Source: Candidatus Pacearchaeota archaeon (GTDB lineage Archaea; Nanobdellota; Nanobdellia; Pacearchaeales; GW2011-AR1). From it: a stretch of 64,000 nt of DNA. Position numbers and translations under genes: made by a program. Below, one piece after another: positions 1-64,000 of this stretch. The notes beneath the pieces were generated by a model. The model made no database searches. It was not told the DNA's origin and saw only the letters and a program-made list of their open reading frames with translations. The stretch spans positions 198,646 to 262,645 of the forward strand of contig JAVZZP010000001.1 of assembly GCA_038885615.1 (NCBI GenBank), in the 5' to 3' direction. Positions within the stretch are counted from its first letter, which is position 1, and every line of letters begins with the position of its first letter.

Positions 1-666
1 GCTTCTGCCAAATAATCTCTTGAAGAAGCATCCAATTTTACTCCAAAATCCTTGTGGTTTTGGTGTTGGATTTGGTCTTTGATTGTTTACAATCGGCTTA
101 TCAAATGTTTCAATTTTATTTGGTTGACCATTATTATACTCAGAAGTTTGTTTTGATTTGTAAACAATTAATTTTCCATCTGAAAATCCTGCAATTGAAT
201 ATTCAATTGTTTCTTTTATTAGAGGGTTGCTTTCATCAACATAACCTCCATAAGGTTCTACATCTTCTAACAAAAGAGTTAAATCAGAAGGAGAATAAAC
301 ATCCATATAAACAGGATTACCTGCATTATCTCTTCCTCCAGTTACAACTTTCTTAGATTCTAATTTTAAATTTTTGAGGTCAAGAGTATTAAATTTTTCT
401 TTTGTTGTCCAATAAACATTCAATGAATTAAATTTATATCCTTTTTCTAAGCAAGCACCATTTTGTATTTGATATGCTTCATAGGTATCAACCATAGGTC
501 CAGTATAATAACCTATTAAAACCACATCTGAAAATTCATTTAGATTTACAAATTTAACACATCTGTCTAATGGATGAGAATTTTCAGGAATAACATCAGC
601 AGAAACTAAAAAAGCCAAACTAACCAAAGTTAGTAAAGCGATTGGCAAAATTATTTTTTTATTCAT
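1..666 (-). CDS. secreted hypothetical protein (N-terminal signal peptide), 3' partial at window edge
   Basis: Minus-strand ORF starts at ATG 664-666 and runs open in frame to base 1 (checked by hand, no stops). N-terminus MNKKIILPIALLTLVSLAFLVSA looks like a signal peptide. It is not in the ORF track because it runs off the window. Confidence 0.5.
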   Translation of the reverse strand, partial: MNKKIILPIALLTLVSLAFLVSADVIPENSHPLDRCVKFVNLNEFSDVVLIGYYTGPMVDTYEAYQIQNGACLEKGYKFNSLNVYWTTKEKFNTLDLKNLKLESKKVVTGGRDNAGNPVYMDVYSPSDLTLLLEDVEPYGGYVDESNPLIKETIEYSIAGFSDGKLIVYKSKQTSEYNNGQPNKIETFDKPIVNNQRPNPTPKPQGFWSKIGCFFKRLFGRS

Positions 667-699
667 CTTAACATATAAATTCAAAACATATTTATAAAT

Positions 700-990
700 C
701 TTTGTTTTTCGTTTCGTCTTTTTCACACGAGCAAAGCGAGTGCGAGGTGGGGCTTCTGACTTTTCTCGTCGGTAAATTGAAAATCCTATTGGGAAGAACC
801 TATGCGATTTAACGATGTTTTTTCGAACGAAGTGAGAAAAAATATGGGTCGAAGGTGCAACCTCGGAGCCGTTAAATTGTTGTTATGTGCCCTGAGCGAT
901 TAGCGAAGGTTGATTTTTAGTGCAACGTTCCGCAGGAAAAAATCGAAGTTTGCCCCCGAGCGTTTTTTAGTTAGTCGTCAGGAAATCCCA
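700..990. other. GC-rich (~50% GC) noncoding island downstream of copA; candidate structured RNA or att-like element
   Basis: The copA to secreted-protein intergenic region is far more GC-rich than the ~30% GC context. It contains gtgcaac and cgaagg sub-repeats and a 14-nt repeat (704-717) shared with the island at 5029-5042. Confidence 0.3.
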
Positions 991-997
991 ACTATTT

Positions 998-2911
998 TTA
1001 TAATTTCTTTCTATATTTTTTCATTAATAGAGAATTTGAAACAACAGAAACAGAACTAAAAGCCATAGCTATTCCTGCAATAATTGGGTTAAGTAAAAAT
1101 CCTGTGAATGGATATAACAAACCAGCAGCTATAGGTATGCCCATAGAATTGTAAAAAAATGCCCAGAAAAGATTTTGTTTAATCTTTTTTATAGTATAAT
1201 TACTTAAATCTATTGCAGTTACCACATCTCTTAAATCATTTTTAACCAACACAATTTGCCCAGTTTCAAGCGCAACATCTGTTCCTGCACCTATTGCAAT
1301 ACCTATATCTGCCCTAGCAAGTGCCGGAGCATCATTGATACCATCACCAACCATCGCTACGATCTTACCCTTTTTCTGTAACTTACTAATCTCTTTTTCT
1401 TTATCTTCAGGCAGAACTTCAGCTAAAACATAATCTATACCAAGCTGCCTTGCAATCGCATTTGCTGTCCTTTTATTATCACCAGTAATCATAATTACTT
1501 CTTTACCCATTTTATGTAGTTTTTGAACAGCCTCTTTAGAAAACTCTTTTAAAGTATCTGCAACGGCAATCAGACCAACAACTTTTCTATTAACTGCTAA
1601 AATCATAACTGTTTTCCCTTCATTTTCTAAATTACTTATTTTTTCTTCAAATGTTTCAATTTTTATTTTATGCTTTTTCATTAAATTTCTATTACCAAAA
1701 AGAATCTCGTTTTTATTGTACTTCGCGATGATTCCATGTCCCGGGATTGCTTTAAAGAATTTAGCATCTGGAATTTTCATTTTTTCTTCTCTGGCTTTGT
1801 TAATAATGGAGTCTGCAAGAGGATGTTCTGATTTTTTTTCCGAAATAGCAGCATATTTTAGAATCTCTTTTTTATCTAATCTACCTACTGCTAAAATATC
1901 TGTAACCACTGGTTTTCCTTCTGTTAAAGTTCCTGTTTTATCAAAAACAATAGTTGTTAATTTATGCGCGTTTTCTAAAGCTTCTGCACCTTTAATTAAT
2001 ATTCCATTTTCTGCGCCTTTCCCTGTCCCAACCATTATTGCCGTTGGGGTTGCAAGACCCAAAGCACAAGGACATGCTATAATTAAAACTGCTATGAAAA
2101 TGCTCAGCGAAAAAACAAAACTTTCTCCTAAAATAAAATACCAAAATATAAAAGCTAAAATTGCAATACTAATAACCGCTGGGACAAAATAGCTACTCAC
2201 TTTATCTGCTAATCTTTGGATTGGTGCTTTGCTTCCTTGAGCTTCCTCTACTAATTTTATTATTTGATTAAGAGCAGTATCTTTTCCAACCTTAGTTGCT
2301 TTGAATTTGAATGAACCATGTTTATTGATTGTTGCCCCTATTACTGTATCCCCTTTCTTTTTTTCTATAGGCATACTTTCCCCTGTTATCATAGATTCAT
2401 CAACAGAAGAAATACCATCTATAACTATTCCATCAACAGGTATTTTTTGTCCTGGTTTTACTACGATAATATCCCCAACAATAACTTCATTAATTGGAAT
2501 TTGCACTTCTTTACCATCTCTGATAACAATCGCATTCTTCGGTTGTAAGCCCATTAGTTTTTTTATGGCTTCTGATGCCTTCCCTTTTGTTACAGCTTCA
2601 AGCCATTTTCCAAGAATAATAAATGTTATTATTATGGAAGAAGTCTCAAAATAAACATTATCTCCTAGAATATTAGGGAAGAGTACAACAAAAAAGCTGT
2701 AAAAGTAAGCAGCAGATGTTCCTATAGCTATCAAAGTGTCCATGTTTGCAGTTTTTGCTTTCAACGCTAAAAATGCTCCTCTATAGAATCTGTATCCAAC
2801 AATAAACTGGATAGGAGTTGCAAGCAGAAGGAGTATTATATTTTTGTATGGAATTTCTATATTCAACCATTCAAATGGCATTGCAATTAAAAAGATTGGG
2901 ATTGATAACAA
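998..2911 (-). CDS. copA: copper-translocating P1B-type ATPase CopA (ATPase body), in frame with the upstream HMA ORF across a TAG
   Basis: Motifs CPC ([13 protein letters not shown]), DKTGT (FDKTGTLT), MITGDN and [10 protein letters not shown]. No HMA domain and no ATG start. The listed start is TTG, preceded by 39 open codons up to TAG 3029-3031. Confidence 0.9.
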
Positions 2912-3028
2912 TAAAGAAAAAAGAAATGAAGATTTTAATGTTTTAATATCTTTTTCTCTAACTTCCTTTTCCCTATCAACAGCTTTTCCTGCTTCGTGAT
3001 CAACTTCTTTAATAACCTTATATCCTAA

Positions 3029-3214
3029 CTATTCAATAACATTATTTATCTCATTTTCATTAACCAAAGCTTCATTAAATTCAACAGTTGCTTTTTCTGT
3101 TGCGAAGTTAACATTTGCTTTAATAATTCCATCTAATTTTTTGAGGTTTGATTCTATCTTTTGTGCGCAAGAGGCACAATGCATGCCTGAGATTGGGATT
3201 ATTATTTTTTTCAT
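3029..3214 (-). CDS. copZ: heavy-metal-associated (HMA) copper chaperone CopZ-like domain ORF
   Basis: GMHCASC metal-binding motif. SD-like ggaggt lies upstream of ATG at 3214. Terminates with TAG 3029-3031 in the same frame as copA. Confidence 0.8.
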   Translation of the reverse strand: MKKIIIPISGMHCASCAQKIESNLKKLDGIIKANVNFATEKATVEFNEALVNENEINNVIE

Positions 3215-3328
3215 TTTTTTACCTCCTAAAACCACAACCACATCCTCCACCACTCCCCCACAACTTCCACTACCTCAGCAGCAACCTCCACCAGTAATCG
3301 GTTGTTCATTAGTAGTTTGTTGGCTGCT

Positions 3329-3982
3329 TTATTTAATTGAAGAATCATCTAAGACTGTTGCTTTGTAAGTGTTGAAAACATCCAATGAAAGTATTTCCTG
3401 CTTTGATGTTTTTGTGGAATCATAACTTATTGTGAATATGTTTGGGAATTTAAATTCTGTGTTTGTAATACCATCAATTTTATTCAGCTCTCCAGTTATT
3501 AGCGGAGCATGACCCGGACAAGGAATTGCAACTTGAATTGTTAAGGTAGATTGCGAGCCTTGGACCCCTACAAATGCGCCAGTTACTGTTGGATTTGAGA
3601 TTAAATTTGTTGCATAAGGAAAGATTATCATAAATAAAAACAAATTAGTCAAGATTGTTGTACCGTAAAGTATTGTTAGATATTTCCATTTTCTTTTAAT
3701 TCCTGAAATCGATAGTATTTCATTTCTTTTTAGATATATAATTGCTGAAATTGTAGCAAAAACAAAAGATAATCCTATCAAGATGTAAAAGAAATAGGGG
3801 TTAAGCAACAATGGCTTAAAGAAAGTTGTCATAGCTGTTACGCCTAAAACAGTAAAGACAATAAAAGCTATGCAACCGAAGTGTGGGATTAAACCATAAA
3901 CTATTCCTGCCAAAAATCCCTTTCCTTCTTTCTTATCAACTTTCTTACAACAATCTGGTTTTTCGTTATTTGAATTATCCAT
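3329..3982 (-). CDS. polytopic membrane protein with Cys motifs (DCCKK, PCPGH), function unknown, in cop operon
   Basis: Several hydrophobic helices; Cys-rich N- and C-terminal segments. Co-oriented between copZ and the thioredoxin-like gene. Confidence 0.35.
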   Translation of the reverse strand: MDNSNNEKPDCCKKVDKKEGKGFLAGIVYGLIPHFGCIAFIVFTVLGVTAMTTFFKPLLLNPYFFYILIGLSFVFATISAIIYLKRNEILSISGIKRKWKYLTILYGTTILTNLFLFMIIFPYATNLISNPTVTGAFVGVQGSQSTLTIQVAIPCPGHAPLITGELNKIDGITNTEFKFPNIFTISYDSTKTSKQEILSLDVFNTYKATVLDDSSIK

Positions 3983-4031
3983 AAAAAACTAACAACTGAA
4001 ACAGCTTATTAATCTTTGTATGAAACTAGTT

Positions 4032-4406
4032 TCACTGCAAATTTTTCTTAATGGCTTCTTTAATTATTTCCTTTGGCGGATAAGGATATTTTTTACCCTT
4101 ATAGAAATAAATTCTACATCCACAACTACATTCTTGTTTCACAAATGGGGTTGCTCTTTTGGTGTGTTCAGCAAGTTCTTCACATGGTAAACATCTACTC
4201 TTGCTAATTTCTTCTTGAATATCCTTTCCATTAATTCTGATAGTTGGTGAACCACTAAAATTATATTTATTTGCTTTTTTATCTGAATCGATCAAAATCT
4301 CTTTAACATCAGCTTTTACTTTAAGTTCTCTCAAACTTTTTCTAATCAATTCTTTAGTCTTTAGACACCAAGGACAATCCAAAATGTATAAAAGTTCAAT
4401 TTTCAT
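4032..4406 (-). CDS. thioredoxin-fold protein (CPWC active-site motif) with Cys-rich C-terminus
   Basis: LDCPWC motif in glutaredoxin/thioredoxin-like context; C-terminal CxCGC. Confidence 0.5.
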   Translation of the reverse strand: MKIELLYILDCPWCLKTKELIRKSLRELKVKADVKEILIDSDKKANKYNFSGSPTIRINGKDIQEEISKSRCLPCEELAEHTKRATPFVKQECSCGCRIYFYKGKKYPYPPKEIIKEAIKKNLQ

Positions 4407-4409
4407 AGT

Positions 4410-4922
4410 TTATCCCTTTTGTTTTAATATAACAACATTAGTCATACCTCGTCTTTTTCTTTCAACTAATCCCTTGCCTTCTAATTTATCAAGAATTCTT
4501 GTAATTTTAACTTTAGTGAATTTTGTTTTATCTACTAAATCTGATTGAAAAATAGTTCCTTCAGATTCAATTATTTTCTCAAAAACTTGTTTTTCATCAT
4601 TATCAAGCTTGCTTAATATTTTTTGATAATGTTCTTTTGCGATTTTCTTTGGTTCAATTTGTTGTTTTATTGCTTTGACTTTAGTTATTATTTTCTCTTC
4701 TTTCCCGAAGAAAATTAGATATAATCCAACTATTACAATAAAAACCATTATTCCTATGCTTACATTAGTCTGGAAATTTATAGAACCCCACATGGGGCAA
4801 GTAGGACCGTGTTCACACGATTTATTAACAATATTGGTCATTGCTCTATTGAAGGAAAATATTATAAAACCCATTAATGCAACTATTCCTAAAACCATAA
4901 ATCCTGCAATTCTATTCTTCAT
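4410..4922 (-). CDS. membrane-anchored winged-helix transcriptional regulator (2 TM flanking a CEHGPTCPMW motif, C-terminal wHTH)
   Basis: N-terminal TM, Cys/His/Met-rich loop, second TM, then a MarR/ArsR-like wHTH (KITRILDKLEGKGLVERKRRG). First gene of the minus-strand cop operon. Confidence 0.5.
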   Translation of the reverse strand: MKNRIAGFMVLGIVALMGFIIFSFNRAMTNIVNKSCEHGPTCPMWGSINFQTNVSIGIMVFIVIVGLYLIFFGKEEKIITKVKAIKQQIEPKKIAKEHYQKILSKLDNDEKQVFEKIIESEGTIFQSDLVDKTKFTKVKITRILDKLEGKGLVERKRRGMTNVVILKQKG

Positions 4923-4984
4923 ATTTATAATGTAATTGTTACTCTTTAAAAAGTTTCTTTTTTGTTTTACTATTATTCTGTCAA

Positions 4985-5065
4985 GGATAGGCTATGTATA
5001 CTGAAGGGACTCTGCGGGGCTTCCGTTCGTTTTTCGTTTCGTAGCGAGGGGGCAAATTGCAACTA
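4985..5065. other. GC-rich noncoding island between cop operon and integrase; contains a direct repeat of the 704-717 sequence
   Basis: gcggggcttccgttcgtttttcgtttcgtagcgagggggcaaattgc. The 14-mer gtttttcgtttcgt at 5029-5042 is identical to 704-717. ggggcttc is also shared. Confidence 0.35.
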
Positions 5066-5133
5066 ACACCTATTTCACTAATAAAAAATAAGGGAAATAA
5101 TAATATTTAAATAGTTTTTGGATAAAAATAGAT

Positions 5134-5929
5134 ATGGAAGATTTACTTAAAAATAAAGAGGAAATAATTCTAAAACTTAAAGAAGAATTAAAATTGAGAA
5201 AATACTCTCCAAGAACGATAGATAAATATACTTACATAATCTGCAAGTTCCTAAATTCTGGTAAAAGCATAAGAGAATTTTTGCTCGCTTATTCAGACAA
5301 GAGCAGATCTAGTGCAAGAACAGTATATTTTGCACTTCAGTTTTTATATAAGAATATCCTTAATATACCTTTTAAAGAAAAAGTACCTTTAATTAAAAGA
5401 AAAATCACATTACCTAATGTAATTAACAAAAAAGAAGTAACATCGATGATTAGTTCAACAAAAAATATGCAACATAGATTAATTTTAATGTTCTTATATT
5501 ATTCTGGACTAAGACTCCATGAACTTTTAAATTTAAAATGGGAAAATCTCGATTTTGAAAGAAAAACAATCAATTTAAAAATAGCTAAAAGAAGAACATC
5601 AGAGAACTATATTTTTGCATGAAAAGATAATAGAATTCCTAAAAATAGCTGGAATTAAAAAACAAGGATTAATTTTTATGTCTAATAGAAATAAAAAATA
5701 TTCAGAGGAATCTATTCAACAGATAGTTAAAGAAGCTGCAAAAAGAACAAACATTAAAAAAAGAGTCACTCCTCATACTTTAAGACATAGTTTCGCTACT
5801 CACCTACTGGAAGCAGGAGCAGATATAAGATATATTCAACAGCTTCTAGGTCACAAAAACCTACAAACGACACAAATCTATACTCATGTAGCAAATAGAG
5901 ATATAAATAAATTTGCAAATTTGCTTTAA
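5134..5929 (+). pseudogene. tyrosine recombinase/integrase (XerC/D family) disrupted by a frameshift in a TTTTT run near 5612-5616
   Basis: Two overlapping ORFs (5134-5622 and 5615-5929). Together they give an R...HxxR...Y recombinase ([27 protein letters not shown]). Removing one T restores ...[11 protein letters not shown]..., which aligns with the intact paralog at 42405-43286. Confidence 0.8.
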
Positions 5930-5951
5930 TAAAGTAAAAATAACTCAAAAA

Positions 5952-6536
5952 TCAAACTCCTTGCCTATCTAACTCATTATGTATCAAAACAAAAACATGC
6001 GAAGCAAAAAGTGTTTTGGGAGAAACAGAAATTTTGTCTATTCTTTTTAATAAATGCCTTTTTTCATAAGGAAAACCTTCGTGATCGCCGATCAAAAAAA
6101 CCTCGTTTCCTCTAAATTGAATTTCTCTTATATCCTGGCCTTTTTTATCCAACAAAAAAATGTTTTTTCCTTGAGAATCGAGCTCTTCAATCAGCTCATT
6201 AAGTGATTTTTTTTCAACAAAAACTCCGGGAAAAGCACTTACAATTTTTCCTTTCTCTTTAGGGCATTTGAACAAAATTCTTTTAATCAAACCTGCAACA
6301 TCTTTTTTCGAAAGAGGCAAGTCTTGATGATATTCAATAATTATATGAACCGGAGGGTTTGGTTTTCCCTCAAAAACCAGATGTAATTTTGTGTCTTTTC
6401 TCATATCATGCGAAAGAAAAAAACAGGAAATAATAACATTAATTGCAATATCCATTCTTCCTGCCGCCATTAAATCATTTTTTATCAAAGCGCCAGAAGT
6501 GACTGCTGATTTTGAGTAATAAATAAATTCTCTCAT
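5952..6536 (-). CDS. trmY: tRNA (pseudouridine54-N1)-methyltransferase TrmY (SPOUT class)
   Basis: MREFI...GRMD...FFLSHD...PNPPV...IGDHEGF...SLSP..L.A.H..V.IHNELD matches the Mja_1640-type TrmY family. True start is the ATG at 6536; the longer listed ORF is an upstream extension. Confidence 0.7.
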   Translation of the reverse strand: MREFIYYSKSAVTSGALIKNDLMAAGRMDIAINVIISCFFLSHDMRKDTKLHLVFEGKPNPPVHIIIEYHQDLPLSKKDVAGLIKRILFKCPKEKGKIVSAFPGVFVEKKSLNELIEELDSQGKNIFLLDKKGQDIREIQFRGNEVFLIGDHEGFPYEKRHLLKRIDKISVSPKTLFASHVFVLIHNELDRQGV

Positions 6537-6605
6537 AAAAAAAGAAAGAAAAAAGAGTTTAAAAGATTTAGTAAGGTTTTTATATTGAATTTTCCCGATA
6601 TAAAC

Positions 6606-8048
6606 ATGACAAAAAAATTTTATGTCACAACAGCAATAGACTACCCTAACTCTGATCCACATTTGGGGCATGCTTATCAAAAAATTATAGCCGATGTTTT
6701 AGCTAGATGGCACAAAGTTTTGGGAGAAAAAGTTTGGTTTCTTACTGGAACTGACGAACATGGAAAAAAATTGCAGAGAGAAGCAGAAAAAAATGGCAAA
6801 ACACCTAGAGAATTTGTTGATGAACAGGCATTAAAATTTAAAGAAGCCTGGAAATTCCTTAATATTGAATACGATAGATTCATAAGAACTACGGACGAAG
6901 ACCATGAAAAACTTGTTCAAGAAGTTATTGAAAAATGCAAAAAAAATGATGATATATACTTGGGAGAATATGAAGGTTATTATTGCGTTGGTTGTGAAGG
7001 ATATCTAACAGAAAAAGATCTAGTTGACGGAAAATGTCCTTATCATAAAAAAGAACCTGAGTTAATAAAAGAGGAAAGTTATTTTTTTAGATTGAGCAAA
7101 TATCAAAAATTTCTTCTTGAGCTTTATGAAAAAAATCCAAAGTTTGTCTTGCCTGAAGAAAGAAAAAATGAGATTGTTTCAAGAATAAAAGAAGGTTTAA
7201 AAGATTTAAGTATTTCAAGAACAAGCTTTAATTGGGGTGTTCCTTTTCCAGGAGACAAAAAGCATGTTGTTTATGTTTGGTTTGATGCTTTATTTAATTA
7301 TATCAGTGGTGCAGGAAAAAATAGTGAATTCTGGCCGGCAGATGTCCATTTATTAGGGAAAGACAATGGTTGGTTTCATGGAGTTTATTGGCCTGCTTTC
7401 TTAAAATCTGCCGGTTATGAACTTCCTAAAACAGTTTTCGTTCATGGTTTTCTTTCTTTTAACGGACAAAAGATAAGCAAAAGTTTAGGTAATGGTATAT
7501 CTCCGAAATACTTAGTTGAAAAATACGGGAGTGACACAATAAGATATTTTATTTGCAGACAATTTCCTTTTGCCGAAGGAAAAGATGGGGACTTTTCTGA
7601 AAAAGCATTGATAGACAGACATAATAATGAGCTTGCAAACAAATGGGGGAATCTTGTTTCTAGAACCTCTGCTTTAATAGAAAAAAAAGGGATAGAAAAA
7701 TGCGAAAATTCCCTAAAAAGAAAGATAGATATAGAAAAAATAAAAAATCTTTTTGAGAACTTTGAAATAGACAAGGTTTTGAATGAAATTTTTGGTTTCA
7801 TAGATGAATGCAACGAATATTTGCAGCAAAAAAAACCCTGGGAAACAAAAAACAAAGAAGTTTTATACGAAATTGCTGATTCAATAAAAATTATCTCTAT
7901 TTTGCTTTGGCCTTTTATGCCTTCCTCCTCGGAAAGTGTTGCAAAACAATTTGGGTTTAAAGTCGGTTTTGATAGCTTGAAAGAAATTGATAAAACTCTG
8001 TCCTTAAGAGAAATAAAAAAAGAAGAGGCATTATTTAAAAAAATTTAA
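6606..8048 (+). CDS. metG: methionyl-tRNA synthetase (catalytic core, no C-terminal tRNA-binding domain)
   Basis: HIGH-type motif (HLGHAY) and KMSKS motif (KISKSLGN). TATA-like tttatatt about 25 nt upstream of ATG 6606 suggests a leaderless start; the listed 6585 start is TTG. Confidence 0.9.
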   Translation: MTKKFYVTTAIDYPNSDPHLGHAYQKIIADVLARWHKVLGEKVWFLTGTDEHGKKLQREAEKNGKTPREFVDEQALKFKEAWKFLNIEYDRFIRTTDEDHEKLVQEVIEKCKKNDDIYLGEYEGYYCVGCEGYLTEKDLVDGKCPYHKKEPELIKEESYFFRLSKYQKFLLELYEKNPKFVLPEERKNEIVSRIKEGLKDLSISRTSFNWGVPFPGDKKHVVYVWFDALFNYISGAGKNSEFWPADVHLLGKDNGWFHGVYWPAFLKSAGYELPKTVFVHGFLSFNGQKISKSLGNGISPKYLVEKYGSDTIRYFICRQFPFAEGKDGDFSEKALIDRHNNELANKWGNLVSRTSALIEKKGIEKCENSLKRKIDIEKIKNLFENFEIDKVLNEIFGFIDECNEYLQQKKPWETKNKEVLYEIADSIKIISILLWPFMPSSSESVAKQFGFKVGFDSLKEIDKTLSLREIKKEEALFKKI

Positions 8049-8072
8049 AAAGAGGAAAAAGCTAAGAATAAA

Positions 8073-8492
8073 ATGAAAAAAGAGGAAAATATTGAAGAAA
8101 AGAAGATTGTAAAAACAAAAAAAATTCCTAGAAGTTTTTTATATGTTTTAACTATTGTTAGTGTTTTAGGTTTTTTAGGAATAGCTAGCAAAACTTTATT
8201 TGAAAAAAACATTGACAAATACATAGAAATTCTCTGGCTTTTTGTTTTTGGTTTTGGATTATTAATCGAAGCAGATTTGAAAAGGCTTTTCAGAATAAAA
8301 AAAACCGGAATAACATCTGAAAAATTTAGGGGGCTTGTAACTGCTATTTTGGGATGTTTAGCAATATTGACCGGAATAATTCTTTTGCCGAAAATTAATA
8401 TAATAACCCCTGCTTTGTTGGCAGTCCAAGGAATAATCTCGGTTATTGCAATAATTTTTATAATAATACAAACAGTTGTTTTGAAGGATTAA
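8073..8492 (+). CDS. small membrane protein (4 predicted TM), hypothetical
   Basis: Hydrophobic helices; no recognisable motif. Confidence 0.35.
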   Translation: MKKEENIEEKKIVKTKKIPRSFLYVLTIVSVLGFLGIASKTLFEKNIDKYIEILWLFVFGFGLLIEADLKRLFRIKKTGITSEKFRGLVTAILGCLAILTGIILLPKINIITPALLAVQGIISVIAIIFIIIQTVVLKD

Positions 8493-8592
8493 TTTATTGA
8501 TGTGATAATATTTTAAAAGAGGTCTATGAGGTTCATGAAGTTAGATCGTATTAACTCAAAACTAAACCGATTTTTTAACTAATAAAAAATTC

Positions 8593-10092
8593 TCAGCACC
8601 TTTCAACGCTGCTTGCTTTTTTAACTTCTTCTATTGCAGGCTTATTTTTTCCAAAGAACTCAATTGCTTCTGCTAACTCTTTATGGGTTTTCGCATATTC
8701 TTCAATAGAAATTCCTTTTTGATAGGCTTCGCATGCCTGGACTAAGGCTGTTGCGCCCACTCTCGTTCCCTTAGGATGGGCATGAACTCCTGCCCCCATT
8801 GTAGTAATGAAATCGACATTCCCCATAACTTCTATGAAAGGTTTAAGCTTTGTCGGATTTAAGCCGCCTGAAATTATAGGGCAGCATTTTTTAATTCCTC
8901 GCCAAGAATCATCTTCAAGAATAACATGGTGGGCTAAATCTTCGTGAACAATTTTTATTAAGTCCTTGTCGTTTTCAGGAATTTTTGTCCATTCTTGTTC
9001 AAAAAAATGACCTTTTGATTTAAAATATTGAATTCCGTGAGCTGCAACAATATCTTCTTCTGGGGAACCTTTCATTTTTCCTACTCCTGCTGTACCAGTG
9101 TGTATTCCGGAAGCTCCTGCAAGACGAGCAAACTTAGATAAAACTAGAACACTAAATCCAATAGGATTTTCAGGCCGAGTAAATCCGCCGTGACCTGCTC
9201 TGTGAAAATGTATAAAAACATCGGGATATCTTCTTCTTAATGTTTGGACTGCCATCCATCCTGCTGTGATTCCATCGATTAAAAAAGCATAACTTCCTTT
9301 TTCAAAACCAGCATTTCTTATTAGTTCGCAACGCCTTATCATTTCATCAAAATCTGCTGCCGAGACATTAAAAGAATGAACTTTTTTTCTTCCAGTTTCT
9401 TTTACTGCTTTGTCCATCGCTTTTTTAACATATTGAACCATTTTATCATAAGGACAAAAATCTTGATCTGCTTGCGGTTCATCGTTTTTTACAAAATCTC
9501 CGCCCCCAACCCAGAAGTCATAGCAAACCTCGGCATATTCAGAAGCAGTTAAACCCATTTTTGGTTTGATTATTGTTCCTAAAATTGGTCTTCCATAAAC
9601 ATTAAGATATTTTCTCATATCATCTAGAGTATAAGAAGGTCCGTCGTATTGTTCTAACATCGCAGGAGGAAACCAAACATCTAACAATTTTAAGGCAGAA
9701 ACTTCTTTTATTCCTAGAATATTTCCAACGAGATAAGTCAAAATATTTTGTACATTTCCTTTTCTATCGAATAATCTCCAAGGATAAGCAATCCAGACGA
9801 GATTTCTTTTTAAGTCAATTTGATAAACAAGAGCGTTTAATTCTCTTGAAAAAGGAGTTTCTGTATTTACTTTGAAATTCGTTCCTGTTGAACTCTCAGC
9901 TGCAACTTCTGCTGCTGCTTGCAAAATATTAAGTTTTCCACCAGGAATCAAATGAAAAACAGCAAGAAGATAATTTCCATTTCTAGGATCTTTTAAGTCC
10001 AAATTTACATACGCCTGTTGATGAGGATTTAAACTAGCAAGAATTTTTTTTATTTGCGCAGTTTGAGATTTATTAGAATTTTTTTTAACCAT
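8593..10092 (-). CDS. rbcL: ribulose-1,5-bisphosphate carboxylase large subunit, form II/III-like
   Basis: GGGDFVKNDE with the carbamylated Lys and Mg ligands; HRAGHGG; SGGLNP...GAGVHAHPKG...GA.A..QA. At 499 aa it is consistent with II/III-type enzymes carrying an insertion. Confidence 0.9.
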   Translation of the reverse strand: MVKKNSNKSQTAQIKKILASLNPHQQAYVNLDLKDPRNGNYLLAVFHLIPGGKLNILQAAAEVAAESSTGTNFKVNTETPFSRELNALVYQIDLKRNLVWIAYPWRLFDRKGNVQNILTYLVGNILGIKEVSALKLLDVWFPPAMLEQYDGPSYTLDDMRKYLNVYGRPILGTIIKPKMGLTASEYAEVCYDFWVGGGDFVKNDEPQADQDFCPYDKMVQYVKKAMDKAVKETGRKKVHSFNVSAADFDEMIRRCELIRNAGFEKGSYAFLIDGITAGWMAVQTLRRRYPDVFIHFHRAGHGGFTRPENPIGFSVLVLSKFARLAGASGIHTGTAGVGKMKGSPEEDIVAAHGIQYFKSKGHFFEQEWTKIPENDKDLIKIVHEDLAHHVILEDDSWRGIKKCCPIISGGLNPTKLKPFIEVMGNVDFITTMGAGVHAHPKGTRVGATALVQACEAYQKGISIEEYAKTHKELAEAIEFFGKNKPAIEEVKKASSVERC

Positions 10093-10187
10093 TTTACCTC
10101 TTTTAATTTTTTAAGAGAAGGAGGTTTATAAGGGTTTTGTATTCTCTGTTAACAAATTCTTAAAAATTCAGTTAAATGATATAAATT

Positions 10188-11120
10188 ATGAAACTTTTTG
10201 TATTTGGGGTTACGGGCGATTTATTTAGAAGAAAAGTTTTGAAAGCACTATCTGAAATAAAAAACTTGGAAATAATTGGTTTAACTAGAAAAAATAATGT
10301 CGAAAATAAAAAAGAAAAGCTTGAATATCTTAAAATATCATTTGAAAATGAAAAAGTTTTTTGTGAAAGATGTTCGAAATTTTTTTCTAAAAGCGAAATA
10401 AATTATTTTTATATTTCTCTTCCGCCAGATAAAATTTTTGAAGCCATTAATTACATAAACGACATAAAAAATGAAGGTTACAAAGTAAGAATTTTGATTG
10501 AAAAACCCTTTGGAGCAAATTTAAATGAAGCTTTAAAGTTAAAAGATTTTATAGAAAAAAATAATCTTATAGAATATGTATTTCTAGCAGATCATTATCT
10601 TTTCAAAGAGGGTTTTCTCTTAAATAAAAATAAAAAACCAAAAAAAGTTTCAATCGTAAACTTAGAAAGTGTTGGACTAGAAGGAAGAACTTTTTATGAT
10701 TCTATAGGGGCATTAGGGGATATGGTACAAAGCCACTTTTTTAATATGCTAACTTTTCTTTTTGGAGAAAGTTTTATTGAAAGAACAAAAGTAAAAGAGC
10801 TAAATTTGGGGCAATATAAAGATTACACAAAAGAATTAGGAAGAGAATCTCATACTGAAACCTATGCTAAATTAGTTCTAAAACAAGAGAATAAAGAAGC
10901 ATTTTTAGAAACAGGTAAAAAATTTGAAGAAAAGATTAGTTTTCTGGAGATTGACGGGGAAAGATTTGATTTGACGGCTGGAAAAGATCCTTATTTATTA
11001 ATGTTTGAAGATTTCTTCCAAGGAAAAAAAGAAAATTTTCCTACAATTGAAATGGCAATCAAAAACTGGAAAAAAATTGAAGAAATAAAAAAGATAAAAA
11101 CAAATTTAGAGATTTATTGA
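10188..11120 (+). CDS. glucose-6-phosphate dehydrogenase-like protein, shortened (310 aa)
   Basis: FGVTGDLFRRK (NADP-binding), EKPFG, DHYLFKE (as in RIDHYLGKE), EGRTFYDSIGALGDMVQSH (GGYFD...RDMMQNH), SHTETYA (S.TETFA). About 150 aa of the C-terminal domain are missing. Confidence 0.6.
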   Translation: MKLFVFGVTGDLFRRKVLKALSEIKNLEIIGLTRKNNVENKKEKLEYLKISFENEKVFCERCSKFFSKSEINYFYISLPPDKIFEAINYINDIKNEGYKVRILIEKPFGANLNEALKLKDFIEKNNLIEYVFLADHYLFKEGFLLNKNKKPKKVSIVNLESVGLEGRTFYDSIGALGDMVQSHFFNMLTFLFGESFIERTKVKELNLGQYKDYTKELGRESHTETYAKLVLKQENKEAFLETGKKFEEKISFLEIDGERFDLTAGKDPYLLMFEDFFQGKKENFPTIEMAIKNWKKIEEIKKIKTNLEIY

Positions 11121-11194
11121 ATAGCTTTTAAATGTAAACTTAAAATCATCTAAAAGTTTGGTAATAAATAGTGAGAAAATATAATCTTAATTAC

Positions 11195-12559
11195 CTAAAC
11201 CCTCACCAACTCCCAACTTTCTTTTTTATCTCGGATTTCCCAGCCAAGCAACTTTAATTTTTCACGAAGTTCGTCGGCTTTTTTCCAATCTTTTTCTTGA
11301 CGGGCTTTTTGCCTTTCCTCTGCAATTTTTTTTATCTCATCTGGAATTTGGATTTCTTCTTTTTCAAACAAACCCAAACCTAAAACCTCATCGAATTTTT
11401 TTATTGTCCAGAATTTTCCTTCTGCTTTTTCATCTCTTAAAAAGTCCCATAAGACAGAAAGAGCTTTCGGCGTGTTTAAATCATCGTTAATTGCTTTTTC
11501 AAATTTTTTTAAGTACTCTTCATTTATTTTTCCATCATCATTAAGTTGTAAGCATAGATTTTTTAATCTCTTATATGAGTTTTGAGAATTTTCTAAAATT
11601 TCCAAAGAAAAATCCAATGGTTTTCTATAAACAGCTGTTAAAACAAAATACCTATATGACAAAGGCAAAAAACCTTTTTCCTCTAATTCACTTAATGTGT
11701 AAAGTCCTCCTTTTGATTTTGAAACTTTTTCTCCTTTAAAGGTTAAAAAATTCTCGTGAAGCCAAAAACGAACGAACTTTTTTCCGGTAGCTGCCTCGCT
11801 TTGAGCAATCTCATTTGTGTGATGAACTGGAATATGATCAATGCCTCCTGTGTGAATGTCGATTGTTTCTCCAAGATATTTCATTGCCATTGCAGAACAC
11901 TCAATGTGCCAACCAGGGAAACCCAACCCCCAAGGAGATTCCCACTCTTGTTGTCTTAAGCCGGGTTTCTCAGAAAATTTCCATAAAGCAAAATCTGTTG
12001 GATTTCTTTTTTCTTTTAAATCAACTCTTTTTCCAGCTTGCAAACCTTCTTTCTTTAATCTAGCAAGTTTTCCGTAATTTTCAAATTTTGAACTGTCAAA
12101 ATAAATTCCATCTGAAGTCCTATAAGTAAAACCTCTTTCTTCGAGTTTTTTTATCAACTCAATCATTTCTTTTATGTGTTCTGTCGCCCAACTCCAAACA
12201 AAAGGCTCTTCGATATTAAGCTTCTTTAAATCTTCATGAAAAAGATTAAAATAATAATGAGTTATTTCTTTAGCTGTTTTTCCTTCTCGTTTAGCAGCTT
12301 TTTCAATTTTGTCCTCGCCTTCATCAGCATCGGAGGTTAAATGACCAACATCTGTAACATTTATGACTTTCTTGACTTGAAAACCATTAAACTTTAAAGT
12401 TCTTGAAAGAATATCCGAAAAAATATATGCCTTAAGATTCCCTATATGCTGATACCAATAAACAGTTGGCCCGCAAGTGTACATAGTAACGATCGGGGGA
12501 TTCAATGGCTTAAAAATTTCTTTCTTTCTCGTTAAAGTGTTATAAAGTTTGAGGGACAT
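11195..12559 (-). CDS. cysS: cysteinyl-tRNA synthetase
   Basis: HIGN motif ([10 protein letters not shown]), KMSKS motif (KVSKSKGG) and a CysRS-like anticodon-binding C-terminus. Ends with a genuine TAG stop. Confidence 0.9.
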
Positions 12560-12567
12560 AAGAAAGA

Positions 12568-13434
12568 TTAGATTTCTAGTATTTTAAATCTTCCCTCTGT
12601 TGCGCTACCAACATTGAAAACTTTTGATTTGCCTATTTTTGTTTCTCCGTGACTTTCGTGAATGTGGCCAGAGAAAACAAAATCCGGTTGAAATCTTTTT
12701 ATTATTTCTTTTTCAAGAAAAGAACCGTAATGTTTGCCTTTTGCAGGGCCTTTTTTTATTAAATCAAGTTTTGTTTTATAAGGGCAATTATGTGTTAAGA
12801 AAATTATTGGCTTTTTTGCTCTTTTCTGAATTTTTTTTGCTTTTCTGAATAATTTAATCAGTGCAACCTCTCTTCTTCTATATTCTATTTTTGCTTTAAC
12901 AAAATTAAAAAAAACAAGAATTTTTTCTTTGTTTGTTTTTGCCTCTTTTAAGGATTTTTTCAGAACATCTTTTGTTAAAATTCCAGGAGAAGTTGAACTT
13001 CCTCCTCCGACAAGAATAAAACTTTTTTCATTGATTAAACTAAAATCAACTAGTCTAAAATTTCCGTCATTGAGTTTTTTAAAAGAAAAATTTTTATCTT
13101 TTCTTTTTCCAACAATGTCGTATGGATAAGGACAAGGATCCCAATTTCCGTGAATAGCATAAATTTTTATGCCTAAACTCTTTAGTTTTTCAATAACTTC
13201 TTTTCCTCTTTCAAAGGAATTTTTTTCTATTTTTTCATATTTTTTTAAGATTTTTTCTGGAATTTCTTCTTCGTCTTTTCCATAAATATAATTAAAATAA
13301 AATTTTGCTGCCCCTTCACTTCCACAAAAATCTCCGAAAGATAAAATAAATTCTGGTTTTTCAGCTTGTATTTTTTTAATAATCTTTTTTGTTAATTCTC
13401 CATGAAAATCTCCTAAAACAAAAATTTTTGTCAT
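12568..13434 (-). CDS. calcineurin-like metallophosphoesterase
   Basis: GDFHG, GNWD and GHIHE motifs. Confidence 0.7.
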   Translation of the reverse strand: MTKIFVLGDFHGELTKKIIKKIQAEKPEFILSFGDFCGSEGAAKFYFNYIYGKDEEEIPEKILKKYEKIEKNSFERGKEVIEKLKSLGIKIYAIHGNWDPCPYPYDIVGKRKDKNFSFKKLNDGNFRLVDFSLINEKSFILVGGGSSTSPGILTKDVLKKSLKEAKTNKEKILVFFNFVKAKIEYRRREVALIKLFRKAKKIQKRAKKPIIFLTHNCPYKTKLDLIKKGPAKGKHYGSFLEKEIIKRFQPDFVFSGHIHESHGETKIGKSKVFNVGSATEGRFKILEI

Positions 13435-13463
13435 AAAAAATAGAGCAAAAATAGGTTTAAAAG

Positions 13464-14021
13464 TTAATCTCTAAACTTTACATAAACTTGTGTTGTTGCA
13501 TAATTATTTTCGTTTGCTTTGACATCAATTCTAAATCTAACTGTACAGAGAGGATCACCCTCTCCTGTTTCAAATAAAATAACTATCGGCTCATTTTCTC
13601 CTGTAGGAATTGGAATATCTTCTCCTCTATAAGATTCTGCTACAAAAAGATTTAATATGTCTTCTTTAGAAACACCACAATCATTTTCTACATTCGAAAC
13701 AGGAGTTATCTCATAAGAAAAAAGAGCATTTTTTGCCTGGCTTCCTGAAAGTTTATTTTTTATTCCTATAGCAAAACCTTCTTGTTTTCCTTGTCTAACC
13801 TCTATTTGTTTTGTTGAAGGATAAATAACAATTTTTTTATCTTCTCCAAAAAGTTTATTTATTTCATTAGAAACTTGGTCATTTAAGCCAGACACTGCTC
13901 TTTGACTACCAAAAAAAATATTTCTCACAAGCATAATACCTAAAACAAGCATTACCATTGCTATAACAACTATAACAATCGTCCCGATAGAAAGTTCCAT
14001 TGCTGCTTTTTTAGTTTTCAT
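13464..14021 (-). CDS. archaeal type IV pilin-like protein (class III signal peptide)
   Basis: N-terminus KKAAMELSIGTIVIVVIAMVMLVLG resembles archaeal prepilin signals (GIGTLIVFIAMV-type). Confidence 0.45.
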   Translation of the reverse strand: MKTKKAAMELSIGTIVIVVIAMVMLVLGIMLVRNIFFGSQRAVSGLNDQVSNEINKLFGEDKKIVIYPSTKQIEVRQGKQEGFAIGIKNKLSGSQAKNALFSYEITPVSNVENDCGVSKEDILNLFVAESYRGEDIPIPTGENEPIVILFETGEGDPLCTVRFRIDVKANENNYATTQVYVKFRD

Positions 14022-14227
14022 TTTTCAAAATACTCCTTTATAGGATAAAATGCAAACAAAATGGATATAACCAAGAAGGCCCACTTCCAGTCTTCTAAAT
14101 CAGAAATAATCTGAGGAAAAATTGCAACTAAAAAGAGCGCGAGAAAAAAAACCGACAACTTCATAAATGCAGCTCCAAAAGCACTTAACCTTTTTCTTTT
14201 TTCTTTTTTTACACCTTCTTTTTTCAT
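14018..14227 (-). CDS. small membrane protein, hypothetical
   Basis: 69-aa ORF with two hydrophobic helices, overlapping the pilin-like gene by 4 nt. Confidence 0.3.
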   Translation of the reverse strand: MKKEGVKKEKRKRLSAFGAAFMKLSVFFLALFLVAIFPQIISDLEDWKWAFLVISILFAFYPIKEYFEK

Positions 14228-14264
14228 AATAAGTTGAATTATCTTTGGTTTAAAAAGTTTTTGA

Positions 14265-14336
14265 TGGGGCTGGGGAGAATCGAACTCCCGACACCACGGT
14301 CTTCAGCCGTGTGCTCTCCCACTGAGCTACAACCCC
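14265..14336 (-). tRNA. tRNA-Phe (anticodon GAA)
   Basis: Minus-strand reverse complement GGGGUUGUAGCUCAGUGGGAGAGCACACGGCUGAAGACCGUGGUGUCGGGAGUUCGAUUCUCCCCAGCCCCA folds as a cloverleaf; anticodon loop CUGAAGA. No encoded CCA. Confidence 0.9.
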
Positions 14337-14412
14337 TTAAGTTAAAAAAGAAAAAAGTGGTTTTTAAGTTTATTGTATATAAATTTAAAAATGATAAAAA
14401 AAAGAAGAATAC

Positions 14413-14970
14413 ATGATTAACGTAAAAGAAAAAAACCTTGAAGAAGTTCAAGAGAAATTAAATTCTATAAAAACAAATTTAAATAAAGCAGAATATCTAG
14501 AAAGTGTGCTAAAAAAGAACATCTCGCTTGATATAAACAGATTTATTTTAAAGAACTTATGTGAGATATATGAAAAAGAAAAACTTTTTGAAAGAGCTGC
14601 AAAATCTTATTCCTTAAGAGCTAGACTTGACAGCACATTTAAAGAAAAAATTGAAAATCTATTAAAGGCATCTGAAAACTTTTGCAAGGTAGTAAAAATT
14701 GAGGATGCGGAACAAATGCTTTTGGCAGCCTATAGGGAAGCAAACGATTCTGAAAGAAGAGAAATATTGAGAAAAAGAAAAGAAAGTTATTTTAAATATG
14801 GGGAATATTTTGAAAATATTGGAAAAAAATCCTCTGCAGTTAAATTTTATGAAAAATTGTTTGGTATGAAACTAGAAGAAAATGAAAAAAATAAAGTTAA
14901 AGAAAAATTAATCGCTATTTATATAAAACTAGGAAAATTAAAAGAAGCAAAAGAAATTGAAAAGAAATAA
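14413..14970 (+). CDS. hypothetical coiled-coil protein
   Basis: K/E-rich 185-aa ORF; no recognisable domain. Confidence 0.35.
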   Translation: MINVKEKNLEEVQEKLNSIKTNLNKAEYLESVLKKNISLDINRFILKNLCEIYEKEKLFERAAKSYSLRARLDSTFKEKIENLLKASENFCKVVKIEDAEQMLLAAYREANDSERREILRKRKESYFKYGEYFENIGKKSSAVKFYEKLFGMKLEENEKNKVKEKLIAIYIKLGKLKEAKEIEKK

Positions 14971-14977
14971 TTTAAGT

Positions 14978-15070
14978 TTAATCTTCAATTTCTTCTATGT
15001 CTTCTTCAAAATCTTCTTCCAATTCGTCTTCTTCATCAAACTCTTCCTCTTTATCAAAATCTTCAGCCAT
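14978..15070 (-). CDS. 30-aa highly acidic peptide (MAEDFDKEEEFDEEDELEEDFEEDIEEIED)
   Basis: Clean ATG to TAA ORF, not in track because it is under 60 aa. ggagag lies 5 nt upstream of ATG. Divergent from dnaG. Confidence 0.3.
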   Translation of the reverse strand: MAEDFDKEEEFDEEDELEEDFEEDIEEIED

Positions 15071-15253
15071 TTTTCTCTCCATCTTTAATTAAAGTTGGCT
15101 AAAAATAATAATTTAAAAATCTTTCGGAAAGATTTAAAAAAGAAAAAAGGTTTAAAAAAATACTAGATAAGTGTTTTTCACCTTCATGCTCACTAAAGAA
15201 GTAAGAAAGTTACACTTATTCTAGTTTATTAACTAAATTAAAGGAGGAAAAAA

Positions 15254-16378
15254 ATGGCAAAGATAAGTCCTGCATCAATAAAGTATAATATAATGGCTAG
15301 TTTTGAGGCCGAAGGCCCTTTGGAGAAACCAGACGTTATAGGAGCAGTGTTTGGACAAACTGAAGGCCTTCTTGGTAGCAATATGGAATTAAGAGAACTA
15401 CAACAAGAAGGAAAAATAGGGAGAATAGAAGTTAATCTTACAAGAGAAGATGGAAAAACAAAAGGAGAAATAATTATTCCATCTGCTTTAGACAAAACAG
15501 AAACTGCTTTAATTGCTGCCGCACTTGAAACTATTGACAAAGTTGGTCCTACTGAAGCGAAAATAACTGTTAAGAAAATTGATGATGTAAGAGGGAGCAA
15601 GAGAGATTACATCTTAAAAAGAGCAAAGGACCTCTTGTACAGCATTAATGGAGAAGCTCCGGAAATGGAAGAGATGGAACAAGAATTAAAAGAATCAATT
15701 AGGATATCAAAAGTTTCCAGCTACGGGGAGGAAGAACTGCCTTGTGGAGATATAAGCGGAACAGAGATAATTGTTGTAGAAGGAAGAGCTGATGTAGTAA
15801 ATCTTGTAAAACACAATATAACAAATGTCATAGGAATGAATGGAACAAAACTGCCAAAAGAAATAGCTAAACTTGGCGATGAGAAAGAAATAACTCTTTT
15901 TGTAGACGGAGATAGAGGCGGTTTATTGATAGCACAAAATGTTTGCGAAAATGCAAAAATAAAATATATAGCGCAGGCCCCTGATGGAAAAGAAGTTGAA
16001 GAATTGACTGGAAAAGAAATACATATAGCCCTAAGAAAAAAGGTTGCTCCGGAAGAATTTTTTAAAAAGAATAAGGATTCTTCTGGGGCCTCTGCCTCAA
16101 AAACAACTATTGGGGAAAAAGAGAAAGAAAAACTAAGAGAAATTTCTAAAGATATAAAATCAAAGTGTCTTATTTTAAATGAAAAACTAGATGTAATAAA
16201 AAAAATATCTGTTTCCTTGATAAGAAAAATAAAATTAGAAGAAAAACCTTATTTGATTCTTGTTGAAAAAGCTAATCCAAAAATAATAGAAGAAAGTGAA
16301 AAAATAGGGGCTAAATATATTGCTGCAAAAAGTTTTGAAAAAATTATAGACACAAAAGTTGAGCTAGTTTCCATATAG
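15254..16378 (+). CDS. dnaG: archaeal DnaG-type primase (TOPRIM domain)
   Basis: TEGLLG...ELRELQQEGKIGRIE N-terminal region. TOPRIM motifs IVVEGRADV and DGDRGG. Strong SD aaggagg before ATG. Confidence 0.85.
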   Translation: MAKISPASIKYNIMASFEAEGPLEKPDVIGAVFGQTEGLLGSNMELRELQQEGKIGRIEVNLTREDGKTKGEIIIPSALDKTETALIAAALETIDKVGPTEAKITVKKIDDVRGSKRDYILKRAKDLLYSINGEAPEMEEMEQELKESIRISKVSSYGEEELPCGDISGTEIIVVEGRADVVNLVKHNITNVIGMNGTKLPKEIAKLGDEKEITLFVDGDRGGLLIAQNVCENAKIKYIAQAPDGKEVEELTGKEIHIALRKKVAPEEFFKKNKDSSGASASKTTIGEKEKEKLREISKDIKSKCLILNEKLDVIKKISVSLIRKIKLEEKPYLILVEKANPKIIEESEKIGAKYIAAKSFEKIIDTKVELVSI

Positions 16379-16408
16379 CTTTAAAAAGACAAAAGTATAT
16401 TTCTTTTT

Positions 16409-17257
16409 ATGATTTGGAGAATTCTTCCTTTAAAAAGAATAGAAAGAAACCCGTGGGAAATGTTTTATATTGGATTGTTTTACGCAAGTATTGCTTTTTT
16501 TGTTATTACATACTTCTTTTCTAAAGATGCTGTTCTAAACCAGTATAGAGGTATTTTACTTACCCTAATAACTTTAATTTGTTGTTTTCCTTATTTTTAT
16601 TTTTTTCTTAAACAAGAAGAAGGAAAAGACTTGGAAATTAGCGAAGAAGGAAAGTTAATAAAAGAGCATTGGAAAGCAATTATGGCCTTAATATGGCTTT
16701 TTATTGGATTAACTATTGGTTTCGGTTTTTGGTATTTAGTTCTTCCGGGAGAAGCTCCGAAAACTTTTGACGCACAAATAAAAACTTTTTGTTCTATAAA
16801 CAGTCCTGGTGGATATGAAGAATGCTTGAAAAAATATGGTGTAGTTACTGGCTCTGCTACCGATATAGGCCATTTTTTTGGAATTTTAATAAATAATATA
16901 GGTGTAATGATGATTACTCTTTTTTCTTCTATCATATTTGGTGCCGGCGCCATATTTATCCTCATATGGAATGCATCAGTTATTGGTGCTGCTATAGGAA
17001 TGTTTTCAAAAGACGTTGTAAAAATGCATTTTGGAGTTTTGAGATATTTTATTCACGGAATTCCCGAAATTGCTGCTTATTTTGTCGCTGCTTTAGCAGG
17101 AGGAATAATTTCTGTGGCTTTTGTGAGAAGAGATTTGAAAGGAGAAAGATTGTGGATAATTATGGAAGATGCAATAATCCTGGTAATACTTAGCGTTTTA
17201 ATTTTAATTGCTTCTGCTTTTATAGAAGTTTATATAACTCCTTTAATAATAAGATAG
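16409..17257 (+). CDS. SpoIIM-like (DUF95) polytopic membrane protein
   Basis: HGIPEIAAYFVAALAGG-type motif and about 6 TM helices. Confidence 0.4.
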   Translation: MIWRILPLKRIERNPWEMFYIGLFYASIAFFVITYFFSKDAVLNQYRGILLTLITLICCFPYFYFFLKQEEGKDLEISEEGKLIKEHWKAIMALIWLFIGLTIGFGFWYLVLPGEAPKTFDAQIKTFCSINSPGGYEECLKKYGVVTGSATDIGHFFGILINNIGVMMITLFSSIIFGAGAIFILIWNASVIGAAIGMFSKDVVKMHFGVLRYFIHGIPEIAAYFVAALAGGIISVAFVRRDLKGERLWIIMEDAIILVILSVLILIASAFIEVYITPLIIR

Positions 17258-17296
17258 CATCGAAAATATTTTAAACTATTCTTTTATAGAAACAAT

Positions 17297-17428
17297 ATGA
17301 AAACCTACAGGTGTTCAAATTGCGGGTATAAAACAAAAAAAGATAAACGCCCAGACAAATGCAATTATTGCGGTAAAAACACAATGCATGAAGAAGAAGA
17401 AATTGAAGATATTTTGAAAGAAGCTTAA
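17297..17428 (+). CDS. 43-aa zinc-ribbon protein (CxxC-x12-CxxC) with acidic tail
   Basis: MKTYRCSNCGYKTKKDKRPDKCNYCGKNTMHEEEEIEDILKEA. Not in track because it is under 60 aa. RpoP-like spacing but an atypical acidic C-terminus. Confidence 0.4.
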   Translation: MKTYRCSNCGYKTKKDKRPDKCNYCGKNTMHEEEEIEDILKEA

Positions 17429-17467
17429 AAACAAATATTTTTTAAATAAGCAAAATTTAATAATTTT

Positions 17468-18466
17468 ATGAGCATAATTATATTTTCATTAGTTATTAGT
17501 TTTATAACTTGTTTTATTTTTCTAAAATTCTGGATAAGAAAGTGCCATTATCTAGGGATGCTCTGGGAAGATATGAATAAATGGAAAACACCAAAAAATG
17601 TTGCTTCTTCCGGCGGGCTGATAGTTTTGTTTTCTTTTTTAATGGGGGTCTTCTCTTATGTTGCTCTAAGAACTTTTTGGGGCGTTGAAGAAAATACTTT
17701 AATTTTCGCTTCTCTAATGACGGTTGTTTTAGCTGGATTTATTGGCTTTATAGACGATATGCTTGGTTGGAAAAAAAAGGGTCTCTCTAAAAGAGCCAGG
17801 TTATTCGCATTATTAATTGCAGCAGTTCCTTTGATAGTAATAAACGCCGGAGAAAAAACAATAAATTTGCCTTTTCTTGGGATTGTGAATTTTGGAATAT
17901 TTTATCCCTTGTTTTTAATTCCTCTTGGAGTTGTTGGTGTAACAAGTGTTTATAATTTTCTGGCAGGTTTTAATGGTTTAGAAGCAGGTTTAGGAGTTTT
18001 AATTTTAAGTTTTTTGAGTTATGTTTCTTATGTTAGCGGAAATCCTTGGCTTTCTGTTGTAGGAATAACGATGGTTTTTTCTTTACTTGCTTTTTTAATA
18101 TTCAATTGGTGTCCAGCTAAAGTTTTCGGAGGGAATATTCTTACCTATTCTATTGGAAGTTTGATAGCAACTATGGCTATAATGGGGAATTTTGAAAAAA
18201 TAGCATTTATTACTTTTATTCCTTTTATTATTGAAATGATTCTCAAGTTAAGAGGAAAACTTGAAATTCAATCATTCGGCAAACCGAACAAAGATGGTTC
18301 TCTTTCTTTAAAGTATGAAAAAATCTGCGGCTTAACTCATTTTGGAATTTGGTTCCTTTCTAAGTTTAAGAAAAGAGTTTATGAAAAAGATGTTGTTTTG
18401 CTTATACTTTTTATTGAATTTATTTTTATTGGAATTGCGTTTTTGTCGTTTAAAGGGTTGTTTTGA
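17468..18466 (+). CDS. glycosyltransferase family 4 UDP-GlcNAc:dolichyl-phosphate GlcNAc-1-P transferase (AglH/MraY-WecA superfamily)
   Basis: FIDDMLG and VYNFLAGFNGLEAG motifs; about 10 TM helices. Confidence 0.8.
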   Translation: MSIIIFSLVISFITCFIFLKFWIRKCHYLGMLWEDMNKWKTPKNVASSGGLIVLFSFLMGVFSYVALRTFWGVEENTLIFASLMTVVLAGFIGFIDDMLGWKKKGLSKRARLFALLIAAVPLIVINAGEKTINLPFLGIVNFGIFYPLFLIPLGVVGVTSVYNFLAGFNGLEAGLGVLILSFLSYVSYVSGNPWLSVVGITMVFSLLAFLIFNWCPAKVFGGNILTYSIGSLIATMAIMGNFEKIAFITFIPFIIEMILKLRGKLEIQSFGKPNKDGSLSLKYEKICGLTHFGIWFLSKFKKRVYEKDVVLLILFIEFIFIGIAFLSFKGLF

Positions 18467-18505
18467 ATAAGGTAGATTTTTAAATCCTCTTAAATTATAA
18501 AAAAA

Positions 18506-21256
18506 ATGGCAAAAAAGAAAGAAAGCGAAGAAATAAAAGAATTCTTAAAAAATTTAATAAAAAATCAAAAATTTCTTTGGGGAGTAACAATTCTTATTTT
18601 TTTAGTAATTCTTTATAGCTCTGTTTCAATAAGATTGAGTAATGTTCCAATTCTAAAAGATCAAACAACTGGAAAATATACTTCAAATGACTTAGACTCT
18701 TTGTATTTTTATAGAATAGCAGAAACAAGGTTAAAGCTAGGTTATTTACCTGAATTAGATGAACTGAGAAGTCCTGGTTACAATATAGAGTGGATTCCTG
18801 AACTTATCGATGATTATTTAATCTGGAACTATAAAATATTAAGAATTTTTAATCCCGAGATAACTTTTGATTATGCGGCAACAATTTCTGCACCAATATT
18901 TTTTGCTATAGGATTAATTTTGTTTTTCATTCTTTCTTATTTATTAACAAAATCAAAAATCGCTAGTTTAATAGGAAGTGCTTTTTTAGCTTTTGCTCCA
19001 GGTTTTTTATTTAGAAGTATTGCTGGTTTTTATGATCACGACCATATAGGAGTATTTGCGATTTTTGCCTTAATGATTGGGCTTTATTTTTCTTTAAAAA
19101 ACTATGAAAAAAATTGGAAAAATTCTTTATTGTATGGGGTTTTATGCGGTTTTTTAACTGCTTTGGTTTTAGTTTCGTGGGGCGGAGCAATAACTTTTGT
19201 CTTGGTTTTCTTTCCTTTAACTATGCTTTTACATTATTTATTTAATTCTGAAAAAAAAGAAAATTTTTTCTTGTTTTATTTTATTTGGATTGTTTTTTCT
19301 GTTATTTTTACTCCAATTCTAGGAAGCAAAGCAGAGTATATGTATTCCAGGTTTTTAGATAGTCAGGGAGTATTAGTTTTGTTTGTTTTTGTTTTTTCTA
19401 TTATTGATTTTCTTTTTTTGAAGTACAAAGAAAAAATAAAATTTTTAAAAATTAAAGAAAATTATTTTCATTTTTATTCTCTTGGGGTTAGTGCTATTCT
19501 TGGAATTATTGGTTTGGTTGCAATAGGAAAACACCCTATTCAAATGTTTAGAAGGGCCTGGGCGACATTAATTTATCCTTTCTTTGGGGATTTTGGTGGA
19601 AGACTTGGAACCACGGTAGCTGAAAACGCTCAACCGCACTTAGTTGATTTAATAAACCAAAATGGGCAGATATTGTTTTTATTTTTTCTTATTGGTTTAA
19701 TCTTTGTCTGTGCTAATCTAAGTTTAAATTCTAAGAGCATAAAAACCAAAATAGCTTTTTCTGGATCAAGTATGCTGTTGCTTTTTGGAATTCTTTTTTC
19801 AAGAATTTCTGACAGTAGTTTGCTTAATGGAGAGAATTTTATAAGCCAGGCGCTTTATGCTATTAGCGGGGTTGTCTTCTTAACTTTCTTATTTTATATT
19901 TCTTCAAAAGAGAGGTTTAAGATTTCGATTGACGAAGTAATCTTGTTTGCTCTTGCTGTAACTGTAGCTATGAATGCGAGGGCAGCTATAAGAAGCTTTT
20001 TCTTAATAACTCCTTTTATTTGTTTGATAGCGGCCGACGGAATTTCAGAGTTTATAAAAAGAATAAAGAAAAAAGAAGACAAAGAAATAAAATACATTTA
20101 TTTTAGTGTTGTTTTAATAACAATAATTTTATCATATGTCTATATTTTTGGCGTTCCTTTTGTCCAAGGAAATTTAAGCTTCGGAATTTATGAAATTTCA
20201 AAAATCCAAGCATCTAGAATTGGGCCTTCTGCAAATATTCAGTGGCAAAATGCGATGAAATGGGTTAGAGAAAACACAAATGAAAAAGACATTTTTACTC
20301 ACTGGTGGGATTATGGTTATTTTATACAAACTTTGGCCAACAGGCCAACCGTAACAGACGGGGGGCATTCTGGCGGAGACCACACAGACCATTATAACGG
20401 AAGATATTTATTGACAACTCCAAATCCAAAAACAGCTTTAAGCTATATGAAAACTTGGAATGTTTCTTATTTGCTAATTGACCCAACCGAGATGGGAAAA
20501 TATGGTGCTTTCTCAAAAATAGGAAGCAATGATTCTTGGGATAGAGTTTCAGCGGGAATTTTTGGAGGTCCGTTAGATGAAAGACAAACTCAGGAAACAT
20601 CAAAAGGAGAAATAAGGGTTTATCAATTAGGAGGTTGTGTTGATGGAGATATTTCTTTTGAAACAGATAATGGCTCAAAAGTTTTCATTCCAGGAATAAC
20701 TGTAACAAAAACACAACAAATGGTTTGCAATGCTTATGTTGCAGGAGTTATTGTTGAGATTGAAAATTTAGGAAATTTCAGTTCTATAAAACAGCCAACA
20801 GCAGTTTTCTTTTATAATAACAAACAACATAGAATCCCAATAAAACACATTTACAGAGATGGAGAAATATTCTCTTTTGAGAAAGGCATTGATTCTTTGA
20901 TTTATTTTATACCTTTAATAGATGAAAAACAAGGAAAAATCGTTGATAGCGGTGCGATAATTTATCTATCTCCACGAACATTTAATAGCTTAATGGGAAG
21001 ACTTTACATTTTAAATGATCCTTATAACGAATATCCTACAATAAAAAAAGCTCATTTTGAGGATGATCCTGTTGTTGCATATTTCAAGCAGTTTTATCCC
21101 GGTTTAAATGAATTTATTTGGTATCAAGGAATAAGAGCTCCTCTAAAAATATGGAAAGTTGAATATCCCGAAGATACGCCAGTCTATAAAGAATTTTTAG
21201 ATCCAGACTACTTTATTAAAAATGGATTTGGGGGTATGGATAAATTTTTTGAGTAA
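18506..21256 (+). CDS. aglB: archaeal oligosaccharyltransferase AglB/STT3
   Basis: WWDYGY motif (THWWDYGYFIQ); 13-TM N-terminal domain plus a large C-terminal soluble domain. Confidence 0.9.
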   Translation: MAKKKESEEIKEFLKNLIKNQKFLWGVTILIFLVILYSSVSIRLSNVPILKDQTTGKYTSNDLDSLYFYRIAETRLKLGYLPELDELRSPGYNIEWIPELIDDYLIWNYKILRIFNPEITFDYAATISAPIFFAIGLILFFILSYLLTKSKIASLIGSAFLAFAPGFLFRSIAGFYDHDHIGVFAIFALMIGLYFSLKNYEKNWKNSLLYGVLCGFLTALVLVSWGGAITFVLVFFPLTMLLHYLFNSEKKENFFLFYFIWIVFSVIFTPILGSKAEYMYSRFLDSQGVLVLFVFVFSIIDFLFLKYKEKIKFLKIKENYFHFYSLGVSAILGIIGLVAIGKHPIQMFRRAWATLIYPFFGDFGGRLGTTVAENAQPHLVDLINQNGQILFLFFLIGLIFVCANLSLNSKSIKTKIAFSGSSMLLLFGILFSRISDSSLLNGENFISQALYAISGVVFLTFLFYISSKERFKISIDEVILFALAVTVAMNARAAIRSFFLITPFICLIAADGISEFIKRIKKKEDKEIKYIYFSVVLITIILSYVYIFGVPFVQGNLSFGIYEISKIQASRIGPSANIQWQNAMKWVRENTNEKDIFTHWWDYGYFIQTLANRPTVTDGGHSGGDHTDHYNGRYLLTTPNPKTALSYMKTWNVSYLLIDPTEMGKYGAFSKIGSNDSWDRVSAGIFGGPLDERQTQETSKGEIRVYQLGGCVDGDISFETDNGSKVFIPGITVTKTQQMVCNAYVAGVIVEIENLGNFSSIKQPTAVFFYNNKQHRIPIKHIYRDGEIFSFEKGIDSLIYFIPLIDEKQGKIVDSGAIIYLSPRTFNSLMGRLYILNDPYNEYPTIKKAHFEDDPVVAYFKQFYPGLNEFIWYQGIRAPLKIWKVEYPEDTPVYKEFLDPDYFIKNGFGGMDKFFE

Positions 21257-21259
21257 AAG

Positions 21260-21601
21260 ATGGAAAAATATCTTCTCTATTTATTGGTTCTTTTTTGTGC
21301 TTTGCTTGGTTCATTAGGGCAGACTTTTTTTAAAATAGCCTCAAAAGATTTTTCTTTTAGTTTTAATGGGCTTTTTTTAAACTTTCATTTGATTTTAGGA
21401 ATTATCTTTTATGGAACTTCTGCCCTGCTTTTTGTTTATTCATTGAAATTTGGAGAATTATCAATTCTATATCCGATTATTGCAACTAGCTATATTTTTG
21501 TAACTATTCTTTCTTTTATAGTTTTTAAAGAGAGTTTAAACTTATATAAAATATTAGGTGTTTTAGCTATAATTTTCGGAATTTGGCTCATAACAAAATG
21601 A
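21260..21601 (+). CDS. small 4-TM EamA/SMR-like membrane protein (ArnE/F- or GtrA-like flippase candidate)
   Basis: 113 aa; LGSLGQTFFKIASK motif. Its 3' end overlaps the start of the downstream GT2 gene. Confidence 0.45.
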   Translation: MEKYLLYLLVLFCALLGSLGQTFFKIASKDFSFSFNGLFLNFHLILGIIFYGTSALLFVYSLKFGELSILYPIIATSYIFVTILSFIVFKESLNLYKILGVLAIIFGIWLITK

Positions 21602-22269
21602 AAAAGGTTTCTATAATAATTCCTGTTTATAATGAAGAAAAAACAATAAAAAAAGTTTTAGAAGATGTTTTAAAACTAAAATTAAAAAAAGAAATAATCG
21701 TAATAAATGATGGAAGTAAAGATAATACCTTAAAAGAATTAAGAAAATTTAGTAAAAAAATAATTGTTGTCTCTTATAAAAAAAATAAGGGAAAAGGATA
21801 TGCATTAAGAAAAGGAATAGAAAAAGCAGTAGGGGATTTTATTGTGTTTCAAGATGCAGATTTAGAATATAATCCTAAAGATATCCCCTCTTTAATTAAA
21901 GAGTTAGAAAAAGAGAAAGTTGTTTATGGTTCTAGATTTTTAAAGAAAAATAAGAAAGGTTGTTTAGCAAATTATTTAGCTAATATTTTTCTTTCTTTTT
22001 TGACTTCTTTATTTTATTGGCAAAGAGTAACTGATATGGAAACAGGATATAAAGCATTTAGGAAAGAAGTTTTAAAAGAATTGAATCTTGTTTCGGATGG
22101 GTTTGAAATAGAGCCAGAAATAACCTCAAAAATTTTAAAAAAAAGAATTAAGATAAAAGAAATTCCAATAGAGTATCTTCCAAGAACAAAAAAAGAAGGC
22201 AAAAAAATAAAATTTATTGATGGAATAAAAGCTGTTTTTGCTTTGATAAAATGGAGAATAAAAAATTAA
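21583..22269 (+). CDS. GT2 polyprenyl-phosphate glycosyltransferase (GtrB/DPM1/ArnC-like)
   Basis: IIIPVYNEE, DGSKDNT and QDADL (DXD) motifs. Confidence 0.8.
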   Translation: MAHNKMKKVSIIIPVYNEEKTIKKVLEDVLKLKLKKEIIVINDGSKDNTLKELRKFSKKIIVVSYKKNKGKGYALRKGIEKAVGDFIVFQDADLEYNPKDIPSLIKELEKEKVVYGSRFLKKNKKGCLANYLANIFLSFLTSLFYWQRVTDMETGYKAFRKEVLKELNLVSDGFEIEPEITSKILKKRIKIKEIPIEYLPRTKKEGKKIKFIDGIKAVFALIKWRIKN

Positions 22270-23759
22270 GAAATAATTCTAAAACCTTTTATCTCCCAAA
22301 GGGTTGCATTTATTTCTCTATCTCTTAATTGCTTCTCAAAAGTTTTTATCTCTTTTGCTTTCATTTCTAATTTAACTGGAAAACCTTGTTGTGTTTGAAC
22401 TTGCAAAACAATTTTACCTTCTTTTGGATAAAAAGGATCAACTAACCATGAATGAAGATTATCTGTAAAAAAGTAAATGGTATTATTTGTCGAAAGGAGA
22501 TAATTAAAACCACTTCTATAATCTAAAATATTTTTGTCTTTAATAAAAGTTGTATAAACAACCCATTCTGGAACAACCAAAACAGCATCTTTTGGAAGAT
22601 TTTGAGAGGAATATTCTGAAATTTGTTTTATTGGGTCGTAAAAATTAAATATAATTATTTGATCTTGCTTAGGTAAAAAAACAAAAATTTGTTCGAAAGC
22701 ATATAAAAGAGTAACTAGAAAGACTATCAGATAAAAGTATTTTTTGTTTATTTTTTTTAGTCTGTTAAAAATAAAAACAAAAAATAAGGTTGAAAAAAGA
22801 ACCATAATTATTAAAACCTCACAATAAAATCTTAAAGATCTTGACCACCACCATATATGTAACAAAGTATAAACTACAAACCAAACAAAAAAGGTTGCCA
22901 ACATCTTGTTTTTATATTCTTTAAATAAAAAGATAATAAACCCTCCAATAAAAAAGATAACAAAAAAAACTCCTGCATCTTTTAACAAAAACAAGTATTC
23001 TAAAGTATGTTGAAATGTAATTCCCGTATCTCCAGAATTGTAACTATTAGCAAAAGGATTCCCAAAAACAATAAAATTTCTTAAAAACCAAGGGCCTAAA
23101 ATTAAGATAGCAATACCTATAGCAATAAATGTTTTTTTAGAAAAGAAGAAATCTTCAAAATCTTTTTTTCTTAAAAACATATAAAAAGCGATTGGAAAAA
23201 TAAGTAAAAGACCATCATAGCGAATTAATGCTGAAAAAGAAAGACATGCTGTTGCCGGAATTATTAAATTTCTTTTTTCGTAGGATTTTATAAATAAATA
23301 AAGACCGAGTGTAGAAAAAAACAAGAAAGGTATTTCAGAACAAATTAAAGTTGAATTTGCAATAAATATTGAATTGAGGGTAATTAAAAAAGAAGAAACC
23401 ATACCGCCAAATACACCAAAAAGTTCCTTTCCTATGAAGAAAGAAAGAATTATAGAAATAACTGCAAAAAAGTATATTAAGATAATGCCCAAATGCTGAT
23501 TGTTAGAAAGAAATAGTGAAAAAGGAGTTAACAAGATAGGAAGTCCTGGAGGGTATTGTGCATGAGGGTAATTACCATCTAAAGTGTATCCTTTTCCTTT
23601 AATTAAATTTTCAGATAATCTAACATACCAAAATGCGTCTTGACTTGCAGTTGAAGACCAATTAATAAAATAATAAACCCAAATTACTGAAAATCCTAAA
23701 ATAAATGATAAGAGAAAAAAATACTCTTTTTTAATAACTTTAGCAGTTTTATCTTTCAT
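22266..23759 (-). CDS. GT-C fold membrane glycosyltransferase (ArnT/PMT family 39-like)
   Basis: 497 aa with about 12 TM helices. N-terminal region resembles the PMT_2/ArnT family. Confidence 0.55.
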   Translation of the reverse strand: MKDKTAKVIKKEYFFLLSFILGFSVIWVYYFINWSSTASQDAFWYVRLSENLIKGKGYTLDGNYPHAQYPPGLPILLTPFSLFLSNNQHLGIILIYFFAVISIILSFFIGKELFGVFGGMVSSFLITLNSIFIANSTLICSEIPFLFFSTLGLYLFIKSYEKRNLIIPATACLSFSALIRYDGLLLIFPIAFYMFLRKKDFEDFFFSKKTFIAIGIAILILGPWFLRNFIVFGNPFANSYNSGDTGITFQHTLEYLFLLKDAGVFFVIFFIGGFIIFLFKEYKNKMLATFFVWFVVYTLLHIWWWSRSLRFYCEVLIIMVLFSTLFFVFIFNRLKKINKKYFYLIVFLVTLLYAFEQIFVFLPKQDQIIIFNFYDPIKQISEYSSQNLPKDAVLVVPEWVVYTTFIKDKNILDYRSGFNYLLSTNNTIYFFTDNLHSWLVDPFYPKEGKIVLQVQTQQGFPVKLEMKAKEIKTFEKQLRDREINATLWEIKGFRIIS

Positions 23760-23819
23760 AGATTTAATAATTTTGATAAATATATAAAGGTTTTTAAAAT
23801 AAAATTTTTAATATTTTAT

Positions 23820-24380
23820 ATGATAAAAAAAATTAACAAGTTTTTATCTGAAAGATTAAAATTTGTAATTTTAAAAGATTACCCAAGACATTCTGTAAGA
23901 TTTGCTAAAAAACATTTTAATAATAAAGAAATTGTTTGCATAGAAATAGACACTTTTGAAGGTTTTAATGCTAAGATCATTCTAAAAGAGTTAAATGTGA
24001 AAAGGATATATCTTATAGATCCATATGAAGAATATTCTGAATACATAAAATCTGAAAAAGATAAAAACAAAGAAAAATTATCTAAAACAGAAAAAGCTGC
24101 TAAAAAAAGATTAAAAAAATATTCTGATAAAATATTATGGATAAAAGATTATTCTAATAATGCAATTAAAAAAATAAAAGAAAAAGTTGATTTTATTTAC
24201 ATTGATGGAAACCACGAATACAAATATGTAAAAGAATATATGAATAAATACTGGCCTATAGTAAAAAAAGGAGGAATTATGGCAGGCCATGATATTGCTT
24301 CTTTTAGAGGAGTTGGACAAGCATTAATTGAATTTTGTTCAAAAAAAAAGATAGTGCCATATATTTCTAGAACCGACTGA
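23820..24380 (+). CDS. class I SAM-dependent methyltransferase (TylF/Methyltransf_24-like)
   Basis: IDGNHEYKYV...GGIMAGHDI pattern. Confidence 0.45.
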   Translation: MIKKINKFLSERLKFVILKDYPRHSVRFAKKHFNNKEIVCIEIDTFEGFNAKIILKELNVKRIYLIDPYEEYSEYIKSEKDKNKEKLSKTEKAAKKRLKKYSDKILWIKDYSNNAIKKIKEKVDFIYIDGNHEYKYVKEYMNKYWPIVKKGGIMAGHDIASFRGVGQALIEFCSKKKIVPYISRTD

Positions 24381-25270
24381 TGGATAGTGAAAAAATGAAT
24401 GAAAAAATTTGTATTGTTTCAACCGTAAGAAGCAATAAAAAAACAATTGAACAGTGGATAAATTATCATTTAAATATTGGTGTAGACAAAATTTTTTTAT
24501 TTTTAGATAAAAGAAATAAAAATATTAAGGGTTTGATAAATTTAAAAAAGAAATATGGGAAGAAAGTAAGTTTTTTTTATTCTGAAGATCATAAATCAAG
24601 TATAGAGATTAGACAAAGAAAAAATAGTATAAAAGCTTTAAAAATTGCTTTAAATGAAAATTTTGATTGGATATGTCATTTAGATATTGATGAATTAATT
24701 TATTTTAAAGAAAAAATGAAAAATAGTTTATCAAAAGTTTCAAAAAAATATGATTACATCAGGCTTCCGACCTTAGAAGCAGTTATTGAAAAAGAAAATT
24801 ATAAAAATCCTTTCTATGAGATAAAATTATTTAAAAATAACTTTTGGAAATTTTCAAAAATCTTCTTTAATGCCCATATAGCAGGAAAGTCTATAACAAG
24901 AGTTAAACCATACATAATGGATTTAGGTATTCATCAACCAAATTCAAACAAAAAACTTAAATGGACAATACTTCCTTTTAATGCCTATATACTTCATTTT
25001 TACTGTGTTAATTTTAAAGATTTTTTAGAAAAGTGGCGTTGGAGAATAGACGGATCTGGTGTCGCTAGAGAAATGGGCAAAAGAGGGGAAAGAATATTAA
25101 GTTTAATTGACAAAAAATTAAAAAAAGGGAAAATACTTGAATTAAAAGATTTCTATAAAAAAAAATTTATCTCACCAAAAAAATTTAACAATTTATTAAC
25201 TTTATTAAGAGTATACAAAAATATAGAATTAAACAGAAAATTATTCTTATGGAAAAATATGACTTCTTAA
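24380..25270 (+). CDS. GT-A fold glycosyltransferase-like protein
   Basis: HLDIDELI (DXD-like) and a nucleotide-sugar transferase-like N-terminus. Confidence 0.35.
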   Translation: MDSEKMNEKICIVSTVRSNKKTIEQWINYHLNIGVDKIFLFLDKRNKNIKGLINLKKKYGKKVSFFYSEDHKSSIEIRQRKNSIKALKIALNENFDWICHLDIDELIYFKEKMKNSLSKVSKKYDYIRLPTLEAVIEKENYKNPFYEIKLFKNNFWKFSKIFFNAHIAGKSITRVKPYIMDLGIHQPNSNKKLKWTILPFNAYILHFYCVNFKDFLEKWRWRIDGSGVAREMGKRGERILSLIDKKLKKGKILELKDFYKKKFISPKKFNNLLTLLRVYKNIELNRKLFLWKNMTS

Positions 25271-26355
25271 TCGTCGGGGCAGGTCCATCTGGTTGCGTTA
25301 TGGCTGAAAGACTTGCGTCTATAAGAAAAAAGATTTTAATGATAGATAAACGAGACCATATCGGTGGAAATTGTTATGATTATTATGACGATTTTGGTGT
25401 TTTGGTTCATAAATATGGACCACATTATTTCAGGGCAAAAGATAAAGTAGTAATAGATTATTTATCTAATTTTACAGAGTGGATAGAACAGAGATATAAA
25501 GTAGCTGTTTGTATAAAAGGAAAAGTTTATTCTTTTCCTATAAATAAAAAAACAATTGAACAGTTTTTTAATGTAAAACTAAAGGATGAAGAAGAAGTTA
25601 AGAGGTTTTTAGAAGAAAGAAGGCAAAAGGAAATTATAGAACCAAAAAATGCAGAAGAACAAGTTTTATCTCTCGTAGGAAAAGAAATTTACGAAGGGTT
25701 TTTTAAAGGTTATACAAAAAAACAATGGGGAATAGAACCAAAGTTTTTAGATAAAGAAGTTACTGCTAGAATCCCAATAAGGTATAATGAAAATGACGAT
25801 TATATAATAGAAGGTTTTCAAGCAATGCCAAAAGAAGGTTACACAAAAATGTTTGAAAAAATGATTTCCAATAAGAATATTAAACTTATCTTAAGTAAAA
25901 CTTATGAAAATAATTTATCAAAAATAGCAAAAAAAATTATATGGACTGGCCCAATAGATGAATATTTTAATTATAAATTTGGAAATTTACCATATAGAAG
26001 CTTAAAATTTATTTTCGCTTCTTTTAGAAAAGAGTATGTTCAAGAGATCGGACAAATAAACTATCCTGAAGAAGATATTCCCTATACAAGAATAGTAGAG
26101 ATAAAGCATGTAACTAAACAATCATGCCCAAATACCACCATATCTATTGAATTTCCTGAAGAAAGGGGCGAACCTTATTATCCAATGCCGACAAAAGAAG
26201 CAAAAGATTTATACAAAAAATACGAAGAGCTTGCAAAAAAAGAGAAAAATGTTTATTTTTTAGGAAGATTAGCAAAATATAAATACTTAAATATGGACCA
26301 GTGTATAGAGGAGGCACTAAACTTATTTGAGGAGATAAAAAATGAAACCCTCTAA
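25249..26355 (+). CDS. glf: UDP-galactopyranose mutase
   Basis: YDFLIVGAGPSGCVMAERLA (FAD-binding), IDKRDHIGGNCY and VLVHKYGPHYF motifs. Confidence 0.9.
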   Translation: MEKYDFLIVGAGPSGCVMAERLASIRKKILMIDKRDHIGGNCYDYYDDFGVLVHKYGPHYFRAKDKVVIDYLSNFTEWIEQRYKVAVCIKGKVYSFPINKKTIEQFFNVKLKDEEEVKRFLEERRQKEIIEPKNAEEQVLSLVGKEIYEGFFKGYTKKQWGIEPKFLDKEVTARIPIRYNENDDYIIEGFQAMPKEGYTKMFEKMISNKNIKLILSKTYENNLSKIAKKIIWTGPIDEYFNYKFGNLPYRSLKFIFASFRKEYVQEIGQINYPEEDIPYTRIVEIKHVTKQSCPNTTISIEFPEERGEPYYPMPTKEAKDLYKKYEELAKKEKNVYFLGRLAKYKYLNMDQCIEEALNLFEEIKNETL

Positions 26356-27229
26356 AATAAAAATATTAATTGTAGGTCATAAAGATTTTCCGTTTATAAA
26401 AGACGAGATCTATCAACCTATACAGGCAGGGAGAAGTATTTCAAAAATAAAATTACCAAAACCGTGGATAGGAGATGATACTGGAGAGAACATTTCTCAG
26501 AAAAATAGAGAATACTGTGAATTAACGGCGATGTATTGGGCCTGGAAAAATTACAAAAAAATAGGAAATCCGGATTATATAGGATTATGTCATTATAGAA
26601 GGTATTTTGCCCTAAAACCTAGAATCAATAAAAAGAATCAAATTTATTCTATTATTTATTTTTACGGAAAAAAAATTTCTGATAAGTTAAACTTGTTTTT
26701 TTTAATAAGAAAAATATATAGATACTTTTTAAAAAAAAGTATTTCTGAAGAAGAACAAAAGAAAAATTTTTCAGAATTTGAAAAAAATCACCTTGGTGAA
26801 ATAAATAAAATAAAAAAAATAATAGAGGATTATGATATTATTCTTCCAATAAGATATGAAGTTCCAAATCCTCCTATCAAAAATCATTACAATAAGTATG
26901 GAAAGGTGCATGAAGAAGATTTAAAAAAACTTGAATTTATTATAAAGAAATATTTTCCTAAAGAAAAAAAATACTTATCTATTGTACTGAAATCAAAAAG
27001 CGCATATTTTTGTAATCTTTTTATTATGAAAAAAGAAGTTTTTTGCAGATATTCAAAATGGCTATTTGAGATATTAGCAAAAGTTGAAGATTTATTAGAC
27101 CTAGAAAAAAGGGAAGGATATGATAGGCGAGCTATCGGTCTATTGGGTGAGATTCTTTTAAATGTTTGGATAGAAAAAAACAAAAAAAAATATAAAATAA
27201 AAGAAATGCCCGTAATATCTTTTAATTAA
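26342..27229 (+). CDS. DUF4422-family protein (putative galactofuranosyl transferase)
   Basis: MYWAWKNY and YIGLCHYRRYF motifs; immediately downstream of glf. Confidence 0.45.
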   Translation: MKPSKIKILIVGHKDFPFIKDEIYQPIQAGRSISKIKLPKPWIGDDTGENISQKNREYCELTAMYWAWKNYKKIGNPDYIGLCHYRRYFALKPRINKKNQIYSIIYFYGKKISDKLNLFFLIRKIYRYFLKKSISEEEQKKNFSEFEKNHLGEINKIKKIIEDYDIILPIRYEVPNPPIKNHYNKYGKVHEEDLKKLEFIIKKYFPKEKKYLSIVLKSKSAYFCNLFIMKKEVFCRYSKWLFEILAKVEDLLDLEKREGYDRRAIGLLGEILLNVWIEKNKKKYKIKEMPVISFN

Positions 27230-27232
27230 AAA

Positions 27233-28165
27233 ATGACTCGTCTCCTCAATTTCCTTCGGCAAAGACCAGAACTTTACGAAGAGCTTAGAAGAATTTATGG
27301 AAAAACAATTGGTTTTTGGTGGTTGAAAACTCTTTATCTAAAAAAAGTTGGACTTTGGAATGGAGAAAGAAGAATTAAAATCCTGGATGATAAAGAGGCA
27401 AATAAAATAATTATTGAAAAACTTAAATCAAAAGAACCTTTTATGGTTTGCCGTTATGGAAGCACGGAGTTTAGAAATCTCTTCAATGATGAACTTGAGA
27501 ATTTATGCTTTTATTCAGGTTTTTTTCCAAATGACAAAAAACTTCTTCCAAAATTTAGAAGGGTTTATTTTGAAGCATCAAAACAGATTGACTATCTTTG
27601 TGTTTGGAACTATCTAAATCATTTTAATTGGAAAAGAAAATGGATAAGAAATTTTCCGAATATAAAAGCTTTTTTTAGTTTGGGTGTTTTGAGTCATTTA
27701 GAGCCTTGGGTTAAGGCGTTGGAAGGAAAAAAAGTTCTTGTGATTCATCCTTTTGAAGAAACAATAAAAAAACAATATAAAAAGATGGGCAAACTCAAAA
27801 TTCTTCCGAAATTAAAGAAACTTGAAATAATAAAAGCAGTTCAGACTATTGCAGGAGAAAAAGACGAAAGGTTTAAAGACTGGTTTGAAGCTTTAGATTA
27901 TATGAAAAAAGAAATTGACAAAAAAGATTTCGATGTGGCTTTAATAGGTTGTGGTGCTTATGGTTTGCCTCTTGCCGCTTATGTCAAGCAAAGAGGAAAG
28001 CAAGGGATACATGTTGGCGGAGCGCTACAATACTTTTTTGGTATAAAAGCTAAAGCAATAGAAAATAAAGAAAAAGAAATGAGAATAAATAAATATTGGA
28101 CTAAACCGACTGAAGAGGAAAAACCAAAGAATTATAAAAAAATCGAAAATGGGAGGTACTGGTAA
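27233..28165 (+). CDS. GT-D type (DUF1792) glycosyltransferase
   Basis: PFMVCRYGSTEF (RxGDGE-like) and ALIGCGAYGLPLAAYVK motifs. Confidence 0.45.
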   Translation: MTRLLNFLRQRPELYEELRRIYGKTIGFWWLKTLYLKKVGLWNGERRIKILDDKEANKIIIEKLKSKEPFMVCRYGSTEFRNLFNDELENLCFYSGFFPNDKKLLPKFRRVYFEASKQIDYLCVWNYLNHFNWKRKWIRNFPNIKAFFSLGVLSHLEPWVKALEGKKVLVIHPFEETIKKQYKKMGKLKILPKLKKLEIIKAVQTIAGEKDERFKDWFEALDYMKKEIDKKDFDVALIGCGAYGLPLAAYVKQRGKQGIHVGGALQYFFGIKAKAIENKEKEMRINKYWTKPTEEEKPKNYKKIENGRYW

Positions 28166-28689
28166 TGAGAAACAGATATATTGAGATATGGAAAGAAATA
28201 AACAAAGACAAGAAGCCAATCAAAATAATTGATATTGGAGGAAGAAATGAAGAGCTCTTAAAATTTAAACCGAAAGATATTTTGTGCAAATATAAAAATT
28301 TTGATATTAAAAAGGGAGAAGATATAGAAAAAAAAATTAAGGAAAAAGAAAAATTTGATATTATAATTTTCTCACATGTAATAGAACATTTAACAGATAA
28401 AAAAACGGCCCTTATTAATATAAGAAAAATGATGCATAAAAAATCAAGATTGATTTTATTAACACCTAACTCTCTTTCTTGGAGAAGAATAATTTTTTAT
28501 ATATTTAATAAAAGAATGGAGAGTTATGGAGGTTATGAAACACATCTTTGTTGCTTTAATATAGAAGTTTTAAAAAATCTCTTAGAGAGATTTTCATTTA
28601 AAATAGAAAAAATTAAATTTTATGACTTCTTTTTACCTTTTAATTTAGGTAAGTTTTCAGAGGAAATAATGGTTGTTTGTAAAAAATGA
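28165..28689 (+). CDS. class I SAM-dependent methyltransferase (Methyltransf_11/23-like)
   Basis: IIDIGGRNEE ... IIFSHVIEHL ... LILLTPN. Confidence 0.55.
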   Translation: MRNRYIEIWKEINKDKKPIKIIDIGGRNEELLKFKPKDILCKYKNFDIKKGEDIEKKIKEKEKFDIIIFSHVIEHLTDKKTALINIRKMMHKKSRLILLTPNSLSWRRIIFYIFNKRMESYGGYETHLCCFNIEVLKNLLERFSFKIEKIKFYDFFLPFNLGKFSEEIMVVCKK

Positions 28690-29582
28690 AAAACCCAAAA
28701 CACTTTAAACTAACAACACCTGTCCTTTTCCTAATTTTTAATAGACTAGAAACTACAAAAAAAGTTTTTGGTGAAATTAGAAAGGCAAAACCGACAAAAC
28801 TTTATATAGCAGCAGACGGGCCAAGAAACGAGGAAGAAAAAAAGAAAACAGACGCTGTCAGAAAATATGTTTTAAGCCATATTGATTGGCCGTGTAAAGT
28901 GAAAACTTTATTTAGAGAGAAAAATTTGGGATGTAGAATAGCTTCTAATAAAGCAATAAGCTGGGTATTAAATTTAGAAGATAGATGTATGGTTTTGGAA
29001 GATGATACTATCCCTAGTAAGACCTATTTTAGATTTATGCAAGAGATACTTGAATACTATAAAAATAATGAGAAGATAATGAGTGTGGGAGGAGTTAATT
29101 TCTTAAAAAGAGTAAATATAAGTGAGAGCTACTTTTTTTCTAAAGTTCACACTAGCGGTACTGGAATATGGAGAAGATCTTGGCAGAAACAAGATTTAGA
29201 TGTAAAGAGATATTTAGAAATAGAAAAAAGTAATGAATTGTATAAGTATATTCCTAATATTATTGAAAGAGTGTTATGGAAAAAAAGAGTAAAGGATATG
29301 CTATCAAGAAAAGTAGACTCTTGGGGCTATGCTTTTCAGATAGCACATTTTATAAATAGAGGTCTTTGTGTTATTCCAAAAGTGAATCTAATAAAAAACA
29401 TAGGGTTCGATGAAGAAGCAACCCATACAAGATTTAATAAAATAGATAAAAAGTATATTTCTCTTCCTAAATTTGAATTGAAATTTCCATTGGTACACCC
29501 AAAAAAAATTGAAATAAATAAAGAATTAGAGAAAAAACTACTGATTCTTGAGATAAAAAGAATTCTTTTAAAAAGATTATAA
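28686..29582 (+). CDS. nucleotide-diphospho-sugar transferase (GT-A/GT2-like)
   Basis: N-terminus PVLFLIFNRLETT...LYIAADGPR is typical of GT-A enzymes. Confidence 0.45.
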   Translation: MKNPKHFKLTTPVLFLIFNRLETTKKVFGEIRKAKPTKLYIAADGPRNEEEKKKTDAVRKYVLSHIDWPCKVKTLFREKNLGCRIASNKAISWVLNLEDRCMVLEDDTIPSKTYFRFMQEILEYYKNNEKIMSVGGVNFLKRVNISESYFFSKVHTSGTGIWRRSWQKQDLDVKRYLEIEKSNELYKYIPNIIERVLWKKRVKDMLSRKVDSWGYAFQIAHFINRGLCVIPKVNLIKNIGFDEEATHTRFNKIDKKYISLPKFELKFPLVHPKKIEINKELEKKLLILEIKRILLKRL

Positions 29583-29583
29583 G

Positions 29584-30540
29584 ATGATAAAGCAATATCC
29601 TAAAATTTTTTGTAAAAAGATAAGAGTAAAATTAAAAGAAATGTTTTATCGGCCTAAAGCATACATTTTTATAATCCATAGGGTAGAAGAAATAAATAAA
29701 GAAGGCATAAAAATAAACGAAATTCTAAAAATTTCTCCTAAGAGTTTAGAGGAATTTATAATTTTATGTAGGAAGAAAAAATATAATTTTATTAGTATTG
29801 AAAGATTTATTAAAATGTTCAAAAAAAAAGAATTAACTGGAAAAGAGATTATATTGACAATTGATGACGGCTATAAAGATGTTTTTGAAAGAGGGTTATC
29901 AATTCTTGAAAAATATAAAATCCCTTTTGTATTTTATCTGAGCACTTCTTTTTTAGAAAGAAGATTTTTTTATTGGTGGTATTTATTAGAAGAGATTATT
30001 TTAAAAAATGAGGAGGTCATATTTAAAAATAAGAAATACAAATGTAAAAGTCTAAAAGAAAAAAATGCTCTTTTTAAAAAAATTAGGAGAAAGATTGCTT
30101 TCTTAAAAGATGAAGAAGAATTAAAAGACCTGTTCTCTAATTACGAATTGAAGGTTAAAAAGGATTATTATAATTCTCTTTTTCTACAGTGGAAAGAGAT
30201 TAGAGAAAAATTAAAAAACCCCTTAATAACTATCGGGAATCACGGGGATGGCCATTTCTTTTTCAATTCTAAAGAAGAGGAGGAAATAGAAAAGGATATA
30301 ATAAAAGCACAAAATTTAATAAAAAAAAATCTTAATATAAAAACAAAACATTTTTCTTATCCTTATGGGGATATAATCTCTATTTCAAAAAAACATTCGG
30401 AAATAATAAAAAGATTAGGATTTGTTAGTGGAGTTACGACGGAAAATAGACCTGTTAATTACAAAGATGATCTACTTTATCTGCCTAGGATTAATTTAAG
30501 CGAATTTAATTATAAGAAAATTATAAGAAAATTAAAATGA
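29584..30540 (+). CDS. polysaccharide deacetylase (CE4/NodB-like)
   Basis: ILTIDDGYKDV and GNHGDGH motifs. Confidence 0.7.
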   Translation: MIKQYPKIFCKKIRVKLKEMFYRPKAYIFIIHRVEEINKEGIKINEILKISPKSLEEFIILCRKKKYNFISIERFIKMFKKKELTGKEIILTIDDGYKDVFERGLSILEKYKIPFVFYLSTSFLERRFFYWWYLLEEIILKNEEVIFKNKKYKCKSLKEKNALFKKIRRKIAFLKDEEELKDLFSNYELKVKKDYYNSLFLQWKEIREKLKNPLITIGNHGDGHFFFNSKEEEEIEKDIIKAQNLIKKNLNIKTKHFSYPYGDIISISKKHSEIIKRLGFVSGVTTENRPVNYKDDLLYLPRINLSEFNYKKIIRKLK

Positions 30541-31364
30541 AAAAACCATTAATATCCGTTATCATTCCCGTGTATAATAGCAAAAAGTTCTTAAGAAAGT
30601 GCTTAAATTCTATAATTAATCAAACCTTAAAAAATATAGAAATAATTTGTATAAATGACAATTCAAATGATTCTTCCTTAAAGATTTTAAAAGATTATCA
30701 AAAAAAAGACCGAAGAATAAAAGTATTTAATCAAAAAATGAATAGAGGACAGGGTTTTTGTAGGAATCTTGGATTAAGAATAGCTAAAGGAGAGTATATT
30801 TCATTTATAGATTCAGATGACTGGATAAATAAAACATATTTAGAAAGATTATACAAAACTGCAAAGAAAAAAAATGCAGAAGTTGTAATTTGCTCTATGT
30901 TTAATGAGAAAACAAACAAATATTACTACTTCTTTAAAGAAAAAAAGGTTTATTATAATATAAAAGAAAAAATAAAGATTTCTCAAATAGAAAAAAGAGG
31001 ATCTGTATGTAATGTCTTATTTTCAAAAAAACTTCTCAAAAAGAATCATCTTTTTTTTGAAGAAGGTGTTTTTTATGAAGATATTCTTTTTATGTTAAAG
31101 GCAGTATATTTTTGTAATAAAATAGTGACTGTTCCAAAAGCAACCTATTACTATAGGTATAACCCTTCCTCAACAATTAATACTTTAAACGAGAAAAAAA
31201 TAGAGGACCTTTATAATGCTAGAAAAAAAATGAAAGAATTTTCTAAAAGATATAAATTTAGATTAATTTTTAGAATTCACGGAAGTATTCCTGTTCCTTT
31301 TTTTATCTTAAAGTTATTTACTTTACTGAGACTAATGTACTTAAAACATAAATTTAAAAATTAA
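30537..31364 (+). CDS. GT2 family glycosyltransferase
   Basis: ISVIIPVYNSKKFLRKCLNSIINQT, NDNSNDSS and DSDDW motifs. Confidence 0.8.
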   Translation: MKKPLISVIIPVYNSKKFLRKCLNSIINQTLKNIEIICINDNSNDSSLKILKDYQKKDRRIKVFNQKMNRGQGFCRNLGLRIAKGEYISFIDSDDWINKTYLERLYKTAKKKNAEVVICSMFNEKTNKYYYFFKEKKVYYNIKEKIKISQIEKRGSVCNVLFSKKLLKKNHLFFEEGVFYEDILFMLKAVYFCNKIVTVPKATYYYRYNPSSTINTLNEKKIEDLYNARKKMKEFSKRYKFRLIFRIHGSIPVPFFILKLFTLLRLMYLKHKFKN

Positions 31365-31468
31365 GTTTTTCAAAAAGGACGAGAAAAGAATTATTGTTTA
31401 AGATCAGGTAGAAAGATAGGCTAGCCCTTATTTAATAAACCGTATACCAAAAAAGAAAAATTTCTTTA

Positions 31469-31770
31469 ATGGAGGCTGGCAGCGGTACAGGTCAGGGTTC
31501 AATAAATATTTATTAAAAAATAAAGACAAAATAAGAAATCTTACTATGTTGGATTATTCAAAAAAGATGTTAAGATTAAGCAAAGAAATGCGAACAGGAG
31601 GAATGTTAAAGCAAAATATATCATTGGATATATTGAAAAATTAATTCCAAGGAAAAGTTTGATTTGAGATTCATGAAGAAGTTATGGAACGTTTAAGAAA
31701 TTTAGATGTCGGCGTTAATAATTTATTAAAACATTTAAATGAAGGAGGAGTAATTATATCGTTTTCCTAA
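31469..31770 (+). pseudogene. decayed class I SAM-dependent methyltransferase pseudogene
   Basis: Three frames carry methyltransferase pieces: MEAGSGTGQGS (motif I), ANRRNVKAKYIIGYIEKLIPRKSLI (motif II/III region) and HEEVMERLRNLDVGVNNLLKHLNEGGVIISFS (C-terminus), separated by stops and frameshifts. No intact ORF exists. Confidence 0.55.
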
Positions 31771-32073
31771 TGCTTTAAACGACATTTTATTAAAAAATAT
31801 ATTCAACGTTTTTGGAGTACGGGAATAGGATAGTATGGTTATAAAAAATATAATGTTAAATTAAAAAAAATTAAATCTAGAAGCTAGAAATCTAATATAT
31901 TCGGTTTTCTTATTTATTTTCATACAATGTTGCAGCAACTTAATAAATAATAAAAAAGTTCTATAAATCCATGATAGAACAAATAATTTTTTTAATTTAT
32001 GTTTGCAAAAAACTTAAAAACAAAACCTTCTTCATAAAACCAAGAGCATACTACTAAATAAAAACCTTTCCTT

Positions 32074-32805
32074 TTAATCCTTTAAATCAATCTTTACCCT
32101 TCCAAAAAGCAAATAGAAAACAGCAATAAAACTTCTCCAAACTTTTATTTTTGAGTATTTAAAGTCTGTAACTAGACGATAAAACCACTCCATTCCTATT
32201 TTTCTTACAAAAGAAGGAGCCTCTTTCTTTTTTCCTAAGAGAAAATCCATTGCTGCGCCAACATTAAAGAAATATATTGCATTAGTTTTTTTAAAAAGCT
32301 GATAAGAGAGAATGTTTTGTTTGGGGCTTGCTATTCCAACCCATACAAAGTCAGCCTTGAATTTATTTATTTTTTTAGATATTTTTTCTATTTCCTCATC
32401 GGGAAAGACAACATCTTTTATATAGGGAGGATTGTAACAATCAACTTTTTTTAAATAGGGGAAGTTTTTTCTTAAAACATTTAAATCCTTTTTTTCTAAA
32501 CCTATAAAAAAATGTTTTTTTGAAGAAGAAAGTTCTTTGTTTAAAAAGATCTCTCTCGTAAAAGTTGGTCCACGCACTCTTGAAATTTTTTTAAATTTTT
32601 TTAGAGAAAGAAAAAAAGCTGGAAAAAAACCGTCGAGAAGATTTATAGTATTTTTTTCTTCAGAAACTGCTTCTCTGAAAGTTTTTTCTTTAAAAAATAA
32701 ATAAACACAATAAAGATTTAGAAAATTAAATATTTTTCTTTCGGATGATTTTTTTACAATATTAATAATATCTTCAAGACATGCTCTCTTAAAAAAAATC
32801 TTCAT
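32074..32805 (-). CDS. WecB/TagA/CpsF family (GT26) glycosyltransferase
   Basis: VWVGIASPKQN, NVGAAMDFLLGKKKEAP and MEWFYRL motifs. Confidence 0.75.
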   Translation of the reverse strand: MKIFFKRACLEDIINIVKKSSERKIFNFLNLYCVYLFFKEKTFREAVSEEKNTINLLDGFFPAFFLSLKKFKKISRVRGPTFTREIFLNKELSSSKKHFFIGLEKKDLNVLRKNFPYLKKVDCYNPPYIKDVVFPDEEIEKISKKINKFKADFVWVGIASPKQNILSYQLFKKTNAIYFFNVGAAMDFLLGKKKEAPSFVRKIGMEWFYRLVTDFKYSKIKVWRSFIAVFYLLFGRVKIDLKD

Positions 32806-32889
32806 GAAAGTAATAGTAAAAAAAGTATTAAAAGCCTTTCTAAATTATGAAAACAAAAACCTTAAAAATATTGAAAAAATTTAAGGATT

Positions 32890-33474
32890 ATGAAAAAAGA
32901 GATGATAATTTTAATAATTGTTATTTCTCTTTTAGGTTTTGTAAAGGCAGACGCGTCAGGCATTTTTATAGGAAACGAGAGTTATACGCAAACAGAAACC
33001 TCAGCTGAAATGGAGATTCTAGCAAATTTAGAATCAACTCAATCTTGGGCGGAAGTTGAGATTAATACAACAGAAATTCATTTTGGAAATGTAATTCCAA
33101 TGTCTCCTTGGAATACTTATAGAGCAAAGTATAAGATAAAAGCAAGAGGAAATATAAACATTGAAGTTACACCAATACTTGTTAATAGCAATGATGAAAT
33201 TTTTTCTAATCTTTATTTCGCAAGAACTTATGAATCAAGCAAAAGCAAATGGACAAAAATCGGAAGTTATAAAATGATATTTAACCTAACTGAAAATGCA
33301 GGTTATTGGAGTATTATAGGCTCAACAGGATTACAAAATGCTACATGGAGCGGCACAAATGGAGATCAATCTGTTTTATTAGATTTATCTGATTATAAAA
33401 AACCAATTCCTTTTGATATTCAAAATTATAGAAACGCTATAAGATTCAGAATTGTTCCGGTATGGCAAGATTAA
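32890..33474 (+). CDS. secreted hypothetical protein (signal peptide)
   Basis: MKKEMIILIIVISLLGFVKADA signal sequence. Confidence 0.4.
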   Translation: MKKEMIILIIVISLLGFVKADASGIFIGNESYTQTETSAEMEILANLESTQSWAEVEINTTEIHFGNVIPMSPWNTYRAKYKIKARGNINIEVTPILVNSNDEIFSNLYFARTYESSKSKWTKIGSYKMIFNLTENAGYWSIIGSTGLQNATWSGTNGDQSVLLDLSDYKKPIPFDIQNYRNAIRFRIVPVWQD

Positions 33475-33980
33475 TAAAAATAACAAAAGTCTTTATTTTA
33501 CTTATACTCATTTTATCTTTTTCCTCAGCAATAAAAATTTCACCAACAAAACAAACACTTGAAATGAAACAAGGCGAAACAAAATGTGTTAATATTTGGA
33601 TTTTGCCTGAAAAAAATTATACGATTGGCTCAAAATGGTCTTTTGATGGAAAAGGTGATTTAGAAAAGTACAACTTAACTGCTGAAAAGATAAAAGTTGA
33701 AATTGAGTACAATTATTCAGAAGGAAAATACGAATTTTGTTTCACACCTAAATATGGTGGAAATTTTTCTGGAATAATTTATTTTTACGACGAAGAAAAT
33801 ATGATTGAAATTGGAAGTTGGGTTGACTTAAAAGTTGAGGGTGAAAAATTCGTTGAAAAAATATCTCTTTTCGCTGGAAATATCATTAGGGAATACAAAA
33901 AAAATGAAATTAATACTTTATTAATGATATGCCTCATACTTTTAATTATTGCTTTTTTTGCGATTGTCAGATATTCCTGA
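33462..33980 (+). CDS. surface protein with signal peptide and C-terminal TM anchor
   Basis: N-terminal signal peptide; C-terminal LLMICLILLIIAFFAIVRYS helix. Confidence 0.4.
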   Translation: MARLIKITKVFILLILILSFSSAIKISPTKQTLEMKQGETKCVNIWILPEKNYTIGSKWSFDGKGDLEKYNLTAEKIKVEIEYNYSEGKYEFCFTPKYGGNFSGIIYFYDEENMIEIGSWVDLKVEGEKFVEKISLFAGNIIREYKKNEINTLLMICLILLIIAFFAIVRYS

Positions 33981-35288
33981 TTTAAAAAAAAGAATAGCTA
34001 GTAAAAAACTCCTGCTCAAAATTGTAGCTAAAGCTGCACCTATCGTTGCATGATACATTGAAAATTGTAAAAAATATTTTATCAAAAAGAAATTAAGAAT
34101 TATATTTAAAGTAGTAGAAAAAATAAGTGTCTTAGCCAAAAACTTATTTTTTGACTGAGAAACATAAAAGTTTGAAAAAATTGCATTAAAAGAATCAATT
34201 AATAAAAGAACAGAGATTATTCTCAAAATGCTTGAAGCCAAAAGATATTCTTTGCCATAAGCTACTTTAACAACAAAAGAAGAAAAAACCGAAGTTCCCA
34301 AAATTGCTGCTAAAGAAAAGATAAAAGTTATTATCAATGATTTTTTTAAAGCTATATTTAATCTTTCTTTTGGGAGTTTGGCAAATATAGGAAAAAAGGC
34401 TGCTGCAAATGGGATTAAAACACTAACCGAACCGAGTAAGGCAAAGGCTGCTTGATAATACGCTAAATAAGATGATTCAACAAATCTTCCGAGCATGATT
34501 ATATCGATAGTACCAAAAAATATTCCTGTTAGGGCAGTTGCACTTAAAGGCAAAATAAAATTAATAACTTCCTTTTTTTCTTCACTTGATAAATCATTTT
34601 TTCTATACTTTTTAATTCTTGGATAAAGAAAGAAAATTGAAAGAAAAAAACAAACTGAGAGTGATAAAAAAATTCCAAAGAGAAATATTTCTTTTGAAGA
34701 ATCTAAAAGCAAAATAATTGTTATAGGAACTAAAATCAAACGAATTATTTGATAAAAAATCTCTTTATAAAAAGGATATTTAAAATTGTTTCTTGCTTGA
34801 AATAGCCCGATAACAAAACCCAGTAGACTATTAAAAATAACATAAAAAGAGCCTGCAAGCAAGGCCAAAAAAATAGGTTTTTTATAATAAAAATTTGCAA
34901 TAAAATAAGAGGATAAAACTAAAACAAAAGAAACTAAAAGGGTTAATTTTATTTTTAAATTCCTTATAAAAAAAACATATGCTCCTGCTTTTTTCGGATT
35001 ACGCCCATACTTAGATAAATATCTTATCAAGGCACTTCCAATGCCCAAATCTGTAAAAGCTCCAAAAATTAATATTGTTGATAAAGCTAAAGTATAGAGA
35101 CCAAAGTTTTCTGGAAGAAGCATTCGTGCAAGTATTATTGTAAAAATCAGACTTCCACCCTTTGCTACAACATTTGTAAAAAACTGAAAAATAGAATTTT
35201 TTATCGCAATCCCTGTATTACCTGAAAAATCTCTCTTGACGATTCTTCGCGTAATTACAATTATCTTTGTTTTTAATAAATTTAACAT
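33942..35288 (-). CDS. Wzx-like oligosaccharide flippase (MOP superfamily)
   Basis: About 12 TM helices; polysaccharide_biosynth-type N-terminus (GLYTLALSTILIFGAFTDLGIGSALIRYLSK). Confidence 0.65.
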   Translation of the reverse strand: MLNLLKTKIIVITRRIVKRDFSGNTGIAIKNSIFQFFTNVVAKGGSLIFTIILARMLLPENFGLYTLALSTILIFGAFTDLGIGSALIRYLSKYGRNPKKAGAYVFFIRNLKIKLTLLVSFVLVLSSYFIANFYYKKPIFLALLAGSFYVIFNSLLGFVIGLFQARNNFKYPFYKEIFYQIIRLILVPITIILLLDSSKEIFLFGIFLSLSVCFFLSIFFLYPRIKKYRKNDLSSEEKKEVINFILPLSATALTGIFFGTIDIIMLGRFVESSYLAYYQAAFALLGSVSVLIPFAAAFFPIFAKLPKERLNIALKKSLIITFIFSLAAILGTSVFSSFVVKVAYGKEYLLASSILRIISVLLLIDSFNAIFSNFYVSQSKNKFLAKTLIFSTTLNIILNFFLIKYFLQFSMYHATIGAALATILSRSFLLAILFFKSGISDNRKKSNN

Positions 35289-35293
35289 ATAGA

Positions 35294-35749
35294 TTAATGT
35301 TTTTTATGTTTTTTATGTTTTTTCAAATGATAGAACCAACTTACTTTATGAAATACATTTAATTCCGAGTTATAAAGGTCTATCCAATCTAAGATAAGAT
35401 GAAAAATAAAACCAATTAATACATATAAAAATATTTTATTAAAAAAAGAAAATAAAAAAATCAAAATTAAAACTTCAACTGAATGAAAAAGTCTAAAAGG
35501 ATAAATATATTTTTTTCTTTGTTCTTTATTTAAGCTTAAAACAAAATCTCTTCTATCTCTTGCCCACTTAAAAAATTTCATAGGGCTAATACTCTTTTTC
35601 TTTAGAACAAAAAGAAAAACAATATCTAAATCTATAAAAAACCAGGTAGACAAAAAAAGAGCAGTGAATTCTAAAAGAGAAATATTAAAAATAAAATAAA
35701 AAATCAATGAAAAGATAAAACCAAGAAAAAAATGGTTTGAAGGCCTCAT
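35294..35749 (-). CDS. membrane protein, hypothetical (His/Lys-rich tail HKKHKKHKKH)
   Basis: Four hydrophobic helices; no motif recognised. Confidence 0.3.
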   Translation of the reverse strand: MRPSNHFFLGFIFSLIFYFIFNISLLEFTALFLSTWFFIDLDIVFLFVLKKKSISPMKFFKWARDRRDFVLSLNKEQRKKYIYPFRLFHSVEVLILIFLFSFFNKIFLYVLIGFIFHLILDWIDLYNSELNVFHKVSWFYHLKKHKKHKKH

Positions 35750-37299
35750 TAGCCCTCCATTTGTCTAACTAAATCGGAAAAGGCAGGCCTTGTTATTAAA
35801 ACTCCTACTGAAATTCCTATTAAGGTTGTAATTGCGAAACCCTTAAGCAATCCTGCCGAAACAGCACCAATACCTATAAATGTTAGGGCTCCTGTCAAAG
35901 GAAGCAAGGCAACGGCTGTTGTTGAAAACGAGCAAATAATAATAAAAAGAGCTTTTTTGATTTTTTCTTTAATTGTTTCTTCTTTAACTTTTGCTTCGTC
36001 CAAAATAACGATCATACTGTCAATTCCTGTACCTATAGTGGCTAAAATACCTGCAATAGAAGGCAAGTCAAGATTCCAATTTATTAAAGCAGCTATTCCC
36101 AAAATAATTATTATTTCTGATACTAAAAATAAGAGCATCAACAAAGACTGCTTTATTTTTCTATATCTAACGAAAATAATTAAGCCAACTGCTAAGAAAG
36201 CAAAAAAACCGGCAATTAGAATTTGTTTTAAAAAATCGTTTCCCAATCTTGAGGATATTCTATCTAACTTAACAATTTCTAGTTTAAAAGGCAGACTTCC
36301 TGTAATTAAAACTGTTTGAAGCTTTTTCATTTGTTTTTCTGCTTCTTTATAGGCTTCTTCTCTTGTTGTTCCAGAACCAGAACCAGAAATTTGAACTTGG
36401 GTTGTTTCTCTTCCTCGCAAATCTGCAGCAATAGACAAAGAATCTGTTAATTGGTCATCTAAATAAAAGTCAATTGTCTTAGACAAATATCTTCCACCGG
36501 ATGAAGTATTAATCTCTAGGTTTTTTGTGACTTCTGCAAATCTTTCTGCTGCTTTCTTGCTTAACGAAATAGAAAACGCAAAATTGCAAACCTCCAAATT
36601 CCCTGATTTGAAGCATTCCTTTATGCCAGAATCTTTTCCAGTTCTTCCAACATAAGTTATATCCTCATTTCCTCCAATAAAAACAGTTTCATTGCCAATT
36701 TTTGCTTCAAATTTTCCTTGCTTAGCAATCAATTCTTCTAAGTCGGAAGGAGAGGAACCTGCAATTTCAACCAACATAAAATTATTTCTATCAAAATCTG
36801 AAACTTTTCTTATAGAAACATCTGTTAAACCATAAACATTAAATCTTTCTTGAGAAACTGCGATTAAATCATCTAGTTGCTGTTCTGAAAGAGGAACATC
36901 TGCCTTGACTAAAGCTCTTGCTCCACCCTGAATATCTAAACCTGTTTTTATTCTTGTTTTTGGTAGATCTGAAAAAGTTGCTTTCTTAAAATCCTCAATA
37001 GAGAATTCCCCGATAATCATTTTTTCTTCAGTCTTTATTTCAAATCGGGAATTGTTACTAAAAGAATAAATTATTGAGTTAAAATCATCTAGAGAGCTTA
37101 TTTTCTTTCCATTTATTTCAATAATTTTAGTTCCGACTCTCAATCCCTGTTCATAAAGAGAAGAATTTTTTTCTAGAGAACTAACTAAAACACCTTTTTC
37201 TAAAAAAAGAGGGGGAATTGAGAATATTGAAATTAAAGAAAGCAAAGTTACAACGATAACAAACCAAACCTTAAATGTGATTTTCATTTTTTTCAACAA
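35749..37299 (-). CDS. secD: protein-export membrane protein SecD
   Basis: GLDIQGG signature, a large first periplasmic domain and C-terminal TM bundle (GTGIDSMIVILD). Confidence 0.7.
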   Translation of the reverse strand: MLKKMKITFKVWFVIVVTLLSLISIFSIPPLFLEKGVLVSSLEKNSSLYEQGLRVGTKIIEINGKKISSLDDFNSIIYSFSNNSRFEIKTEEKMIIGEFSIEDFKKATFSDLPKTRIKTGLDIQGGARALVKADVPLSEQQLDDLIAVSQERFNVYGLTDVSIRKVSDFDRNNFMLVEIAGSSPSDLEELIAKQGKFEAKIGNETVFIGGNEDITYVGRTGKDSGIKECFKSGNLEVCNFAFSISLSKKAAERFAEVTKNLEINTSSGGRYLSKTIDFYLDDQLTDSLSIAADLRGRETTQVQISGSGSGTTREEAYKEAEKQMKKLQTVLITGSLPFKLEIVKLDRISSRLGNDFLKQILIAGFFAFLAVGLIIFVRYRKIKQSLLMLLFLVSEIIIILGIAALINWNLDLPSIAGILATIGTGIDSMIVILDEAKVKEETIKEKIKKALFIIICSFSTTAVALLPLTGALTFIGIGAVSAGLLKGFAITTLIGISVGVLITRPAFSDLVRQMEG

Positions 37300-38302
37300 A
37301 CCATTTAATTAATGAAGCATTAAAAACCCATGTATTAAAAATATCAAAGCAGAGGCCAATAATTAAAACAGTAAATATTTGATTCAAAACGCTTTGAAAT
37401 CTATAAACAAAAATTAGAGAAAAAACTATCGCTGCTAGAGAAGTAAAAGTCATAGCCATACCTGTTTTGAAAGCTTTAAAAATTTCTTCATTGACGGAGG
37501 TTTTTTTTCTTTTGAGAACTCTTGTAGTCAACAAAACATTTGTATCTACGGAATAACCAAGCAACATTAAAAAAGCAACTATGCCTGCTGTAGAAATTTT
37601 CATTTCCATTAAGTTTACTACAAACAGTGTTAAAATTATATCTGAAGCTGCAGCAAAAATAACTGCTATGGAGGGCATTGAAAATTTGTAATATATGACC
37701 ATTAAAAAGGCCGCTACCAAGAATAAAAATATTGCGAATACTCCAGAGGATTTAGAAGATGAAAAAGAAAATCTTACTAGAATAGCTAAAATAATTGTTA
37801 AAAAAACAGCTAAAAACTTAATTTTTTTACCCTTAGAGAAAATAAGAAAAACAACTAAAGACATTAAAAAAAAAGCTAAAATTAGGGAAGAAATAAGCTG
37901 ATTGTAAAAATTCTTGCTTAAAGAAGATGATGTTGTTTCTATTGAAGAGTTTTCTTGTGATAGTTTTTCACCTAAAAAAGATTCTAAAAGAGAAATCGTT
38001 TTGTTAGTATCTTTTTCTGCAACTGTTAAAATAATGTTACTTTTTTTGCCGGTGTTGTCCGTTATTGTTTTTATCTCAAAATCAGTAAATTCCTTTGAAA
38101 GAAAGTTTGAAAGATCTTTTTCATTTATCTCTGAAAAGAGAGTTATAGTTGTTCCCCCGGTCAGTGAAACATCCTTAAAAAATAAATCTCCTGTTTGAAA
38201 ATAGAAATAAAAAATATATCCCAAAGAAATAAAAAAGATTATTAGAGGCAAAAAAATAAATAACTTATAGTTGTTGTTATAAAACTTTCTGATTTTTTCC
38301 AT
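37271..38302 (-). CDS. secF: protein-export membrane protein SecF
   Basis: TM1, a periplasmic domain of about 110 aa and a 5-TM bundle. Overlaps secD by 29 nt. Confidence 0.7.
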   Translation of the reverse strand: MEKIRKFYNNNYKLFIFLPLIIFFISLGYIFYFYFQTGDLFFKDVSLTGGTTITLFSEINEKDLSNFLSKEFTDFEIKTITDNTGKKSNIILTVAEKDTNKTISLLESFLGEKLSQENSSIETTSSSLSKNFYNQLISSLILAFFLMSLVVFLIFSKGKKIKFLAVFLTIILAILVRFSFSSSKSSGVFAIFLFLVAAFLMVIYYKFSMPSIAVIFAAASDIILTLFVVNLMEMKISTAGIVAFLMLLGYSVDTNVLLTTRVLKRKKTSVNEEIFKAFKTGMAMTFTSLAAIVFSLIFVYRFQSVLNQIFTVLIIGLCFDIFNTWVFNASLIKWFVEKNENHI

Positions 38303-38340
38303 TAAAAAAGAAAATTAAATTAGTTTTTAAGTGTTTTGAA

Positions 38341-38411
38341 TGCGCGGGCCGGGATTCGAACCCGGGTCACAAGCTTGGAAGGCTAGTATTCTGCCACTGA
38401 ACTACCCACGC
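38341..38411 (-). tRNA. tRNA-Gly (anticodon UCC)
   Basis: Reverse complement GCGUGGGUAGUUCAGUGGCAGAAUACUAGCCUUCCAAGCUUGUGACCCGGGUUCGAAUCCCGGCCCGCGCA folds as a cloverleaf; anticodon loop CUUCCAA. One U-U mismatch in the anticodon stem. Confidence 0.8.
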
Positions 38412-38498
38412 ATATTTTTTATTTATAAAATTAAGTTTTAAACCTTGCGTTTGCATAAAAGATAAGTTTTTATAGGATAAATTTTAAAAAAAATTAAC

Positions 38499-38630
38499 GA
38501 GGGGATGCCGGAGTGGCCAAACGGGCAGGACTTAAGAAGCTCTCTTTAAAAAGAGACCTTGGAGAGAAACCAAGGAAATTAAGATATCCTGTGGCTTTTG
38601 CCTGCGGGGGTTCGAATCCTCCTCCCCTCA
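38499..38630 (+). tRNA. tRNA-Leu (anticodon UAA), class II, with 49-nt intron at the canonical 37/38 position (about 38537-38585)
   Basis: Acceptor GAGGGGA/UCCCCUC, 3-bp D-stem, anticodon arm CAGGA-CUUAAG[intron]A-UCCUG, long variable arm UGGCUUUUGCCUGC, T-arm GGGGG-UUCGAAU-CCUCC, discriminator A. The intron contains the hairpin ccttgg-agagaaa-ccaagg. Confidence 0.8.
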
Positions 38631-38713
38631 TTGAGATTCTCACACTTCGGTTTTTACAAACCTGCGGGCTCAGAAAACAAGTTTTCTGGGACTTCCATTC
38701 TTACAATGTAAGT

Positions 38714-38734
38714 GTTCGAATCCTCTTCCCATCA
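38714..38734 (+). repeat. degenerate direct repeat of the tRNA-Leu 3' end (19/21 nt)
   Basis: gttcgaatcctcttcccatca versus gttcgaatcctcctcccctca at 38610-38630; the intervening 83 nt do not fold as a tRNA. Confidence 0.6.
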
Positions 38735-38833
38735 TAAAAGCAAAGCTTTAAAAACAAAATTTCAAATAAAAAATAACCTGCGAGCTAACGCGTTTAGTAG
38801 GTAAAACTGCTTCTCGTTAGCTTATATTAAAAA

Positions 38834-39205
38834 ATGAAACAAAACATATCAAAAACAAAAATTGAAAAAAAAGCTTCAAAAAAAACAAACAAAGAATTAG
38901 CTAAGCTGATAAACTCTTTAAAAAAGATTAATCTTGAATATGCTCATTATTTATCTTTTCCAAAAAGAAAAAGAATAGAAAAGAACCTTGATGAGATAGA
39001 AAAAGAAACAAAAGAAAATGATGTTGTCTTTGTCCCAGGAAAAGTTTTAAGTAGCGGAGAGTTGAATAAAAAAATAAAAATTATAGCTTGGAAATTTTCA
39101 GAAAAAGCTGTTGAAAAAATAAAAAAATCTAAAAGTGAAGCTATTTTGATAGAAGAAGAATTAAAGAAAAATCCACAATTAAAAGGAGTTAAATTATTAA
39201 AATGA
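38834..39205 (+). CDS. rpl18e: ribosomal protein L18e
   Basis: Basic 123-aa protein at the conserved position upstream of rpl13-rps9. Confidence 0.7.
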   Translation: MKQNISKTKIEKKASKKTNKELAKLINSLKKINLEYAHYLSFPKRKRIEKNLDEIEKETKENDVVFVPGKVLSSGELNKKIKIIAWKFSEKAVEKIKKSKSEAILIEEELKKNPQLKGVKLLK

Positions 39206-39600
39206 AAATCTATGTCGATGCAGACGGAGTTCAAATAGGAAGATTGGGAAGTTTTGTAGCTAAAAAGGCATTAGAAGGTGATGAAGTTATTGTCTTAAAT
39301 TCTGAAAAAGCAATAATATCTGGAAAAAAAGAGAATGTTCTTAATGAAATTATAAATTGGAAAAATAAAGGTGGAAAAAGCTTGAAAGGTCCGAAGGTTT
39401 CTAGATACCCTCATTTACTTTTAAAGAGAATGATAAGAGGAATGCTTCCATGGGATAAAACTCGAGGGAGAGAGGCATATAAAAGAATAAAATGCTTTTT
39501 AAGTGGTGATGTAAAAGCCGATGGAAAAATAATAAAGCTTGATACAAAAAAACCATTAAAATTTGTCCAACTAAATGAAATTTGTAAACTTCTAGGATGA
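39202..39600 (+). CDS. rpl13: ribosomal protein uL13
   Basis: ...VSRYPHLLLKRMIRGMLPWDKTRGREAYKRIK... is typical of uL13. Confidence 0.9.
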   Translation: MKIYVDADGVQIGRLGSFVAKKALEGDEVIVLNSEKAIISGKKENVLNEIINWKNKGGKSLKGPKVSRYPHLLLKRMIRGMLPWDKTRGREAYKRIKCFLSGDVKADGKIIKLDTKKPLKFVQLNEICKLLG

Positions 39601-40004
39601 CGGAAAAAAGCATAGTTGTATCTGGAAAAAGAAAGACTGCAATAGCTAAAGCGACAATAAAAGAAGGTAATGGAAAGATAACTATAAATAAAAAAGGACT
39701 TTTCTACTTTCCACCTTTAAACAGGATGGAAGTTGAAGAACCTTTGTTAATTGCAGACGAAGTTTTAGGAAAAAGAGATTACGATATTGAGGTTAATGTT
39801 AAAGGTGGGGGGATTGCTTCACAGACGGAAGCAACGAGATTAGCTGTTGCGAGGGCTATTATCAAATTCACAAAAAATGAATCTTTGAAAAGAGCTTATT
39901 TAAATTACGACAGAAATCTTTTAGTTGCAGACACGAGAAGAAAAGAAACATATAAACCGAGGGACTCAAAAGCAAGAGCAAGAAGGCAGAAGAGTTACAG
40001 ATAA
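39597..40004 (+). CDS. rps9: ribosomal protein uS9
   Basis: GGGIASQTEA...ARAI and C-terminal ...RRQKSYR. Confidence 0.9.
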   Translation: MTEKSIVVSGKRKTAIAKATIKEGNGKITINKKGLFYFPPLNRMEVEEPLLIADEVLGKRDYDIEVNVKGGGIASQTEATRLAVARAIIKFTKNESLKRAYLNYDRNLLVADTRRKETYKPRDSKARARRQKSYR

Positions 40005-40412
40005 TTATATTTCTATATTGTACCAATAGTCTGTTAAATCAAAACGAGGGGGCAAAACTTGATAGTCGGAATGAACGAAATAAAGATCAATCCATCTTCT
40101 TTTTTCTTCTGTTTTTTGTTTTAAAATTGGATCGAGAACTTTCCTTTTGTATTCTAATAGATCCATAGGCAGAGCATTCGGAACAACTAACTTAAAATCA
40201 ACATCGCTTCTTTCATTATCCCAATTATTCTCCGTAGCGTGAGAGCCAATTAAATAAACTTTTTCTACTAGTCTAAAATCGTCTGGGAAAATAAAATTTT
40301 CTTGGCAAAAATTTTCAAGGTTACCTAAATAAACTTTTTTTGCTCTTTCTAGCTTTAATAAAAGTTCAACTGTTGGATTTCCTTCTTTGTCTAAAAATCT
40401 TTGATTTGGCAT
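40005..40412 (-). CDS. Pol-beta superfamily nucleotidyltransferase (NTP_transf_2, MNT-like)
   Basis: LIGSHATENNWDNERSDVDF matches the GS...DxD nucleotidyltransferase motif. Confidence 0.65.
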   Translation of the reverse strand: MPNQRFLDKEGNPTVELLLKLERAKKVYLGNLENFCQENFIFPDDFRLVEKVYLIGSHATENNWDNERSDVDFKLVVPNALPMDLLEYKRKVLDPILKQKTEEKRRWIDLYFVHSDYQVLPPRFDLTDYWYNIEI

Positions 40413-40505
40413 AAAAATAATAAAAAACTGGGGTTTATAAATGTTGTCTTATTATAGTAGTTACAAAAAAGAAAGATTTAAATAGAGAAAAAAATAATAA
40501 AGAAT

Positions 40506-41315
40506 ATGGGGAAGATAGAATATAAACCAAGAAGAATTGATGATTTATTAATTGTGGAAGGATTATGCGGAATTGCTCAACTAGATAAAGAACCAAGTAC
40601 AAGAAACACCTGGTTTGTTGTTGGGGGAATTGCGACTCAGAGTTATCTTCCTAGTAGATGCAGAAGACCTACTTCCGATATAGATTTGGCTTTATTAACA
40701 CCTCTAAGTTATTCAGATTTTAAAAAATATTCAAAACCTGTAAGAGAATATTTAGGTGATAAGGGATTTAATGTAGAAGAAAAAAAGGGACATAATGCCT
40801 ATATGATAATATATACTCAAGAAGAACAAAGAGGAGTGATAGAGTTTTCTAGAAGAAATAAAAAAAAGATTTCAAAAGTTATTAAAAGATTAGAAGACGA
40901 ATTAGAAAATTCTAGAGTAAAAATAGTAGAAGGAAGAAATGAAAGTTATCGCGTTTCTAGTCCTGAAGACATTGTTTCTCCAAAAATAGTAAGGGGAATA
41001 AGAGCGCTAAAAGAATATGAGGAACTAGAAGCATATCTAAAGAATGCTTATCCTATAACCGATGATGGAATAGAAAGAGATTTAAGAAAAATAGATGAGA
41101 TAAGGGAAGAGGCAAGAATGTTAAATGATGATTTGAGTTTAGTTACTAGATTAAGGTTCGCAGCAGATGTATATGATATAAAGGTTCTGTCAGAATTAAC
41201 AGGATTTAATATAGAATATTTAAAAAAATCTATGAGTAGATGGGATTCTCTTCAAGAAGATTCCCCTGAAAAAAGAAAAATAATTAGTTGCCTTTTGCCT
41301 TTTTTAGATTTTTAA
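40506..41315 (+). CDS. AbiEii/DUF1814-like nucleotidyltransferase
   Basis: VVGGIATQSYLPSRCRRPTSDIDLAL (GG...R.TSDIDL motif) in a 269-aa protein, divergent from the MNT-like gene. Confidence 0.45.
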   Translation: MGKIEYKPRRIDDLLIVEGLCGIAQLDKEPSTRNTWFVVGGIATQSYLPSRCRRPTSDIDLALLTPLSYSDFKKYSKPVREYLGDKGFNVEEKKGHNAYMIIYTQEEQRGVIEFSRRNKKKISKVIKRLEDELENSRVKIVEGRNESYRVSSPEDIVSPKIVRGIRALKEYEELEAYLKNAYPITDDGIERDLRKIDEIREEARMLNDDLSLVTRLRFAADVYDIKVLSELTGFNIEYLKKSMSRWDSLQEDSPEKRKIISCLLPFLDF

Positions 41316-41818
41316 ATCTTTCTCTGCACAGCATAAAAAATTTCTGGAGAAATTAAAGGCTTATGGTTTCCTTTAAAGATTTTTCCTCCGAATTTTATTT
41401 CTCCGAGATAAGTTCTATTTGTTAATATTTTTTTTAGACCATTAACTGAAAGAGAATATTTTTTTGCGAGAGCATTGAGAGAAATATCTGTTTCCAAGAA
41501 TTCTTTAAAAATTGAGTGAACCTTTGACGAATCTTGGTTTTCGACTAAATTTCCATCGATTAAATCATAGCCAAGAGGTGCTCTGGACATTATTTTGCCG
41601 CATTCTGCTTTTTTTTCCATTCCTTTCTTTTGAGAATCGCCAAATTTTTGGCCGTATTTTTTAAAAGTTTCAAGATTTTTCCAATCAACTTTTTCTTCTG
41701 TATATCTATAAAAGTCTTCGGTATTTTTTGGAGCAAAAAAAGCACAAAAAGAACAAAGTTTTTTCCCAAATATTTCTTTTTCCTTAATATCTATATACCC
41801 GCATTTTTCACAAACCAT
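41312..41818 (-). CDS. serine-recombinase Recombinase-domain protein lacking the catalytic resolvase domain; N-terminal Zn ribbon
   Basis: APLGYDLIDGNLVENQDSSKVHSIFKEF...ILTNRTYLGEIKFGGKIFKGNHKPLISPEIFYAVQ matches the PF07508-type recombinase domain. N-terminal CxxC...CxxC; no catalytic Ser region. Confidence 0.55.
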   Translation of the reverse strand: MVCEKCGYIDIKEKEIFGKKLCSFCAFFAPKNTEDFYRYTEEKVDWKNLETFKKYGQKFGDSQKKGMEKKAECGKIMSRAPLGYDLIDGNLVENQDSSKVHSIFKEFLETDISLNALAKKYSLSVNGLKKILTNRTYLGEIKFGGKIFKGNHKPLISPEIFYAVQRKI

Positions 41819-41896
41819 CTTTAAATAAATTTTTTTTCTTTTAAATATATTTTGAATTCTAAAAAAGATTTAAAAGAATAATGAAAAAAACAAAAA

Positions 41897-42475
41897 ATGA
41901 GTGAAAATCTTTGGTGTGGTGCAGACGATTCAAATCATGCTGGAACAACAAAAGGCGAGTTTATTGTTGTAACTTTTTCTACACTAAAAGAAGATAGTAT
42001 TGTGAAACCATTTCCAAATCACCGCCAAAGAGATGAAACAAATTTATGGTTAGAAAACCAACGAAGAGATTTCAGATTTACTCTTTTAACAAGAGAAGAT
42101 TATAGGCATCGCGGAGATAATGTACCAAAAATTGCCCCTTTTATTGTCGCTTATTATTTAAGAGAAAAAAAAGAAGCTTATAAACAAGTTAACTTATACT
42201 TAGATGGATGGTTAAATGGAGAGACAAAAAGGTTTATTCGAGAAATTATATCTGCGGAAGGAATAGAAAGAGTTGTTGTAGATAACTTTACAAAAAAAGG
42301 AAAAAATAAATTTCAAAAAAGGCATTTTTGTCCTGAACTGGTTTATAGAGCCGATAATTTAGCACATATGTTATTTAGATATGATGGACCAATAGAAGAA
42401 TTACTTAATGACTCTCGTCTTGTTCCTTTTGAATCTCTGCAGAAAATTGCTCACGAAAAAGGATATTGTCTATAG
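41897..42475 (+). CDS. hypothetical protein (WCGADDSNHAG motif; possible C-terminal Rx5H HEPN-like motif)
   Basis: No confident family match. RADNLAH near the C-terminus fits Rx4-6H. Convergently overlaps the recombinase gene by about 70 nt. Confidence 0.25.
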   Translation: MSENLWCGADDSNHAGTTKGEFIVVTFSTLKEDSIVKPFPNHRQRDETNLWLENQRRDFRFTLLTREDYRHRGDNVPKIAPFIVAYYLREKKEAYKQVNLYLDGWLNGETKRFIREIISAEGIERVVVDNFTKKGKNKFQKRHFCPELVYRADNLAHMLFRYDGPIEELLNDSRLVPFESLQKIAHEKGYCL

Positions 42476-43286
42476 GGCTTTTTATTTTTCTTAATTCTTC
42501 GTTTGAAACATGGGTGTAGATTTGAGTTGTTGATAAATTTGTATGGCCTAAAAGTTCTTGAATTTTTCTTATATCTATGCCAGATTCAAGAAGATGGGTA
42601 GCAAAAGAATGTCTTAAAGTATGTGGGTGAACTTCTTTATCTATTCCGGCTTTTTTAGCCGCAGATTGAACTATTTTTTGGATGTTTCTTTCAGAAAGAG
42701 GTTTATCTTTTGAAGAAAAAAGATATTCTTGATTTTCATTTTTTCTTTTTTCTACAATCTCCTTTAAATCCTCTAAAAGAGAATCCGGGATATTAAAAAT
42801 TCTATCTTTTTTTCCTTTTCCTTGACGAATAAAACCAATTTTCTCATTAAAATTTATATCTTCAATTTTAAGATGCGTCAGTTCTGAAACTCTCATTCCA
42901 CAGGCATAAAGAAGAGATACCATTAATCTTGACTTTTTATTTTTTATAACTAAAATAAGACGAGAGACTTCTTCCTTTGTTAAAACGGCAGGTATCTTTT
43001 TTTCTCTTTTTGGTCTTTTTATACCTTCTGTTATATCTTTTTTCAATATTGAGGAAAAAGAAAATTTTATTGCTGCTAAAAAAGATATTATTGAAATTGC
43101 TGCCTTGTCTGAAAGTTTTTCAACAATATACTTCTTGACGTCATCTGAATCTATTTTTTCCAAGGGTTTATTAGTATAGTCTAGAAAAAGCCTGTTTTTT
43201 ATAAGATAATTTTTTATAGTGTGCTCCGAGTTCTTTGAAATTTTTAACTCTATTTCCAGTTTTTTTAAAAATTCTTCTTTTTCCAT
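42405..43286 (-). CDS. tyrosine recombinase XerC/D (XerA-like), intact
   Basis: GMRVSEL (Arg), [15 protein letters not shown] (HxxR) and IYTHV (Tyr). 293 aa; paralog of the frameshifted copy at 5134-5929. Confidence 0.85.
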   Translation of the reverse strand: MEKEEFLKKLEIELKISKNSEHTIKNYLIKNRLFLDYTNKPLEKIDSDDVKKYIVEKLSDKAAISIISFLAAIKFSFSSILKKDITEGIKRPKREKKIPAVLTKEEVSRLILVIKNKKSRLMVSLLYACGMRVSELTHLKIEDINFNEKIGFIRQGKGKKDRIFNIPDSLLEDLKEIVEKRKNENQEYLFSSKDKPLSERNIQKIVQSAAKKAGIDKEVHPHTLRHSFATHLLESGIDIRKIQELLGHTNLSTTQIYTHVSNEELRKIKSPIDNILFREQFSAEIQKEQDESH

Positions 43287-43322
43287 AACAAAGATTATGC
43301 GAAGTTATTTAAATAAGTTTTT

Positions 43323-43671
43323 ATGTTGAATTTTATGGAAAAAATAAGCTGGCAAGATTTTGAGAAAGTTGAGTTAAGGGTTGGAACAATATTAAATGCT
43401 GAAGATTTCCCGGAAGCAAGAAAAGCTGCCTACAAACTAACTATTGATTTAGGCTATTTCGGAATAAAAAAATCTAGCGCTCAAATTACTAAACTGTATA
43501 AAAAAGAAGAACTAGTCGGAAAACAAGTTTTTATGTGTCACCAACTTTCCACCAAAACAAATTGCAAATTTTGTTTCTGAAGTTTTAGTAACAGGTTTTG
43601 TCCTTGATAATGGCGAAGTGGTCTTGGCTGTACCTGAAAGAAAAATCCCTAATGGAACAAAGTTATTATAG
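43323..43671 (+). pseudogene. tRNA-binding domain protein (Trbp111/CsaA, MetRS C-terminal-like) with a frameshift in an AAAA run
   Basis: [12 protein letters not shown]...LVGK in frame 1, then [49 protein letters not shown] in the +1 frame. The join lies at ggaaaacaag (about 43515-43524). Confidence 0.65.
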
Positions 43672-43705
43672 ATAACTTTTTATAGTTAAAAATAAAATAA
43701 AAAAA

Positions 43706-44452
43706 ATGGCAAGAGGTGCTAGTGGTTCTTTAAAAGAAGTTGAAGAATTTCCTCGCAGAATAAAGATATTTTTGTGGATAATTATCTTGCTCTTTTTAAC
43801 AGGAACTTTATCTTTCAAACTTTTAGGTGAAAACACTTTTTTTGATGCTTTTTTTAGAACATTACAGACCCTTGCATTTATGTTTAAGGATGAAGCAAAT
43901 GTTGGAGAAAGATTCTTAGAGATATTTTTAGCAATAGTTGGGGTTTTCTTTGTTTGGTGGGTTTTGTGGAGTATAGCTGACATGTTGCTTGATGGAAGTT
44001 TGAGGAAATATTTAAAAACAAAGTATTATCAGTTAAAATTAAAAGAAATGGAAAATCATATTATAATAGCTGGTGGGGGAAGATCAGGCGAAGAAATAGC
44101 AAAAATTCTAACTGGAAAAAAAGAAAAGTTTGTAATTACTGATGTAAATAAAGAAGTTGTTGATAATCTAAGAAAAAAAGGTTATATCGTAATTGAAGGA
44201 AGCCCTGATCAAGAAGAAACTTTGCTTAATGCAGGAATAAAAAAAGCTAAGAAACTTATTTTGACCACACCAAAAACAGAAGTAAACCTAATGGCTACGA
44301 TAACTGCAAAAGAACTTAACCCAAATATAGAAGTTTATGCTAGATGTGAGAATCCAAAACATATTTCCAAGTTAAAAAAAGCGGGAGCAAAAATTGCTGT
44401 TGTACCTGAAGTTATAGCTGCTGACAAGATGGCTGAGGAGTTGGGGATTTAA
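43706..44452 (+). CDS. RCK/TrkA-N domain ion-channel-like protein (2 TM plus Rossmann domain), no canonical GYG filter
   Basis: IIIAGGGRSGEEIAK glycine-rich NAD-binding fold, with two N-terminal TM helices. Confidence 0.55.
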   Translation: MARGASGSLKEVEEFPRRIKIFLWIIILLFLTGTLSFKLLGENTFFDAFFRTLQTLAFMFKDEANVGERFLEIFLAIVGVFFVWWVLWSIADMLLDGSLRKYLKTKYYQLKLKEMENHIIIAGGGRSGEEIAKILTGKKEKFVITDVNKEVVDNLRKKGYIVIEGSPDQEETLLNAGIKKAKKLILTTPKTEVNLMATITAKELNPNIEVYARCENPKHISKLKKAGAKIAVVPEVIAADKMAEELGI

Positions 44453-44760
44453 CTAAGGTAAGCTTAGTGCATAAAAATAAGGAAATTTTAGGTTCGCATA
44501 ATATATCTTATACGAACTTTTTTAGTTTTTTAAAGATAAAAAAAAGATTATTTAAACTAAGGTAAGCTTAGTACAAAAAAATTATTTGAATATTTTAATA
44601 ATAATTATCTTTAAAGAACATAAATAAGAATAAAAAAAGTTTAAGTAATACTGAGAACAAAAGAAAAAAGAACCAGACAAAATAATGCACCCCCTTAAAT
44701 AAAAGTTGGCTGAAGTATAAAATTCTTAACAGGTTTGCACAAAGGTTAACTTAGTTAACT
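44451..44760. repeat. AT-rich intergenic region with repeated hairpin elements
   Basis: actaaggtaagcttagt occurs twice, about 100 nt apart (about 44454-44470 and 44552-44568), each a 6-bp stem hairpin. Also gttcgcata...tatacgaac and gttaac-tta-gttaac palindromes. Confidence 0.4.
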
Positions 44761-45010
44761 ACTCAAAAAATCTAAAAACAATTGAAAGAATGGTAAAAAT
44801 AATAACAATCCAACCAGTTACAATCGTAACAACTAAAGGAATAAAAATAACTTTTAAATTTAAAATTCCTGTTGCCATACCAGCACCTACACTCAGAGAA
44901 ACTAGAATACTTACTATCCAACTCAAAAAAGATACTACTTTATCTAACCTAAAAGAGTTCTTGTTTTTTTCTTTTATATTTTGATCTTTTCCGTTTTTCA
45001 TATTAACCAA
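44759..45010 (-). CDS. small membrane protein, hypothetical
   Basis: 83 aa, two TM helices. Confidence 0.3.
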   Translation of the reverse strand: MVNMKNGKDQNIKEKNKNSFRLDKVVSFLSWIVSILVSLSVGAGMATGILNLKVIFIPLVVTIVTGWIVIIFTILSIVFRFFE

Positions 45011-45293
45011 TCTTTCTTTTTCTTGAAAGTAAAGTAATAGTTAAAAATATGGCTACAAAAGAAAAGGCTAAGGAGTATAAAACACTCTTTAAAGGATCTA
45101 AATATCGACCAAAATAAAGATTCTCGCTTATTGTTTTCCCAGTAGTGAAACTAAAAGAACAAAAATCCCAGGAAGAAGGAACACTTATAATGTTGTGTAC
45201 TTTTTTACATGGGACTATAGAAAAGTTAAATGAAAGATATACTAAAAGCAAAGAAAAAATAAAGGAAATTAAAATTTTCCGTGTAAATTTCAT
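45003..45293 (-). CDS. small membrane protein, hypothetical
   Basis: 96 aa, two to three TM helices. Confidence 0.3.
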   Translation of the reverse strand: MKFTRKILISFIFSLLLVYLSFNFSIVPCKKVHNIISVPSSWDFCSFSFTTGKTISENLYFGRYLDPLKSVLYSLAFSFVAIFLTITLLSRKRKIG

Positions 45294-45349
45294 AAAATAA
45301 TAGAGGTTTTGGAGTTTAAAAAGTTATTGGTTAAAACAAAAAATTAAAC

Positions 45350-45540
45350 AAAGTGTTTATAAAGATTCAAAAAAAATGGGTGTTTAAACAGCTTTTAAAA
45401 AAAAGTCTTTATTTAGAGAAAAAAACAAAGAAAAAAAATATTGTGAAAAATTATCGTCTATTTTTTTAGGTGTTTGGTGTTTAAACAGGTAAAATAAACG
45501 GCTGTTTAAATTATAAACACGCTGTTTGAACAGGTCAAAA
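45350..45540. promoter_or_regulatory. cluster of about five palindromic TGTTTAAACA / CTGTTYRAACAG motifs upstream of the wHTH gene at 45580
   Basis: gtgtttataaag, ggtgtttaaacagct, ggtgtttggtgtttaaacagg, ggctgtttaaatt, gctgtttgaacaggtc. The same motif recurs three times in tandem inside the gene (about 45860-45895). Confidence 0.5.
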
Positions 45541-45579
45541 AAAGGAAAAATTTAAAAAGGAAAAAGAAAAAATAAATTT

Positions 45580-46194
45580 ATGCTCTGGTTTTTTAAAAGA
45601 AAAAGGGAGATAGAAAACCTAAAAGAAGAAGTTATTAATTCTTTTTCTAGAGTAAAGGAAGATTTTTCAAAGATTGGATCTTGGATAAAAAATTTCGACG
45701 AAAAAAATACGAACAATGAAAAAGAGATCTTATTATTGAAGGAAAAGATTGGTTTTTTAGAAAATGAAATAGCCGAAATAAAAGAAGCTCTTGTTATCTT
45801 AAAAGGAGGGGTGTTTAAACATAAACAAACAGCTGTTTATAAACAAACAGGGGGTGTTGATGTTCAAACAGCTGTTCAAACAGCTGTTCAAACAGCTATT
45901 TTAGACAGATTAACTCCTAGTGAAAGATCAATTGTTTTAGCATTAATTTACTCTGACATGAAACTGAGTTACGAAGATCTTGCTGCGATGCTAGGAAAAG
46001 ATAAAAGCACTATAAGAGGACAAATAAACGCAATAAAGCAGAAAAGTGAGGGTTTAATAGAAGAAATAACTGAAGAAAACGGAAAAAAGAGAGTTTTTAT
46101 CCCAGAAGAAATAGGAAAAATGTTAATAAAAACTATAAAAGTGAGAGTAAAAAACAAAAAAGAAAGGGAAAAAGAAGAGAATAATCAAATCTAA
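45580..46194 (+). CDS. coiled-coil plus winged-helix DNA-binding protein with a VQTA tandem-repeat linker
   Basis: C-terminal SIVLALIYSDMKLSYEDLAAMLGKDKSTIRGQINAIK (wHTH). Linker encoded by a 12-nt tandem repeat gttcaaacagct x3. Confidence 0.5.
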   Translation: MLWFFKRKREIENLKEEVINSFSRVKEDFSKIGSWIKNFDEKNTNNEKEILLLKEKIGFLENEIAEIKEALVILKGGVFKHKQTAVYKQTGGVDVQTAVQTAVQTAILDRLTPSERSIVLALIYSDMKLSYEDLAAMLGKDKSTIRGQINAIKQKSEGLIEEITEENGKKRVFIPEEIGKMLIKTIKVRVKNKKEREKEENNQI

Positions 46195-46253
46195 AATAAA
46201 AAAGTGAGAAGCAAATTGAAATAATTTATTCGTTTAAACGAATAGTTAAAAAT

Positions 46254-46952
46254 CTATATCTCTCTTAGTCTTAAAAGAGTAGAAAGTGGGACTAATTTTT
46301 TAAAATCGGGAGATATTTTCAATTTTACTTGCTTGTTATTTTGCTTAATTTTAAAAAGTGGAACTCCTTTAAGTAGCAATTTATTCGTATAATCTCTTAT
46401 TGAAGACTCTGTAAGGTTTAAATGATTTGCTAAAACGCGATAAGTTATGTCTTCTAAACCCTGATCCTCTAAAGAATATATTGTAGAAAAAAGCAGCATC
46501 TCTCTATTAGTTAATGACTTAAATTTAACTCTTATCTCTTTCTTAATGCTATCCAATGAATCTAGGAGATCTTGGGCCTTTTTTAATTCATCTATTGATG
46601 ACTTTTTAATATCAGGACTTATAAAAAAATGTCCAAATGAGGAATTTATGTCTGTCTGTTGGTTTGTCTGTCTGTCTGTTGGTTTGTCTGTTGTAACCCC
46701 CTTATTTCCTGTGGAAATATCGAAATTTTGGCTTTTTAACCCCTTTATTTCCTGTGGAAGTGCTGTGAAATCTGTTGGATTATCTGCTGTTATTTGATTT
46801 TCTGTCGTACTTTTTCCTTCTATCTGCTGTTTTTTTTGTGGGGCCTCTTTTTGCTCTAATTCATAAATCTTTTCATTTAATCTCTTAATCTCTTCTTTTA
46901 AAAATGAAATTTCTTCTTTAACTTTAATAAATGCCTCTTTTACAGGATCCAT
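46254..46952 (-). CDS. coiled-coil plus winged-helix DNA-binding protein, paralog of 45580-46194, with a repetitive linker
   Basis: C-terminal MLLFSTIYSLEDQGLEDITYRVLANHLNLTESSIRDYTNKLL. The coding region has internal nucleotide repeats (gtctgttggtttgtctgtct x2; aaccccttatttcctgtggaa x2). Confidence 0.5.
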   Translation of the reverse strand: MDPVKEAFIKVKEEISFLKEEIKRLNEKIYELEQKEAPQKKQQIEGKSTTENQITADNPTDFTALPQEIKGLKSQNFDISTGNKGVTTDKPTDRQTNQQTDINSSFGHFFISPDIKKSSIDELKKAQDLLDSLDSIKKEIRVKFKSLTNREMLLFSTIYSLEDQGLEDITYRVLANHLNLTESSIRDYTNKLLLKGVPLFKIKQNNKQVKLKISPDFKKLVPLSTLLRLREI

Positions 46953-46986
46953 AAAAAAAACAATACAAATGCCTTTAAAATTTTAT

Positions 46987-47280
46987 TTATTGTTTATAAT
47001 AACTTTTATTTTTTATAATTGAGTTATATTTTTCATAAACCTGACTTGGAATTGACCAACGAATTCTTTTTGAGTAATCTTTTCCGTTGCTATTTTTAGA
47101 TATTCTAATAACCAAATTCTCTTTTTCAAGCTCTAGAAGAACGTTTTTAATAAACTCTTCATCCCTAACTAACTCTTCTGCTATTTCAGAGGTAAAAAGA
47201 GATCTAGGAAAAGAATTAAAAAGGCAAAAAACGACATTTTCTTTAATCTTTTTAATTTTTTCTTTTGAAAGTTTGGGCAT
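46987..47280 (-). CDS. small winged-helix DNA-binding protein
   Basis: FTSEIAEELVRDEEFIKNVLLELEKENLVIR pattern. Confidence 0.45.
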   Translation of the reverse strand: MPKLSKEKIKKIKENVVFCLFNSFPRSLFTSEIAEELVRDEEFIKNVLLELEKENLVIRISKNSNGKDYSKRIRWSIPSQVYEKYNSIIKNKSYYKQ

Positions 47281-47313
47281 AAAAATAAATAAAATAGCGA
47301 ATTTTTATACTTT

Positions 47314-49863
47314 ATGGAAGAAATAGAATTTGCTAAAAAAGAAGAAGATAATAAAATAAACGAAATGCTAGATGAAACTCTAAAAAAATGGTTTTTTTCT
47401 AAGTTTGAAAAGTACTCTGAAACACAAAAATACTCCATACCTGAAATAAAAGCTAAGAATAATATTTTGATTGCTGCTCCTACGGGAGGTACAAAAACAT
47501 TGAGTTCTTTTTTGGCAATATTTGATAGGTTAATAAGATTAATAAAAACAAATTCTTTAGAAGAAAAAATTTATGCAGTTTATTGCTCCCCTCTAAAAGC
47601 ACTTTCAAATGATGTATACTTTAATATAATAACCCCTATTGAAGAAATTAACAATCTTTTGAAAAATGATGGCTTTGAAAAAACAATAAGGGTTGGTCTA
47701 AGAACAGGAGATAGCAGCCAGAAAGAAAGAGAAAAACATAAAAAAGAAATACCGCATATCCTAATAACTACTCCTGAAAGTCTAGCGATTCTTCTTAATA
47801 CTTCGCTAAAAGAGTCATTAAAGTTTATAGAGTATGTTATAATAGATGAAGTTCATTCTTTGGCCGAAAACAAAAGAGGAGTTCATTTATCCTTAACATT
47901 AGAAAGATTAGAAGAAATCTCTCAAAAAAGCTTTGTTAGGATAGGACTTTCTGCTACAGTTGCACCTTTAGAAGAAATAGCAAAATATTTAGTTGGTAAA
48001 GGGAGGAGTTGTAAAATAGCTGATGTGTACATACCTAAAAAGTTTAGTATTGAAATAATAAATAGTTTGAAAGATATTGATACAAATAATAAACTTCTAG
48101 AAAAAATTAATGAAATAGTTGAAAAACAAAGAACAACTCTTATTTTTACAAATACTAGAGCAGCTACTGAAAGAATAATAAAGAACTTAAAAGAGAAATT
48201 TCCAACAAAATATTTGGATAATATTGGTGCACATCACTCTTCCTTATCAAAAGAAGAAAGAAAAATTGTAGAAGAAAAGCTAAGGAATGGGAAATTAAAA
48301 GTTGTAGTTTCTTCAACGTCTCTTGAATTAGGTATAGACATAGGATTTATTGATTTGGTAATATTATTAGGCAGTCCAAAATCTGTTTCAAGGGCTTTAC
48401 AAAGGATAGGAAGAGCAGGGCATAAGTTACATGAAACAGCTAAAGGTGTTTTTGTGATAAGTGATTATGATGATCTTGTAGAATGTTCTGTAATAAAAAA
48501 GAACTCTTTGGAAAAAAAGATAGATAAAGTCCATATACCAAAAAACTGCTTAGATGTTCTTTCTCAACATATAGTTGGAATGGTTTTAAACAAAGATTAT
48601 AATCTGAATGATTTATTTGAAATAATAAAAAAAAGTTATTGCTATAAAGAATTAACAAGAGAAGAATTTTTGTCAGTTATATCTTATTTAGCTGGAGAAT
48701 ATTCTCTTAAAATAAAAAATTTTTATCCTAAACTGTACTATGACAAGGAAAAGAATATTGTTAAAAAAAGAGGAAAATTGCTTAAAGTTATATATTTAAC
48801 AAACATAGGAACAATACCTGATGAAAGTTACTTGAATGTTTTAACAAAAGAAAAAAAAGAAATCGGAAAAATAGATGAAATTTTTTTTGATTCTTTAAGA
48901 AAAGGCGATGTTTTTTCTTTAGGTGGCAAACCATATACTTTTCTTTATGAAAAAGGAATGAATGTGTATGTTGCTCCTTCTGAAAGAAGCCCAAACATTC
49001 CACACTGGTATTCTGAAATGCTCCCTTTATCCTTTACAACTGCGGAATCTATCCAAAATTTCAGAAAATTATTAAAAGAGAAAATAGAAAAAGAATTACC
49101 AAAAAAAGAAATAATTGACTTTATAAAATCATATCTTTATTCCAATGAAGAAAATGCTGAAGAAATTTACAACTATTTTATAAAACAAAAAAAAGTATCT
49201 CATATACCAAATGAAAAAGAAATTTTAATAGAAAATTATACAGGAGAAAAAAACTTTTTTTTATTTCACTGCGTTTTTGGAAGAAGAATAAACGACGCAT
49301 TCTCTAGATTGTTATCCTATCTTTTAGCTATGGAAAGAAAAAAAGATGTAGAAATTGGAGTAAATGATAATGGATTTTATTTAGCTGGAGAAGACCTAAA
49401 TTTTCAATTGATAGATAGAACAGTGAATAAAATAAGAAAAGACAATATAAGAGAATTACTTGAAAAATCCTTGGAAAAAACAGAAATTTTGAAAAGAAGA
49501 TTTAGGCATTGCGCTACTAGAGGACTAATGATCTTAAGAAATTATAAAGGAAAAAGAAAGAGTGTTGGAAAACAAAAAATGTCTTCAAAAATAATGTTAG
49601 GTGTTATTTCCAAATTAACAAAAAACTTTCCTTTGCTAAAGGAAGCAAAACGAGAAATATTAGAAGATGTAATGGACATAAAAAATCTAGAAAGAATTAT
49701 AGAAAAAATAGAAAGAAAAGAAATAGTTTTTATTAAGAAAAAAACCATTATACCTAGTCCTTTTGCTATCAATCTTGTTTTTCAAAGTCATCAAGATTAT
49801 TTAAGAATAGAGGATAAAATAAAATTTTTAAAAAGAATGCATGAGATCTATGAAAAACTATAA
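47314..49863 (+). CDS. lhr: Lhr-core type DEAD/DEAH-box helicase
   Basis: Motif I AAPTGGTKT, motif II IIDEVH, SAT region; the 849-aa length and C-terminal domains are typical of Lhr-core. Confidence 0.8.
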   Translation: MEEIEFAKKEEDNKINEMLDETLKKWFFSKFEKYSETQKYSIPEIKAKNNILIAAPTGGTKTLSSFLAIFDRLIRLIKTNSLEEKIYAVYCSPLKALSNDVYFNIITPIEEINNLLKNDGFEKTIRVGLRTGDSSQKEREKHKKEIPHILITTPESLAILLNTSLKESLKFIEYVIIDEVHSLAENKRGVHLSLTLERLEEISQKSFVRIGLSATVAPLEEIAKYLVGKGRSCKIADVYIPKKFSIEIINSLKDIDTNNKLLEKINEIVEKQRTTLIFTNTRAATERIIKNLKEKFPTKYLDNIGAHHSSLSKEERKIVEEKLRNGKLKVVVSSTSLELGIDIGFIDLVILLGSPKSVSRALQRIGRAGHKLHETAKGVFVISDYDDLVECSVIKKNSLEKKIDKVHIPKNCLDVLSQHIVGMVLNKDYNLNDLFEIIKKSYCYKELTREEFLSVISYLAGEYSLKIKNFYPKLYYDKEKNIVKKRGKLLKVIYLTNIGTIPDESYLNVLTKEKKEIGKIDEIFFDSLRKGDVFSLGGKPYTFLYEKGMNVYVAPSERSPNIPHWYSEMLPLSFTTAESIQNFRKLLKEKIEKELPKKEIIDFIKSYLYSNEENAEEIYNYFIKQKKVSHIPNEKEILIENYTGEKNFFLFHCVFGRRINDAFSRLLSYLLAMERKKDVEIGVNDNGFYLAGEDLNFQLIDRTVNKIRKDNIRELLEKSLEKTEILKRRFRHCATRGLMILRNYKGKRKSVGKQKMSSKIMLGVISKLTKNFPLLKEAKREILEDVMDIKNLERIIEKIERKEIVFIKKKTIIPSPFAINLVFQSHQDYLRIEDKIKFLKRMHEIYEKL

Positions 49864-50566
49864 CTTAATTGGGCCAACAATATATTTGAAAAAAGAAAAA
49901 GTTTTAATTATTGGAGATACTCATTGCGGATTTGAAAAAGAGCTAAGAAGAAAATTTGGCAGTTTGTATTTGGGCCAAGAAGAAAAAAGTTTAAAGTTAA
50001 TAAGAGAAATCTTAGGAAAGATAAAGATAATAAAAGAAATAATTTTTTTAGGAGATATAACTCACTCTTTTAAATACAAAAAAGATGAAGTAACAGAATT
50101 CAAAAAAATAATTGAACTTGTAAAGAAAAAAGAAGAAAAAATTAAGATAATCGTAACTAAAGGAAATCATGATTTATTCTTAAAAGAAGAGTTTTTTGAA
50201 AATAAAGCAAAAATAGTTGATTTTTATATAAAAAAAGATATTCTTTTTATTCATGGTGACAAAAAATCCTTAGAAAAAGCTAGAAAAGAGATAGAAAAAG
50301 CTAAAAAAATTTTTTTTGGTCATTTTCATCCTGCAATAGAATTAACTGATGGAATAAAAAAAGAGATGTATAAATGTTTTTTAATAGGAAAATATGATAA
50401 AAAAGAATATTTTTTATTACCGAGTTTTTTTCCTTTAATTGAAGGAAGAGACATAAGAAAAAACAATGAGATTAATCTTAGTTTAATAAACAACTTGAAT
50501 GTTTTTGTAATAGATGATGAGTTTAATGTTTATGACTTCAAAAAATTAAATAACTTAAAAAATTAA
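49841..50566 (+). CDS. Lhr-associated metallophosphoesterase (MPE-like)
   Basis: IIGDTHCG, GDITH, GNHD and GHFH motifs; the gene overlaps the lhr 3' end. Confidence 0.6.
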   Translation: MRSMKNYNLIGPTIYLKKEKVLIIGDTHCGFEKELRRKFGSLYLGQEEKSLKLIREILGKIKIIKEIIFLGDITHSFKYKKDEVTEFKKIIELVKKKEEKIKIIVTKGNHDLFLKEEFFENKAKIVDFYIKKDILFIHGDKKSLEKARKEIEKAKKIFFGHFHPAIELTDGIKKEMYKCFLIGKYDKKEYFLLPSFFPLIEGRDIRKNNEINLSLINNLNVFVIDDEFNVYDFKKLNNLKN

Positions 50567-50570
50567 AGAA

Positions 50571-50651
50571 CGCTCCCACCAGGAATCGAACCTGGAAGCC
50601 CGAAAGGGCGCGGTTTTCGAGACCGCTGCACTACCATTGTGCGATGGGAGC
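50571..50651 (-). tRNA. tRNA-Ser (anticodon CGA), class II
   Basis: Reverse complement GCUCCCAUCGCACAAUGGUAGUGCAGCGGUCUCGAAAACCGCGCCCUUUCGGGCUUCCAGGUUCGAUUCCUGGUGGGAGCG has a long variable arm; anticodon loop CUCGAAA. Confidence 0.8.
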
Positions 50652-50694
50652 TAAAAAATAAAAGAAAAAAGAAGTTAAAAAGATAACGAAAAAT

Positions 50695-51129
50695 TTAAAT
50701 AAACATTTCCATCCAAATTCTTTCATCTCTCTTAAATTCTTTAAAGCCTATTTTTTTATAAAAATTTTCTGAATTCATTTGAGGATAGGTTGTTAAAAAA
50801 ATTCTTTTATATTTGTTTTTGCACAAAAATATCGCTTTTTCTATAAGTTTTTTACCTAAGCCTTTGCCTCTTTTTTCTTTTTTAATATAAATTCTAGAAA
50901 ACCTAGCATCATCTCCTTCCTTTTTTATGCCGAGTGTTCCTATTATTTCACTTTCTTCCTCTATAACTAAAAATTTTTCATATTCTTTTTTTATATTGTC
51001 TAAATCTTTAAGATTAGAAGCAGAATTAAAAATTTCTAATAAAACTTCCTTAATAAAATTTTTTATTTTTTCTCTGTCTTCTTCTTTATATTCTCTTATT
51101 CTCATTAAAAATTTACTCTTTATTCCCAA
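50695..51129 (-). CDS. GNAT family N-acetyltransferase
   Basis: RGKGLGKKLIEKAI acetyl-CoA binding motif. Confidence 0.75.
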   Translation of the reverse strand: MGIKSKFLMRIREYKEEDREKIKNFIKEVLLEIFNSASNLKDLDNIKKEYEKFLVIEEESEIIGTLGIKKEGDDARFSRIYIKKEKRGKGLGKKLIEKAIFLCKNKYKRIFLTTYPQMNSENFYKKIGFKEFKRDERIWMEMFI

Positions 51130-51529
51130 TTTTTAAAGAAGGTAATCTTATATGAATAGGCAAACCCAGCTCTTCTTCAAGTTCAATTGCTCTAATAGAA
51201 CATTTTTGCATTATAAGATTTAAAACAACTGTCTGAAAGTCATTATTTAATTTTTTATCTTTCCATTCTTTAAGAACTTCTTTAAAAGTCTTAGAATCTG
51301 TTTTTAACAAAGTAAAACCTTCTAAAAGAATTTCAGCAAAATCTTTATATGTGACTTTAAAAGAAAAATCTATTTTTAGAACATCTTCTTTAAGAAGATT
51401 GACCTCATGCTTTTCAATAGAAGAAATATTTATAGAGTTGTTTATTTCAAGAGTGCCTTTGAAATTTTGATTTTTCCAACCTGATATTTTTGTTAAGTTA
51501 AATCCTAAAACTGAAATTTCCATTGCCAT
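51113..51529 (-). CDS. hypothetical protein
   Basis: 138-aa ORF, no motif recognised. Confidence 0.3.
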   Translation of the reverse strand: MAMEISVLGFNLTKISGWKNQNFKGTLEINNSINISSIEKHEVNLLKEDVLKIDFSFKVTYKDFAEILLEGFTLLKTDSKTFKEVLKEWKDKKLNNDFQTVVLNLIMQKCSIRAIELEEELGLPIHIRLPSLKIGNKE

Positions 51530-51574
51530 AAAAGAAAAATAAAGATTAGTTTATAAATCTATTCCTTTAAAAAA

Positions 51575-51829
51575 TTAAAATAAATCTTCTTCACTTATAA
51601 CAACGAAATCACCTATTGCTATAACTGAATGATATGGAATAAAAGCTTCTTTATTGCCATTTTTTTCTATAGCTAAATTCATAGCATAAGTTGTTAGATC
51701 TCTTAAAACTAAATTTATTAGTTCTCCTGTCTTTGTTTCGAAAGTTATATCTTTAACAGTGCCTAATCTTTTTCCTTCTTTTGTAACAACTAATTTTCCT
51801 AAAAAAAATTTGTAAGGTCTTTTTTCCAT
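51575..51829 (-). CDS. PRC-barrel domain protein
   Basis: LGKLVVTKEGKRLGTVKDITFETKTGELINLVL pattern. Confidence 0.45.
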   Translation of the reverse strand: MEKRPYKFFLGKLVVTKEGKRLGTVKDITFETKTGELINLVLRDLTTYAMNLAIEKNGNKEAFIPYHSVIAIGDFVVISEEDLF

Positions 51830-51888
51830 AAGAAAAAAAGAAAAATATAGTTTTTAAATCTTTTTATGTTAAAGAAAATAAATAGAAA

Positions 51889-52067
51889 ATCTCTCTGAGA
51901 GGATAATTTCCTATGGAAAATAATGTCTGAAAAAATAATGGAAACTAAAAATATAAAATATATATTATATTATAGAAAAGTTTTTAAATAAATATTAAAA
52001 TTTTTCAAAACAAAAATCTTTTTAAATATTTTGTTTTTTTTCCATAGGAAAAAGAAGGGTGAGAGAA
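51889..52067. promoter_or_regulatory. predicted oriC: two inverted ORB-like elements flanking an AT-rich DUE, immediately upstream of orc1/cdc6
   Basis: tttcctatggaaaa at 51907-51920 and its exact reverse complement ttttccataggaaa at 52038-52051 (TTCC-N-GGAAA mini-ORB core), each extended by a gagag/G-rich element. A 117-bp AT-rich spacer lies between them. Confidence 0.6.
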
Positions 52068-52167
52068 TTTTTCATAAAAGTTCGTATAATCTCCTAAAGA
52101 AATGAGGGTATTTTACCACTATTTCGAGTAAATAAATCTTTTTATATTCATCATATTTTTTTTCTTT

Positions 52168-53382
52168 ATGGCTGTTGAACTATCAAATATATTCAATTCT
52201 GCTTTAGAAAACTCTTTGTTCTTAAACAAAAGTGTTTTACAATCTAGTTATAATCCTTCCACAATACCTCATAGAGAAAAACAAATTGAGCAAATAGCAT
52301 CTATTCTAGCCCCTTCTCTAAGAGGTGAAAAAGTTAGTAATTTATTTGTTTATGGAAAGACAGGTACTGGTAAAACTCTTTCAATTTTATATGTCAAAGA
52401 TGAACTTTTAAAAAAAGCTAAAGAAATTAATGCTAATTTAAGAATAGAATATTTGAATTGTAAATTAAGAAAAGTTTCTGACACTGAATATAGGATTTTG
52501 GCTGCTTTAATAGAAGAACTCGGAGGAAGTGTTCCTGCAACTGGTCTTCCGACTCAACAAGTTTATAACAAATTTGTAGAACTGATTGATTCAAAAAAAC
52601 AGCTAATAATTTTAATTTTGGATGAAGTTGATCAGGTTGTTAAAAGAATCTCAGATAGTTTTCTTTATAGCTTATTAAGATTAAATTCTGAATTGAGCAA
52701 GTCTCAAATTTCTTTAATAGGTATTTCTAACGATGTTACTTTTTTGGACAATATAGACCCAAGAGTTAGAAGTTCTTTGGGGGAAGAGGAAATTCTTTTT
52801 CCAACTTATAATGCTTTACAGTTGCAAGATATTCTAAGAGAGAGGTCTAAGTTAGCTTTTAAGGAAAATGTTGTTGATGACGCAGTAATTTCTAAATGTG
52901 CTGCTTTAGCTGCAAGAGAGCACGGAGATGCAAGGAGGGCTCTTGATTTATTAAGAATTGCAGGAGAGTTAGCAGAAAGAGAGGGAAAAAAGTTAATAAC
53001 TCTTGAAAATTTAGATATGGCAAATGAGAAAATAGAAAGGGACAAAATTTTAGATCTTGTTGAAAGTCAACCAATTCAATGCCAAGTCGTTTTGTATTCT
53101 ATTATAGTTTTAACAAAGCAAAAACAAAATGAGAAATCAAAAATTTTTTTTACGGGAGATGTTTATAATATTTATAGCGATCTTTGTAAAAGATTAAAAC
53201 TTGAAGTTTTAACTCAAAGAAGAGTTTCAGACATCATTGCAGATTTTGATATGTTTGGTTTAATAAATGCAGTAGTTATCTCTAAAGGTCGCCACGGAAG
53301 AACTAGAGAAATAAAGCTTTCCATACCTCAAAATATAATTGAAAAAGTAGAACAAATCTTAAAAAAAAGTTTATCTCTTTAA
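52168..53382 (+). CDS. cdc6: Orc1/Cdc6 replication initiator
   Basis: Walker A GKTGTGKT and Walker B ILDEVD, with a winged-helix C-terminus. Confidence 0.9.
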   Translation: MAVELSNIFNSALENSLFLNKSVLQSSYNPSTIPHREKQIEQIASILAPSLRGEKVSNLFVYGKTGTGKTLSILYVKDELLKKAKEINANLRIEYLNCKLRKVSDTEYRILAALIEELGGSVPATGLPTQQVYNKFVELIDSKKQLIILILDEVDQVVKRISDSFLYSLLRLNSELSKSQISLIGISNDVTFLDNIDPRVRSSLGEEEILFPTYNALQLQDILRERSKLAFKENVVDDAVISKCAALAAREHGDARRALDLLRIAGELAEREGKKLITLENLDMANEKIERDKILDLVESQPIQCQVVLYSIIVLTKQKQNEKSKIFFTGDVYNIYSDLCKRLKLEVLTQRRVSDIIADFDMFGLINAVVISKGRHGRTREIKLSIPQNIIEKVEQILKKSLSL

Positions 53383-53387
53383 TTTTT

Positions 53388-54902
53388 ATGGCAAACGGGA
53401 ACGAATTATTGAAGTTTTGTATTCAGAATAGCATAGTTTTTGATAAAGATTTATTTGAAAATCTTAACAAACTAAACAAAGAACTGGCGATAAAAATAAT
53501 TTTTTCTTTTTCTAAATTAGGAAAAAAAGGATTAATTTCAAAGAAAATTTTTTTAGATTCATACTACGAGATAAAAAGTTTTTTTAGTGAAGAGGAATTT
53601 ATTTTTGTCAAAAATTTTTTTATTTCATTAGGTTTTAAGGAGCAACAAATAAAAAAAAATATAGAAGAGAAAAAAATTTTAGATGATTTTAGAATAATTT
53701 CTTCTTTCAATTCTTCTCCGAAGAAAATTTCAGTTTCAGATTTTGTTGATATGTTTAATTATAGGTATAATTTTTTAAAAGATATTTTAATTAAAAAAAA
53801 CCTTGGAAATTATAAATCTCTAAGGAAAATTTCTAAGGATTCATCTAACTCAATTGTCGTAGTTTCCATTTTGAATAAGAGAATTACAAAAAATAATAAC
53901 ATTATTTTCGATGTAGAAGATTCTTCAGGTGTTGGAAAAATTGTTGTTAATTCTTTAAAAGAGGAACTTTTTGAAAAAGCAAAAAAAATTCTTTTAGATG
54001 ATGTTGTTGCATTTTCTGTTATATCAAAAGGAGATATTTTTTTTGCTAAAGAAATATTTTTTCCAGATTGCTTTTTAGAAGAGAAAAAAAAGTCGAGTAA
54101 AGAAGAAATTGTCGCATTCATTTCAGATTTGCATGTAGGTTCAACAATGTTCTTAGAAAAAAATTTTAGAAAATTTTTGGAGTGGGTAAATTCCAATGAT
54201 TCTTTTTCTTCTAAATTGAAGTATATATTTATAATTGGGGACTGTGTTGATGGTACTGCTGTTTATCCTGATCAAGAGAGGTTTTTGTTAATAAAAGATA
54301 TGTATAAACAATATGACTTTTTGGCAGATCTTTTAGAGAGTATAAGAAAAGACATAAAGATTATAGTTTGTCCTGGGCAGCATGACGCTGTCTGGGTAGG
54401 AGAACCTCAACCACAAATTCCTAAAGATTGGGCAAGAAGAATTTATGAAATGGGAAATGTTTTTCTTGTTTCTAACCCATGTCTTGTTGAAATAGGTGGC
54501 ATTTTTAAGGTTTTAATGTATCACGGGGCAGGAATGCACGGAATTATAGAGTCTATTGATGAAATAAGAACGAACTTTGGTCATAGATCGCCTGCAAGAG
54601 TGGTTAAAGAAATGTTAAGAAGAAGACTTCTCTGTCCTCCTCATGGAAGTTATGATTACATTCCTTCTTCTAAGAAAGATTATCATCTAATAGAAGAAAT
54701 TCCTGATATTGTTTGTACTGGCGACCAGCATAGACCAGAAGTTTCTTATTATAATAATATTCTTATTGTTTCTTCTTCTTGTTGGCAATCAAAAACGCCC
54801 TTCGAGGAGAAAGTGGGCCACGAACCAGATCCTTGCAAAGTGCCGTTATTTAATTTAAAAACTAGGGAAATTAAAATATTGGACTTTTCAGATGAAAAAT
54901 AA
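53388..54902 (+). CDS. polB: DNA polymerase II (PolD) small subunit DP1
   Basis: Calcineurin-like phosphoesterase C-terminal domain (DLHVGS, GDCVDG, CPGQHD). Overlaps the large-subunit gene. Confidence 0.85.
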   Translation: MANGNELLKFCIQNSIVFDKDLFENLNKLNKELAIKIIFSFSKLGKKGLISKKIFLDSYYEIKSFFSEEEFIFVKNFFISLGFKEQQIKKNIEEKKILDDFRIISSFNSSPKKISVSDFVDMFNYRYNFLKDILIKKNLGNYKSLRKISKDSSNSIVVVSILNKRITKNNNIIFDVEDSSGVGKIVVNSLKEELFEKAKKILLDDVVAFSVISKGDIFFAKEIFFPDCFLEEKKKSSKEEIVAFISDLHVGSTMFLEKNFRKFLEWVNSNDSFSSKLKYIFIIGDCVDGTAVYPDQERFLLIKDMYKQYDFLADLLESIRKDIKIIVCPGQHDAVWVGEPQPQIPKDWARRIYEMGNVFLVSNPCLVEIGGIFKVLMYHGAGMHGIIESIDEIRTNFGHRSPARVVKEMLRRRLLCPPHGSYDYIPSSKKDYHLIEEIPDIVCTGDQHRPEVSYYNNILIVSSSCWQSKTPFEEKVGHEPDPCKVPLFNLKTREIKILDFSDEK

Positions 54903-57900
54903 ATCAGAAGAATACTTCAGAGTTTTGAATGAGAAAGTAAAAGAAGAGTATGAATTAGCTAAGAAAGCACGAGAAAAGGGCTTTGACAATACAAACGAGG
55001 TAGAAGTCCCTCTTGCTTCAAGCTTAGCAGAAAAAGCAGTTGGTTTAATTGCTACTATTTATCCTCAACTCAAAGATTCAAAAATTTCTAAAAGAATAAT
55101 TGAGTTAGAAGAAGAATATGGAAAACTTGATCCAGCTATTTGCTTAAAAATAGCGGAAGAAATTGCTAAAGAAAAATTTTGCAAGTTTAAGAGCTTATTA
55201 GAGGGAATTGACGCAGGCATAAGGGTTGGTTTTGCTTATATAACCTTAGGTGTTGTTTCCTCTCCAATAGAAGGTTTTACCGGTTTAAAAATTGGAAAAA
55301 GAAGGGATGGAAAAGAATATTTTATGCCTTATTTTTCTGGGCCGATAAGAAGTGCAGGGGGTACAGGGGCAGCTTTTTCTTTGATAATAATAGATTATTT
55401 AAGGGAAATATTTGGTTATGAAAAATATGATCCGAGCCAAGAGGAAATAAAAAGAGTTTTTACAGAAATTGTTGATTATCATGAAAGAATAACCAACTTG
55501 CAGTATTTTCCAACGGAGGAAGAAATTTTGTTTTTGGCAGAAAATGTTCCGTTACAAATTTGCGGCGATCCAACAGAAGAACTAGAGGTTTCAAATTTTA
55601 AAGATCTCCCGAGAATTGATACAAATAGGATAAGAGGAGGAATTTGTTTAGTTTTGGCAGAAGGGCTTGCTCAAAAAGCTGCTAAAATTTTGAGAATGGT
55701 TAAGGGATTGAGAGAGAAAGGTTTTAAATTATCTGATTGGGATTTTTTAGAGAAGTATGTTGAGATTCATAAAAAAAGAGAAAAGGGTTCAAAAGATATT
55801 ACACCTACATACATAAAAGATCTTGTTGCAGGGAGACCTATATTTGGTCATCCTTCTAGAAGTGGAGCGTTTAGATTTAGATATGGTCGTGGGAGAACTT
55901 CTGGTTTTTCAGCTACTTCTATTCATCCCGCAACGATGTTTTTAACAAACTCCTTTATTTCTAATGGAACTCAGTTGAAAATAGAAAGGCCAACAAAAGG
56001 ATGCGTTGTTACAGCATGCGATTTAATTGAAGGGCCGATTGTTAAATTAAAAAACGGCTCTGTAAAAAAAATAAGTGATGTTGAGGAAGCAAAAAAGATT
56101 TATGAAAATGTAGAAGAAATTCTTTATTTGGGAGATATTCTTTTTTCTTTAGGAGATGTTATAAATAGAAATTCTGAATTAATAAGGCCAGGGTATGTTG
56201 AAGAGTGGTGGTATTTAGAATTAAAAAGTTTTATTAAAGAAGATATCAATCCTTTTGCCGTTTCTTTAGAGGAGGCGATTTTTTATTCAGAAAAGTATAA
56301 AGTTCCTCTACATCCAAAATATATTTTTTATTGGTCTCAGGTCCAAAAAGAGATGTTTCTTAATCTTTTAGAATTAATTTCAGAAGGAACCTACAATGAA
56401 AAGTTAATATTACCTTATTCTTCTTCTTTCAAAGAGAAATTTATTTTGGGAAAAAGATGCTTGGAAATTGCAGGTATTGAACATGATGTTTTTCTAGATA
56501 ACATTATTCTAAAAGAAACAAATGCTTTTTTCATAAATTTAGGCTTAACAAAAGAGAATTTTAAGGAAAAATCAAAGGAACTTTTTCAAAAATTTTCTGA
56601 ATCAAACAAAGACGTTTTAGACTTTATTAATGATTTTTCTTTTTTTAAAATAAAGGATAAAGCAGGGGAATTTATAGGGGCTAGAATGGGAAGGCCTGAA
56701 AAAGCAAAACTGAGAAAACTTACTGGAAGCCCAAATGTTCTTTTTCCGGTTGGAGAAGAAGGTGGCAGATTTAGGAGCGTGAATGAAGCATGTAGTATAG
56801 GTTTTGTTAGCGCAGATTTTCCTCTTTTTTATTGCCCAAAATGTGAAAAAGAAGTAATATATCCTAAATGTCCTTTTTGTAATGAACAGGCAGAAAAAAG
56901 ATTTTTTTGTGAAGACTGCGGCGGAATTATTAGGAAGAAGTGTGAGCATAAAAATTGTTTTGGTTTTAAAACAAAAAAACTAAATGTAAAAGATTATTTT
57001 GATAATGCAGTTTCTTTATTAAATTTGGATAAAAACGAACTTCCCCAATTGATAAAAGGCGTAAGAGGTACTTCTAGCGAAAATCACGAAGTTGAGAATC
57101 TAGTGAAGGGCTTTTTAAGGGCGAAATATGGGCTTTGTGTAAATAAAGATGGAACGATAAGATATGACGCTACAGAAATTCCAATGACTCATTTTAAGCC
57201 CTTTGAGATAGGTATCTCTTTAGAGAAATTAAAAGAACTTGGTTATAATTATGATTCTTTCGGAAATCCTTTGGAAAAAGAAGATCAAATTGTTACACTA
57301 ATGCCACACGACATTTTATTGCCTTCTTGTCCTGTTTCGGCTGATGAAAAAGCAGATGATGTTTTTTTCAAGGTTTCTAAATTTCTTGATGAACTCTTAG
57401 AGAAACTATACGGTTTGCCACCTTTTTATAATTTAAAATCAAAAGAAGAACTTATTGGCAAACTAGTTGTTTGCATGGCACCGCATAATTGTGCAGGAGT
57501 TATTGGAAGAATAATAGGTTTTACTAAAATGCAGGGAATTGTAGCAAGTCCTTTTATGCATGCAGCGATGAGAAGAGATTGTGATGGTGATGAAGCAGCA
57601 GTTATGTTGTTATTGGATGTCTTAATTAACTTTTCATTGAAATATTTACCTTCACATCGTGGGGGAACTCAGGATGCTCCTTTAGTTTTGAATACCCACA
57701 TAAGAGAAGGAGAAGTGGATGACCAAATTTTAGACCTTGAAACTTGCTGGAATTATCCTCTAGAACTTTATCAATTGGCAGAAAACAAGAAACATTCTTC
57801 AGAAGTAAAAATCGATAATGTTAAAATTTTTTTGAAAAAAGGAATAAACTCTTTTGAAGAGATAGGTTTTACTCATGACACTTCTAACATTCATTTAGGG

Positions 57901-58329
57901 GTCTTTAATTCTTCTTATAAATATTTGCCGAATATGAAAGAAAAAGTTGAAAAACAAATGGAAGTTGTTAATAAAATAAGGGCTGTTGATGCTTCAGATG
58001 TTGCTCGTTTGATTATTGATAGGCATTTTATTAGAGATATAAGAGGAAATTTAAGAAAGTTTTCACAACAGGAATTTCGTTGTAGCACTTGCAATGAAAA
58101 ATATAGAAGGCCTCCTTTATGCGGAAAATGCTTGAAATGTGGCGGAAAAATTATTTTTACTATTTCAGAGGGTTCAATAAAAAAATATTTGGAGTTTGCT
58201 CTCAATCTGGCTAGGAATTATAACATACCTCCATACTTAAAGCAGTCTTTAGATTTAGCTAAAAAATACATAGAGGAAGTTTTTGGAAAAGAGGAAGACA
58301 AGCAAGTTGATTTGAAGAGTTGGTTTTGA
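54892..58329 (+). CDS. polC: DNA polymerase II (PolD) large subunit DP2
   Basis: GRPIFGHPSRSGAFRFRYGRGRTSG region, Zn-finger clusters (CPKCEKEVIYPKCPFC; CSTCNEKYRRPPLCGKCLKCGG). 1145 aa, no intein. Confidence 0.9.
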   Translation: MKNKSEEYFRVLNEKVKEEYELAKKAREKGFDNTNEVEVPLASSLAEKAVGLIATIYPQLKDSKISKRIIELEEEYGKLDPAICLKIAEEIAKEKFCKFKSLLEGIDAGIRVGFAYITLGVVSSPIEGFTGLKIGKRRDGKEYFMPYFSGPIRSAGGTGAAFSLIIIDYLREIFGYEKYDPSQEEIKRVFTEIVDYHERITNLQYFPTEEEILFLAENVPLQICGDPTEELEVSNFKDLPRIDTNRIRGGICLVLAEGLAQKAAKILRMVKGLREKGFKLSDWDFLEKYVEIHKKREKGSKDITPTYIKDLVAGRPIFGHPSRSGAFRFRYGRGRTSGFSATSIHPATMFLTNSFISNGTQLKIERPTKGCVVTACDLIEGPIVKLKNGSVKKISDVEEAKKIYENVEEILYLGDILFSLGDVINRNSELIRPGYVEEWWYLELKSFIKEDINPFAVSLEEAIFYSEKYKVPLHPKYIFYWSQVQKEMFLNLLELISEGTYNEKLILPYSSSFKEKFILGKRCLEIAGIEHDVFLDNIILKETNAFFINLGLTKENFKEKSKELFQKFSESNKDVLDFINDFSFFKIKDKAGEFIGARMGRPEKAKLRKLTGSPNVLFPVGEEGGRFRSVNEACSIGFVSADFPLFYCPKCEKEVIYPKCPFCNEQAEKRFFCEDCGGIIRKKCEHKNCFGFKTKKLNVKDYFDNAVSLLNLDKNELPQLIKGVRGTSSENHEVENLVKGFLRAKYGLCVNKDGTIRYDATEIPMTHFKPFEIGISLEKLKELGYNYDSFGNPLEKEDQIVTLMPHDILLPSCPVSADEKADDVFFKVSKFLDELLEKLYGLPPFYNLKSKEELIGKLVVCMAPHNCAGVIGRIIGFTKMQGIVASPFMHAAMRRDCDGDEAAVMLLLDVLINFSLKYLPSHRGGTQDAPLVLNTHIREGEVDDQILDLETCWNYPLELYQLAENKKHSSEVKIDNVKIFLKKGINSFEEIGFTHDTSNIHLGVFNSSYKYLPNMKEKVEKQMEVVNKIRAVDASDVARLIIDRHFIRDIRGNLRKFSQQEFRCSTCNEKYRRPPLCGKCLKCGGKIIFTISEGSIKKYLEFALNLARNYNIPPYLKQSLDLAKKYIEEVFGKEEDKQVDLKSWF

Positions 58330-58336
58330 ATCTAAA

Positions 58337-59530
58337 TTAGAAAGGTAGATACCACAAAATTGTTGGTAGCATTAAGCAGCCCATTAAAAATCCTTTTCTT
58401 ACACCTAAATAACTTGCTGTTAAGCCGAGCAAAGTTGAAGAAACAAGAACTAGAATTCCTTTAAATCCGCTAACAAGAAAAACAACTAGAAACAAAAAGA
58501 AAATTATTCCTTTTGAGAGTTTATCGTAATTTATTTTTGTTATGTTTTTAGCAAAGAACTTTGAAATTTTTAAGGTTAGAAAAAAACAAATTATTGTTGT
58601 TAAAATCATTGTTGCTATAATGTATGTTAATTCTGTTTTTCCTATTGTTGTTAATTGAGAAATTGCTGCTGCTAGACCGCTTCTTTTTTTGTTTGTCAAA
58701 TAAAAAATTAGGAAAGAAACAGACAAAACTAGAGTATTTGTGCTTCCAACCAAAATTAAAAATTCTTTTTGAGAAATTCTTTTAAAAAAACTTGTTCCTA
58801 TAATTGCAGATTGGCTTGCACCCATCCCTGGAAGAAAAGAGCAAATTGGAGAAACAATTGTCGTGGCTAAAAAAGGTTTTTTTATTTCTTTAAAATTAAT
58901 TTTTGTTTTTTCAATTTTTTGTTCTGGTGGAGATGAATTTTGAGAGATAGAATAAATTAAAGTACTTGTCCCGAACAATCCTGTTAGCAAAGGCAGTAGT
59001 GGTTGGTTTATTGAAAGATTTGTTGAAGCAATTCCGAGAATTCCGGACAAAATAAAAATTATGAAAGCTTTTTTTCTTTCTTCTTCTTTTATTAAGAGAA
59101 AAATAGCTGCCCAAATTAAAAAGAAAGCCATCATTTTTTCAATGAAGTTTTGAATTTTTGGAATAATAAAGATTAAAAGGGGTGTAATTAATAAAAAAAT
59201 AACTACAGCGATTATTGAACCAATAAGAGTTGATTGTACTGCTTCATGACCTCGACCTTCAAGAAGCATTTTATGGCCTGGCAAAACAGAAAGAGAGTTT
59301 TCTTCGTCTGGAGCACCAAGATAAATTGAGGGGATTGCATCAATGAAAGTGTTTGTCAAGCCCATTGAAACTATTAAAACTACTATTGATATTGGAGAGA
59401 AATAATTTAGAAGTAATGGAGAAATTGAAAGAAGAAAAACAGCTAAAAGATTTGTATGGATTCCAGGTGTTAGACCCGTTATAACTCCTAGCAAAATTCC
59501 AACAAAAAGAAAAATTAGCAATTCAAACAT
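58337..59530 (-). CDS. TctA-like (DUF112) polytopic membrane protein
   Basis: N-terminus LLGVITGLTPGIHTNL resembles the TctA family; about 10 TM helices. Confidence 0.45.
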   Translation of the reverse strand: MFELLIFLFVGILLGVITGLTPGIHTNLLAVFLLSISPLLLNYFSPISIVVLIVSMGLTNTFIDAIPSIYLGAPDEENSLSVLPGHKMLLEGRGHEAVQSTLIGSIIAVVIFLLITPLLIFIIPKIQNFIEKMMAFFLIWAAIFLLIKEEERKKAFIIFILSGILGIASTNLSINQPLLPLLTGLFGTSTLIYSISQNSSPPEQKIEKTKINFKEIKKPFLATTIVSPICSFLPGMGASQSAIIGTSFFKRISQKEFLILVGSTNTLVLSVSFLIFYLTNKKRSGLAAAISQLTTIGKTELTYIIATMILTTIICFFLTLKISKFFAKNITKINYDKLSKGIIFFLFLVVFLVSGFKGILVLVSSTLLGLTASYLGVRKGFLMGCLMLPTILWYLPF

Positions 59531-59787
59531 ATTATTTTTGTTGCAATTATTTGATTTTTATTTTGGAAGGAGCCAAAAATTTTTATTTCATTTTCTTTTT
59601 TTAAACTGATTTGTTTATCAAAAATAAGTATCTCTACAGAAGGGTTTTCTAAAACTATCGTTTTTGGAAAGCCATTTTTTATTTCTTTTATTTTTCCTTC
59701 AACGACAGGTTTTTGAAATTCTGAAAGCAAAAGCAAAATCAAAATTAAGATTATGCTTAAAATCAGGAAAAGACGTTCTTTTCTCAT
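59515..59787 (-). CDS. small secreted/membrane-anchored protein
   Basis: N-terminal hydrophobic segment; 90 aa. Confidence 0.3.
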   Translation of the reverse strand: MRKERLFLILSIILILILLLLSEFQKPVVEGKIKEIKNGFPKTIVLENPSVEILIFDKQISLKKENEIKIFGSFQNKNQIIATKIICLNC

Positions 59788-60689
59788 TCTACTTTCAACT
59801 CAACAACATCTTTATCTTTTAATATATGATCAAGACCGACTGTTTGTCCTGGAAACTTTGAGGATGGGCCCCAAATTTTTGCGTTTTTTACTTTATTCAG
59901 AAGATTTCTAGAAATTTTTTCAATAGCATCTTTTATTGTTGAGTTTTCTTTCAAAATAAGCGGTTCTTTAGAGGGTTCTTTTTTTGGTTCTTTTGTATAA
60001 ACCCTAACAACATTAAAACTTTCAAAAATTTTTCTTTTTAGTTCCTCTAGATTTTCGTTTTGATTTAGCAAAAAGAAAGAAAAGAATTCTTTGTATTTTG
60101 ATTTTATTGTTTCTTTTATTTTTCTTTTTTCTTCTTCAGAAAGCAAATCTGTTTTGTTAAAAACTAGAATTTTTTTCGCCTTTGATTTTTCTAAAAAAGG
60201 TTTTGAGTTTGTTATTTGCTCTAGATTTTCAACAACCAAAATTAAGGTGTCTGTATTATTTACTATTCCTCTATCCTCATTTGGAAAAGAAGGCATGTCT
60301 ATAATTTGAATTTTTATGTCCTCGAAATCAAAAGTTCCTAAATCAGGTTCTATTGTTGAGAAAGGATGCTGGGAGATTTCAATGTTTTGCTTCGTTAGAT
60401 TTTTGAAAAGGGTTGTTTTTCCAGAGTTGGGAAAACCCACAAGAACACATTGAATTTCTGCTTTTTTTATCCCTTTTTGAGTTGTTTTTCCAGATGATTT
60501 TTGTTTTTCCAGGTTTTCTGTTAGTTTTTTTAAACGACTTCTTAATTCTGCCCGGAGATTTTCAGCTCCCTTGTGAGAAGGAGCGAGAGAAATCATTTTT
60601 TTGAGTTTTTCAATTTTTTCTTCAAGTGTTTTGGCTTCTAAATATTCTTTTTCTGCTTTTACAAATTCAGGGCTTGCATTGACCGGCAT
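59784..60689 (-). CDS. DRG-family (Obg-like) GTPase with C-terminal TGS domain
   Basis: DRG-like N-terminus (KAEKEYLEAKT...LRAELRSRLKKL), G1 motif GFPNSGKTT, TGS-like C-terminus (AKIWGPSSKFPGQTVGLDHILKDKDVVEL). Confidence 0.75.
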   Translation of the reverse strand: MPVNASPEFVKAEKEYLEAKTLEEKIEKLKKMISLAPSHKGAENLRAELRSRLKKLTENLEKQKSSGKTTQKGIKKAEIQCVLVGFPNSGKTTLFKNLTKQNIEISQHPFSTIEPDLGTFDFEDIKIQIIDMPSFPNEDRGIVNNTDTLILVVENLEQITNSKPFLEKSKAKKILVFNKTDLLSEEEKRKIKETIKSKYKEFFSFFLLNQNENLEELKRKIFESFNVVRVYTKEPKKEPSKEPLILKENSTIKDAIEKISRNLLNKVKNAKIWGPSSKFPGQTVGLDHILKDKDVVELKVE

Positions 60690-60784
60690 ATTTTTATTTG
60701 GAAAACTGTTTTTATAAAATTTGTTAATTCTTTTTAGTTTTAAATATTAGTTAACTTTTTAACTTTCTTTTATTTTTCTTTTTT

Positions 60785-61447
60785 ATGAGATTGGGGGTTT
60801 TATTTTCAGGTGGAAAAGATTCAACTTACGCAACTTTCCTCGCTAAAAAAGAAGGTTATGAAATTTCTTGTTTAATTTCTGTTTTTTCAGAAAACAAAGA
60901 TAGTTTTATGTTTCACACTCCTGCAACGAATATGGTTGAAAAGCAGGCAAAATTAATGGGTGCTCCTGTAATTATAAGAAATACTAAAGGGCAAAAAGAA
61001 AAAGAACTAAAGGATTTAGAAGAGGTAATAAAAGAAGCTATAAAAAAATACAAAATTGAGGGCGTAGTTACAGGTGCTGTTGAAAGTGTTTATCAGGCAT
61101 CTAGAATACAAAAAATTTGCAATGAACTTAAAATTGAGTGCTTTAATCCGCTCTGGCAGAAAAACCAATTTGAACTTTTAGAAGAATTATTAAAGAACAA
61201 TTTTAAGGTTATTATTTCTGCTGTTGCTGCTTATCCTTTTGATAAATTATGGATAGGAAGGGAAATTAATAAAAAAACCATCTCAGAACTTAAAAAAATT
61301 CATGAAAATTTTAAGATAAATCCTGCCGGAGAGGGCGGAGAGTTTGAAAGTTTGGTTTTGAATTGTCCTTTGTTTAAAGAAGAATTAAAAGTTAAACTTA
61401 AAGAAGTTATTGGTCAAGGAAATTCTTGGAGAGGTATTTTTGAATGA
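60785..61447 (+). CDS. Dph6-like PP-loop ATPase (diphthine-ammonia ligase domain, MJ0570 family)
   Basis: FSGGKDS PP-loop and the overall MJ0570-family pattern. Confidence 0.7.
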   Translation: MRLGVLFSGGKDSTYATFLAKKEGYEISCLISVFSENKDSFMFHTPATNMVEKQAKLMGAPVIIRNTKGQKEKELKDLEEVIKEAIKKYKIEGVVTGAVESVYQASRIQKICNELKIECFNPLWQKNQFELLEELLKNNFKVIISAVAAYPFDKLWIGREINKKTISELKKIHENFKINPAGEGGEFESLVLNCPLFKEELKVKLKEVIGQGNSWRGIFE

Positions 61448-61980
61448 GGGTTTTGATAATTTCAACCTGCAAGGAAAAATTACACGAGTTTGAATTTGTT
61501 GAGCCGATAAAAGATATTGTAAAAGAAAGAAGTTTTGATTTTTTTGTTAAGAATTACAGAGGAGTTTGCGAAGAGGATTTTAAGAATTGCAATAAAATTA
61601 TTATTTCCGGTACTTCTTTAAGAGATAATGACTTTTTGAATTATATTGAGAAGTTTGGTTTTCTTAAAGATATAGAAAAGCCTATTTTAGGAATATGCGC
61701 AGGGATGCAAATTTTAGGAATTCTGTTTAAAGGTAGGATAAAGAAAAAAACAGAGATAGGTCTTCTAAGAGAAAATTTTTTAAAAAATTTTTTAGGTTTA
61801 GAAGGGCAAAAAGAAGTTTGGCATCTTCATAACAATTTTGTAAGTTTCGGTAAAGATTGGGAGGTTTTTTGTCAGAGCAACGGAATTCAGAAAGCAGTAA
61901 AGCATAAGAAAAAAGAAATTTATTGCTGTTTATTTCATCCAGAGGTTAGGAATAAAGATATTATAAGGAGATTTTTATAG
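61444..61980 (+). CDS. class I glutamine amidotransferase
   Basis: GICAGMQIL (catalytic Cys) and CLFHPEV (His). Confidence 0.6.
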   Translation: MRVLIISTCKEKLHEFEFVEPIKDIVKERSFDFFVKNYRGVCEEDFKNCNKIIISGTSLRDNDFLNYIEKFGFLKDIEKPILGICAGMQILGILFKGRIKKKTEIGLLRENFLKNFLGLEGQKEVWHLHNNFVSFGKDWEVFCQSNGIQKAVKHKKKEIYCCLFHPEVRNKDIIRRFL

Positions 61981-61982
61981 GT

Positions 61983-64000
61983 CTAATTCTTTCTCTTTAC
62001 AAACTCCTGCATATTTTCTGTCCAAAAATTTTTTTTGTTGTTTATGTATTTAAGAATATCAAAAACAATTAAGACCGATAAAGAAGTTATAATTCCAAAA
62101 AATAAGTAAAAAGTTTTTATTGGTGTTGTTTCAAAAATTTTATTAAAGAGAGGATTATAAATTGTTAAAATAGTGATTATTATTGCGAATAAAGAAGCAA
62201 AGAAAAGAGGCTTATTTGTGAAAGGGCTTCTGTTGAGAGAGGTTTTTCTGAATGAACGGAAGTTAAATGCGTTTGTTATTCCGAAGAAAACCATTGTTGC
62301 AAAAGTTATTGTTCTTGCAGCTATTTCTTCTTTTCCTTTTTGCAATACATAATAAAACATTGCTAATGAGCCAAGAGACATAATTATTCCAGCAAGAACC
62401 ATCATAAAAAATAAGGGGCCCGTAATTATCTCAGATTTTTTTCTTGGTTTATGATTTACTACATCATGAGAATAAGGATTAAAGGCAAGAGTTATTGCAG
62501 TTATTTCGTCGGAAAAAAGATTCATAAACAAAATTTGTATGGCAACAAGAGGGGCCGGCAGATTTAAAAGAATTGCTAAAAAAATAAGCATAACCTGTGA
62601 GAAATTTATAGAAATTTGATATGTTGTAAACTTTTGGATATTTGAGAAAATTGTTCTTCCTTCTTTTATTGCTTCAACTATTGTTGCAAAATTGTCATCT
62701 TTTAAAGTTATGTCAGCTACCTCTCTCGAGACATCTGTTCCAGCTTTCCCCATTGCTACACCAATATGTGCTTCTTTTAGGGAAGGAGCGTCATTTACTC
62801 CGTCCCCAGTCATTGTTACGATTTCTCCGTTCATTTTTAGTGCTTTAACAATTTTTAGTTTGTGTTCTGGTTTTACTCTTGCGAAAATCACTATTTCACC
62901 TACTATTTTTGAAAGTTCCTCTTCTGTTAGTTTTTCTAGTTCTTTTCCTTCAATGACTTTTCCAGAAAGACCAATTTGGTCTCCGATAGAAATAGCTGTT
63001 TCTTTATTATCACCCGTGATCATTTTAACTTTTATTCCTGCCTGCTTGCAAGTTCTTATTGCTTCAGCAACTTCAGGTTTTGGCGGATCTTCTATTGCAA
63101 CAATTCCTAAAAAAATTAGATCTTCTTCTTTTATTGTATTTGTTTTTACTGGCTTATAGGCAAGTCCGAGTGTTCTATATGCTTCTGAGTTAAATTCCTT
63201 ATTTATTTCTAGAATTTTTTTCTTTTCTTTTTCTGTCATTCTGAAAATTCCATCCTTTCTTTCAATAAACTTGCATTTTTCAATAAGAATTTCAACAGCC
63301 CCTTTTGTGTAAATTATTTTTTCTTTGTCTTTCACTTGTAAAACGGACATAATTTTTCTAGAAGAATTAAAAGGTATTTCTTCTATTCTTTTTCCTTTAA
63401 TATCTTCTTTGTATAAATCAATTTTTGAGGCAAGAACTAGCAATGATGCTTCTGTTGGCGAACCAATTATTTTAAATTCTTTATCTTCGCCTGTTCTTTC
63501 TATGAGAGCATCATTACAATAGACGCCAGTTTCAATTAATTTCATTAAAACTCTTTCTTTTTTTGGATTAATTTTTTCTTTTTCTAAAAAGAAATCACCA
63601 TGACCTTCATAACCAACTCCCGAAACATCAAAAATTTTACCATCGGTCAAAATTTTTTTTACAGTCATTTCACCTTTTGTTATTGTTCCTGTTTTGTCAG
63701 AGCAAATTACTGTTGTTTCCCCGAGGGTTTCTATAACAGACATTCTATTTACTATTGCATTTTTTTTCGCCATTCTATAGGCTCCTGTAGATAGAGAAGT
63801 TATTAAAACGACTGGAAAACCTTCTGGAAAAGATGCGACTGCGACAGCAACCGCTATAATCATCGCTTCAATTAATCTTTCATTAGTTAACTGCGGGGCT
63901 TTGAGAATCATCATTAATGCAGTAAGCAAGGAAAAAGTTATTCCAAAAATTGCCAATCTTTTTGCTATTCTGTTCATTTTTTTCTGAAGAGGCAATTCTT
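61983..64000 (-). CDS. type II P-type cation-transporting ATPase, 5' partial at window edge
   Basis: DKTGTIT, PEGFPVV (PEGLP-like), MITGDNKETA and GDGVNDAPSL motifs. The N-terminal actuator domain and TM1-2 region lie beyond the window. Confidence 0.85.
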   Translation of the reverse strand, partial: ELPLQKKMNRIAKRLAIFGITFSLLTALMMILKAPQLTNERLIEAMIIAVAVAVASFPEGFPVVLITSLSTGAYRMAKKNAIVNRMSVIETLGETTVICSDKTGTITKGEMTVKKILTDGKIFDVSGVGYEGHGDFFLEKEKINPKKERVLMKLIETGVYCNDALIERTGEDKEFKIIGSPTEASLLVLASKIDLYKEDIKGKRIEEIPFNSSRKIMSVLQVKDKEKIIYTKGAVEILIEKCKFIERKDGIFRMTEKEKKKILEINKEFNSEAYRTLGLAYKPVKTNTIKEEDLIFLGIVAIEDPPKPEVAEAIRTCKQAGIKVKMITGDNKETAISIGDQIGLSGKVIEGKELEKLTEEELSKIVGEIVIFARVKPEHKLKIVKALKMNGEIVTMTGDGVNDAPSLKEAHIGVAMGKAGTDVSREVADITLKDDNFATIVEAIKEGRTIFSNIQKFTTYQISINFSQVMLIFLAILLNLPAPLVAIQILFMNLFSDEITAITLAFNPYSHDVVNHKPRKKSEIITGPLFFMMVLAGIIMSLGSLAMFYYVLQKGKEEIAARTITFATMVFFGITNAFNFRSFRKTSLNRSPFTNKPLFFASLFAIIITILTIYNPLFNKIFETTPIKTFYLFFGIITSLSVLIVFDILKYINNKKNFWTENMQEFVKRKN

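Follow-up and report, generated by a model that had tools for sequence, protein, structure and literature searches.

A conserved but dispensable non-coding cassette ending in a partial tRNA copy directly follows tRNA-Leu(UAA) in a Pacearchaeota genome

The tRNA-Leu(UAA) gene in the 64-kb stretch of Pacearchaeota DNA analysed here (the window) is followed directly by a non-coding cassette of about 105 nt (38631-38735), which ends in a second, partial copy of the tRNA 3' end. Where present, this cassette is conserved far above the neutral rate. It is also dispensable, because two related lineages have lost it. Our tentative reading, which draws on sequence features, is that the cassette may encode a structured RNA, made as the 3' spacer of the tRNA transcript. 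When part of a tRNA is duplicated next to its gene, the fragment is routinely taken as a dead integration scar. The copy described here and the 83 nt in front of it are among the most conserved non-coding sequences of the locus, yet they have been cleanly lost in whole lineages.

The tRNA-Leu(UAA) gene and the direct repeat of its 3' end

The locus runs from SecF through tRNA-Gly to tRNA-Leu(UAA) and then to L18e/L13/S9. The L18e protein shows 100% identity to one encoded in a Pacearchaeota MAG, in line with the source organism. The Rfam tRNA model RF00005 matches positions 38499-38630 of the plus strand with 41.4 bits (gathering score, 29), and the alignment contains a 52-nt insertion within the anticodon loop. 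With introns enabled, ARAGORN reports tRNA-Leu(taa) at 38499-38630 and places a 49-nt intron behind position 37; without the intron option it misses the gene. The cloverleaf, the class II Leu features and the UAA anticodon are all present (Rfam, ARAGORN), and this is an ordinary functional gene, with no CCA encoded in exon 2. Judged by the usual archaeal TATA spacing, a TATA-like box is the putative tRNA-Leu promoter; the block AAAAGATAAGTTTTT at this box is kept in the relatives L001, L004 and L043. The features of the gene are:

38467..38474, plus strand: TATA-like box TTTTTATA; the mature tRNA-Leu begins about 28 nt further downstream (read from the sequence)
38499..38536, plus strand: tRNA-Leu(UAA) exon 1, positions 1-37 (Rfam tRNA model, 41.4 bits; ARAGORN with introns)
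38537..38585, plus strand: 49-nt intron with two hairpins at the canonical position 37/38 (ARAGORN with introns; MFE fold)
38586..38630, plus strand: tRNA-Leu(UAA) exon 2, position 38 to discriminator A73 (Rfam tRNA model; ARAGORN with introns)
38610..38631, plus strand: direct repeat copy 1, comprising G53, T-loop, T-stem 3' strand, acceptor 3' strand, A73 and one further base (repeat search)

A preliminary description of this DNA had proposed a tRNA-Leu(UAA) with a 49-nt intron at the canonical position and an internal ccttgg/ccaagg hairpin. Rfam, ARAGORN with introns and the minimum-energy fold bear this out, and the hairpin CCTTGG/CCAAGG (38557-38562 / 38570-38575) is part of that fold. 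The intron junctions, at which a BHB motif had been suggested as a check, gave a divided result. In the BHB scan, GCAGGA/UCCUGU forms an outer helix of 6 bp, CUUA/UAAG a central helix of 4 bp and AUA a 3-nt bulge on the 3' side; the outer helix, the 4-bp central helix, the 3-nt bulge and position 37/38 are all shared with archaeal BHB pre-tRNA introns. On the 5' side the likeness is weaker: the 5' splice site AGA lies in a loop that is closed by an inner helix of only 1 bp (BHB scan, MFE fold), and the motif is therefore a relaxed form. The window intron also differs in being absent from all sampled orthologues, namely the tRNAs of L001, L004, L043 and L044 (4/4 compared). Intron-less orthologues (L001, L004, L043) give the same mature tRNA-Leu(UAA) sequence, which supports the 37/38 placement. 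The intron is an ordinary, recent, lineage-specific gain.

The two copies of the repeat are GTTCGAATCCTCCTCCCCTCA at 38610-38630, which is a portion of the functional tRNA, and GTTCGAATCCTCTTCCCATCA at 38714-38734; exactly 83 nt (38631-38713) separate them. The imperfect duplicate of the T-arm and acceptor 3' end that had been noticed 83 nt downstream is thus real, and it reaches one base further than the 21 nt first seen, to 22 nt with 20/22 identical (38610-38631 / 38714-38735). The 21-nt repeat has only two matches in 64 kb, where 100 shuffles lead one to expect none. Partial copies of the other tRNAs in the window were looked for and not found.

Anatomy and conservation of the cassette

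The cassette consists of a trailer-like module, three predicted hairpins, two of which hardly vary, and the distal repeat copy:

38631..38661, plus strand: module 1, conserved tRNA-Leu trailer TTGAGATTCTCACACTTCGGTTTTTACAAAC with a T5 run at 38651-38655 (in L008 and L043; homology in L009 and L006)
38649..38662, plus strand: hairpin 1, GGTTT-TTAC-AAACC (predicted fold, alignments)
38667..38702, plus strand: 36-nt block GGCTCAGAAAACAAGTTTTCTGGGACTTCCATTCTT, 36/36 between the window and L043 (alignments; 2 differences in L008)
38669..38690, plus strand: hairpin 2, CTCAGAAAA-CAAG-TTTTCTGGG, with an invariant core 8-bp palindrome (predicted folds, alignments)
38691..38713, plus strand: hairpin 3, ACTT-C-CATT-loop-AATG-T-AAGT (predicted folds, alignments)
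38714..38735, plus strand: direct repeat copy 2, an incomplete and non-functional duplicate of the tRNA 3' end (repeat search, alignments)

The first 30 nt or so past the complete tRNA look native, because homologous trailers follow tRNA-Leu(AAG) in L009 (27/30 identical) and tRNA-Leu(UAG) in L006 (weaker but significant homology, p about 0.002). In the few genomes compared, module 1 thus looks like a native tRNA-Leu trailer. Hairpin 1 retains pairs as G.U on the plus strand in L008 (U-A to U.G) and L009 (G-C to G.U), and its outer pair is broken in L043. Hairpin 3 keeps its stem while the sequence and the length of its loop vary. The cassette is closed by pairing of GAATC in copy 2 (38718-38722) with GATTC (38635-38639), and its ends form an imperfect inverted repeat, GAGATTCTCACACTT / AAGTGTTCGAATCCTC (38635-38647 / 38710-38722). 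It is single-copy within the window.

Several further resemblances were discarded. Local alignments of the 83 nt with the tRNA (direct or inverted) and with the intron are not significant (p 0.07-0.8), which speaks against a diverged duplicate of either. A match to CCTGCGGG, a variable-arm-like hairpin and complementarity to the D-arm were set aside as probable chance. The motif AACCTGCGGGCT (38659) resembles AACCTGCGAGCT of the L18e leader; by a rough estimate, chance alone would yield about one 11/12 match of this kind in 600 nt, and variation of the motif in L043 and L008 further weakens the link. A replication origin at the cassette was rejected too, as the GC-skew turns at about 12-14 kb instead.

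Full copies of the cassette were compared in three sequences, those of the window, L043 and L008, and in both relatives it follows tRNA-Leu(UAA). A covariance model run over the loci compared found only these three, plus the first ~35 nt in L009. L001 and L004 share the arrangement SecF / tRNA-Gly / tRNA-Leu(UAA) / L18e and lack the cassette; their tRNA runs directly into the flank that lies beyond copy 2 in the window. The outgroup L044 likewise has tRNA-Leu(UAA) without the 104-bp unit. Given this precise empty site in L001, L004 and L044, the 104-bp unit is an indel bounded by the repeats. The simplest explanation for its loss in relatives is that the two repeat copies recombined; an empty site of this kind is what recombination between repeats of a tRNA 3' end leaves behind. 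In L043 the cassette is followed by tRNA-Arg, not L18e, and is therefore linked to the tRNA rather than to the operon downstream. Beyond these loci, exact-pattern scans of GTDB representative genomes and JGI metagenomes gave only chance matches in bacterial coding DNA, and scans of IMG/VR and blastn against phages and plasmids gave no cassette match.

Between the window and L043, identity is 0.89 over the cassette, 0.88-0.89 in its interior and 36/36 in the central block, compared with 0.49 at four-fold sites of SecF (n=78) and 0.63 for the neighbouring promoter spacer. The excess over these comparators has a binomial p of about 1e-7 to 1e-14. Conservation is uneven along the cassette, with a perfect centre and edges around 80%. 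Copy 2 itself is 19/22 identical between the window and L043, both of which carry a derived A (CCATCA); in L008 it has degenerated to GTTAGAGTCCTC-----CTCAT. The SecF of L008 is closer to that of the window (87% at the amino acid level), yet its cassette is more diverged (0.80 versus 0.89 for L043). Either relaxed constraint in L008 or a non-vertical history is therefore needed.

A possible structured RNA

On the structured-RNA reading, the tRNA promoter would also drive transcription of the cassette, as a 3' external spacer, and a tRNase Z cut after A73 would separate it from the tRNA. The freed cassette could then fold into a small RNA with several hairpins, in which the tRNA-like end would supply the 3' strand of the closing helix GAUUC/GAAUC, beyond which a single-stranded tail rich in C and U would extend. 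On this view the likeness to a tRNA 3' end would not mark a working piece of tRNA but would be a trace of how the cassette arose, either by partial duplication or by recombination at the 3' end of tRNA-Leu.

All three cassette copies are predicted to form the same hairpins. Paired cells number 85/88 (96.6%) on the plus strand and 82/88 on the minus strand (n=3 sequences), and five one-sided changes retain pairing via G.U; two-sided compensatory changes are absent among these only three sequences. Folding z-scores of the cassette are weak (-1.0 to -2.2). In L043 a T5 run immediately follows the cassette, which fits a transcript comprising tRNA and cassette. Another T5 run lies inside hairpin 1 (38651-38655) in the window and in L008, and could act as an archaeal transcription stop before hairpins 2 and 3. 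Rfam 15 gave no family match on 38631-38735 at E<=10; C/D-box and H/ACA small RNAs were rejected, as no boxes were seen by eye and no Rfam match was obtained.

A parallel is 3'ETS-leuZ of E. coli, a functional RNA cut from the 3' external transcribed spacer of a tRNA. Like the cassette, it is a conserved sequence directly 3' of a tRNA-Leu and has no promoter of its own, and tRNA 3'-end processing would free the RNA in either case. The E. coli RNA is bacterial, needs Hfq and RNase E, and works as an sRNA sponge. It has no counterpart of the tRNA-like 3' segment and no known homology with the cassette. Should the cassette be processed into an RNA, Archaea would have an equivalent of the functional tRNA 3'-spacer RNAs of bacteria, here in a group of organisms with very small genomes and, to our knowledge, almost no characterised small RNAs.

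Alternative readings and related systems

The covariance model still scores 25-30 bits on the minus strand of the cassette. Because the cassette is nearly as palindromic on that strand, roles at the level of DNA or of a minus-strand product have to be weighed. We consider it unlikely that the invariant 8-2-8 palindrome CAGAAAAC-AA-GTTTTCTG and its flank act as DNA, as a putative binding site for a dimeric protein (a regulator, a chromosome-organising factor or a recombination factor) with the hairpins being incidental. Such a site would agree with the very high sequence conservation without covariation, with the near-equal pairing on both strands and with the fact that the most conserved part is a perfect palindrome. 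However, one binding site cannot account for conservation over ~100 nt that includes the stems of hairpin 3 with their variable loops, and the G.U substitutions in L008 and L009 preserve pairs only in plus-strand RNA. The downstream genes also differ, being the L18e operon in the window and tRNA-Arg in L043, so there is no common regulatory target except the tRNA itself. The chances of a minus-strand product, either an antisense RNA or a micro-ORF of 14-16 codons (MEVPENLFSEPAGL, 38698 down to 38654), appear very slim. The micro-ORF is open in 3/3 copies (window, L043, L008), a conserved TTTTATGA motif lies ~38 nt upstream on the minus strand, and the terminal-pair changes in L043 are G.U on that strand. 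Yet more pairs are broken on the minus strand (82/88 versus 85/88), and the first 10 codons show no synonymous change between the window and L043, though four-fold sites elsewhere are saturated. Between the window and L008, 2 changes are synonymous and 3 are non-synonymous. What is conserved is therefore the nucleotide sequence and not its coding content, and the micro-ORF was rejected as having a substitution pattern unlike that of coding sequence.

It is extremely improbable that copy 2 is still a working piece of tRNA, whether as the 3' half in a split tRNA, as an alternative 3' exon for tRNA-Leu or within a second tRNA interrupted by a non-canonical intron. Nanoarchaeum equitans and other archaea have split and permuted tRNA genes. 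The window shares with these cases a DPANN lineage, a group with known split tRNAs, and an isolated piece consisting of T-loop and 3' acceptor strand; T-loop, acceptor strand and A73 are conserved between the window and L043. Some Pacearchaeales genomes have no detectable tRNA-Val or tRNA-Trp (bioRxiv 10.64898/2026.05.13.725050), and the existence of such genomes also counts in favour. Against this, the five bases ahead of the T-loop of copy 2 fail to pair as a T-stem (AAGUG/CCUCU in the window, 3/5; AAGCG/CCUCC in L043, 2/5), and its acceptor strand UCCCAUC mismatches the tRNA-Leu 5' strand GAGGGGA. The partner sequence GATGGGA (GATGGCA in L043) is confined to coding sequence and to the strand opposite the copy, and no separately encoded complementary 5' half was found in the 64-kb window or in the relatives' loci compared. 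A BHB scan around 38631-38735 found no motif flanking any candidate intron and none that is conserved, and the Rfam tRNA model has no match there even at E<=10. In L008 the T-loop is mutated to UUAGAGU and 5 nt of the acceptor strand are deleted. The preliminary description had offered a duplicated 3' exon, as in split or permuted tRNAs; this is contradicted by the lack of a T-stem 5' strand, of a nearby GATGGGA 5' half, of a BHB motif and of a match to the tRNA model, and again by the degenerate copy in L008. On these grounds we rejected a second tRNA, a split half and an alternative exon. Unlike those split and permuted genes, copy 2 has no T-stem, no complementary leader/trailer pair, no BHB and, in the loci compared, no 5' half, and it is degenerate in one relative. 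The distal fragment should not be annotated as a tRNA or a pseudo-tRNA.

The other origin put forward in the preliminary description was a relic attL/attR pair left after the loss of an integrated element. One part of this stands: the 104 bp bounded by the repeats behave as a discrete insertion or deletion (L001, L004, L044). The locus has a direct repeat of a tRNA 3' portion with one copy completing the tRNA, and the segment between is precisely absent from the orthologous site in these three relatives. The part that does not stand is the relic. An inert scar, in which an element entered tRNA-Leu and was mostly deleted so that attL/attR and 83 nt of junk drift neutrally, is highly unlikely, and the conservation test disfavours it: lineages that agree at 49% of four-fold sites and at 63% in the promoter spacer share 88-89% of the interior, 19/22 positions of the distal repeat and an identical run of 36 nt. 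To call the space between the repeats devoid of any element was misleading, as these 83 nt are conserved sequence and not junk. That copy 2 belongs to a structure conserved in relatives, which the preliminary description had named as evidence against its own view, is what we find. What a scar would explain is the direct repeat with its precise empty sites and the decaying appearance of the L008 copy, and such tRNA gene fragments are well documented in Archaea (PMC9897764). Classical attL/attR sites are further disfavoured because the native-looking trailer follows the complete tRNA, on the wrong side, and not the distal copy. Integrase insertions that leave partial tRNA copies as attL/attR include PYG1 at tRNA-Gln of Pyrococcus yayanosii and pTN3 at tRNA-Leu of Thermococcus (PMC9897764, PMC5495485). 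They resemble the window in the direct repeat of a tRNA 3' end, one copy of which completes a functional tRNA while the other is a fragment, in the precise empty site of related genomes and in tRNA-Leu as a target. They differ in that published cases have 9-23 kb between the copies, here 83 nt without integrase or cargo; the repeat of PYG1 is 44 bp, here 22 nt; and in the window the interior and the fragment are strongly conserved and the native-looking trailer stands behind the complete tRNA rather than the fragment.

A miniature, non-autonomous mobile cassette, that is, an att-flanked mini-element moved in trans or a transposon derivative, is rather doubtful. It might depend on a tyrosine integrase that targets tRNA-Leu 3' ends, as a cis-mobilisable element does, or consist of a target-site duplication with terminal inverted repeats, as in a casposon derivative, and its conservation would stem from selection on recombination sites or from recent spread and not from benefit to the host. 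Pointing this way are the repeat itself, which starts at G53, ends one base beyond A73 and has identical limits in the window and L043, the precise empty sites in L001, L004 and L044, a patchy distribution at odds with the SecF tree, the imperfect terminal inverted repeat (GAGATTCTCACACTT / AAGTGTTCGAATCCTC) and a related left end at a different tRNA-Leu in L009, which comes from the same sample as L043. Archaeal integrases and casposons do use tRNA-Leu 3' ends (PMC5495485, PMC4779613, PMC9897764). But no integrase, Cas1 or other mobile-element gene lies between or beside the repeats, and the 83 nt hold no conserved ORF; the sole recombinase-like ORF (41315-41818) has a PF07508 domain alone, is 2.6 kb away and also occurs in the cassette-less L001 and L004. 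The window holds just one cassette, each of the three full copies lies at the same tRNA, and the scans of viruses, phages, plasmids, GTDB representatives and JGI metagenomes described above produced nothing beyond chance matches. The uneven conservation, perfect at the centre and ~80% at the edges, and the position of module 1 next to the complete tRNA rather than past the distal copy also argue against mobility. In Methanosarcina, casposons and their solo-TIR remnants sit at tRNA-Leu 3' ends with target-site duplications of 14-35 bp (PMC4779613). The 3'-distal tRNA-Leu target, the direct duplication and the imperfect inverted repeats at the ends of the inserted DNA recall our cassette, which differs in having only ~100 bp, a single copy, a different phylum as its host and neither Cas1 nor PolB; the space between the repeats has no coding capacity for a Cas1 casposase or a family B polymerase. 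Its inverted repeat, moreover, overlaps the duplicated segment, unlike the clean layout of a target-site duplication flanking terminal inverted repeats.

Whether as a processed tRNA-mimic small RNA or as a precisely excising, gene-less mini-cassette, the unit may represent a hitherto undescribed class of tRNA-linked elements in Pacearchaeota, a proposal that is possible if somewhat on the unlikely side. A tRNA-mimic RNA would, for example, engage or titrate tRNA-end-processing or tRNA-binding proteins. A mini mobile cassette would give the first indication that tRNA-Leu genes of Pacearchaeota undergo site-specific recombination, and might explain synteny breaks at tRNA-Leu genes in the clade. 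The junction of an excised circle, if one formed, would read …AATGTAAGTGTTCGAATCC…TCAT joined to TGAGATTCTCAC….

tRNA-Leu(UAA), its intron and the repeat of its 3' end

The window is AT-rich (GC content, ~29%) and encodes an L18e protein identical to that of a Candidatus Pacearchaeota MAG. The gene order at the locus is SecD, SecF (-), tRNA-Gly(UCC) (-), tRNA-Leu (+) and the L18e-L13-S9 operon (+). Positions 38499-38630 match the Rfam tRNA model with 41.4 bits; the anticodon loop carries a large insertion. ARAGORN missed this gene in default mode; with introns allowed, it returned tRNA-Leu(UAA) and placed a 49-nt intron 3' of position 37 (38537-38585), the length and canonical position given in the preliminary description. 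A bulge-helix-bulge (BHB) scan, suggested there as a check, located the motif at the exact intron borders:

Outer helix, GCAGGA/UCCUGU, 6 bp
Central helix, CUUA/UAAG, 4 bp
Bulge, AUA, 3 nt, containing the 3' splice site

The 5' splice site (AGA) lies in a loop closed by one pair only, and the motif is therefore of the relaxed form. The apparent repetition of TTAAGA at both intron ends is due to the self-complementary anticodon loop, CUUAAG. The tRNA-Leu(UAA) of the window is functional and intron-containing, and its intron is an ordinary one. A TATA-like box, TTTTTATA (38467-38499 region), is centred ~28 nt 5' of the mature tRNA 5' end; with this spacing, the tRNA may be transcribed with little or no leader, as reported for Nanoarchaeum.

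The near-copy of the tRNA 3' end noted previously is genuine:

38610-38631 (+), copy 1, GTTCGAATCCTCCTCCCCTCAT
38714-38735 (+), copy 2, GTTCGAATCCTCTTCCCATCAT
38631-38735 (+), cassette, the ~105-nt segment directly 3' of the tRNA, ending in copy 2

The two copies are 20/22 identical, and nothing else in the 64 kb matches (0 in 100 shuffles). They span G53, the T-loop, the 3' strands of the T-stem and acceptor stem, A73 and one base beyond. Copy 1 forms a fully paired acceptor stem with the 5' strand, GAGGGGA; for copy 2, a G3.A70 mismatch is predicted.

Distribution and conservation of the cassette

Related loci, fetched via L18e and SecF homologues
L001: SecF 71% identity; same locus as the window; no intron in tRNA-Leu(UAA); no cassette
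L004: SecF 67% identity; same locus as the window; no intron in tRNA-Leu(UAA); no cassette
L044 (outgroup): SecF 55% identity; SecF / tRNA-Gly / tRNA-Leu(UAA); no intron; no cassette
L008 (sister lineage): L18e 89%; likely SecF contig L042, 87%; cassette present
L043: SecF 69% identity; SecF / tRNA-Gly / tRNA-Leu(UAA) / cassette / tRNA-Arg(CCU); no intron; cassette complete

In L001 and L004, the tRNA is joined directly to the sequence found 3' of copy 2 in the window (CATAAAAG.AAAG.TTTAAAAA). Copy 2 of L043 reads GTTCGAATCCTCCTGCCATCAT; the distal copy of L008, whose contig begins inside the tRNA variable arm, is degenerate (GTTAGAGTCCTC-----CTCAT). Judged by these filled and empty sites, the 104-bp unit is an indel with borders exactly at the repeat, one that accompanies tRNA-Leu(UAA) and not the L18e promoter. 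The intron is a gain particular to the lineage of the window, separate from this indel. The SecF tree has the topology ((window, L042), (L043, L001)), L004. Either the common ancestor of the group already had the cassette, with two or more later losses, or there was a single gain followed by a single loss.

The preliminary description had suggested a relic attL/attR pair as one reading of the repeat. This is supported in part: the precise empty sites in L001, L004 and L044 show the repeat-bounded unit to behave as a discrete indel, but the decay implied by a relic is contradicted by conservation. The window and L043 cassettes share 89% identity (interior, 88%), compared with 49% of four-fold degenerate SecF sites (n=78; binomial p ~4e-14 for the interior) and 63% of the tRNA-Gly/tRNA-Leu promoter spacer (p ~2e-7). 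A 36-nt block (38667-38702) is identical, and the distal repeat copies agree at 19/22 positions, with a derived A common to both. These values argue against a decaying scar, and we regard an inert one as very unlikely. The L008 cassette diverges more (80% identity) although L008 is the nearer relative of the window, which suggests relaxed constraint in L008 or some departure from vertical inheritance. The cassette is a repeat-bounded, conserved, dispensable and non-coding segment fused to the 3' end of tRNA-Leu(UAA).

Predicted structure and possible origin of the cassette

Four elements are predicted in all three cassette copies (window, L043 and L008):

Closing helix, GAUUC 38635-38639 / GAAUC 38718-38722, plus two further pairs
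Hairpin 1, 38649-38662
Hairpin 2, 38669-38690, core 8-bp palindrome invariant
Hairpin 3, 38691-38713, loop variable, stem retained

Across these copies, 85/88 cells are paired on the + strand and 82/88 on the - strand; five one-sided changes retain pairing through G.U, and there are no two-sided changes. Folding z-scores are modest (-1.0 to -2.2). A covariance model still scores 25-30 bits on the reverse strand, so the cassette is near-palindromic overall. A product from the minus strand is highly improbable; a micro-ORF of 14-16 codons on that strand (MEVPENLFSEPAGL, 38654-38698) remains open in all three copies, with substitutions that are not coding-like. Conserved coding sequence was rejected, as the minus-strand ORF lacks synonymous variation where saturation is expected. 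Bases 5' of the T-loop-like part of copy 2 cannot form a T-stem, and given the near-palindromic sequence this part would at most contribute one strand to the closing helix rather than act as a T-loop. The duplicated 3' exon or split tRNA of the preliminary description found no support: searches of the cassette with the tRNA model and for a conserved BHB motif, and of the window and the related loci for a 5' half, were negative, a second tRNA or alternative exon was rejected on the same grounds, and the probability of a split tRNA half is close to negligible. Also rejected were duplication of the tRNA body or intron as a source of the cassette, a C/D or H/ACA RNA, and any Rfam family.

The first ~30 nt of the cassette (module 1, TTGAGATTCTCACACTTCGGTTTTTACAAAC, 38631-38661) recur 3' of tRNA-Leu(AAG) in L009, which is from the same sample as L043 (27/30 identical), and more weakly 3' of tRNA-Leu(UAG) in L006 (p ~0.002). 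In the loci compared, module 1 was not found after tRNAs other than tRNA-Leu, and by this comparison it resembles a native trailer of tRNA-Leu genes in this clade. A classical attL/attR pair would place such a trailer after the distal partial copy, whereas in the window it follows the complete tRNA. No second partial tRNA copy was found in L009 or L006. A trailer segment, CACUUCGGU (38643-38651), is complementary to the D-arm of tRNA-Leu (GCCGGAGUG, 38507-38515) over 9 bp including two G.U, probably by chance, as L043 and L009 match less well.

We tentatively favour an RNA-level explanation, in which the cassette would be transcribed as the 3' external spacer of tRNA-Leu(UAA), cut free by tRNase Z, and would then adopt a multi-hairpin fold with a C/U-rich tail; the repeat would be a vestige of how the cassette arose and also a substrate for clean loss. 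A miniature repeat-flanked mobile cassette, mobilised in trans, is unlikely. There are parallels in tRNA fragments left behind by integration (PMC9897764), in the pTN3 integrase, which uses tRNA-Leu and is followed by rearrangements (PMC5495485), and in casposon insertions in tRNA-Leu (PMC4779613), none of them in full. No integrase lies near the cassette, which is single-copy within the window; a 168-aa ORF (41315-41818, -) has only a PF07508 domain and is also present in cassette-less genomes. The cassette was not found in viral, phage and plasmid collections, and searching GTDB representative genomes and JGI metagenomes by sequence pattern yielded chance hits only. A binding site acting at the DNA level is decidedly unlikely. 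On comparison of the three copies, which lack covariation, the cassette is a tRNA 3'-end duplication, a known kind of feature, with a strongly conserved interior.

Neighbouring genes and related loci

Upstream of the L18e-L13-S9 genes, the 38747-38833 region holds a TATA box, TTTAAAAA (38747-38754), and the 5' leader of the operon. Among the window, L001, L004, L006, L008, L009, L019 and L020, the initial ~26 nt of this leader (ACCTGCGAGCTAACGCGTTTAGTAGG, 38777-38802) hardly vary, even at L18e identities as low as ~55-60%. The leader contains a CCUGC/GUAGG stem, has no match in Rfam, and may be a ribosomal-protein leader or an operator. The 168-aa ORF has a zinc-ribbon-like N-terminus and the PF07508 'Recombinase' domain, lacks a catalytic resolvase domain, and is conserved in L001 and L004, where it sits at the corresponding position; possibly it is a serine-recombinase fragment that has been domesticated or truncated.

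Intron presence changes freely between close relatives: that of tRNA-Leu(UAA) occurs in the window only, tRNA-Gly(UCC) has one in L044 only (1373-1462), and tRNA-Arg(CCU) has one of ~78 nt in L006 (1293-1446) and none in L043. In the tRNA-Gly / tRNA-Leu / tRNA-Arg(CCU) cluster, Leu(UAA) of L043 (2722-2804, -) and Leu(UAG) of L006 (957-1040, +) have identical acceptor stems and near-identical bodies, an apparent switch of anticodon at a single locus. The tRNA-Leu 5' of L18e in L009 (919-1001) has the anticodon AAG by ARAGORN (loop CUAAGGA). A34 is unusual in Archaea, and this anticodon may be genuine or may reflect a sequencing error or a pseudogene. Synteny breaks at the tRNA-Leu genes between L009 (69-1581; RpoD / tRNA-Leu(AAG) / L18e) and the window (37271-39205), which shares the order SecF / tRNA-Gly / tRNA-Leu(UAA) / L18e with L001 and L004, a pattern suggestive of a rearrangement whose breakpoint lay at a tRNA-Leu gene. 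Cumulative GC skew reaches its minimum at ~12000-14000 and rises thereafter, and this minimum may mark a replication origin or terminus.

Follow-up and report, generated by a model that had tools for sequence, protein, structure and literature searches.

Palindromic Site Arrays in the Promoter and Linker-Coding DNA of a Pacearchaeota Winged-Helix Gene, Probable Operators of an Autoregulatory Factor

Introduction

Auxiliary operators inside coding sequences, such as lac O2 in lacZ, gal OI in galE, and the purR operator O2 in purR, are thought to act via looping or roadblock. The MarR, Lrs14, and ArsR families bind palindromes as dimers; Lrs14/AbfR and MarR-type regulators commonly bind their own promoters, and autoregulated factors of the MarR/Lrs14 type are usually recognised by arrays of sites next to their own genes. 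Comparable pairs of proteins and sites organise chromosomes, such as parS, which is located inside spo0J/parB in Bacillus subtilis, and RacA-ram, MatP-matS, and Noc-NBS. Palindromic DNA is also known as in-frame insertions, the Rickettsia palindromic elements. To our knowledge, almost nothing is known about gene regulation in the Pacearchaeota and Woesearchaeota, which are uncultured.

Here, we describe a locus in a 64-kb window (the whole stretch of 64,000 nucleotides that was analysed, from a Candidatus Pacearchaeota archaeon, a DPANN organism of the Pacearchaeota/Woesearchaeota type). Like lac O2, gal OI, and purR O2, it has a candidate operator of the promoter type some hundreds of base pairs downstream within an ORF, and, like purR O2, this ORF is the gene of the putative regulator itself. 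Unlike the single sites lac O2 and purR O2, the intragenic array comprises four to five sites, is maintained in two reading frames, fixes the amino acids of a whole linker, and is conserved across an archaeal group in a BRE/TATA promoter context. On the sequence evidence, we consider it probable that the arrays of GC-TGTYYAAACA-GC are operators of a winged-helix factor that binds palindromes. The best candidate by far for this factor is the 204-aa protein of the locus, which would thereby regulate its own gene.

Site Array and Promoter of the 204-aa Gene

An exact search of the window for TGTTYRAACA found seven copies versus 0.65 expected, starting at 45381, 45478, 45523, 45812, 45861, 45873, and 45885. 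All of them are confined to 514 bp (45381-45894), with none elsewhere in the 64 kb; three are situated upstream of the 204-aa gene and four within it. TGTTTAAACA occurs three times (45381, 45478, and 45812) versus 0.28 expected, a number attained by 0 of 100 shuffles. The motif is not uniformly frequent, as a compositional artefact had been suggested to be: apart from a lone site at 15348, the window contains a single cluster of ~550 bp, which covers the promoter plus the body of the 204-aa gene. The features of this region are as follows.

44759-45010: 83-aa gene, after the 96-aa gene
45003-45293, minus strand: gene of a 96-aa small membrane protein, divergent, sharing its control region with the 204-aa gene
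45294-45579, no strand: intergenic control region with the upstream site array, between the divergent 96-aa gene and the 204-aa gene
45379-45392, no strand: upstream full site 1, GGTGTTTAAACAGC, with a perfect 10-bp core palindrome
45476-45489, no strand: upstream full site 2, GGTGTTTAAACAGG, preceded by the half-site GGTGTTTG at 45469-45476
45501-45520, no strand: inverted half-site pair, GCTGTTTAAA ... TAAACAC
45521-45534, no strand: promoter-proximal full site 3, GCTGTTTGAACAGG, ending 16 nt upstream of the TATA-like box
45551-45558, plus strand: TATA-like box TTTAAAAA, at -29 from the ATG, read from the sequence
45580-46194, plus strand: gene of the 204-aa protein (N-terminal coiled coil, QT-repeat linker, C-terminal winged helix, basic tail)
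45810-45823, plus strand: intragenic full site in frame 1, GTG TTT AAA CAT = VFKH, with a perfect palindrome core
45831-45840, plus strand: intragenic half-site GCTGTTTATA, codons A V Y
45859-45897, plus strand: three tandem intragenic sites with 12-bp spacing, (TGTTCAAACAGC)x3 = VQTA x3, in frame 2

The preliminary description gave about five palindrome copies within 190 bp upstream of the gene, a fair account of the three full sites and the four half or partial sites (45353, 45469, 45501, and 45514) that precede the ATG at 45580. Its three tandem copies of the variant inside the gene are exact: Tandem Repeats Finder reports 45861-45897 with a period of 12, 3.1 copies, a 100% match, and the unit TGTTCAAACAGC, and this tandem translates as VQTAVQTAVQTA. 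The fourth full intragenic site (45812-45821), in the other reading frame, was absent from that description.

The position of the TATA-like box at -29 implies a leaderless or near-leaderless mRNA of the 204-aa gene. TTTATAAA is present at -32 or -29 in 50 of 80 homologous loci, and the proximal site of the homologs adjoins the BRE/TATA. On the divergent side, homologs of the 83-aa and 96-aa genes are present at 31 and 11 of the 80 related loci, respectively.

Conservation across 80 Related Species

We compared the window with 80 homologous loci of related species, the flanks of which total 414 kb; the statistics on these species were computed without phylogenetic correction. The motif density is 3.2/kb in the interval -300 to 0, 2.3/kb in the CDS, and 0.05/kb in the flanks, and a positional histogram places the motif in the bins -300 to 0 and +200 to +400 only. 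Absence of the motif from homologous promoters would have spoken against the earlier proposal; instead, the 300 bp preceding the 204-aa homolog show a 63-fold enrichment of it. The top upstream 8-mers, GCTGTTTA, GGTGTTTA, and CTGTCCAA, are enriched 60-100-fold, and the most abundant of them, GCTGTTTA, has 134 copies in 55 loci (100-fold). The logo of 131 non-coding sites gives the consensus GC-TGTYYAAACA-GC. CC-type and T-type variants in the promoter and the CDS covary (odds ratio 21.6, p = 1.4e-6, Spearman 0.65, with kinship ignored). Across the 204-aa orthologs, the gene's own promoter thus carries a repeated and conserved motif, a pattern that suggests an autoregulated factor.

The 204-aa family, which is previously uncharacterised, extends to at least 436 species-level genomes and 2,920 database proteins. 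The exact sequence of the window's 204-aa protein had no entry in public assemblies. A literature search covering the motif and winged-helix factors of DPANN archaea returned nothing relevant, and the matches to the motif were primers with PmeI sites.

Overlapping Codes in the Linker

The linker-coding DNA is constrained at the nucleotide level. In the 80 species, TGTYCAAACA underlies 179 of 226 xVQT tetrapeptides, versus 12.6 expected from codon usage. Of 48 frame-1 peptides, LSKQ (TGTCCAAACA) or VFKQ (TGTTTAAACA), 43 are encoded by the motif, versus 4.5 expected, and these sites use the codons for Leu and Ser that are rarest, CTG and TCC. The motif occupies two reading frames of the linker-coding DNA in 40 of the 80 loci, and in 76 of the 80 species, down to 47% protein identity, its copies are located at identical codon positions of this gene. 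Gln96, Gln100, and Gln104 are encoded by CAA and Thr105 by ACA in 100% of the sequences. By contrast, in the winged-helix domain CAA encodes Gln148 in 67%, ACA encodes Thr144 in 42%, and no Gly147 codon exceeds 30%. The linker is thus frozen at its synonymous sites, which are saturated in the winged-helix domain. Ala, Gly, or Pro precedes VQT in 188 of 226 cases, and the codon at this position is T-ending in 213 of 226 (GCT, GGT, CCT), which agrees with the G/C flank of the site. The site (GC)T GTT CAA ACA GC(T) translates as A-V-Q-T-A, CAA (Gln) being the sense codon nearest to the TAA that a perfect palindrome would put in that frame.

A promoter motif that recurs inside the ORF, apparently under selection at the DNA level, points to candidate intragenic auxiliary operators. 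The earlier suggestion of coding sequence doubling as binding sites gains strong backing from the frozen synonymous sites, the two frames with rare codons, and the covariation of promoter and CDS. Because the intragenic sites would have to be kept, it is apparently the DNA site, not the protein, that dictates the amino acids of the linker. The companion suggestion, evolution by slippage, did not hold when the linker repeat number was compared between genomes. Three VQT units (or two plus one degenerate) are found in essentially all 80 homologs, and a slippage-prone or strain-variable repeat was rejected; with the repeat number fixed, ongoing slippage is not supported.

The same linker could be read in two other ways. 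If the QT repeats were kept for a protein-level function only, the uniform codons would reflect repeat homogenisation and the resemblance to the promoter would be coincidental. The aligned repeats and frozen codons of a paralog without promoter copies (described below) agree with this reading, but we regard it as most improbable, since the frame-1 copy encodes other residues (LSKQ/VFKQ) and keeps the motif with rare codons, the promoter copies are conserved in the 80 species and covary with the CDS variant, and the linker is predicted to be disordered. The other reading places the constraint on the mRNA, such as a linker hairpin controlling translation or stability, with the promoter copies unrelated. 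The linker RNA of the window does fold well (-28.9 kcal/mol, z = -4.5), as does that of one homolog (z = -5.6); however, RNAalifold found zero consensus pairs in 30 diverse linkers, and in homologs with PPP or GGG variants the fold disappears (z = -1.1 and -1.7) with the core motif kept, and a conserved RNA structure was rejected on these grounds. The motif also occurs in both orientations upstream of the TATA, outside the transcript of the gene, and a constraint on the mRNA seems to us scarcely credible.

Structure of the 204-aa Protein

The AlphaFold model of the 204-aa protein consists of a helix (residues 2-75), a segment with a pLDDT below 50 (76-104), and a winged-helix domain (105-183) with a pLDDT of ~90. 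The domain contains the helices H113-124, H131-138, and H142-155 and the strands E161-164 and E170-173, so the model shows a three-helix bundle followed by a β-hairpin wing. Foldseek searches against the PDB matched MepR, MexR, AbfR2, and SmtB with a probability of 1.0 and E values of 5e-4 to 5e-3; these matches belong to the MarR, Lrs14, and ArsR folds (AbfR2 6cmv, E 9.6e-4). The linker is predicted to be disordered, yet it is the best-conserved part of the protein. The N-terminus is hydrophobic/basic (MFxFFKKKKE), and the recognition helix KSTIRGQIN is nearly invariant; the core TGT...ACA of the site is invariant.

At the sequence level, the protein has no match to MarR (PF01047) in Pfam at E <= 0.1. 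Its best Pfam scores are 19.2 bits for Sigma70_r4 (cut-off 24.1) and 18.5 for HTH_38 (cut-off 27); Lrs14 (NF040939) scores 16 bits versus a cut-off of 90 and Sta1 (NF053606) 19.7 versus 80. A sequence search of the PDB with the family profile returned coiled-coil noise only. Compared with the Lrs14/AbfR and MarR regulators, the C-terminal domain is thus modelled with the same fold (MepR/MexR, E 5e-4), but the 204-aa protein adds the 75-residue N-terminal helix and the repeat linker, is without the MarR-type ligand-binding dimerisation core, and has a sequence score far under the Lrs14 cut-off and no Pfam match to MarR.

The 232-aa Paralog and the 97-aa Gene

Downstream of the 204-aa gene, the window contains the following features.

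46254-46952, minus strand: gene of a 232-aa distant paralog (coiled coil, linker, winged helix), oriented convergently to the 204-aa gene; synteny kept in 79 of 80 loci
46649-46694, minus strand: linker repeat of the paralog, ACAGAC/ACAAAC units on the coding strand, TDKPTDRQTNQQTD, with strongly biased codons
46987-47280, minus strand: gene of a 97-aa putative winged-helix protein, opening the operon that also contains the paralog; synteny kept in 75 of 80 loci

HHalign aligns the 204-aa and 232-aa proteins over the coiled coil, linker, and winged helix (probability 95.8%, E 6.9e-9); BLASTP alone detected no similarity between them. This alignment, together with the repeat at 46649-46691 (period 20, 100%), bears out the earlier view of a convergent paralog with a matching domain layout and its own repetitive linker. 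The cluster had also been described as three winged-helix proteins, which stands for the 204-aa and 232-aa proteins, while the 97-aa protein is weakly winged-helix-like (Pfam HTH_69, E 1.3e-4, under the cut-off).

Four-residue xQTx repeats are aligned in both paralogs, implying that the repeat is older than their divergence. The ACAGAC-type repeats are found nowhere outside the paralog gene in the window or the 80 loci, and a role as self-sites therefore does not extend to the paralog. Since the paralog linker codons are frozen without promoter copies, part of the linker codon bias could come from another cause shared by both paralogs.

The conserved trio (~75-79 of the 80 related species) also raises the possibility that the operators are read by another protein, such as the 232-aa paralog, the 97-aa protein, a paralog heterodimer, or a factor encoded elsewhere, which would make the 204-aa gene a regulated target. 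Three DNA-binding genes are kept in synteny, and the paralogs have a common N-terminal helix motif and could heterodimerise. Mutual information between residues and site type in the three proteins gave diffuse, phylogenetic-looking associations, none of them in the recognition helix, and so no link of the site to that of the 204-aa protein. However, no motif was found upstream of the p97-p232 operon or within either gene, self-adjacent arrays are usual for autoregulated MarR/Lrs14-type factors, and the near-invariant KSTIRGQIN helix matches the invariant TGT...ACA core. We therefore judge another binder improbable and infer that the 204-aa protein itself is the best candidate.

Sites at Other Loci

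The tandem site is also present at other promoters and inside other genes of related genomes; since it is not private to the 204-aa gene, the factor probably has a wider role. Coding copies were found in Xer (LFKQLFKQ), in a phosphoesterase, and in the signal region of a secreted protein (CLNSCLNS), in three different frames. The phosphoesterase copy is a clear 16-aa in-frame insertion, whereas the Xer site arose via substitution with the length unchanged. The motif was also found at the ends of serine-recombinase elements, and no match to the tandem site was found in viral contigs. Additional flank sites are intergenic in 16 of 26 cases, with ~30% of the flank bases being outside ORFs, and sites at independent targets are situated directly upstream of the TATA, like promoter elements.

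Tandem sites at other loci, some of them inside unrelated genes, are seen more typically where a site organises the chromosome than where it is an operator. The locus might accordingly be a chromosome-organising or centromere-like nucleation site, with the protein acting like ParB-parS, RacA-ram, or MatP-matS and transcriptional control being secondary. In that case, the protein would load on a dense cluster, its own gene being included by chance, and on sites scattered elsewhere. As in the parS, RacA, MatP, and Noc systems, a palindromic site of 14-16 bp would be located inside the gene of its putative binder, the protein joins a coiled coil to a DNA-binding domain, and sites are tolerated or even selected in coding sequences, here in three frames and in unrelated genes. 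The only cluster in 64 kb extends over the promoter and gene body, the N-terminus is hydrophobic/basic, and Xer is <=3 kb away in 25 of the 80 loci. Unlike in those systems, there is no ParB, MerR, or RHH domain (no ParB match in Pfam or NCBIfam) and no neighbouring gene of a partner ATPase, and most extra sites are in promoters. The neighbours encode membrane proteins, TrkA, Xer, Lhr, and a phosphoesterase; ParA, SMC, and Orc1 genes were not found nearby, and the GC skew does not switch at 45.4 kb. With the extra flank sites mostly intergenic and the independent targets upstream of the TATA, we consider such an organiser unlikely. A replication origin was likewise rejected: the cumulative skew rises steadily over 36-64 kb, and there is no Orc1/Cdc6 among the genes at 38-52 kb.

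The motif could also be a short selfish palindromic repeat, similar to a Rickettsia palindromic element or a MITE, the conservation of which reflects spread. It is palindromic, is translated within proteins, including the phosphoesterase insertion, and has copies at the ends of serine-recombinase elements. However, the unit is far shorter (12-14 bp) than a Rickettsia palindromic element, its position is fixed at the same codons in orthologs, the copies are not dispersed in the window, the Xer site arose by substitution, and the viral contigs are without a copy. This origin is very unlikely in our view.

Proposed Model

In the favoured explanation, autoregulation by the 204-aa protein, a dimeric winged-helix protein would recognise the 14-bp palindrome GC-TGTYYAAACA-GC, including GCTGTTTAAACAGC and the tandem at 45859-45897. 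One array occupies the 290-bp control region up to just upstream of the BRE/TATA; the other is 230-320 bp into the gene, in the DNA encoding the flexible linker that connects coiled coil and winged helix. Proteins on both arrays, tied to one another through the long coiled coil at their N-terminus, would draw the promoter and the 5' half of the gene into a loop or cover them, and the gene would thereby control its own expression. With low occupancy, the upstream position points to activation; with high occupancy, the intragenic array suggests roadblock or loop repression.

A bolder reading, which we offer only tentatively and with some doubt, treats the disordered linker as a by-product of DNA function. 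An operator array, possibly captured by a fusion of coiled-coil and winged-helix autoregulator genes across an operator-bearing spacer, would now be translated; VQTA would be the nearest sense reading of GTTTAAACAGC, and selection on sites would write the protein sequence. Other genes could take up these site cassettes in whichever frame, which would give a genome-wide protein-DNA code over coding sequence in Pacearchaeota and Woesearchaeota; the paralog may have an equivalent array for its own specificity, and the code would possibly serve chromosome organisation besides transcription.

For these archaea, the locus provides a clearly delimited cis element of 14 bp, a candidate for the factor that recognises it, and a directly testable autoregulatory circuit. 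It is a model for the fusion of regulatory DNA with coding DNA and an unusually clean natural case of overlapping codes, in which a protein segment appears to be conserved since the DNA encoding it is a site array; it also warns that conserved disordered linkers need not mean protein-level function.

Organization and conservation of the locus

The gene of the 204-aa winged-helix (wHTH) protein lies in an AT-rich region (about 28% GC), and the window is archaeal, as judged by homologs labelled Pacearchaeota, Woesearchaeota, or Nanoarchaeota and by a tRNA at 38499-38630 (plus strand; a 132-nt Rfam match of 41.4 bits without an ARAGORN call, presumably an intron-containing archaeal tRNA). The genes and the sites of the palindrome TGTTYRAACA and its variants are arranged as follows.

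44759-45293, minus: 83-aa and 96-aa small membrane proteins
between the 96-aa and 204-aa genes: intergenic region, 286 bp
45379-45392: upstream full site
45476-45489: upstream full site
45521-45534: upstream full site
45551-45558: TATA-like TTTAAAAA
45580-46194, plus: 204-aa gene
45812: intragenic perfect palindrome, read as VFKH
45831: intragenic half-site
45861-45897: intragenic exact tandem, 12 bp x 3.1, read as VQTA x3
46254-46952, minus: 232-aa gene, convergent with the 204-aa gene
46987-47280, minus: 97-aa gene, preceding the 232-aa gene in one operon
beyond the 97-aa gene, divergent: Lhr helicase and its metallophosphoesterase partner

Synteny was scored across 80 fetched loci of related species. 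The 232-aa gene lies convergently downstream of the 204-aa homolog in 79/80 loci, the 97-aa gene is found in 75/80 and Lhr in 25/80, and small membrane proteins are encoded upstream in at least 31/80. A Xer gene lies <3 kb from the homolog in 25/80 loci; in the window, an XerA-type tyrosine recombinase (42405-43286, minus) is adjoined by a recombinase-domain fragment (41312-41818, minus) and unannotated ORFs, all within 40506-43286.

A conserved site array in the control region

We found three copies of TGTTTAAACA in the 64-kb window versus 0.28 expected from dinucleotide shuffles, and seven of the relaxed TGTTYRAACA versus 0.65, every one of them inside 45381-45894. With one mismatch allowed the enrichment is lost (13 versus 10.1 expected), and the signal is therefore a site cluster, not base composition. 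The preliminary description had placed motif copies both in the promoter and inside the gene; this holds, with three full sites and four half-sites upstream and the exact tandem within, and the perfect palindrome at 45812 is one intragenic site that it lacked. The sole other full site of the window, TGTTTGGACA at 15348-15357, is isolated within ORF 15254-16378.

Among the 80 loci, TGTTYRAACA reaches 3.2 per kb over the 300 bp preceding the homolog and 2.3 per kb within the coding sequence, compared with 0.05 per kb across 414 kb of flanking DNA; the motif is thus kept in homologous promoters and, with a single cluster in 64 kb, is not uniformly frequent. When five forms (TGTTTAAACA, TGTCCAAACA/TGTTTGGACA, and TGTTCAAACA/TGTTTGAACA) are plotted by position, only the intervals -300..0 and +200..+400 contain counts. 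Unbiased 8-mer enrichment returned GCTGTTTA (134 copies, 55 loci, 100-fold), together with GGTGTTTA, CTGTCCAA, and AACAGCTG. The logo of 131 non-coding sites reads GC-TGTYYAAACA-GC, with A almost never at position -1 (1%) and T never at position +10. Half-sites recur at a spacing of 10-13 bp, and full sites are sometimes 12 bp apart, like the coding tandem. The usual place of a site is immediately upstream of BRE/TATA; TTTATAAA stands at -32 or -29 relative to the start codon in homologs, a spacing that points to leaderless mRNA.

A second conserved palindrome, TTATCGACGATAA (ATCGNCGA), occurs about -150 from the ATG in 22/80 loci. It is placed centrally in the control region, with one half of the site array on either side, and a different factor may bind it; its window version is degenerate (TTATCGTCTATT at 45447-45458). 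The motif was not found at the operon of the 97-aa and 232-aa genes in the 80 loci. The promoter of this operon carries a TATA box and AAACCGAATAAC in 25 loci, the latter downstream of TATA and ahead of the 97-aa start codon (e.g., L006 about 4815-4840, L007, L015, and L019), and AAACCGAATAAC is a candidate operator unrelated to the TGTTTAAACA motif.

Coding copies of the site

Codon use in the linker is sharply unlike that in the rest of the 204-aa homolog genes: ACA for Thr (86% versus 43%), GCT for Ala (88% versus 40%), GTA for Val (3% versus 30%), and CAA for Gln (84% versus 61%). Exact TGTYCAAACA encodes 179/226 xVQT tetrapeptides, versus 12.6 expected. Column by column, every sequence has CAA at Gln96, Gln100, and Gln104 and ACA at Thr105; at invariant wHTH residues synonymous sites are saturated (Gln148 CAA 67%, Thr144 ACA 42%, commonest Gly147 codon 30%). 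In 188/226 cases VQT is preceded by Ala, Gly, or Pro, and the codon of the preceding residue ends in T in 213/226 (GCT, GGT, CCT), as the G/C flank of the site requires.

Copies in the second reading frame, LSKQ (CTG TCC AAA CAR) or VFKQ/H (GTG TTT AAA CAN), keep the motif in 43/48 cases versus 4.5 expected, with CTG and TCC being the rarest Leu and Ser codons in these genes; the LS-to-VF change alters the amino acids and leaves the DNA a valid site variant. Both frames carry the motif in 40/80 loci. The perfect palindrome in frame 2 is GTT TAA, a stop, and VQT may have been adopted because CAA is the nearest sense codon to TAA in that frame. Furthermore, CC-type promoter sites (TGTCCAAACA) go with GTC CAA in the gene and T-type promoters with GTT CAA (odds ratio 21.6, p 1.4e-6, Spearman rho 0.65, without phylogenetic correction). 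Judged by the frozen codons, the two frames, and this covariation, the linker copies are constrained as DNA, as expected of coding sequence that doubles as binding sites. Repeat slippage, which had been offered as the other origin of the linker, is not supported, the repeat number being fixed across homologs.

RNA structure was considered as a rival source of the constraint. The window linker RNA folds well (z = -4.5), but the PPP and GGG homologs fold poorly (z = -1.1 and -1.7), RNAalifold gave no consensus pair across 30 linkers, and copies of the motif in either orientation precede the TATA box; this reading was rejected.

The 204-aa family and its paralog

Database relatives of the 204-aa protein number 2,920 at E <= 1e-3, and 436 species-representative genomes contain relatives; named relatives are all DPANN archaea of the Pace/Woesearchaeota group, save two MAG entries filed as 'Candidatus Omnitrophica bacterium' and 'bacterium'. 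AlphaFold predicts a single helix at residues 2-75, low confidence at 76-104, and a confident winged helix at 105-183 followed by a basic tail. Foldseek matches the C-terminal domain to MarR/MepR/MexR, Lrs14-like AbfR2, and ArsR/SmtB at 15-25% identity; the protein reached no family cut-off among sequence profiles, and a close solved structure of the family was not found. In an alignment of 32 homologs, conservation is highest in the linker, which is predicted to be disordered and has the consensus K-Q-x-Q-T-A-V-x-K-Q-T-x4-V-Q-T-P-V-Q-T-A-V-Q-T. Like the TGT...ACA core of the site, the recognition helix (KSTIRGQIN) hardly varies. The N-terminus reads MFxFFKKKKE, followed in the long helix by invariant S21, F22, D28, and W35 and nearly invariant D40, and an IKEAFxKIKEDI motif is common to this family and the paralog. 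These features suggest that residues 1-45 are not simply a generic coiled coil but form a conserved surface for contact with the membrane or within a hetero-oligomer.

HHalign joins the 204-aa and 232-aa families (probability 95.8%, E 6.9e-9) over the N-terminal helix, linker, and wHTH, with VQTxVQTxVQT aligned to VPTDrQTdxQTd, in agreement with the domain layout and repetitive linker first noted for the convergent gene; by this comparison, the two are true distant paralogs. The 97-aa family shows no relationship to either at HHalign level. ACAGAC/ACAAAC units, with stretches of pure (ACAG)n, encode the paralog linker GVPTDKPTDRQTNQQTD (46649-46694 in the minus-strand gene; homologs in L001-L080), and the coding strand has almost no T. 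Its codons are likewise frozen (Asp GAC 97% versus 31% elsewhere, Arg AGA 94% versus 49%, Thr ACA 92% versus 54%), and its motif was not found elsewhere in the window or the 80 loci.

Sites at other loci

A metagenome scan with the non-coding tandem TGTTTAAACAGCTGTTTAAAC returned 14 stretches, five of them at homologs of the 204-aa locus. In others, the tandem site precedes the TATA box of a gene unrelated to this family (L083, L084/L086) or sits where a serine-recombinase element ends (L089/L090/L093). It also lies within the signal region at the N-terminus of a secreted/lipoprotein-like protein, read CLNSCLNS (L081 6330-6351, L082 625-646, L087 92-113), and at least two orthologs that have diverged conserve it (L081, L082/L087); this is a third reading frame of one and the same DNA site. 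Inside Xer (L085 2375-2396), the tandem is read LFKQLFKQ and arose by substitution with length unchanged. In L092 (830-930, minus), a Lhr-associated metallophosphoesterase has a 16-residue in-frame insertion, LFKQLFKQPDRQTDNKTNRQ, which couples a tandem site of the 204 type to ACAGAC repeats of the paralog type and resembles a transplanted 'linker cassette'.

Secondary site clusters (L019 528-688, L021 1898-1958, L026 1905-1966, L089 2782-2803, L090 3396-3417, L093 1878-1899) adjoin serine-recombinase, HNH-like, and small RHH-like genes resembling integrated mobile elements; these sites may be attachment sites, or the elements may borrow the host factor.

The presence of sites in coding sequence, in three different reading frames, would also fit a chromosome-organising role for them. 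A replication origin was rejected, with neither a GC-skew switch nor an orc1 gene nearby, and a selfish repeat is unlikely, the copies being orthologous in position with one cluster per 64 kb. Extra sites in the flanks of the 80 loci are intergenic in 16/26 cases, although ~70% of flank bases are in ORFs; given this preference and the sites at other loci, the binding factor probably has a small regulon.

A model for autoregulation

Operators inside coding sequence are known from lac O2, gal OI, and purR O2, and in spo0J the parS site lies within the gene of the protein that binds it. Compared with these systems, the sites here form an array instead of a single site, are kept in two reading frames, determine a conserved linker peptide, and are conserved across a whole archaeal group, and the 204-aa family is uncharacterised, without profile membership in MarR, Lrs14, or sigma-r4. 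We found no literature on this array or family.

We infer binding, looping, and the sign of regulation as follows. A dimeric winged-helix protein would bind the 14-bp palindrome, the 204-aa protein being the most parsimonious binder, and the arrays at -50..-300 and +230..+320 could be bridged via its 75-residue N-terminal helix. Archaeal activators usually have their sites upstream of BRE/TATA. The intragenic array would be suited to roadblock or loop repression. Because activator-like upstream sites are combined with such an array, low occupancy would give positive feedback and high occupancy negative feedback, and the divergent genes for membrane proteins may likewise be regulated from this common region.

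Follow-up and report, generated by a model that had tools for sequence, protein, structure and literature searches.

The closest described systems for the locus reported here are the oriC of Pyrococcus abyssi and Pyrococcus furiosus and the oriC1 of Sulfolobus. In Pyrococcus, a single orc1/cdc6 gene lies beside the origin, with the genes for the two PolD subunits after it. Inverted ORBs surround AT-rich DNA, and the reported ORB/mini-ORB consensus has a TTCC...GAA core; a second ORB cluster is found within a protein-coding gene (PMC1904270). In Sulfolobus, the AT-rich duplex unwinding element (DUE) lies between ORB2 and ORB3, which are inverted relative to each other; each ORB is bound by one monomer with a defined polarity, and both are required in vivo (PMC12141716). 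Published work also describes the general architecture: Orc1 binds directionally to ORBs that flank a DUE in opposite polarity, and MCM is loaded in the space between them (PMC6742236; PMC12141716). As for the Nanobdellota, ORC1 is reported to be single-copy across the phylum, and genomes of these archaea are now "rotated to ORC1" by convention (bioRxiv 10.64898/2026.05.13.725050). ORBs are nowhere mentioned in that report, and our literature search found no paper pairing ORBs with DPANN, Woesearchaeota or these lineages.

We analysed a 64-kb stretch of DNA (hereafter the window) from a Candidatus Pacearchaeota (DPANN) archaeon. With a probability of roughly 85%, the intergenic region at 51830-52167 (338 bp) is an oriC1-type chromosomal origin of this organism. 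It is very probably a canonical one, in the Pyrococcus-like arrangement oriC-cdc6-dp1-dp2; opposed boxes around AT-rich DNA just upstream of the initiator gene are the archaeal textbook layout. The region and its neighbours comprise the following features:

51575-51829, minus strand: divergent PRC-barrel gene, the left bound of the origin (Pfam PRC, 1.5e-10)
51896-51920, minus strand: left ORB, mini-ORB type, with a perfect core TTTTCCATAGGAAA (14-mer 51907-51920) and without a G-string (PWM 16.7 bits)
51921-52037, no strand: AT-rich spacer, the presumed DUE (117 bp, 89.7% A+T)
52038-52062, plus strand: right full ORB TTTTCCATAGGAAAAAGAAGGGTGA, with core 52038-52051 and G-string GGGT 52057-52060 (PWM 27.8 bits)
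52113-52146, plus strand: presumed orc1 promoter region, with a conserved block TTACCACTATTTCGAGTA (52113-52130) and a TATA-like CTTTTTATA
52168-53382, plus strand: orc1/cdc6 initiator gene, 404 aa (Pfam Cdc6_C and Cdc6_lid; TIGR02928, 410 bits)
53388-54902, plus strand: PolD small subunit DP1 (NF003118, 1.2e-118; Pfam DNA_pol_E_B)
54892-58329, plus strand: PolD large subunit DP2 (NF003103, 1309 bits, exceeding the cut-off; three PolC_DP2 Pfam domains)

The two boxes contain a 14-mer, TTTCCTATGGAAAA at 51907-51920 (plus strand), and its exact reverse complement at 52038-52051. A previous sequence-only reading had described an exact inverted 14-nt pair around a 117-bp AT-rich spacer, about 100 bp from orc1; our coordinates agree with it, and the distance from the end of the right 14-mer to the orc1 ATG (52168) was measured as 116 bp. 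Both cores read TTCCATAGGAA and fit the archaeal ORB consensus TTCC-N5-GAA, with the GGGT of the right site in register. The left ORB points away from orc1 and the right ORB toward it, and the AT-rich element is therefore flanked by boxes of opposite polarity, of which the left one is only a mini-ORB. Both elements had earlier been called mini-ORBs with similar gagag/G-rich tails. The first term fits the left box and not the right one, which is a full ORB; the second fits the right box, where GGGT at 52057-52060 is followed by GAGAG, and not the left one, where GAGAGG stands on the wrong strand. On its own ORB strand the left tail reads CCTCTCAGAGAG, and this element has no G-string, whereas the left ORBs of relatives carry one with the consensus GGGGTgaG. 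A third copy of the 14-mer, with one mismatch, at 51822-51835 was rejected as an ORB: it has no G-string and scores under 9 bits, the cut-off for reporting sites when the window was scanned. It overlaps the start codon of the PRC-barrel gene (ATG GAA AAA) and is best explained by coding constraint (Met-Glu-Lys).

The spacer between the boxes holds both the most AT-rich (93%) and the least stable (-96.5 kcal/mol) 100 nt of the entire 64 kb. Its TA-alternating core lies at about 51951-51974 (atataaaatatatattatattata), and the TA-alternating 8-mers at 51957-51967 form the densest such cluster in the window. The same property is seen in relatives, where TA-alternating 8-mers occur at 76/kb between the ORBs versus 2.7/kb in other non-coding DNA, a 28-fold enrichment.

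The gene beside the boxes is the only orc1 copy in the window, since tblastn returned the self match only. Its product aligns over the full length with Sulfolobus Orc1-1 (2QBY_A, E=2.7e-107) and also with Aeropyrum ORC1 (2V1U). The AAA+ motifs are present (Walker A GKTGTGKT, DEVD), and the recognition helix TQRRVSDII and the wing KGRHGRT of the winged-helix domain are conserved. The predicted origin has an adjacent initiator of the Orc1-1/Cdc6-1 clade with intact AAA+ and winged-helix domains. The sequence-only reading had placed both PolD genes directly after orc1, and the profile matches (TIGR02928, NF003118, NF003103) agree. The order oriC, cdc6/orc1, DP1, DP2, all on the plus strand, is that of the Thermococcales. 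It is nearly universal among related loci: of 80, 78 have DP1 after orc1 in the same orientation, and 74 have DP2 after that. The divergent PRC-barrel gene upstream of orc1 is kept in most Pacearchaeota-type loci. Between the right ORB and orc1, the TATA-like CTTTTTATA is situated about 25 nt 5' of the ATG, and the block TTACCACTATTTCGAGTA is identical or nearly so in relatives of 88-90%, while a comparable TTTCGAGTA...TTTAAATA layout is present in more distant ones. We infer that 52113-52146 acts as the orc1 promoter.

The arrangement of the boxes is conserved in related genomes. Among 61 related Pacearchaeota/Woesearchaeota loci with at least 750 bp upstream of orc1, 52 have a minus-strand ORB upstream of one or more plus-strand ORBs, 5' of orc1. 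Considered separately, the minus-strand ORB is found at -150 to -750 in 55 of these loci and the plus-strand ORB(s) at -450 to 0 in 57, and the inner spacer has a median of 228 bp (range 108-627). Across 80 loci, ORBs number 3.39/kb within 800 bp upstream of orc1 and 0.067/kb elsewhere, a density about 51-fold higher ahead of the initiator gene. In relatives whose Orc1 is 78-90% identical, both elements hold their position while the surrounding non-coding DNA diverges, and the right ORB with its G-string is conserved in three loci (L081, L083 and L085). The clade consensus is TTCCAyAGGAAATnnnGG(G/T)GT, and the clade layout consists of a minus-strand ORB, a TA-alternating DUE and either a single plus-strand ORB or a pair spaced by about 98 bp; two boxes are present here and three in many relatives. 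Conservation of the ORB upstream of orc1 had been proposed as a check on the earlier ORB-DUE-ORB interpretation. The interpretation has withstood it, and it is further supported by the core match, the least-stable spacer with its TA core, the Orc1-1 homologue and the gene order.

Compared with Pyrococcus, the locus shares the single initiator gene followed by the PolD genes, the inverted ORBs around AT-rich DNA and the invariant TTCC...GAA core (TTCCAGTGGAA in Pyrococcus, TTCCATAGGAA here). A second, intragenic ORB cluster is also common to both; in Thermococcales it resides in dp1, whereas here a MarR-like gene 5.4 kb away, on the opposite flank, harbours it. One full ORB and one mini-ORB make up our set, compared with two 34-bp ORBs, many 13-bp mini-ORBs and two AT-rich regions in Pyrococcus, whose oriC has been mapped experimentally while the present origin is predicted from sequence. 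A PWM scan found no ORB of at least 14 bits in DP1, and in DP2 a single 19.1-bit match (55947-55971) that is absent from close relatives; neither gene contains a conserved cluster of the Thermococcales kind. With Sulfolobus oriC1, the locus has in common a close initiator homologue and an ORB made of a dyad-like core and a G-rich tail. Sulfolobus differs in having three ORBs at oriC1, three origins and several initiator paralogues, where our window has one orc1, and its DUE carries an essential ucm motif bound by UBP; the presumed DUE here has a TA-alternating core. Methanothermobacter has arrays of many 13-bp mini-ORBs and haloarchaea have extended halophile-specific G-strings. The present clade has two to three ORBs, each about 25 bp in length and bearing a short GGGGT/GGTGT string; their spacing is often 97-99 bp.

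On the observed elements, with their polarity, conservation, spacer instability and gene identities, a model of Orc1 binding, MCM loading and firing can be built from Sulfolobus oriC1 and Pyrococcus oriC. Orc1-1-type Orc1/Cdc6 monomers produced from the adjacent gene would dock in a defined orientation on the right full ORB (52038-52062) and on the left mini-ORB (51896-51920), which are of opposite polarity with their G-string sides outward. Given this opposed polarity, the two initiators would be turned toward one another, with the 117-bp, 90%-AT spacer between them. ATP-bound Orc1 would recruit MCM hexamers between the boxes, and the TA-alternating core at about 51951-51974 would melt first, leading to bidirectional replication. 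Two earlier observations serve as counterpoints: single mini-ORBs bind Cdc6 weakly in Pyrococcus (PMC1904270), and the left box here is without a G-string; and origins are dispensable in some archaea, as reported for Thermococcus kodakarensis (PMC5663688). The flat skew at 52 kb, the presence of just two boxes where Pyrococcus has many, and the stronger ORBs 5.4 kb away likewise count against the model. The scan covered 64 kb of a contig of at least 280 kb, and further ORB clusters may lie outside it.

The GC skew, the cumulative skew and the third-codon-position skew (by strand and segment) have no inflection at 52 kb within the 64-kb window, where skew tracks the gene strand. The cumulative-skew minimum is found near 13-14 kb, where the coding strand changes and a run of 18 plus-strand genes, a glycosylation cluster among them, begins; the rise at 14-32 kb corresponds to this co-oriented run. 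Since skew follows gene orientation, it is uninformative on the origin in this window, and these 64 kb do not allow a judgement on the skew check proposed with the earlier reading, a minimum at about 52 kb in the full contig. A meta-profile of gene orientation over 36 loci revealed divergence only locally, within about 2 kb to the left.

Could the boxes be an inverted repeat that arose by chance between divergent promoters in AT-rich DNA? All intergenic DNA of this genome is AT-rich, and perfect 14-nt inverted pairs with spacers of 20-400 bp are not rare: the window holds four, versus 2.2 expected from Markov shuffles. Such pairs with at least four G/C occur in 12% of the shuffles, and the probability of such a repeat in the 338-bp intergenic region is 1.1%. 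The perfect repeat by itself is weakly significant, and taken alone it is weak evidence because chance repeats arise in 27%-GC DNA. Its perfection, stressed in the earlier reading, is not the conserved property: the closest relatives differ at 2-4 positions. The motif-based significance is much stronger. With an ORB PWM trained on relatives' sites only, the maxima of 200 window shuffles had a mean of 12.3 and a highest value of 22.2 bits; the right site, at 27.8 bits, exceeds the highest, and the left site, at 16.7 bits, exceeds the mean maximum and stays below the highest. PWM scores far exceeding the shuffles, the 51-fold ORB density, the recurrent polarity pattern and a spacer that is the extreme of the whole window effectively refute the chance explanation. 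It is also unlikely that the boxes are only Orc1 operators that autoregulate orc1, and perhaps the PRC-barrel gene, with replication starting elsewhere or without an origin. Regulation of this kind would be in line with the second plus-strand ORB of 35 relatives, which overlaps the likely promoter some 35 nt ahead of the orc1 ATG, with the distance of 350-450 kb between oriC and cdc6 in two Thermococcus species (PMC4640148), and with the flat skew at 52 kb. In our locus, however, about 77 nt separate the end of the right ORB from the TATA-like element downstream of it, and the left box lies past the TATA-like element of the PRC gene by about 40 nt, so that both are clear of the core promoters. 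Regulation alone leaves unexplained why the boxes enclose the least stable DNA of the window in opposite polarity and why the TA core is conserved. Operator and origin roles are not mutually exclusive.

The strongest ORB matches of the window are located elsewhere, at 46.7 kb and thus beyond the interval considered in the earlier reading:

46694-46718 and 46737-46761, minus strand: distal ORB pair with the full consensus (PWM 32.3 and 32.2 bits, the window's best)

These ORBs, 5.4 kb upstream and stronger than the origin boxes, lie inside an ORF (46254-46952, minus strand), the MarR-like gene. The pair forms a direct repeat with 43-bp spacing, full G-strings and the polarity of the left ORB, and the two copies are in different reading frames. 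We consider it very improbable that initiation takes place at this pair (46.69-46.76 kb) or in a broader 5-kb zone, with the orc1-proximal boxes being accessory. What recommends the pair are its scores, with full G-strings, and a DNA-level constraint seen in 28 genomes, where homologous genes retain the element and have fixed rare codons. The two ORBs nevertheless sit in coding sequence as same-polarity repeats; they lack an inverted partner, and no AT-rich stretch separates or adjoins them. The element was detected in about half of the relatives (within +/-7 kb), mainly at Pacearchaeota-type loci, and the Pyrococcus dp1 cluster binds Cdc6 and yet is distinct from oriC (PMC1904270). The distal pair is possibly an accessory Orc1-binding site.

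The gene carrying the distal ORBs, MarR-like and with a coiled coil, lies about 1-8 kb from orc1 across Pacearchaeales, and in three loci picked independently of orc1 the distance from the element to orc1 or PolD genes is no more than 6-8 kb. In an AlphaFold model the encoded protein has an N-terminal helix, a disordered stretch (residues 40-113) that includes the ORB-encoded peptide, and a C-terminal winged HTH whose best match is to MarR-family regulators. A role of the protein as a replication factor was rejected, the DnaD_N and HTH_36 matches being sub-threshold only. The element was also rejected as an RNA gene, with no Rfam or tRNA match, and as an att site used by an integrase, given that a second copy of it was not observed and that the second 233-aa ORF in one relative (L087) is unrelated. 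Integrase or recombinase genes do occur a few kb past the gene in some relatives. Tentatively, and at somewhat less than even odds, the pair at 46694-46761 may be a functional Orc1-binding site under selection on the DNA itself, placed in the part of the gene that encodes a disordered linker. If so, the origin region would be bipartite, consisting of oriC and an intragenic Orc1 anchor with the polarity of the left ORB. This would be analogous to oriC and dp1 in Pyrococcus, having evolved independently in a different gene, and the anchor might couple the expression of a DNA-binding protein to occupancy by the initiator, or delimit the initiation zone.

Our findings leave the understanding of archaeal initiation unchanged, and the layout is solid but ordinary. 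To judge from box and initiator sequences, DPANN archaea share the conserved Orc1-1/ORB recognition code of Sulfolobus and Pyrococcus. For the uncultivated Pacearchaeota/Woesearchaeota-type DPANN archaea, it provides a sequence-level definition of the origin, and the consensus and layout could serve to anchor and orient MAGs, to check assemblies and to interpret replication indices based on read depth.

A perfect 14-nt inverted repeat lies in the 338-bp intergenic region flanked by the diverging PRC-barrel and orc1/cdc6 genes, in a window of about 27-30% G+C: TTTCCTATGGAAAA occurs at 51907-51920 and its exact reverse complement at 52038-52051, 117 bp apart. The element had been located there by the sequence-only reading, and its positions were confirmed, as was the placing of both PolD subunit genes directly after orc1.

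Genes of the probable origin locus
51575-51829 (-), PRC-barrel gene, left neighbour of the intergenic region
52168-53382 (+), orc1/cdc6, strong Pfam and NCBIfam support
53388-54902, PolD DP1, directly after orc1, strong Pfam and NCBIfam support
54892-58329, PolD DP2, after DP1, strong Pfam and NCBIfam support

DP1 follows orc1 in 78/80 related loci and DP2 comes next in 74/80; Pyrococcus has the same oriC-cdc6-dp1-dp2 context. No second orc1 was found in the 64-kb window.

By itself, the perfect repeat is weak evidence. Four perfect 14-nt inverted pairs with a spacer of 20-400 bp occur in the window against 2.2 expected, and 12% of shuffles include one containing four or more G/C; the chance of such a pair within this intergenic region is 1.1%. 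The case for more than chance comes from the sequence of the core, TTCCATAGGAA, which agrees with the ORB/mini-ORB (origin recognition box) consensus. In Pyrococcus its invariant parts are TTCC and GAA, for example in TTCCAGTGGAACT (PMC1904270). For comparison we used 80 related loci collected by Orc1 homology and five closer ones found by exact protein look-up. A 25-nt PWM (consensus tTTCCAtAGGAAATnaAGGtGT) was trained on the relatives' orc1-proximal sites only; in 200 shuffles, its maximum score had a mean of 12.3 and a highest value of 22.2 bits.

PWM matches in the window
46694-46718 (-), 32.3 bits
46737-46761 (-), 32.2 bits
52038-52062 (+), right box, 27.8 bits
55947-55971 (-), inside DP2, 19.1 bits
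28653-28677 (+), 17.0 bits
51896-51920 (-), left box, 16.7 bits

The right element is a full ORB, since it scores 27.8 bits and has a G-string in register, GGGT at 52057-52060, while the left one is a mini-ORB, because CCTC replaces the G-string beside a perfect core. The description of both boxes as mini-ORBs thus holds for the left one only, and the similar gagag tails said to extend them are a direct and not an inverted feature. The site in DP2 was considered as a counterpart to the cluster in Pyrococcus dp1 and rejected: it is single, unconserved in the closest relatives and within the shuffle maxima, and is probably a chance match.

In relatives with an Orc1 78-90% identical, both boxes hold their position while the exact sequence varies (left, TTTCTTTTGGAAAA, TTTCTAATGGAAAT and TTTCTCGTGGAGAA; right, TTTCCAAAGGAAAATATAGGGT and similar). 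Of the 61 loci whose sequence upstream of orc1 extends to 750 bp or more, 57 carry one or more plus-strand ORBs no further than 450 bp from the orc1 start, a minus-strand ORB occurs between -150 and -750 in 55, and 52 have both, minus then plus, with a median inner spacer of 228 bp (range 108-627). Conservation upstream of orc1, proposed beforehand as a check, is thereby borne out. The density of sites of at least 14 bits is 3.39/kb over the 800 bp that precede orc1 vs 0.067/kb elsewhere. The relatives' left ORBs are full (consensus TTTCCAtAaGAAAtcAaGGGGTgaG), and therefore only this genome and its closest relatives have lost the G-string. Two plus-strand ORBs, usually 97-99 bp apart, are present in 35/61 loci; the second has been lost in the window and its closest relatives. 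Where two same-strand ORBs lie at about -130 and -35 (related loci L013, L024, L041, L042 and others), the proximal one adjoins the orc1 start codon, a hint at autoregulation. A further block, TTACCACTATTTCGAGTA at 52113-52130, just upstream of the orc1 TATA-like element, is (almost) fully kept in the two closest relatives (L081 and L083, at -55 from orc1), and more distant relatives have a comparable TTTCGAGTA...TTTAAATA layout; possible roles for the block are a regulator site and a BRE-proximal promoter element.

The spacer (51921-52037) is 89.7% A+T and holds both the most AT-rich (93%) and the least stable (-96.5 kcal/mol, nearest-neighbour) 100 nt of the whole 64 kb. Unbiased 8-mer enrichment in the relatives' upstream regions placed TA-alternating words on top (for example TATATTAT and ATATAATA), about 40-fold over expectation and found in as many as 57 of 62 counted regions. 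Such words reach 76/kb between the innermost ORBs vs 2.7/kb in the remaining non-coding sequence of these loci, and therefore the signal goes beyond generic intergenic AT-richness. Their densest cluster in the window is at 51957-51967. The proposed ORB-DUE-ORB arrangement (DUE, duplex unwinding element) is upheld by the PWM-scored opposed boxes, the least stable spacer and the order kept in 52/61 loci.

Orc1 aligns end to end with Sulfolobus Orc1-1 (2QBY_A, E=2.7e-107) and Aeropyrum ORC1 (2V1U_A, E=6.7e-92), two initiators crystallised on ORB DNA, and it keeps Walker A, Walker B and the winged-helix recognition helix and wing. At characterised origins one Orc1 monomer binds each ORB with defined polarity, and the DUE lies between ORBs of opposite polarity, with MCM loading in between (PMC6742236; PMC12141716). 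The G-string sides of the window boxes face outward, in agreement with this geometry. By analogy with these homologues, Orc1 monomers would occupy the opposed boxes and MCM would be loaded between them; given the Orc1 homology and the matching ORB geometry, we read 51896-52062 as the putative core origin.

Neither GC skew nor third-codon-position skew has an inflection at 52 kb in the 64-kb window; over this length, the skew check proposed beforehand neither supports nor refutes the origin. The cumulative-skew minimum, near 13-14 kb, marks the switch into an 18-gene plus-strand run with a glycosylation cluster, and the PWM scan of the window found no ORB there. The cumulative skew is dominated by a long positive GC-skew run, which the co-oriented cluster (18506-31364, +; AglB/STT3, glycosyltransferases, UDP-galactopyranose mutase, polysaccharide deacetylase) explains. 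G+C is low, 24-27%, over about 21-34 kb. Archaeal skew has been argued in a preprint to reflect gene orientation (10.1101/2023.11.15.567178), and across 36 relatives gene orientation diverges from the origin over only ~2 kb. Elsewhere in the window, an Rfam tRNA match of 132 nt (38499-38630, +; 41.4 bits), on which ARAGORN made no call, adjoins tRNA-Gly (38340-38412, -) and is probably an intron-containing tRNA.

The window's two best ORBs (46694-46718 and 46737-46761), which fall outside the range marked by the sequence-only reading, are minus-strand direct repeats with full consensus, 43 bp apart, inside an ORF of 232 aa (46254-46952, -). The copies lie in different reading frames, encoding PQEIKGL and STGNKGV. 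When ORB-encoding codons were compared with background usage in 28 homologous genes, Ser TCC was observed in 28/28 (background 7%), Gly GGG in 27/28 (18%) and Asp GAC in 24/24 (22%). Within a PT/Q-rich linker that cannot otherwise be aligned, the encoded peptide forms the sole conserved island; the AlphaFold model shows the linker as disordered (pLDDT about 40). Because the frames differ, rare codons are fixed and the peptide island stands alone, these comparisons are evidence that the ORB DNA itself is constrained. A GTCTGT-type tandem repeat (46648-46693), encoding PTDRQT repeats, comes after the ORBs.

In the protein, an N-terminal coiled coil is combined with a C-terminal winged HTH whose best matches are MarR-family regulators, DnaD_N and HTH_36 signals being sub-threshold only; its named homologues, among 765 matches, are "hypothetical", generic HTH regulators or bear clearly mismatched automatic names. 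In many Pacearchaeota the ORB-carrying gene lies 1-8 kb from orc1 or the PolD genes. Three homologues picked only for their long contigs also carry 31-33-bit ORBs, and all lie within 6-8 kb of those genes, beyond an Lhr helicase-metallophosphoesterase pair. In the window this pair (849-aa helicase, overlapping ORFs, 47314-50566, +) separates the distal ORB gene from the putative origin, a position kept in several relatives (L081-L084, L087-L089). Several relatives carry integrase/recombinase genes and series of small hypothetical genes a few kb past the ORB-carrying gene (L083/L084 1-600, L087 17465-18301, L088 14106-15474), which suggests that the neighbourhood of the origin borders on DNA that is variable or prone to integration; the ORB element was not found duplicated in att-like form. 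A Cdc6-bound ORB cluster inside Pyrococcus dp1 is a precedent for the intragenic pair. Because the pair has a single polarity, no AT-rich partner and a coding location, we regard it as a putative accessory Orc1 site rather than an unwinding site.

We found no literature pairing ORBs with DPANN or Woesearchaeota; a 2026 preprint rotates 208 Nanobdellota genomes to ORC1, with ORBs unmentioned (bioRxiv 10.64898/2026.05.13.725050). The predicted origin is computationally well supported, and the arrangement is that of a classical oriC1-type origin, the intragenic, DNA-constrained ORBs being the only unusual element of the locus.
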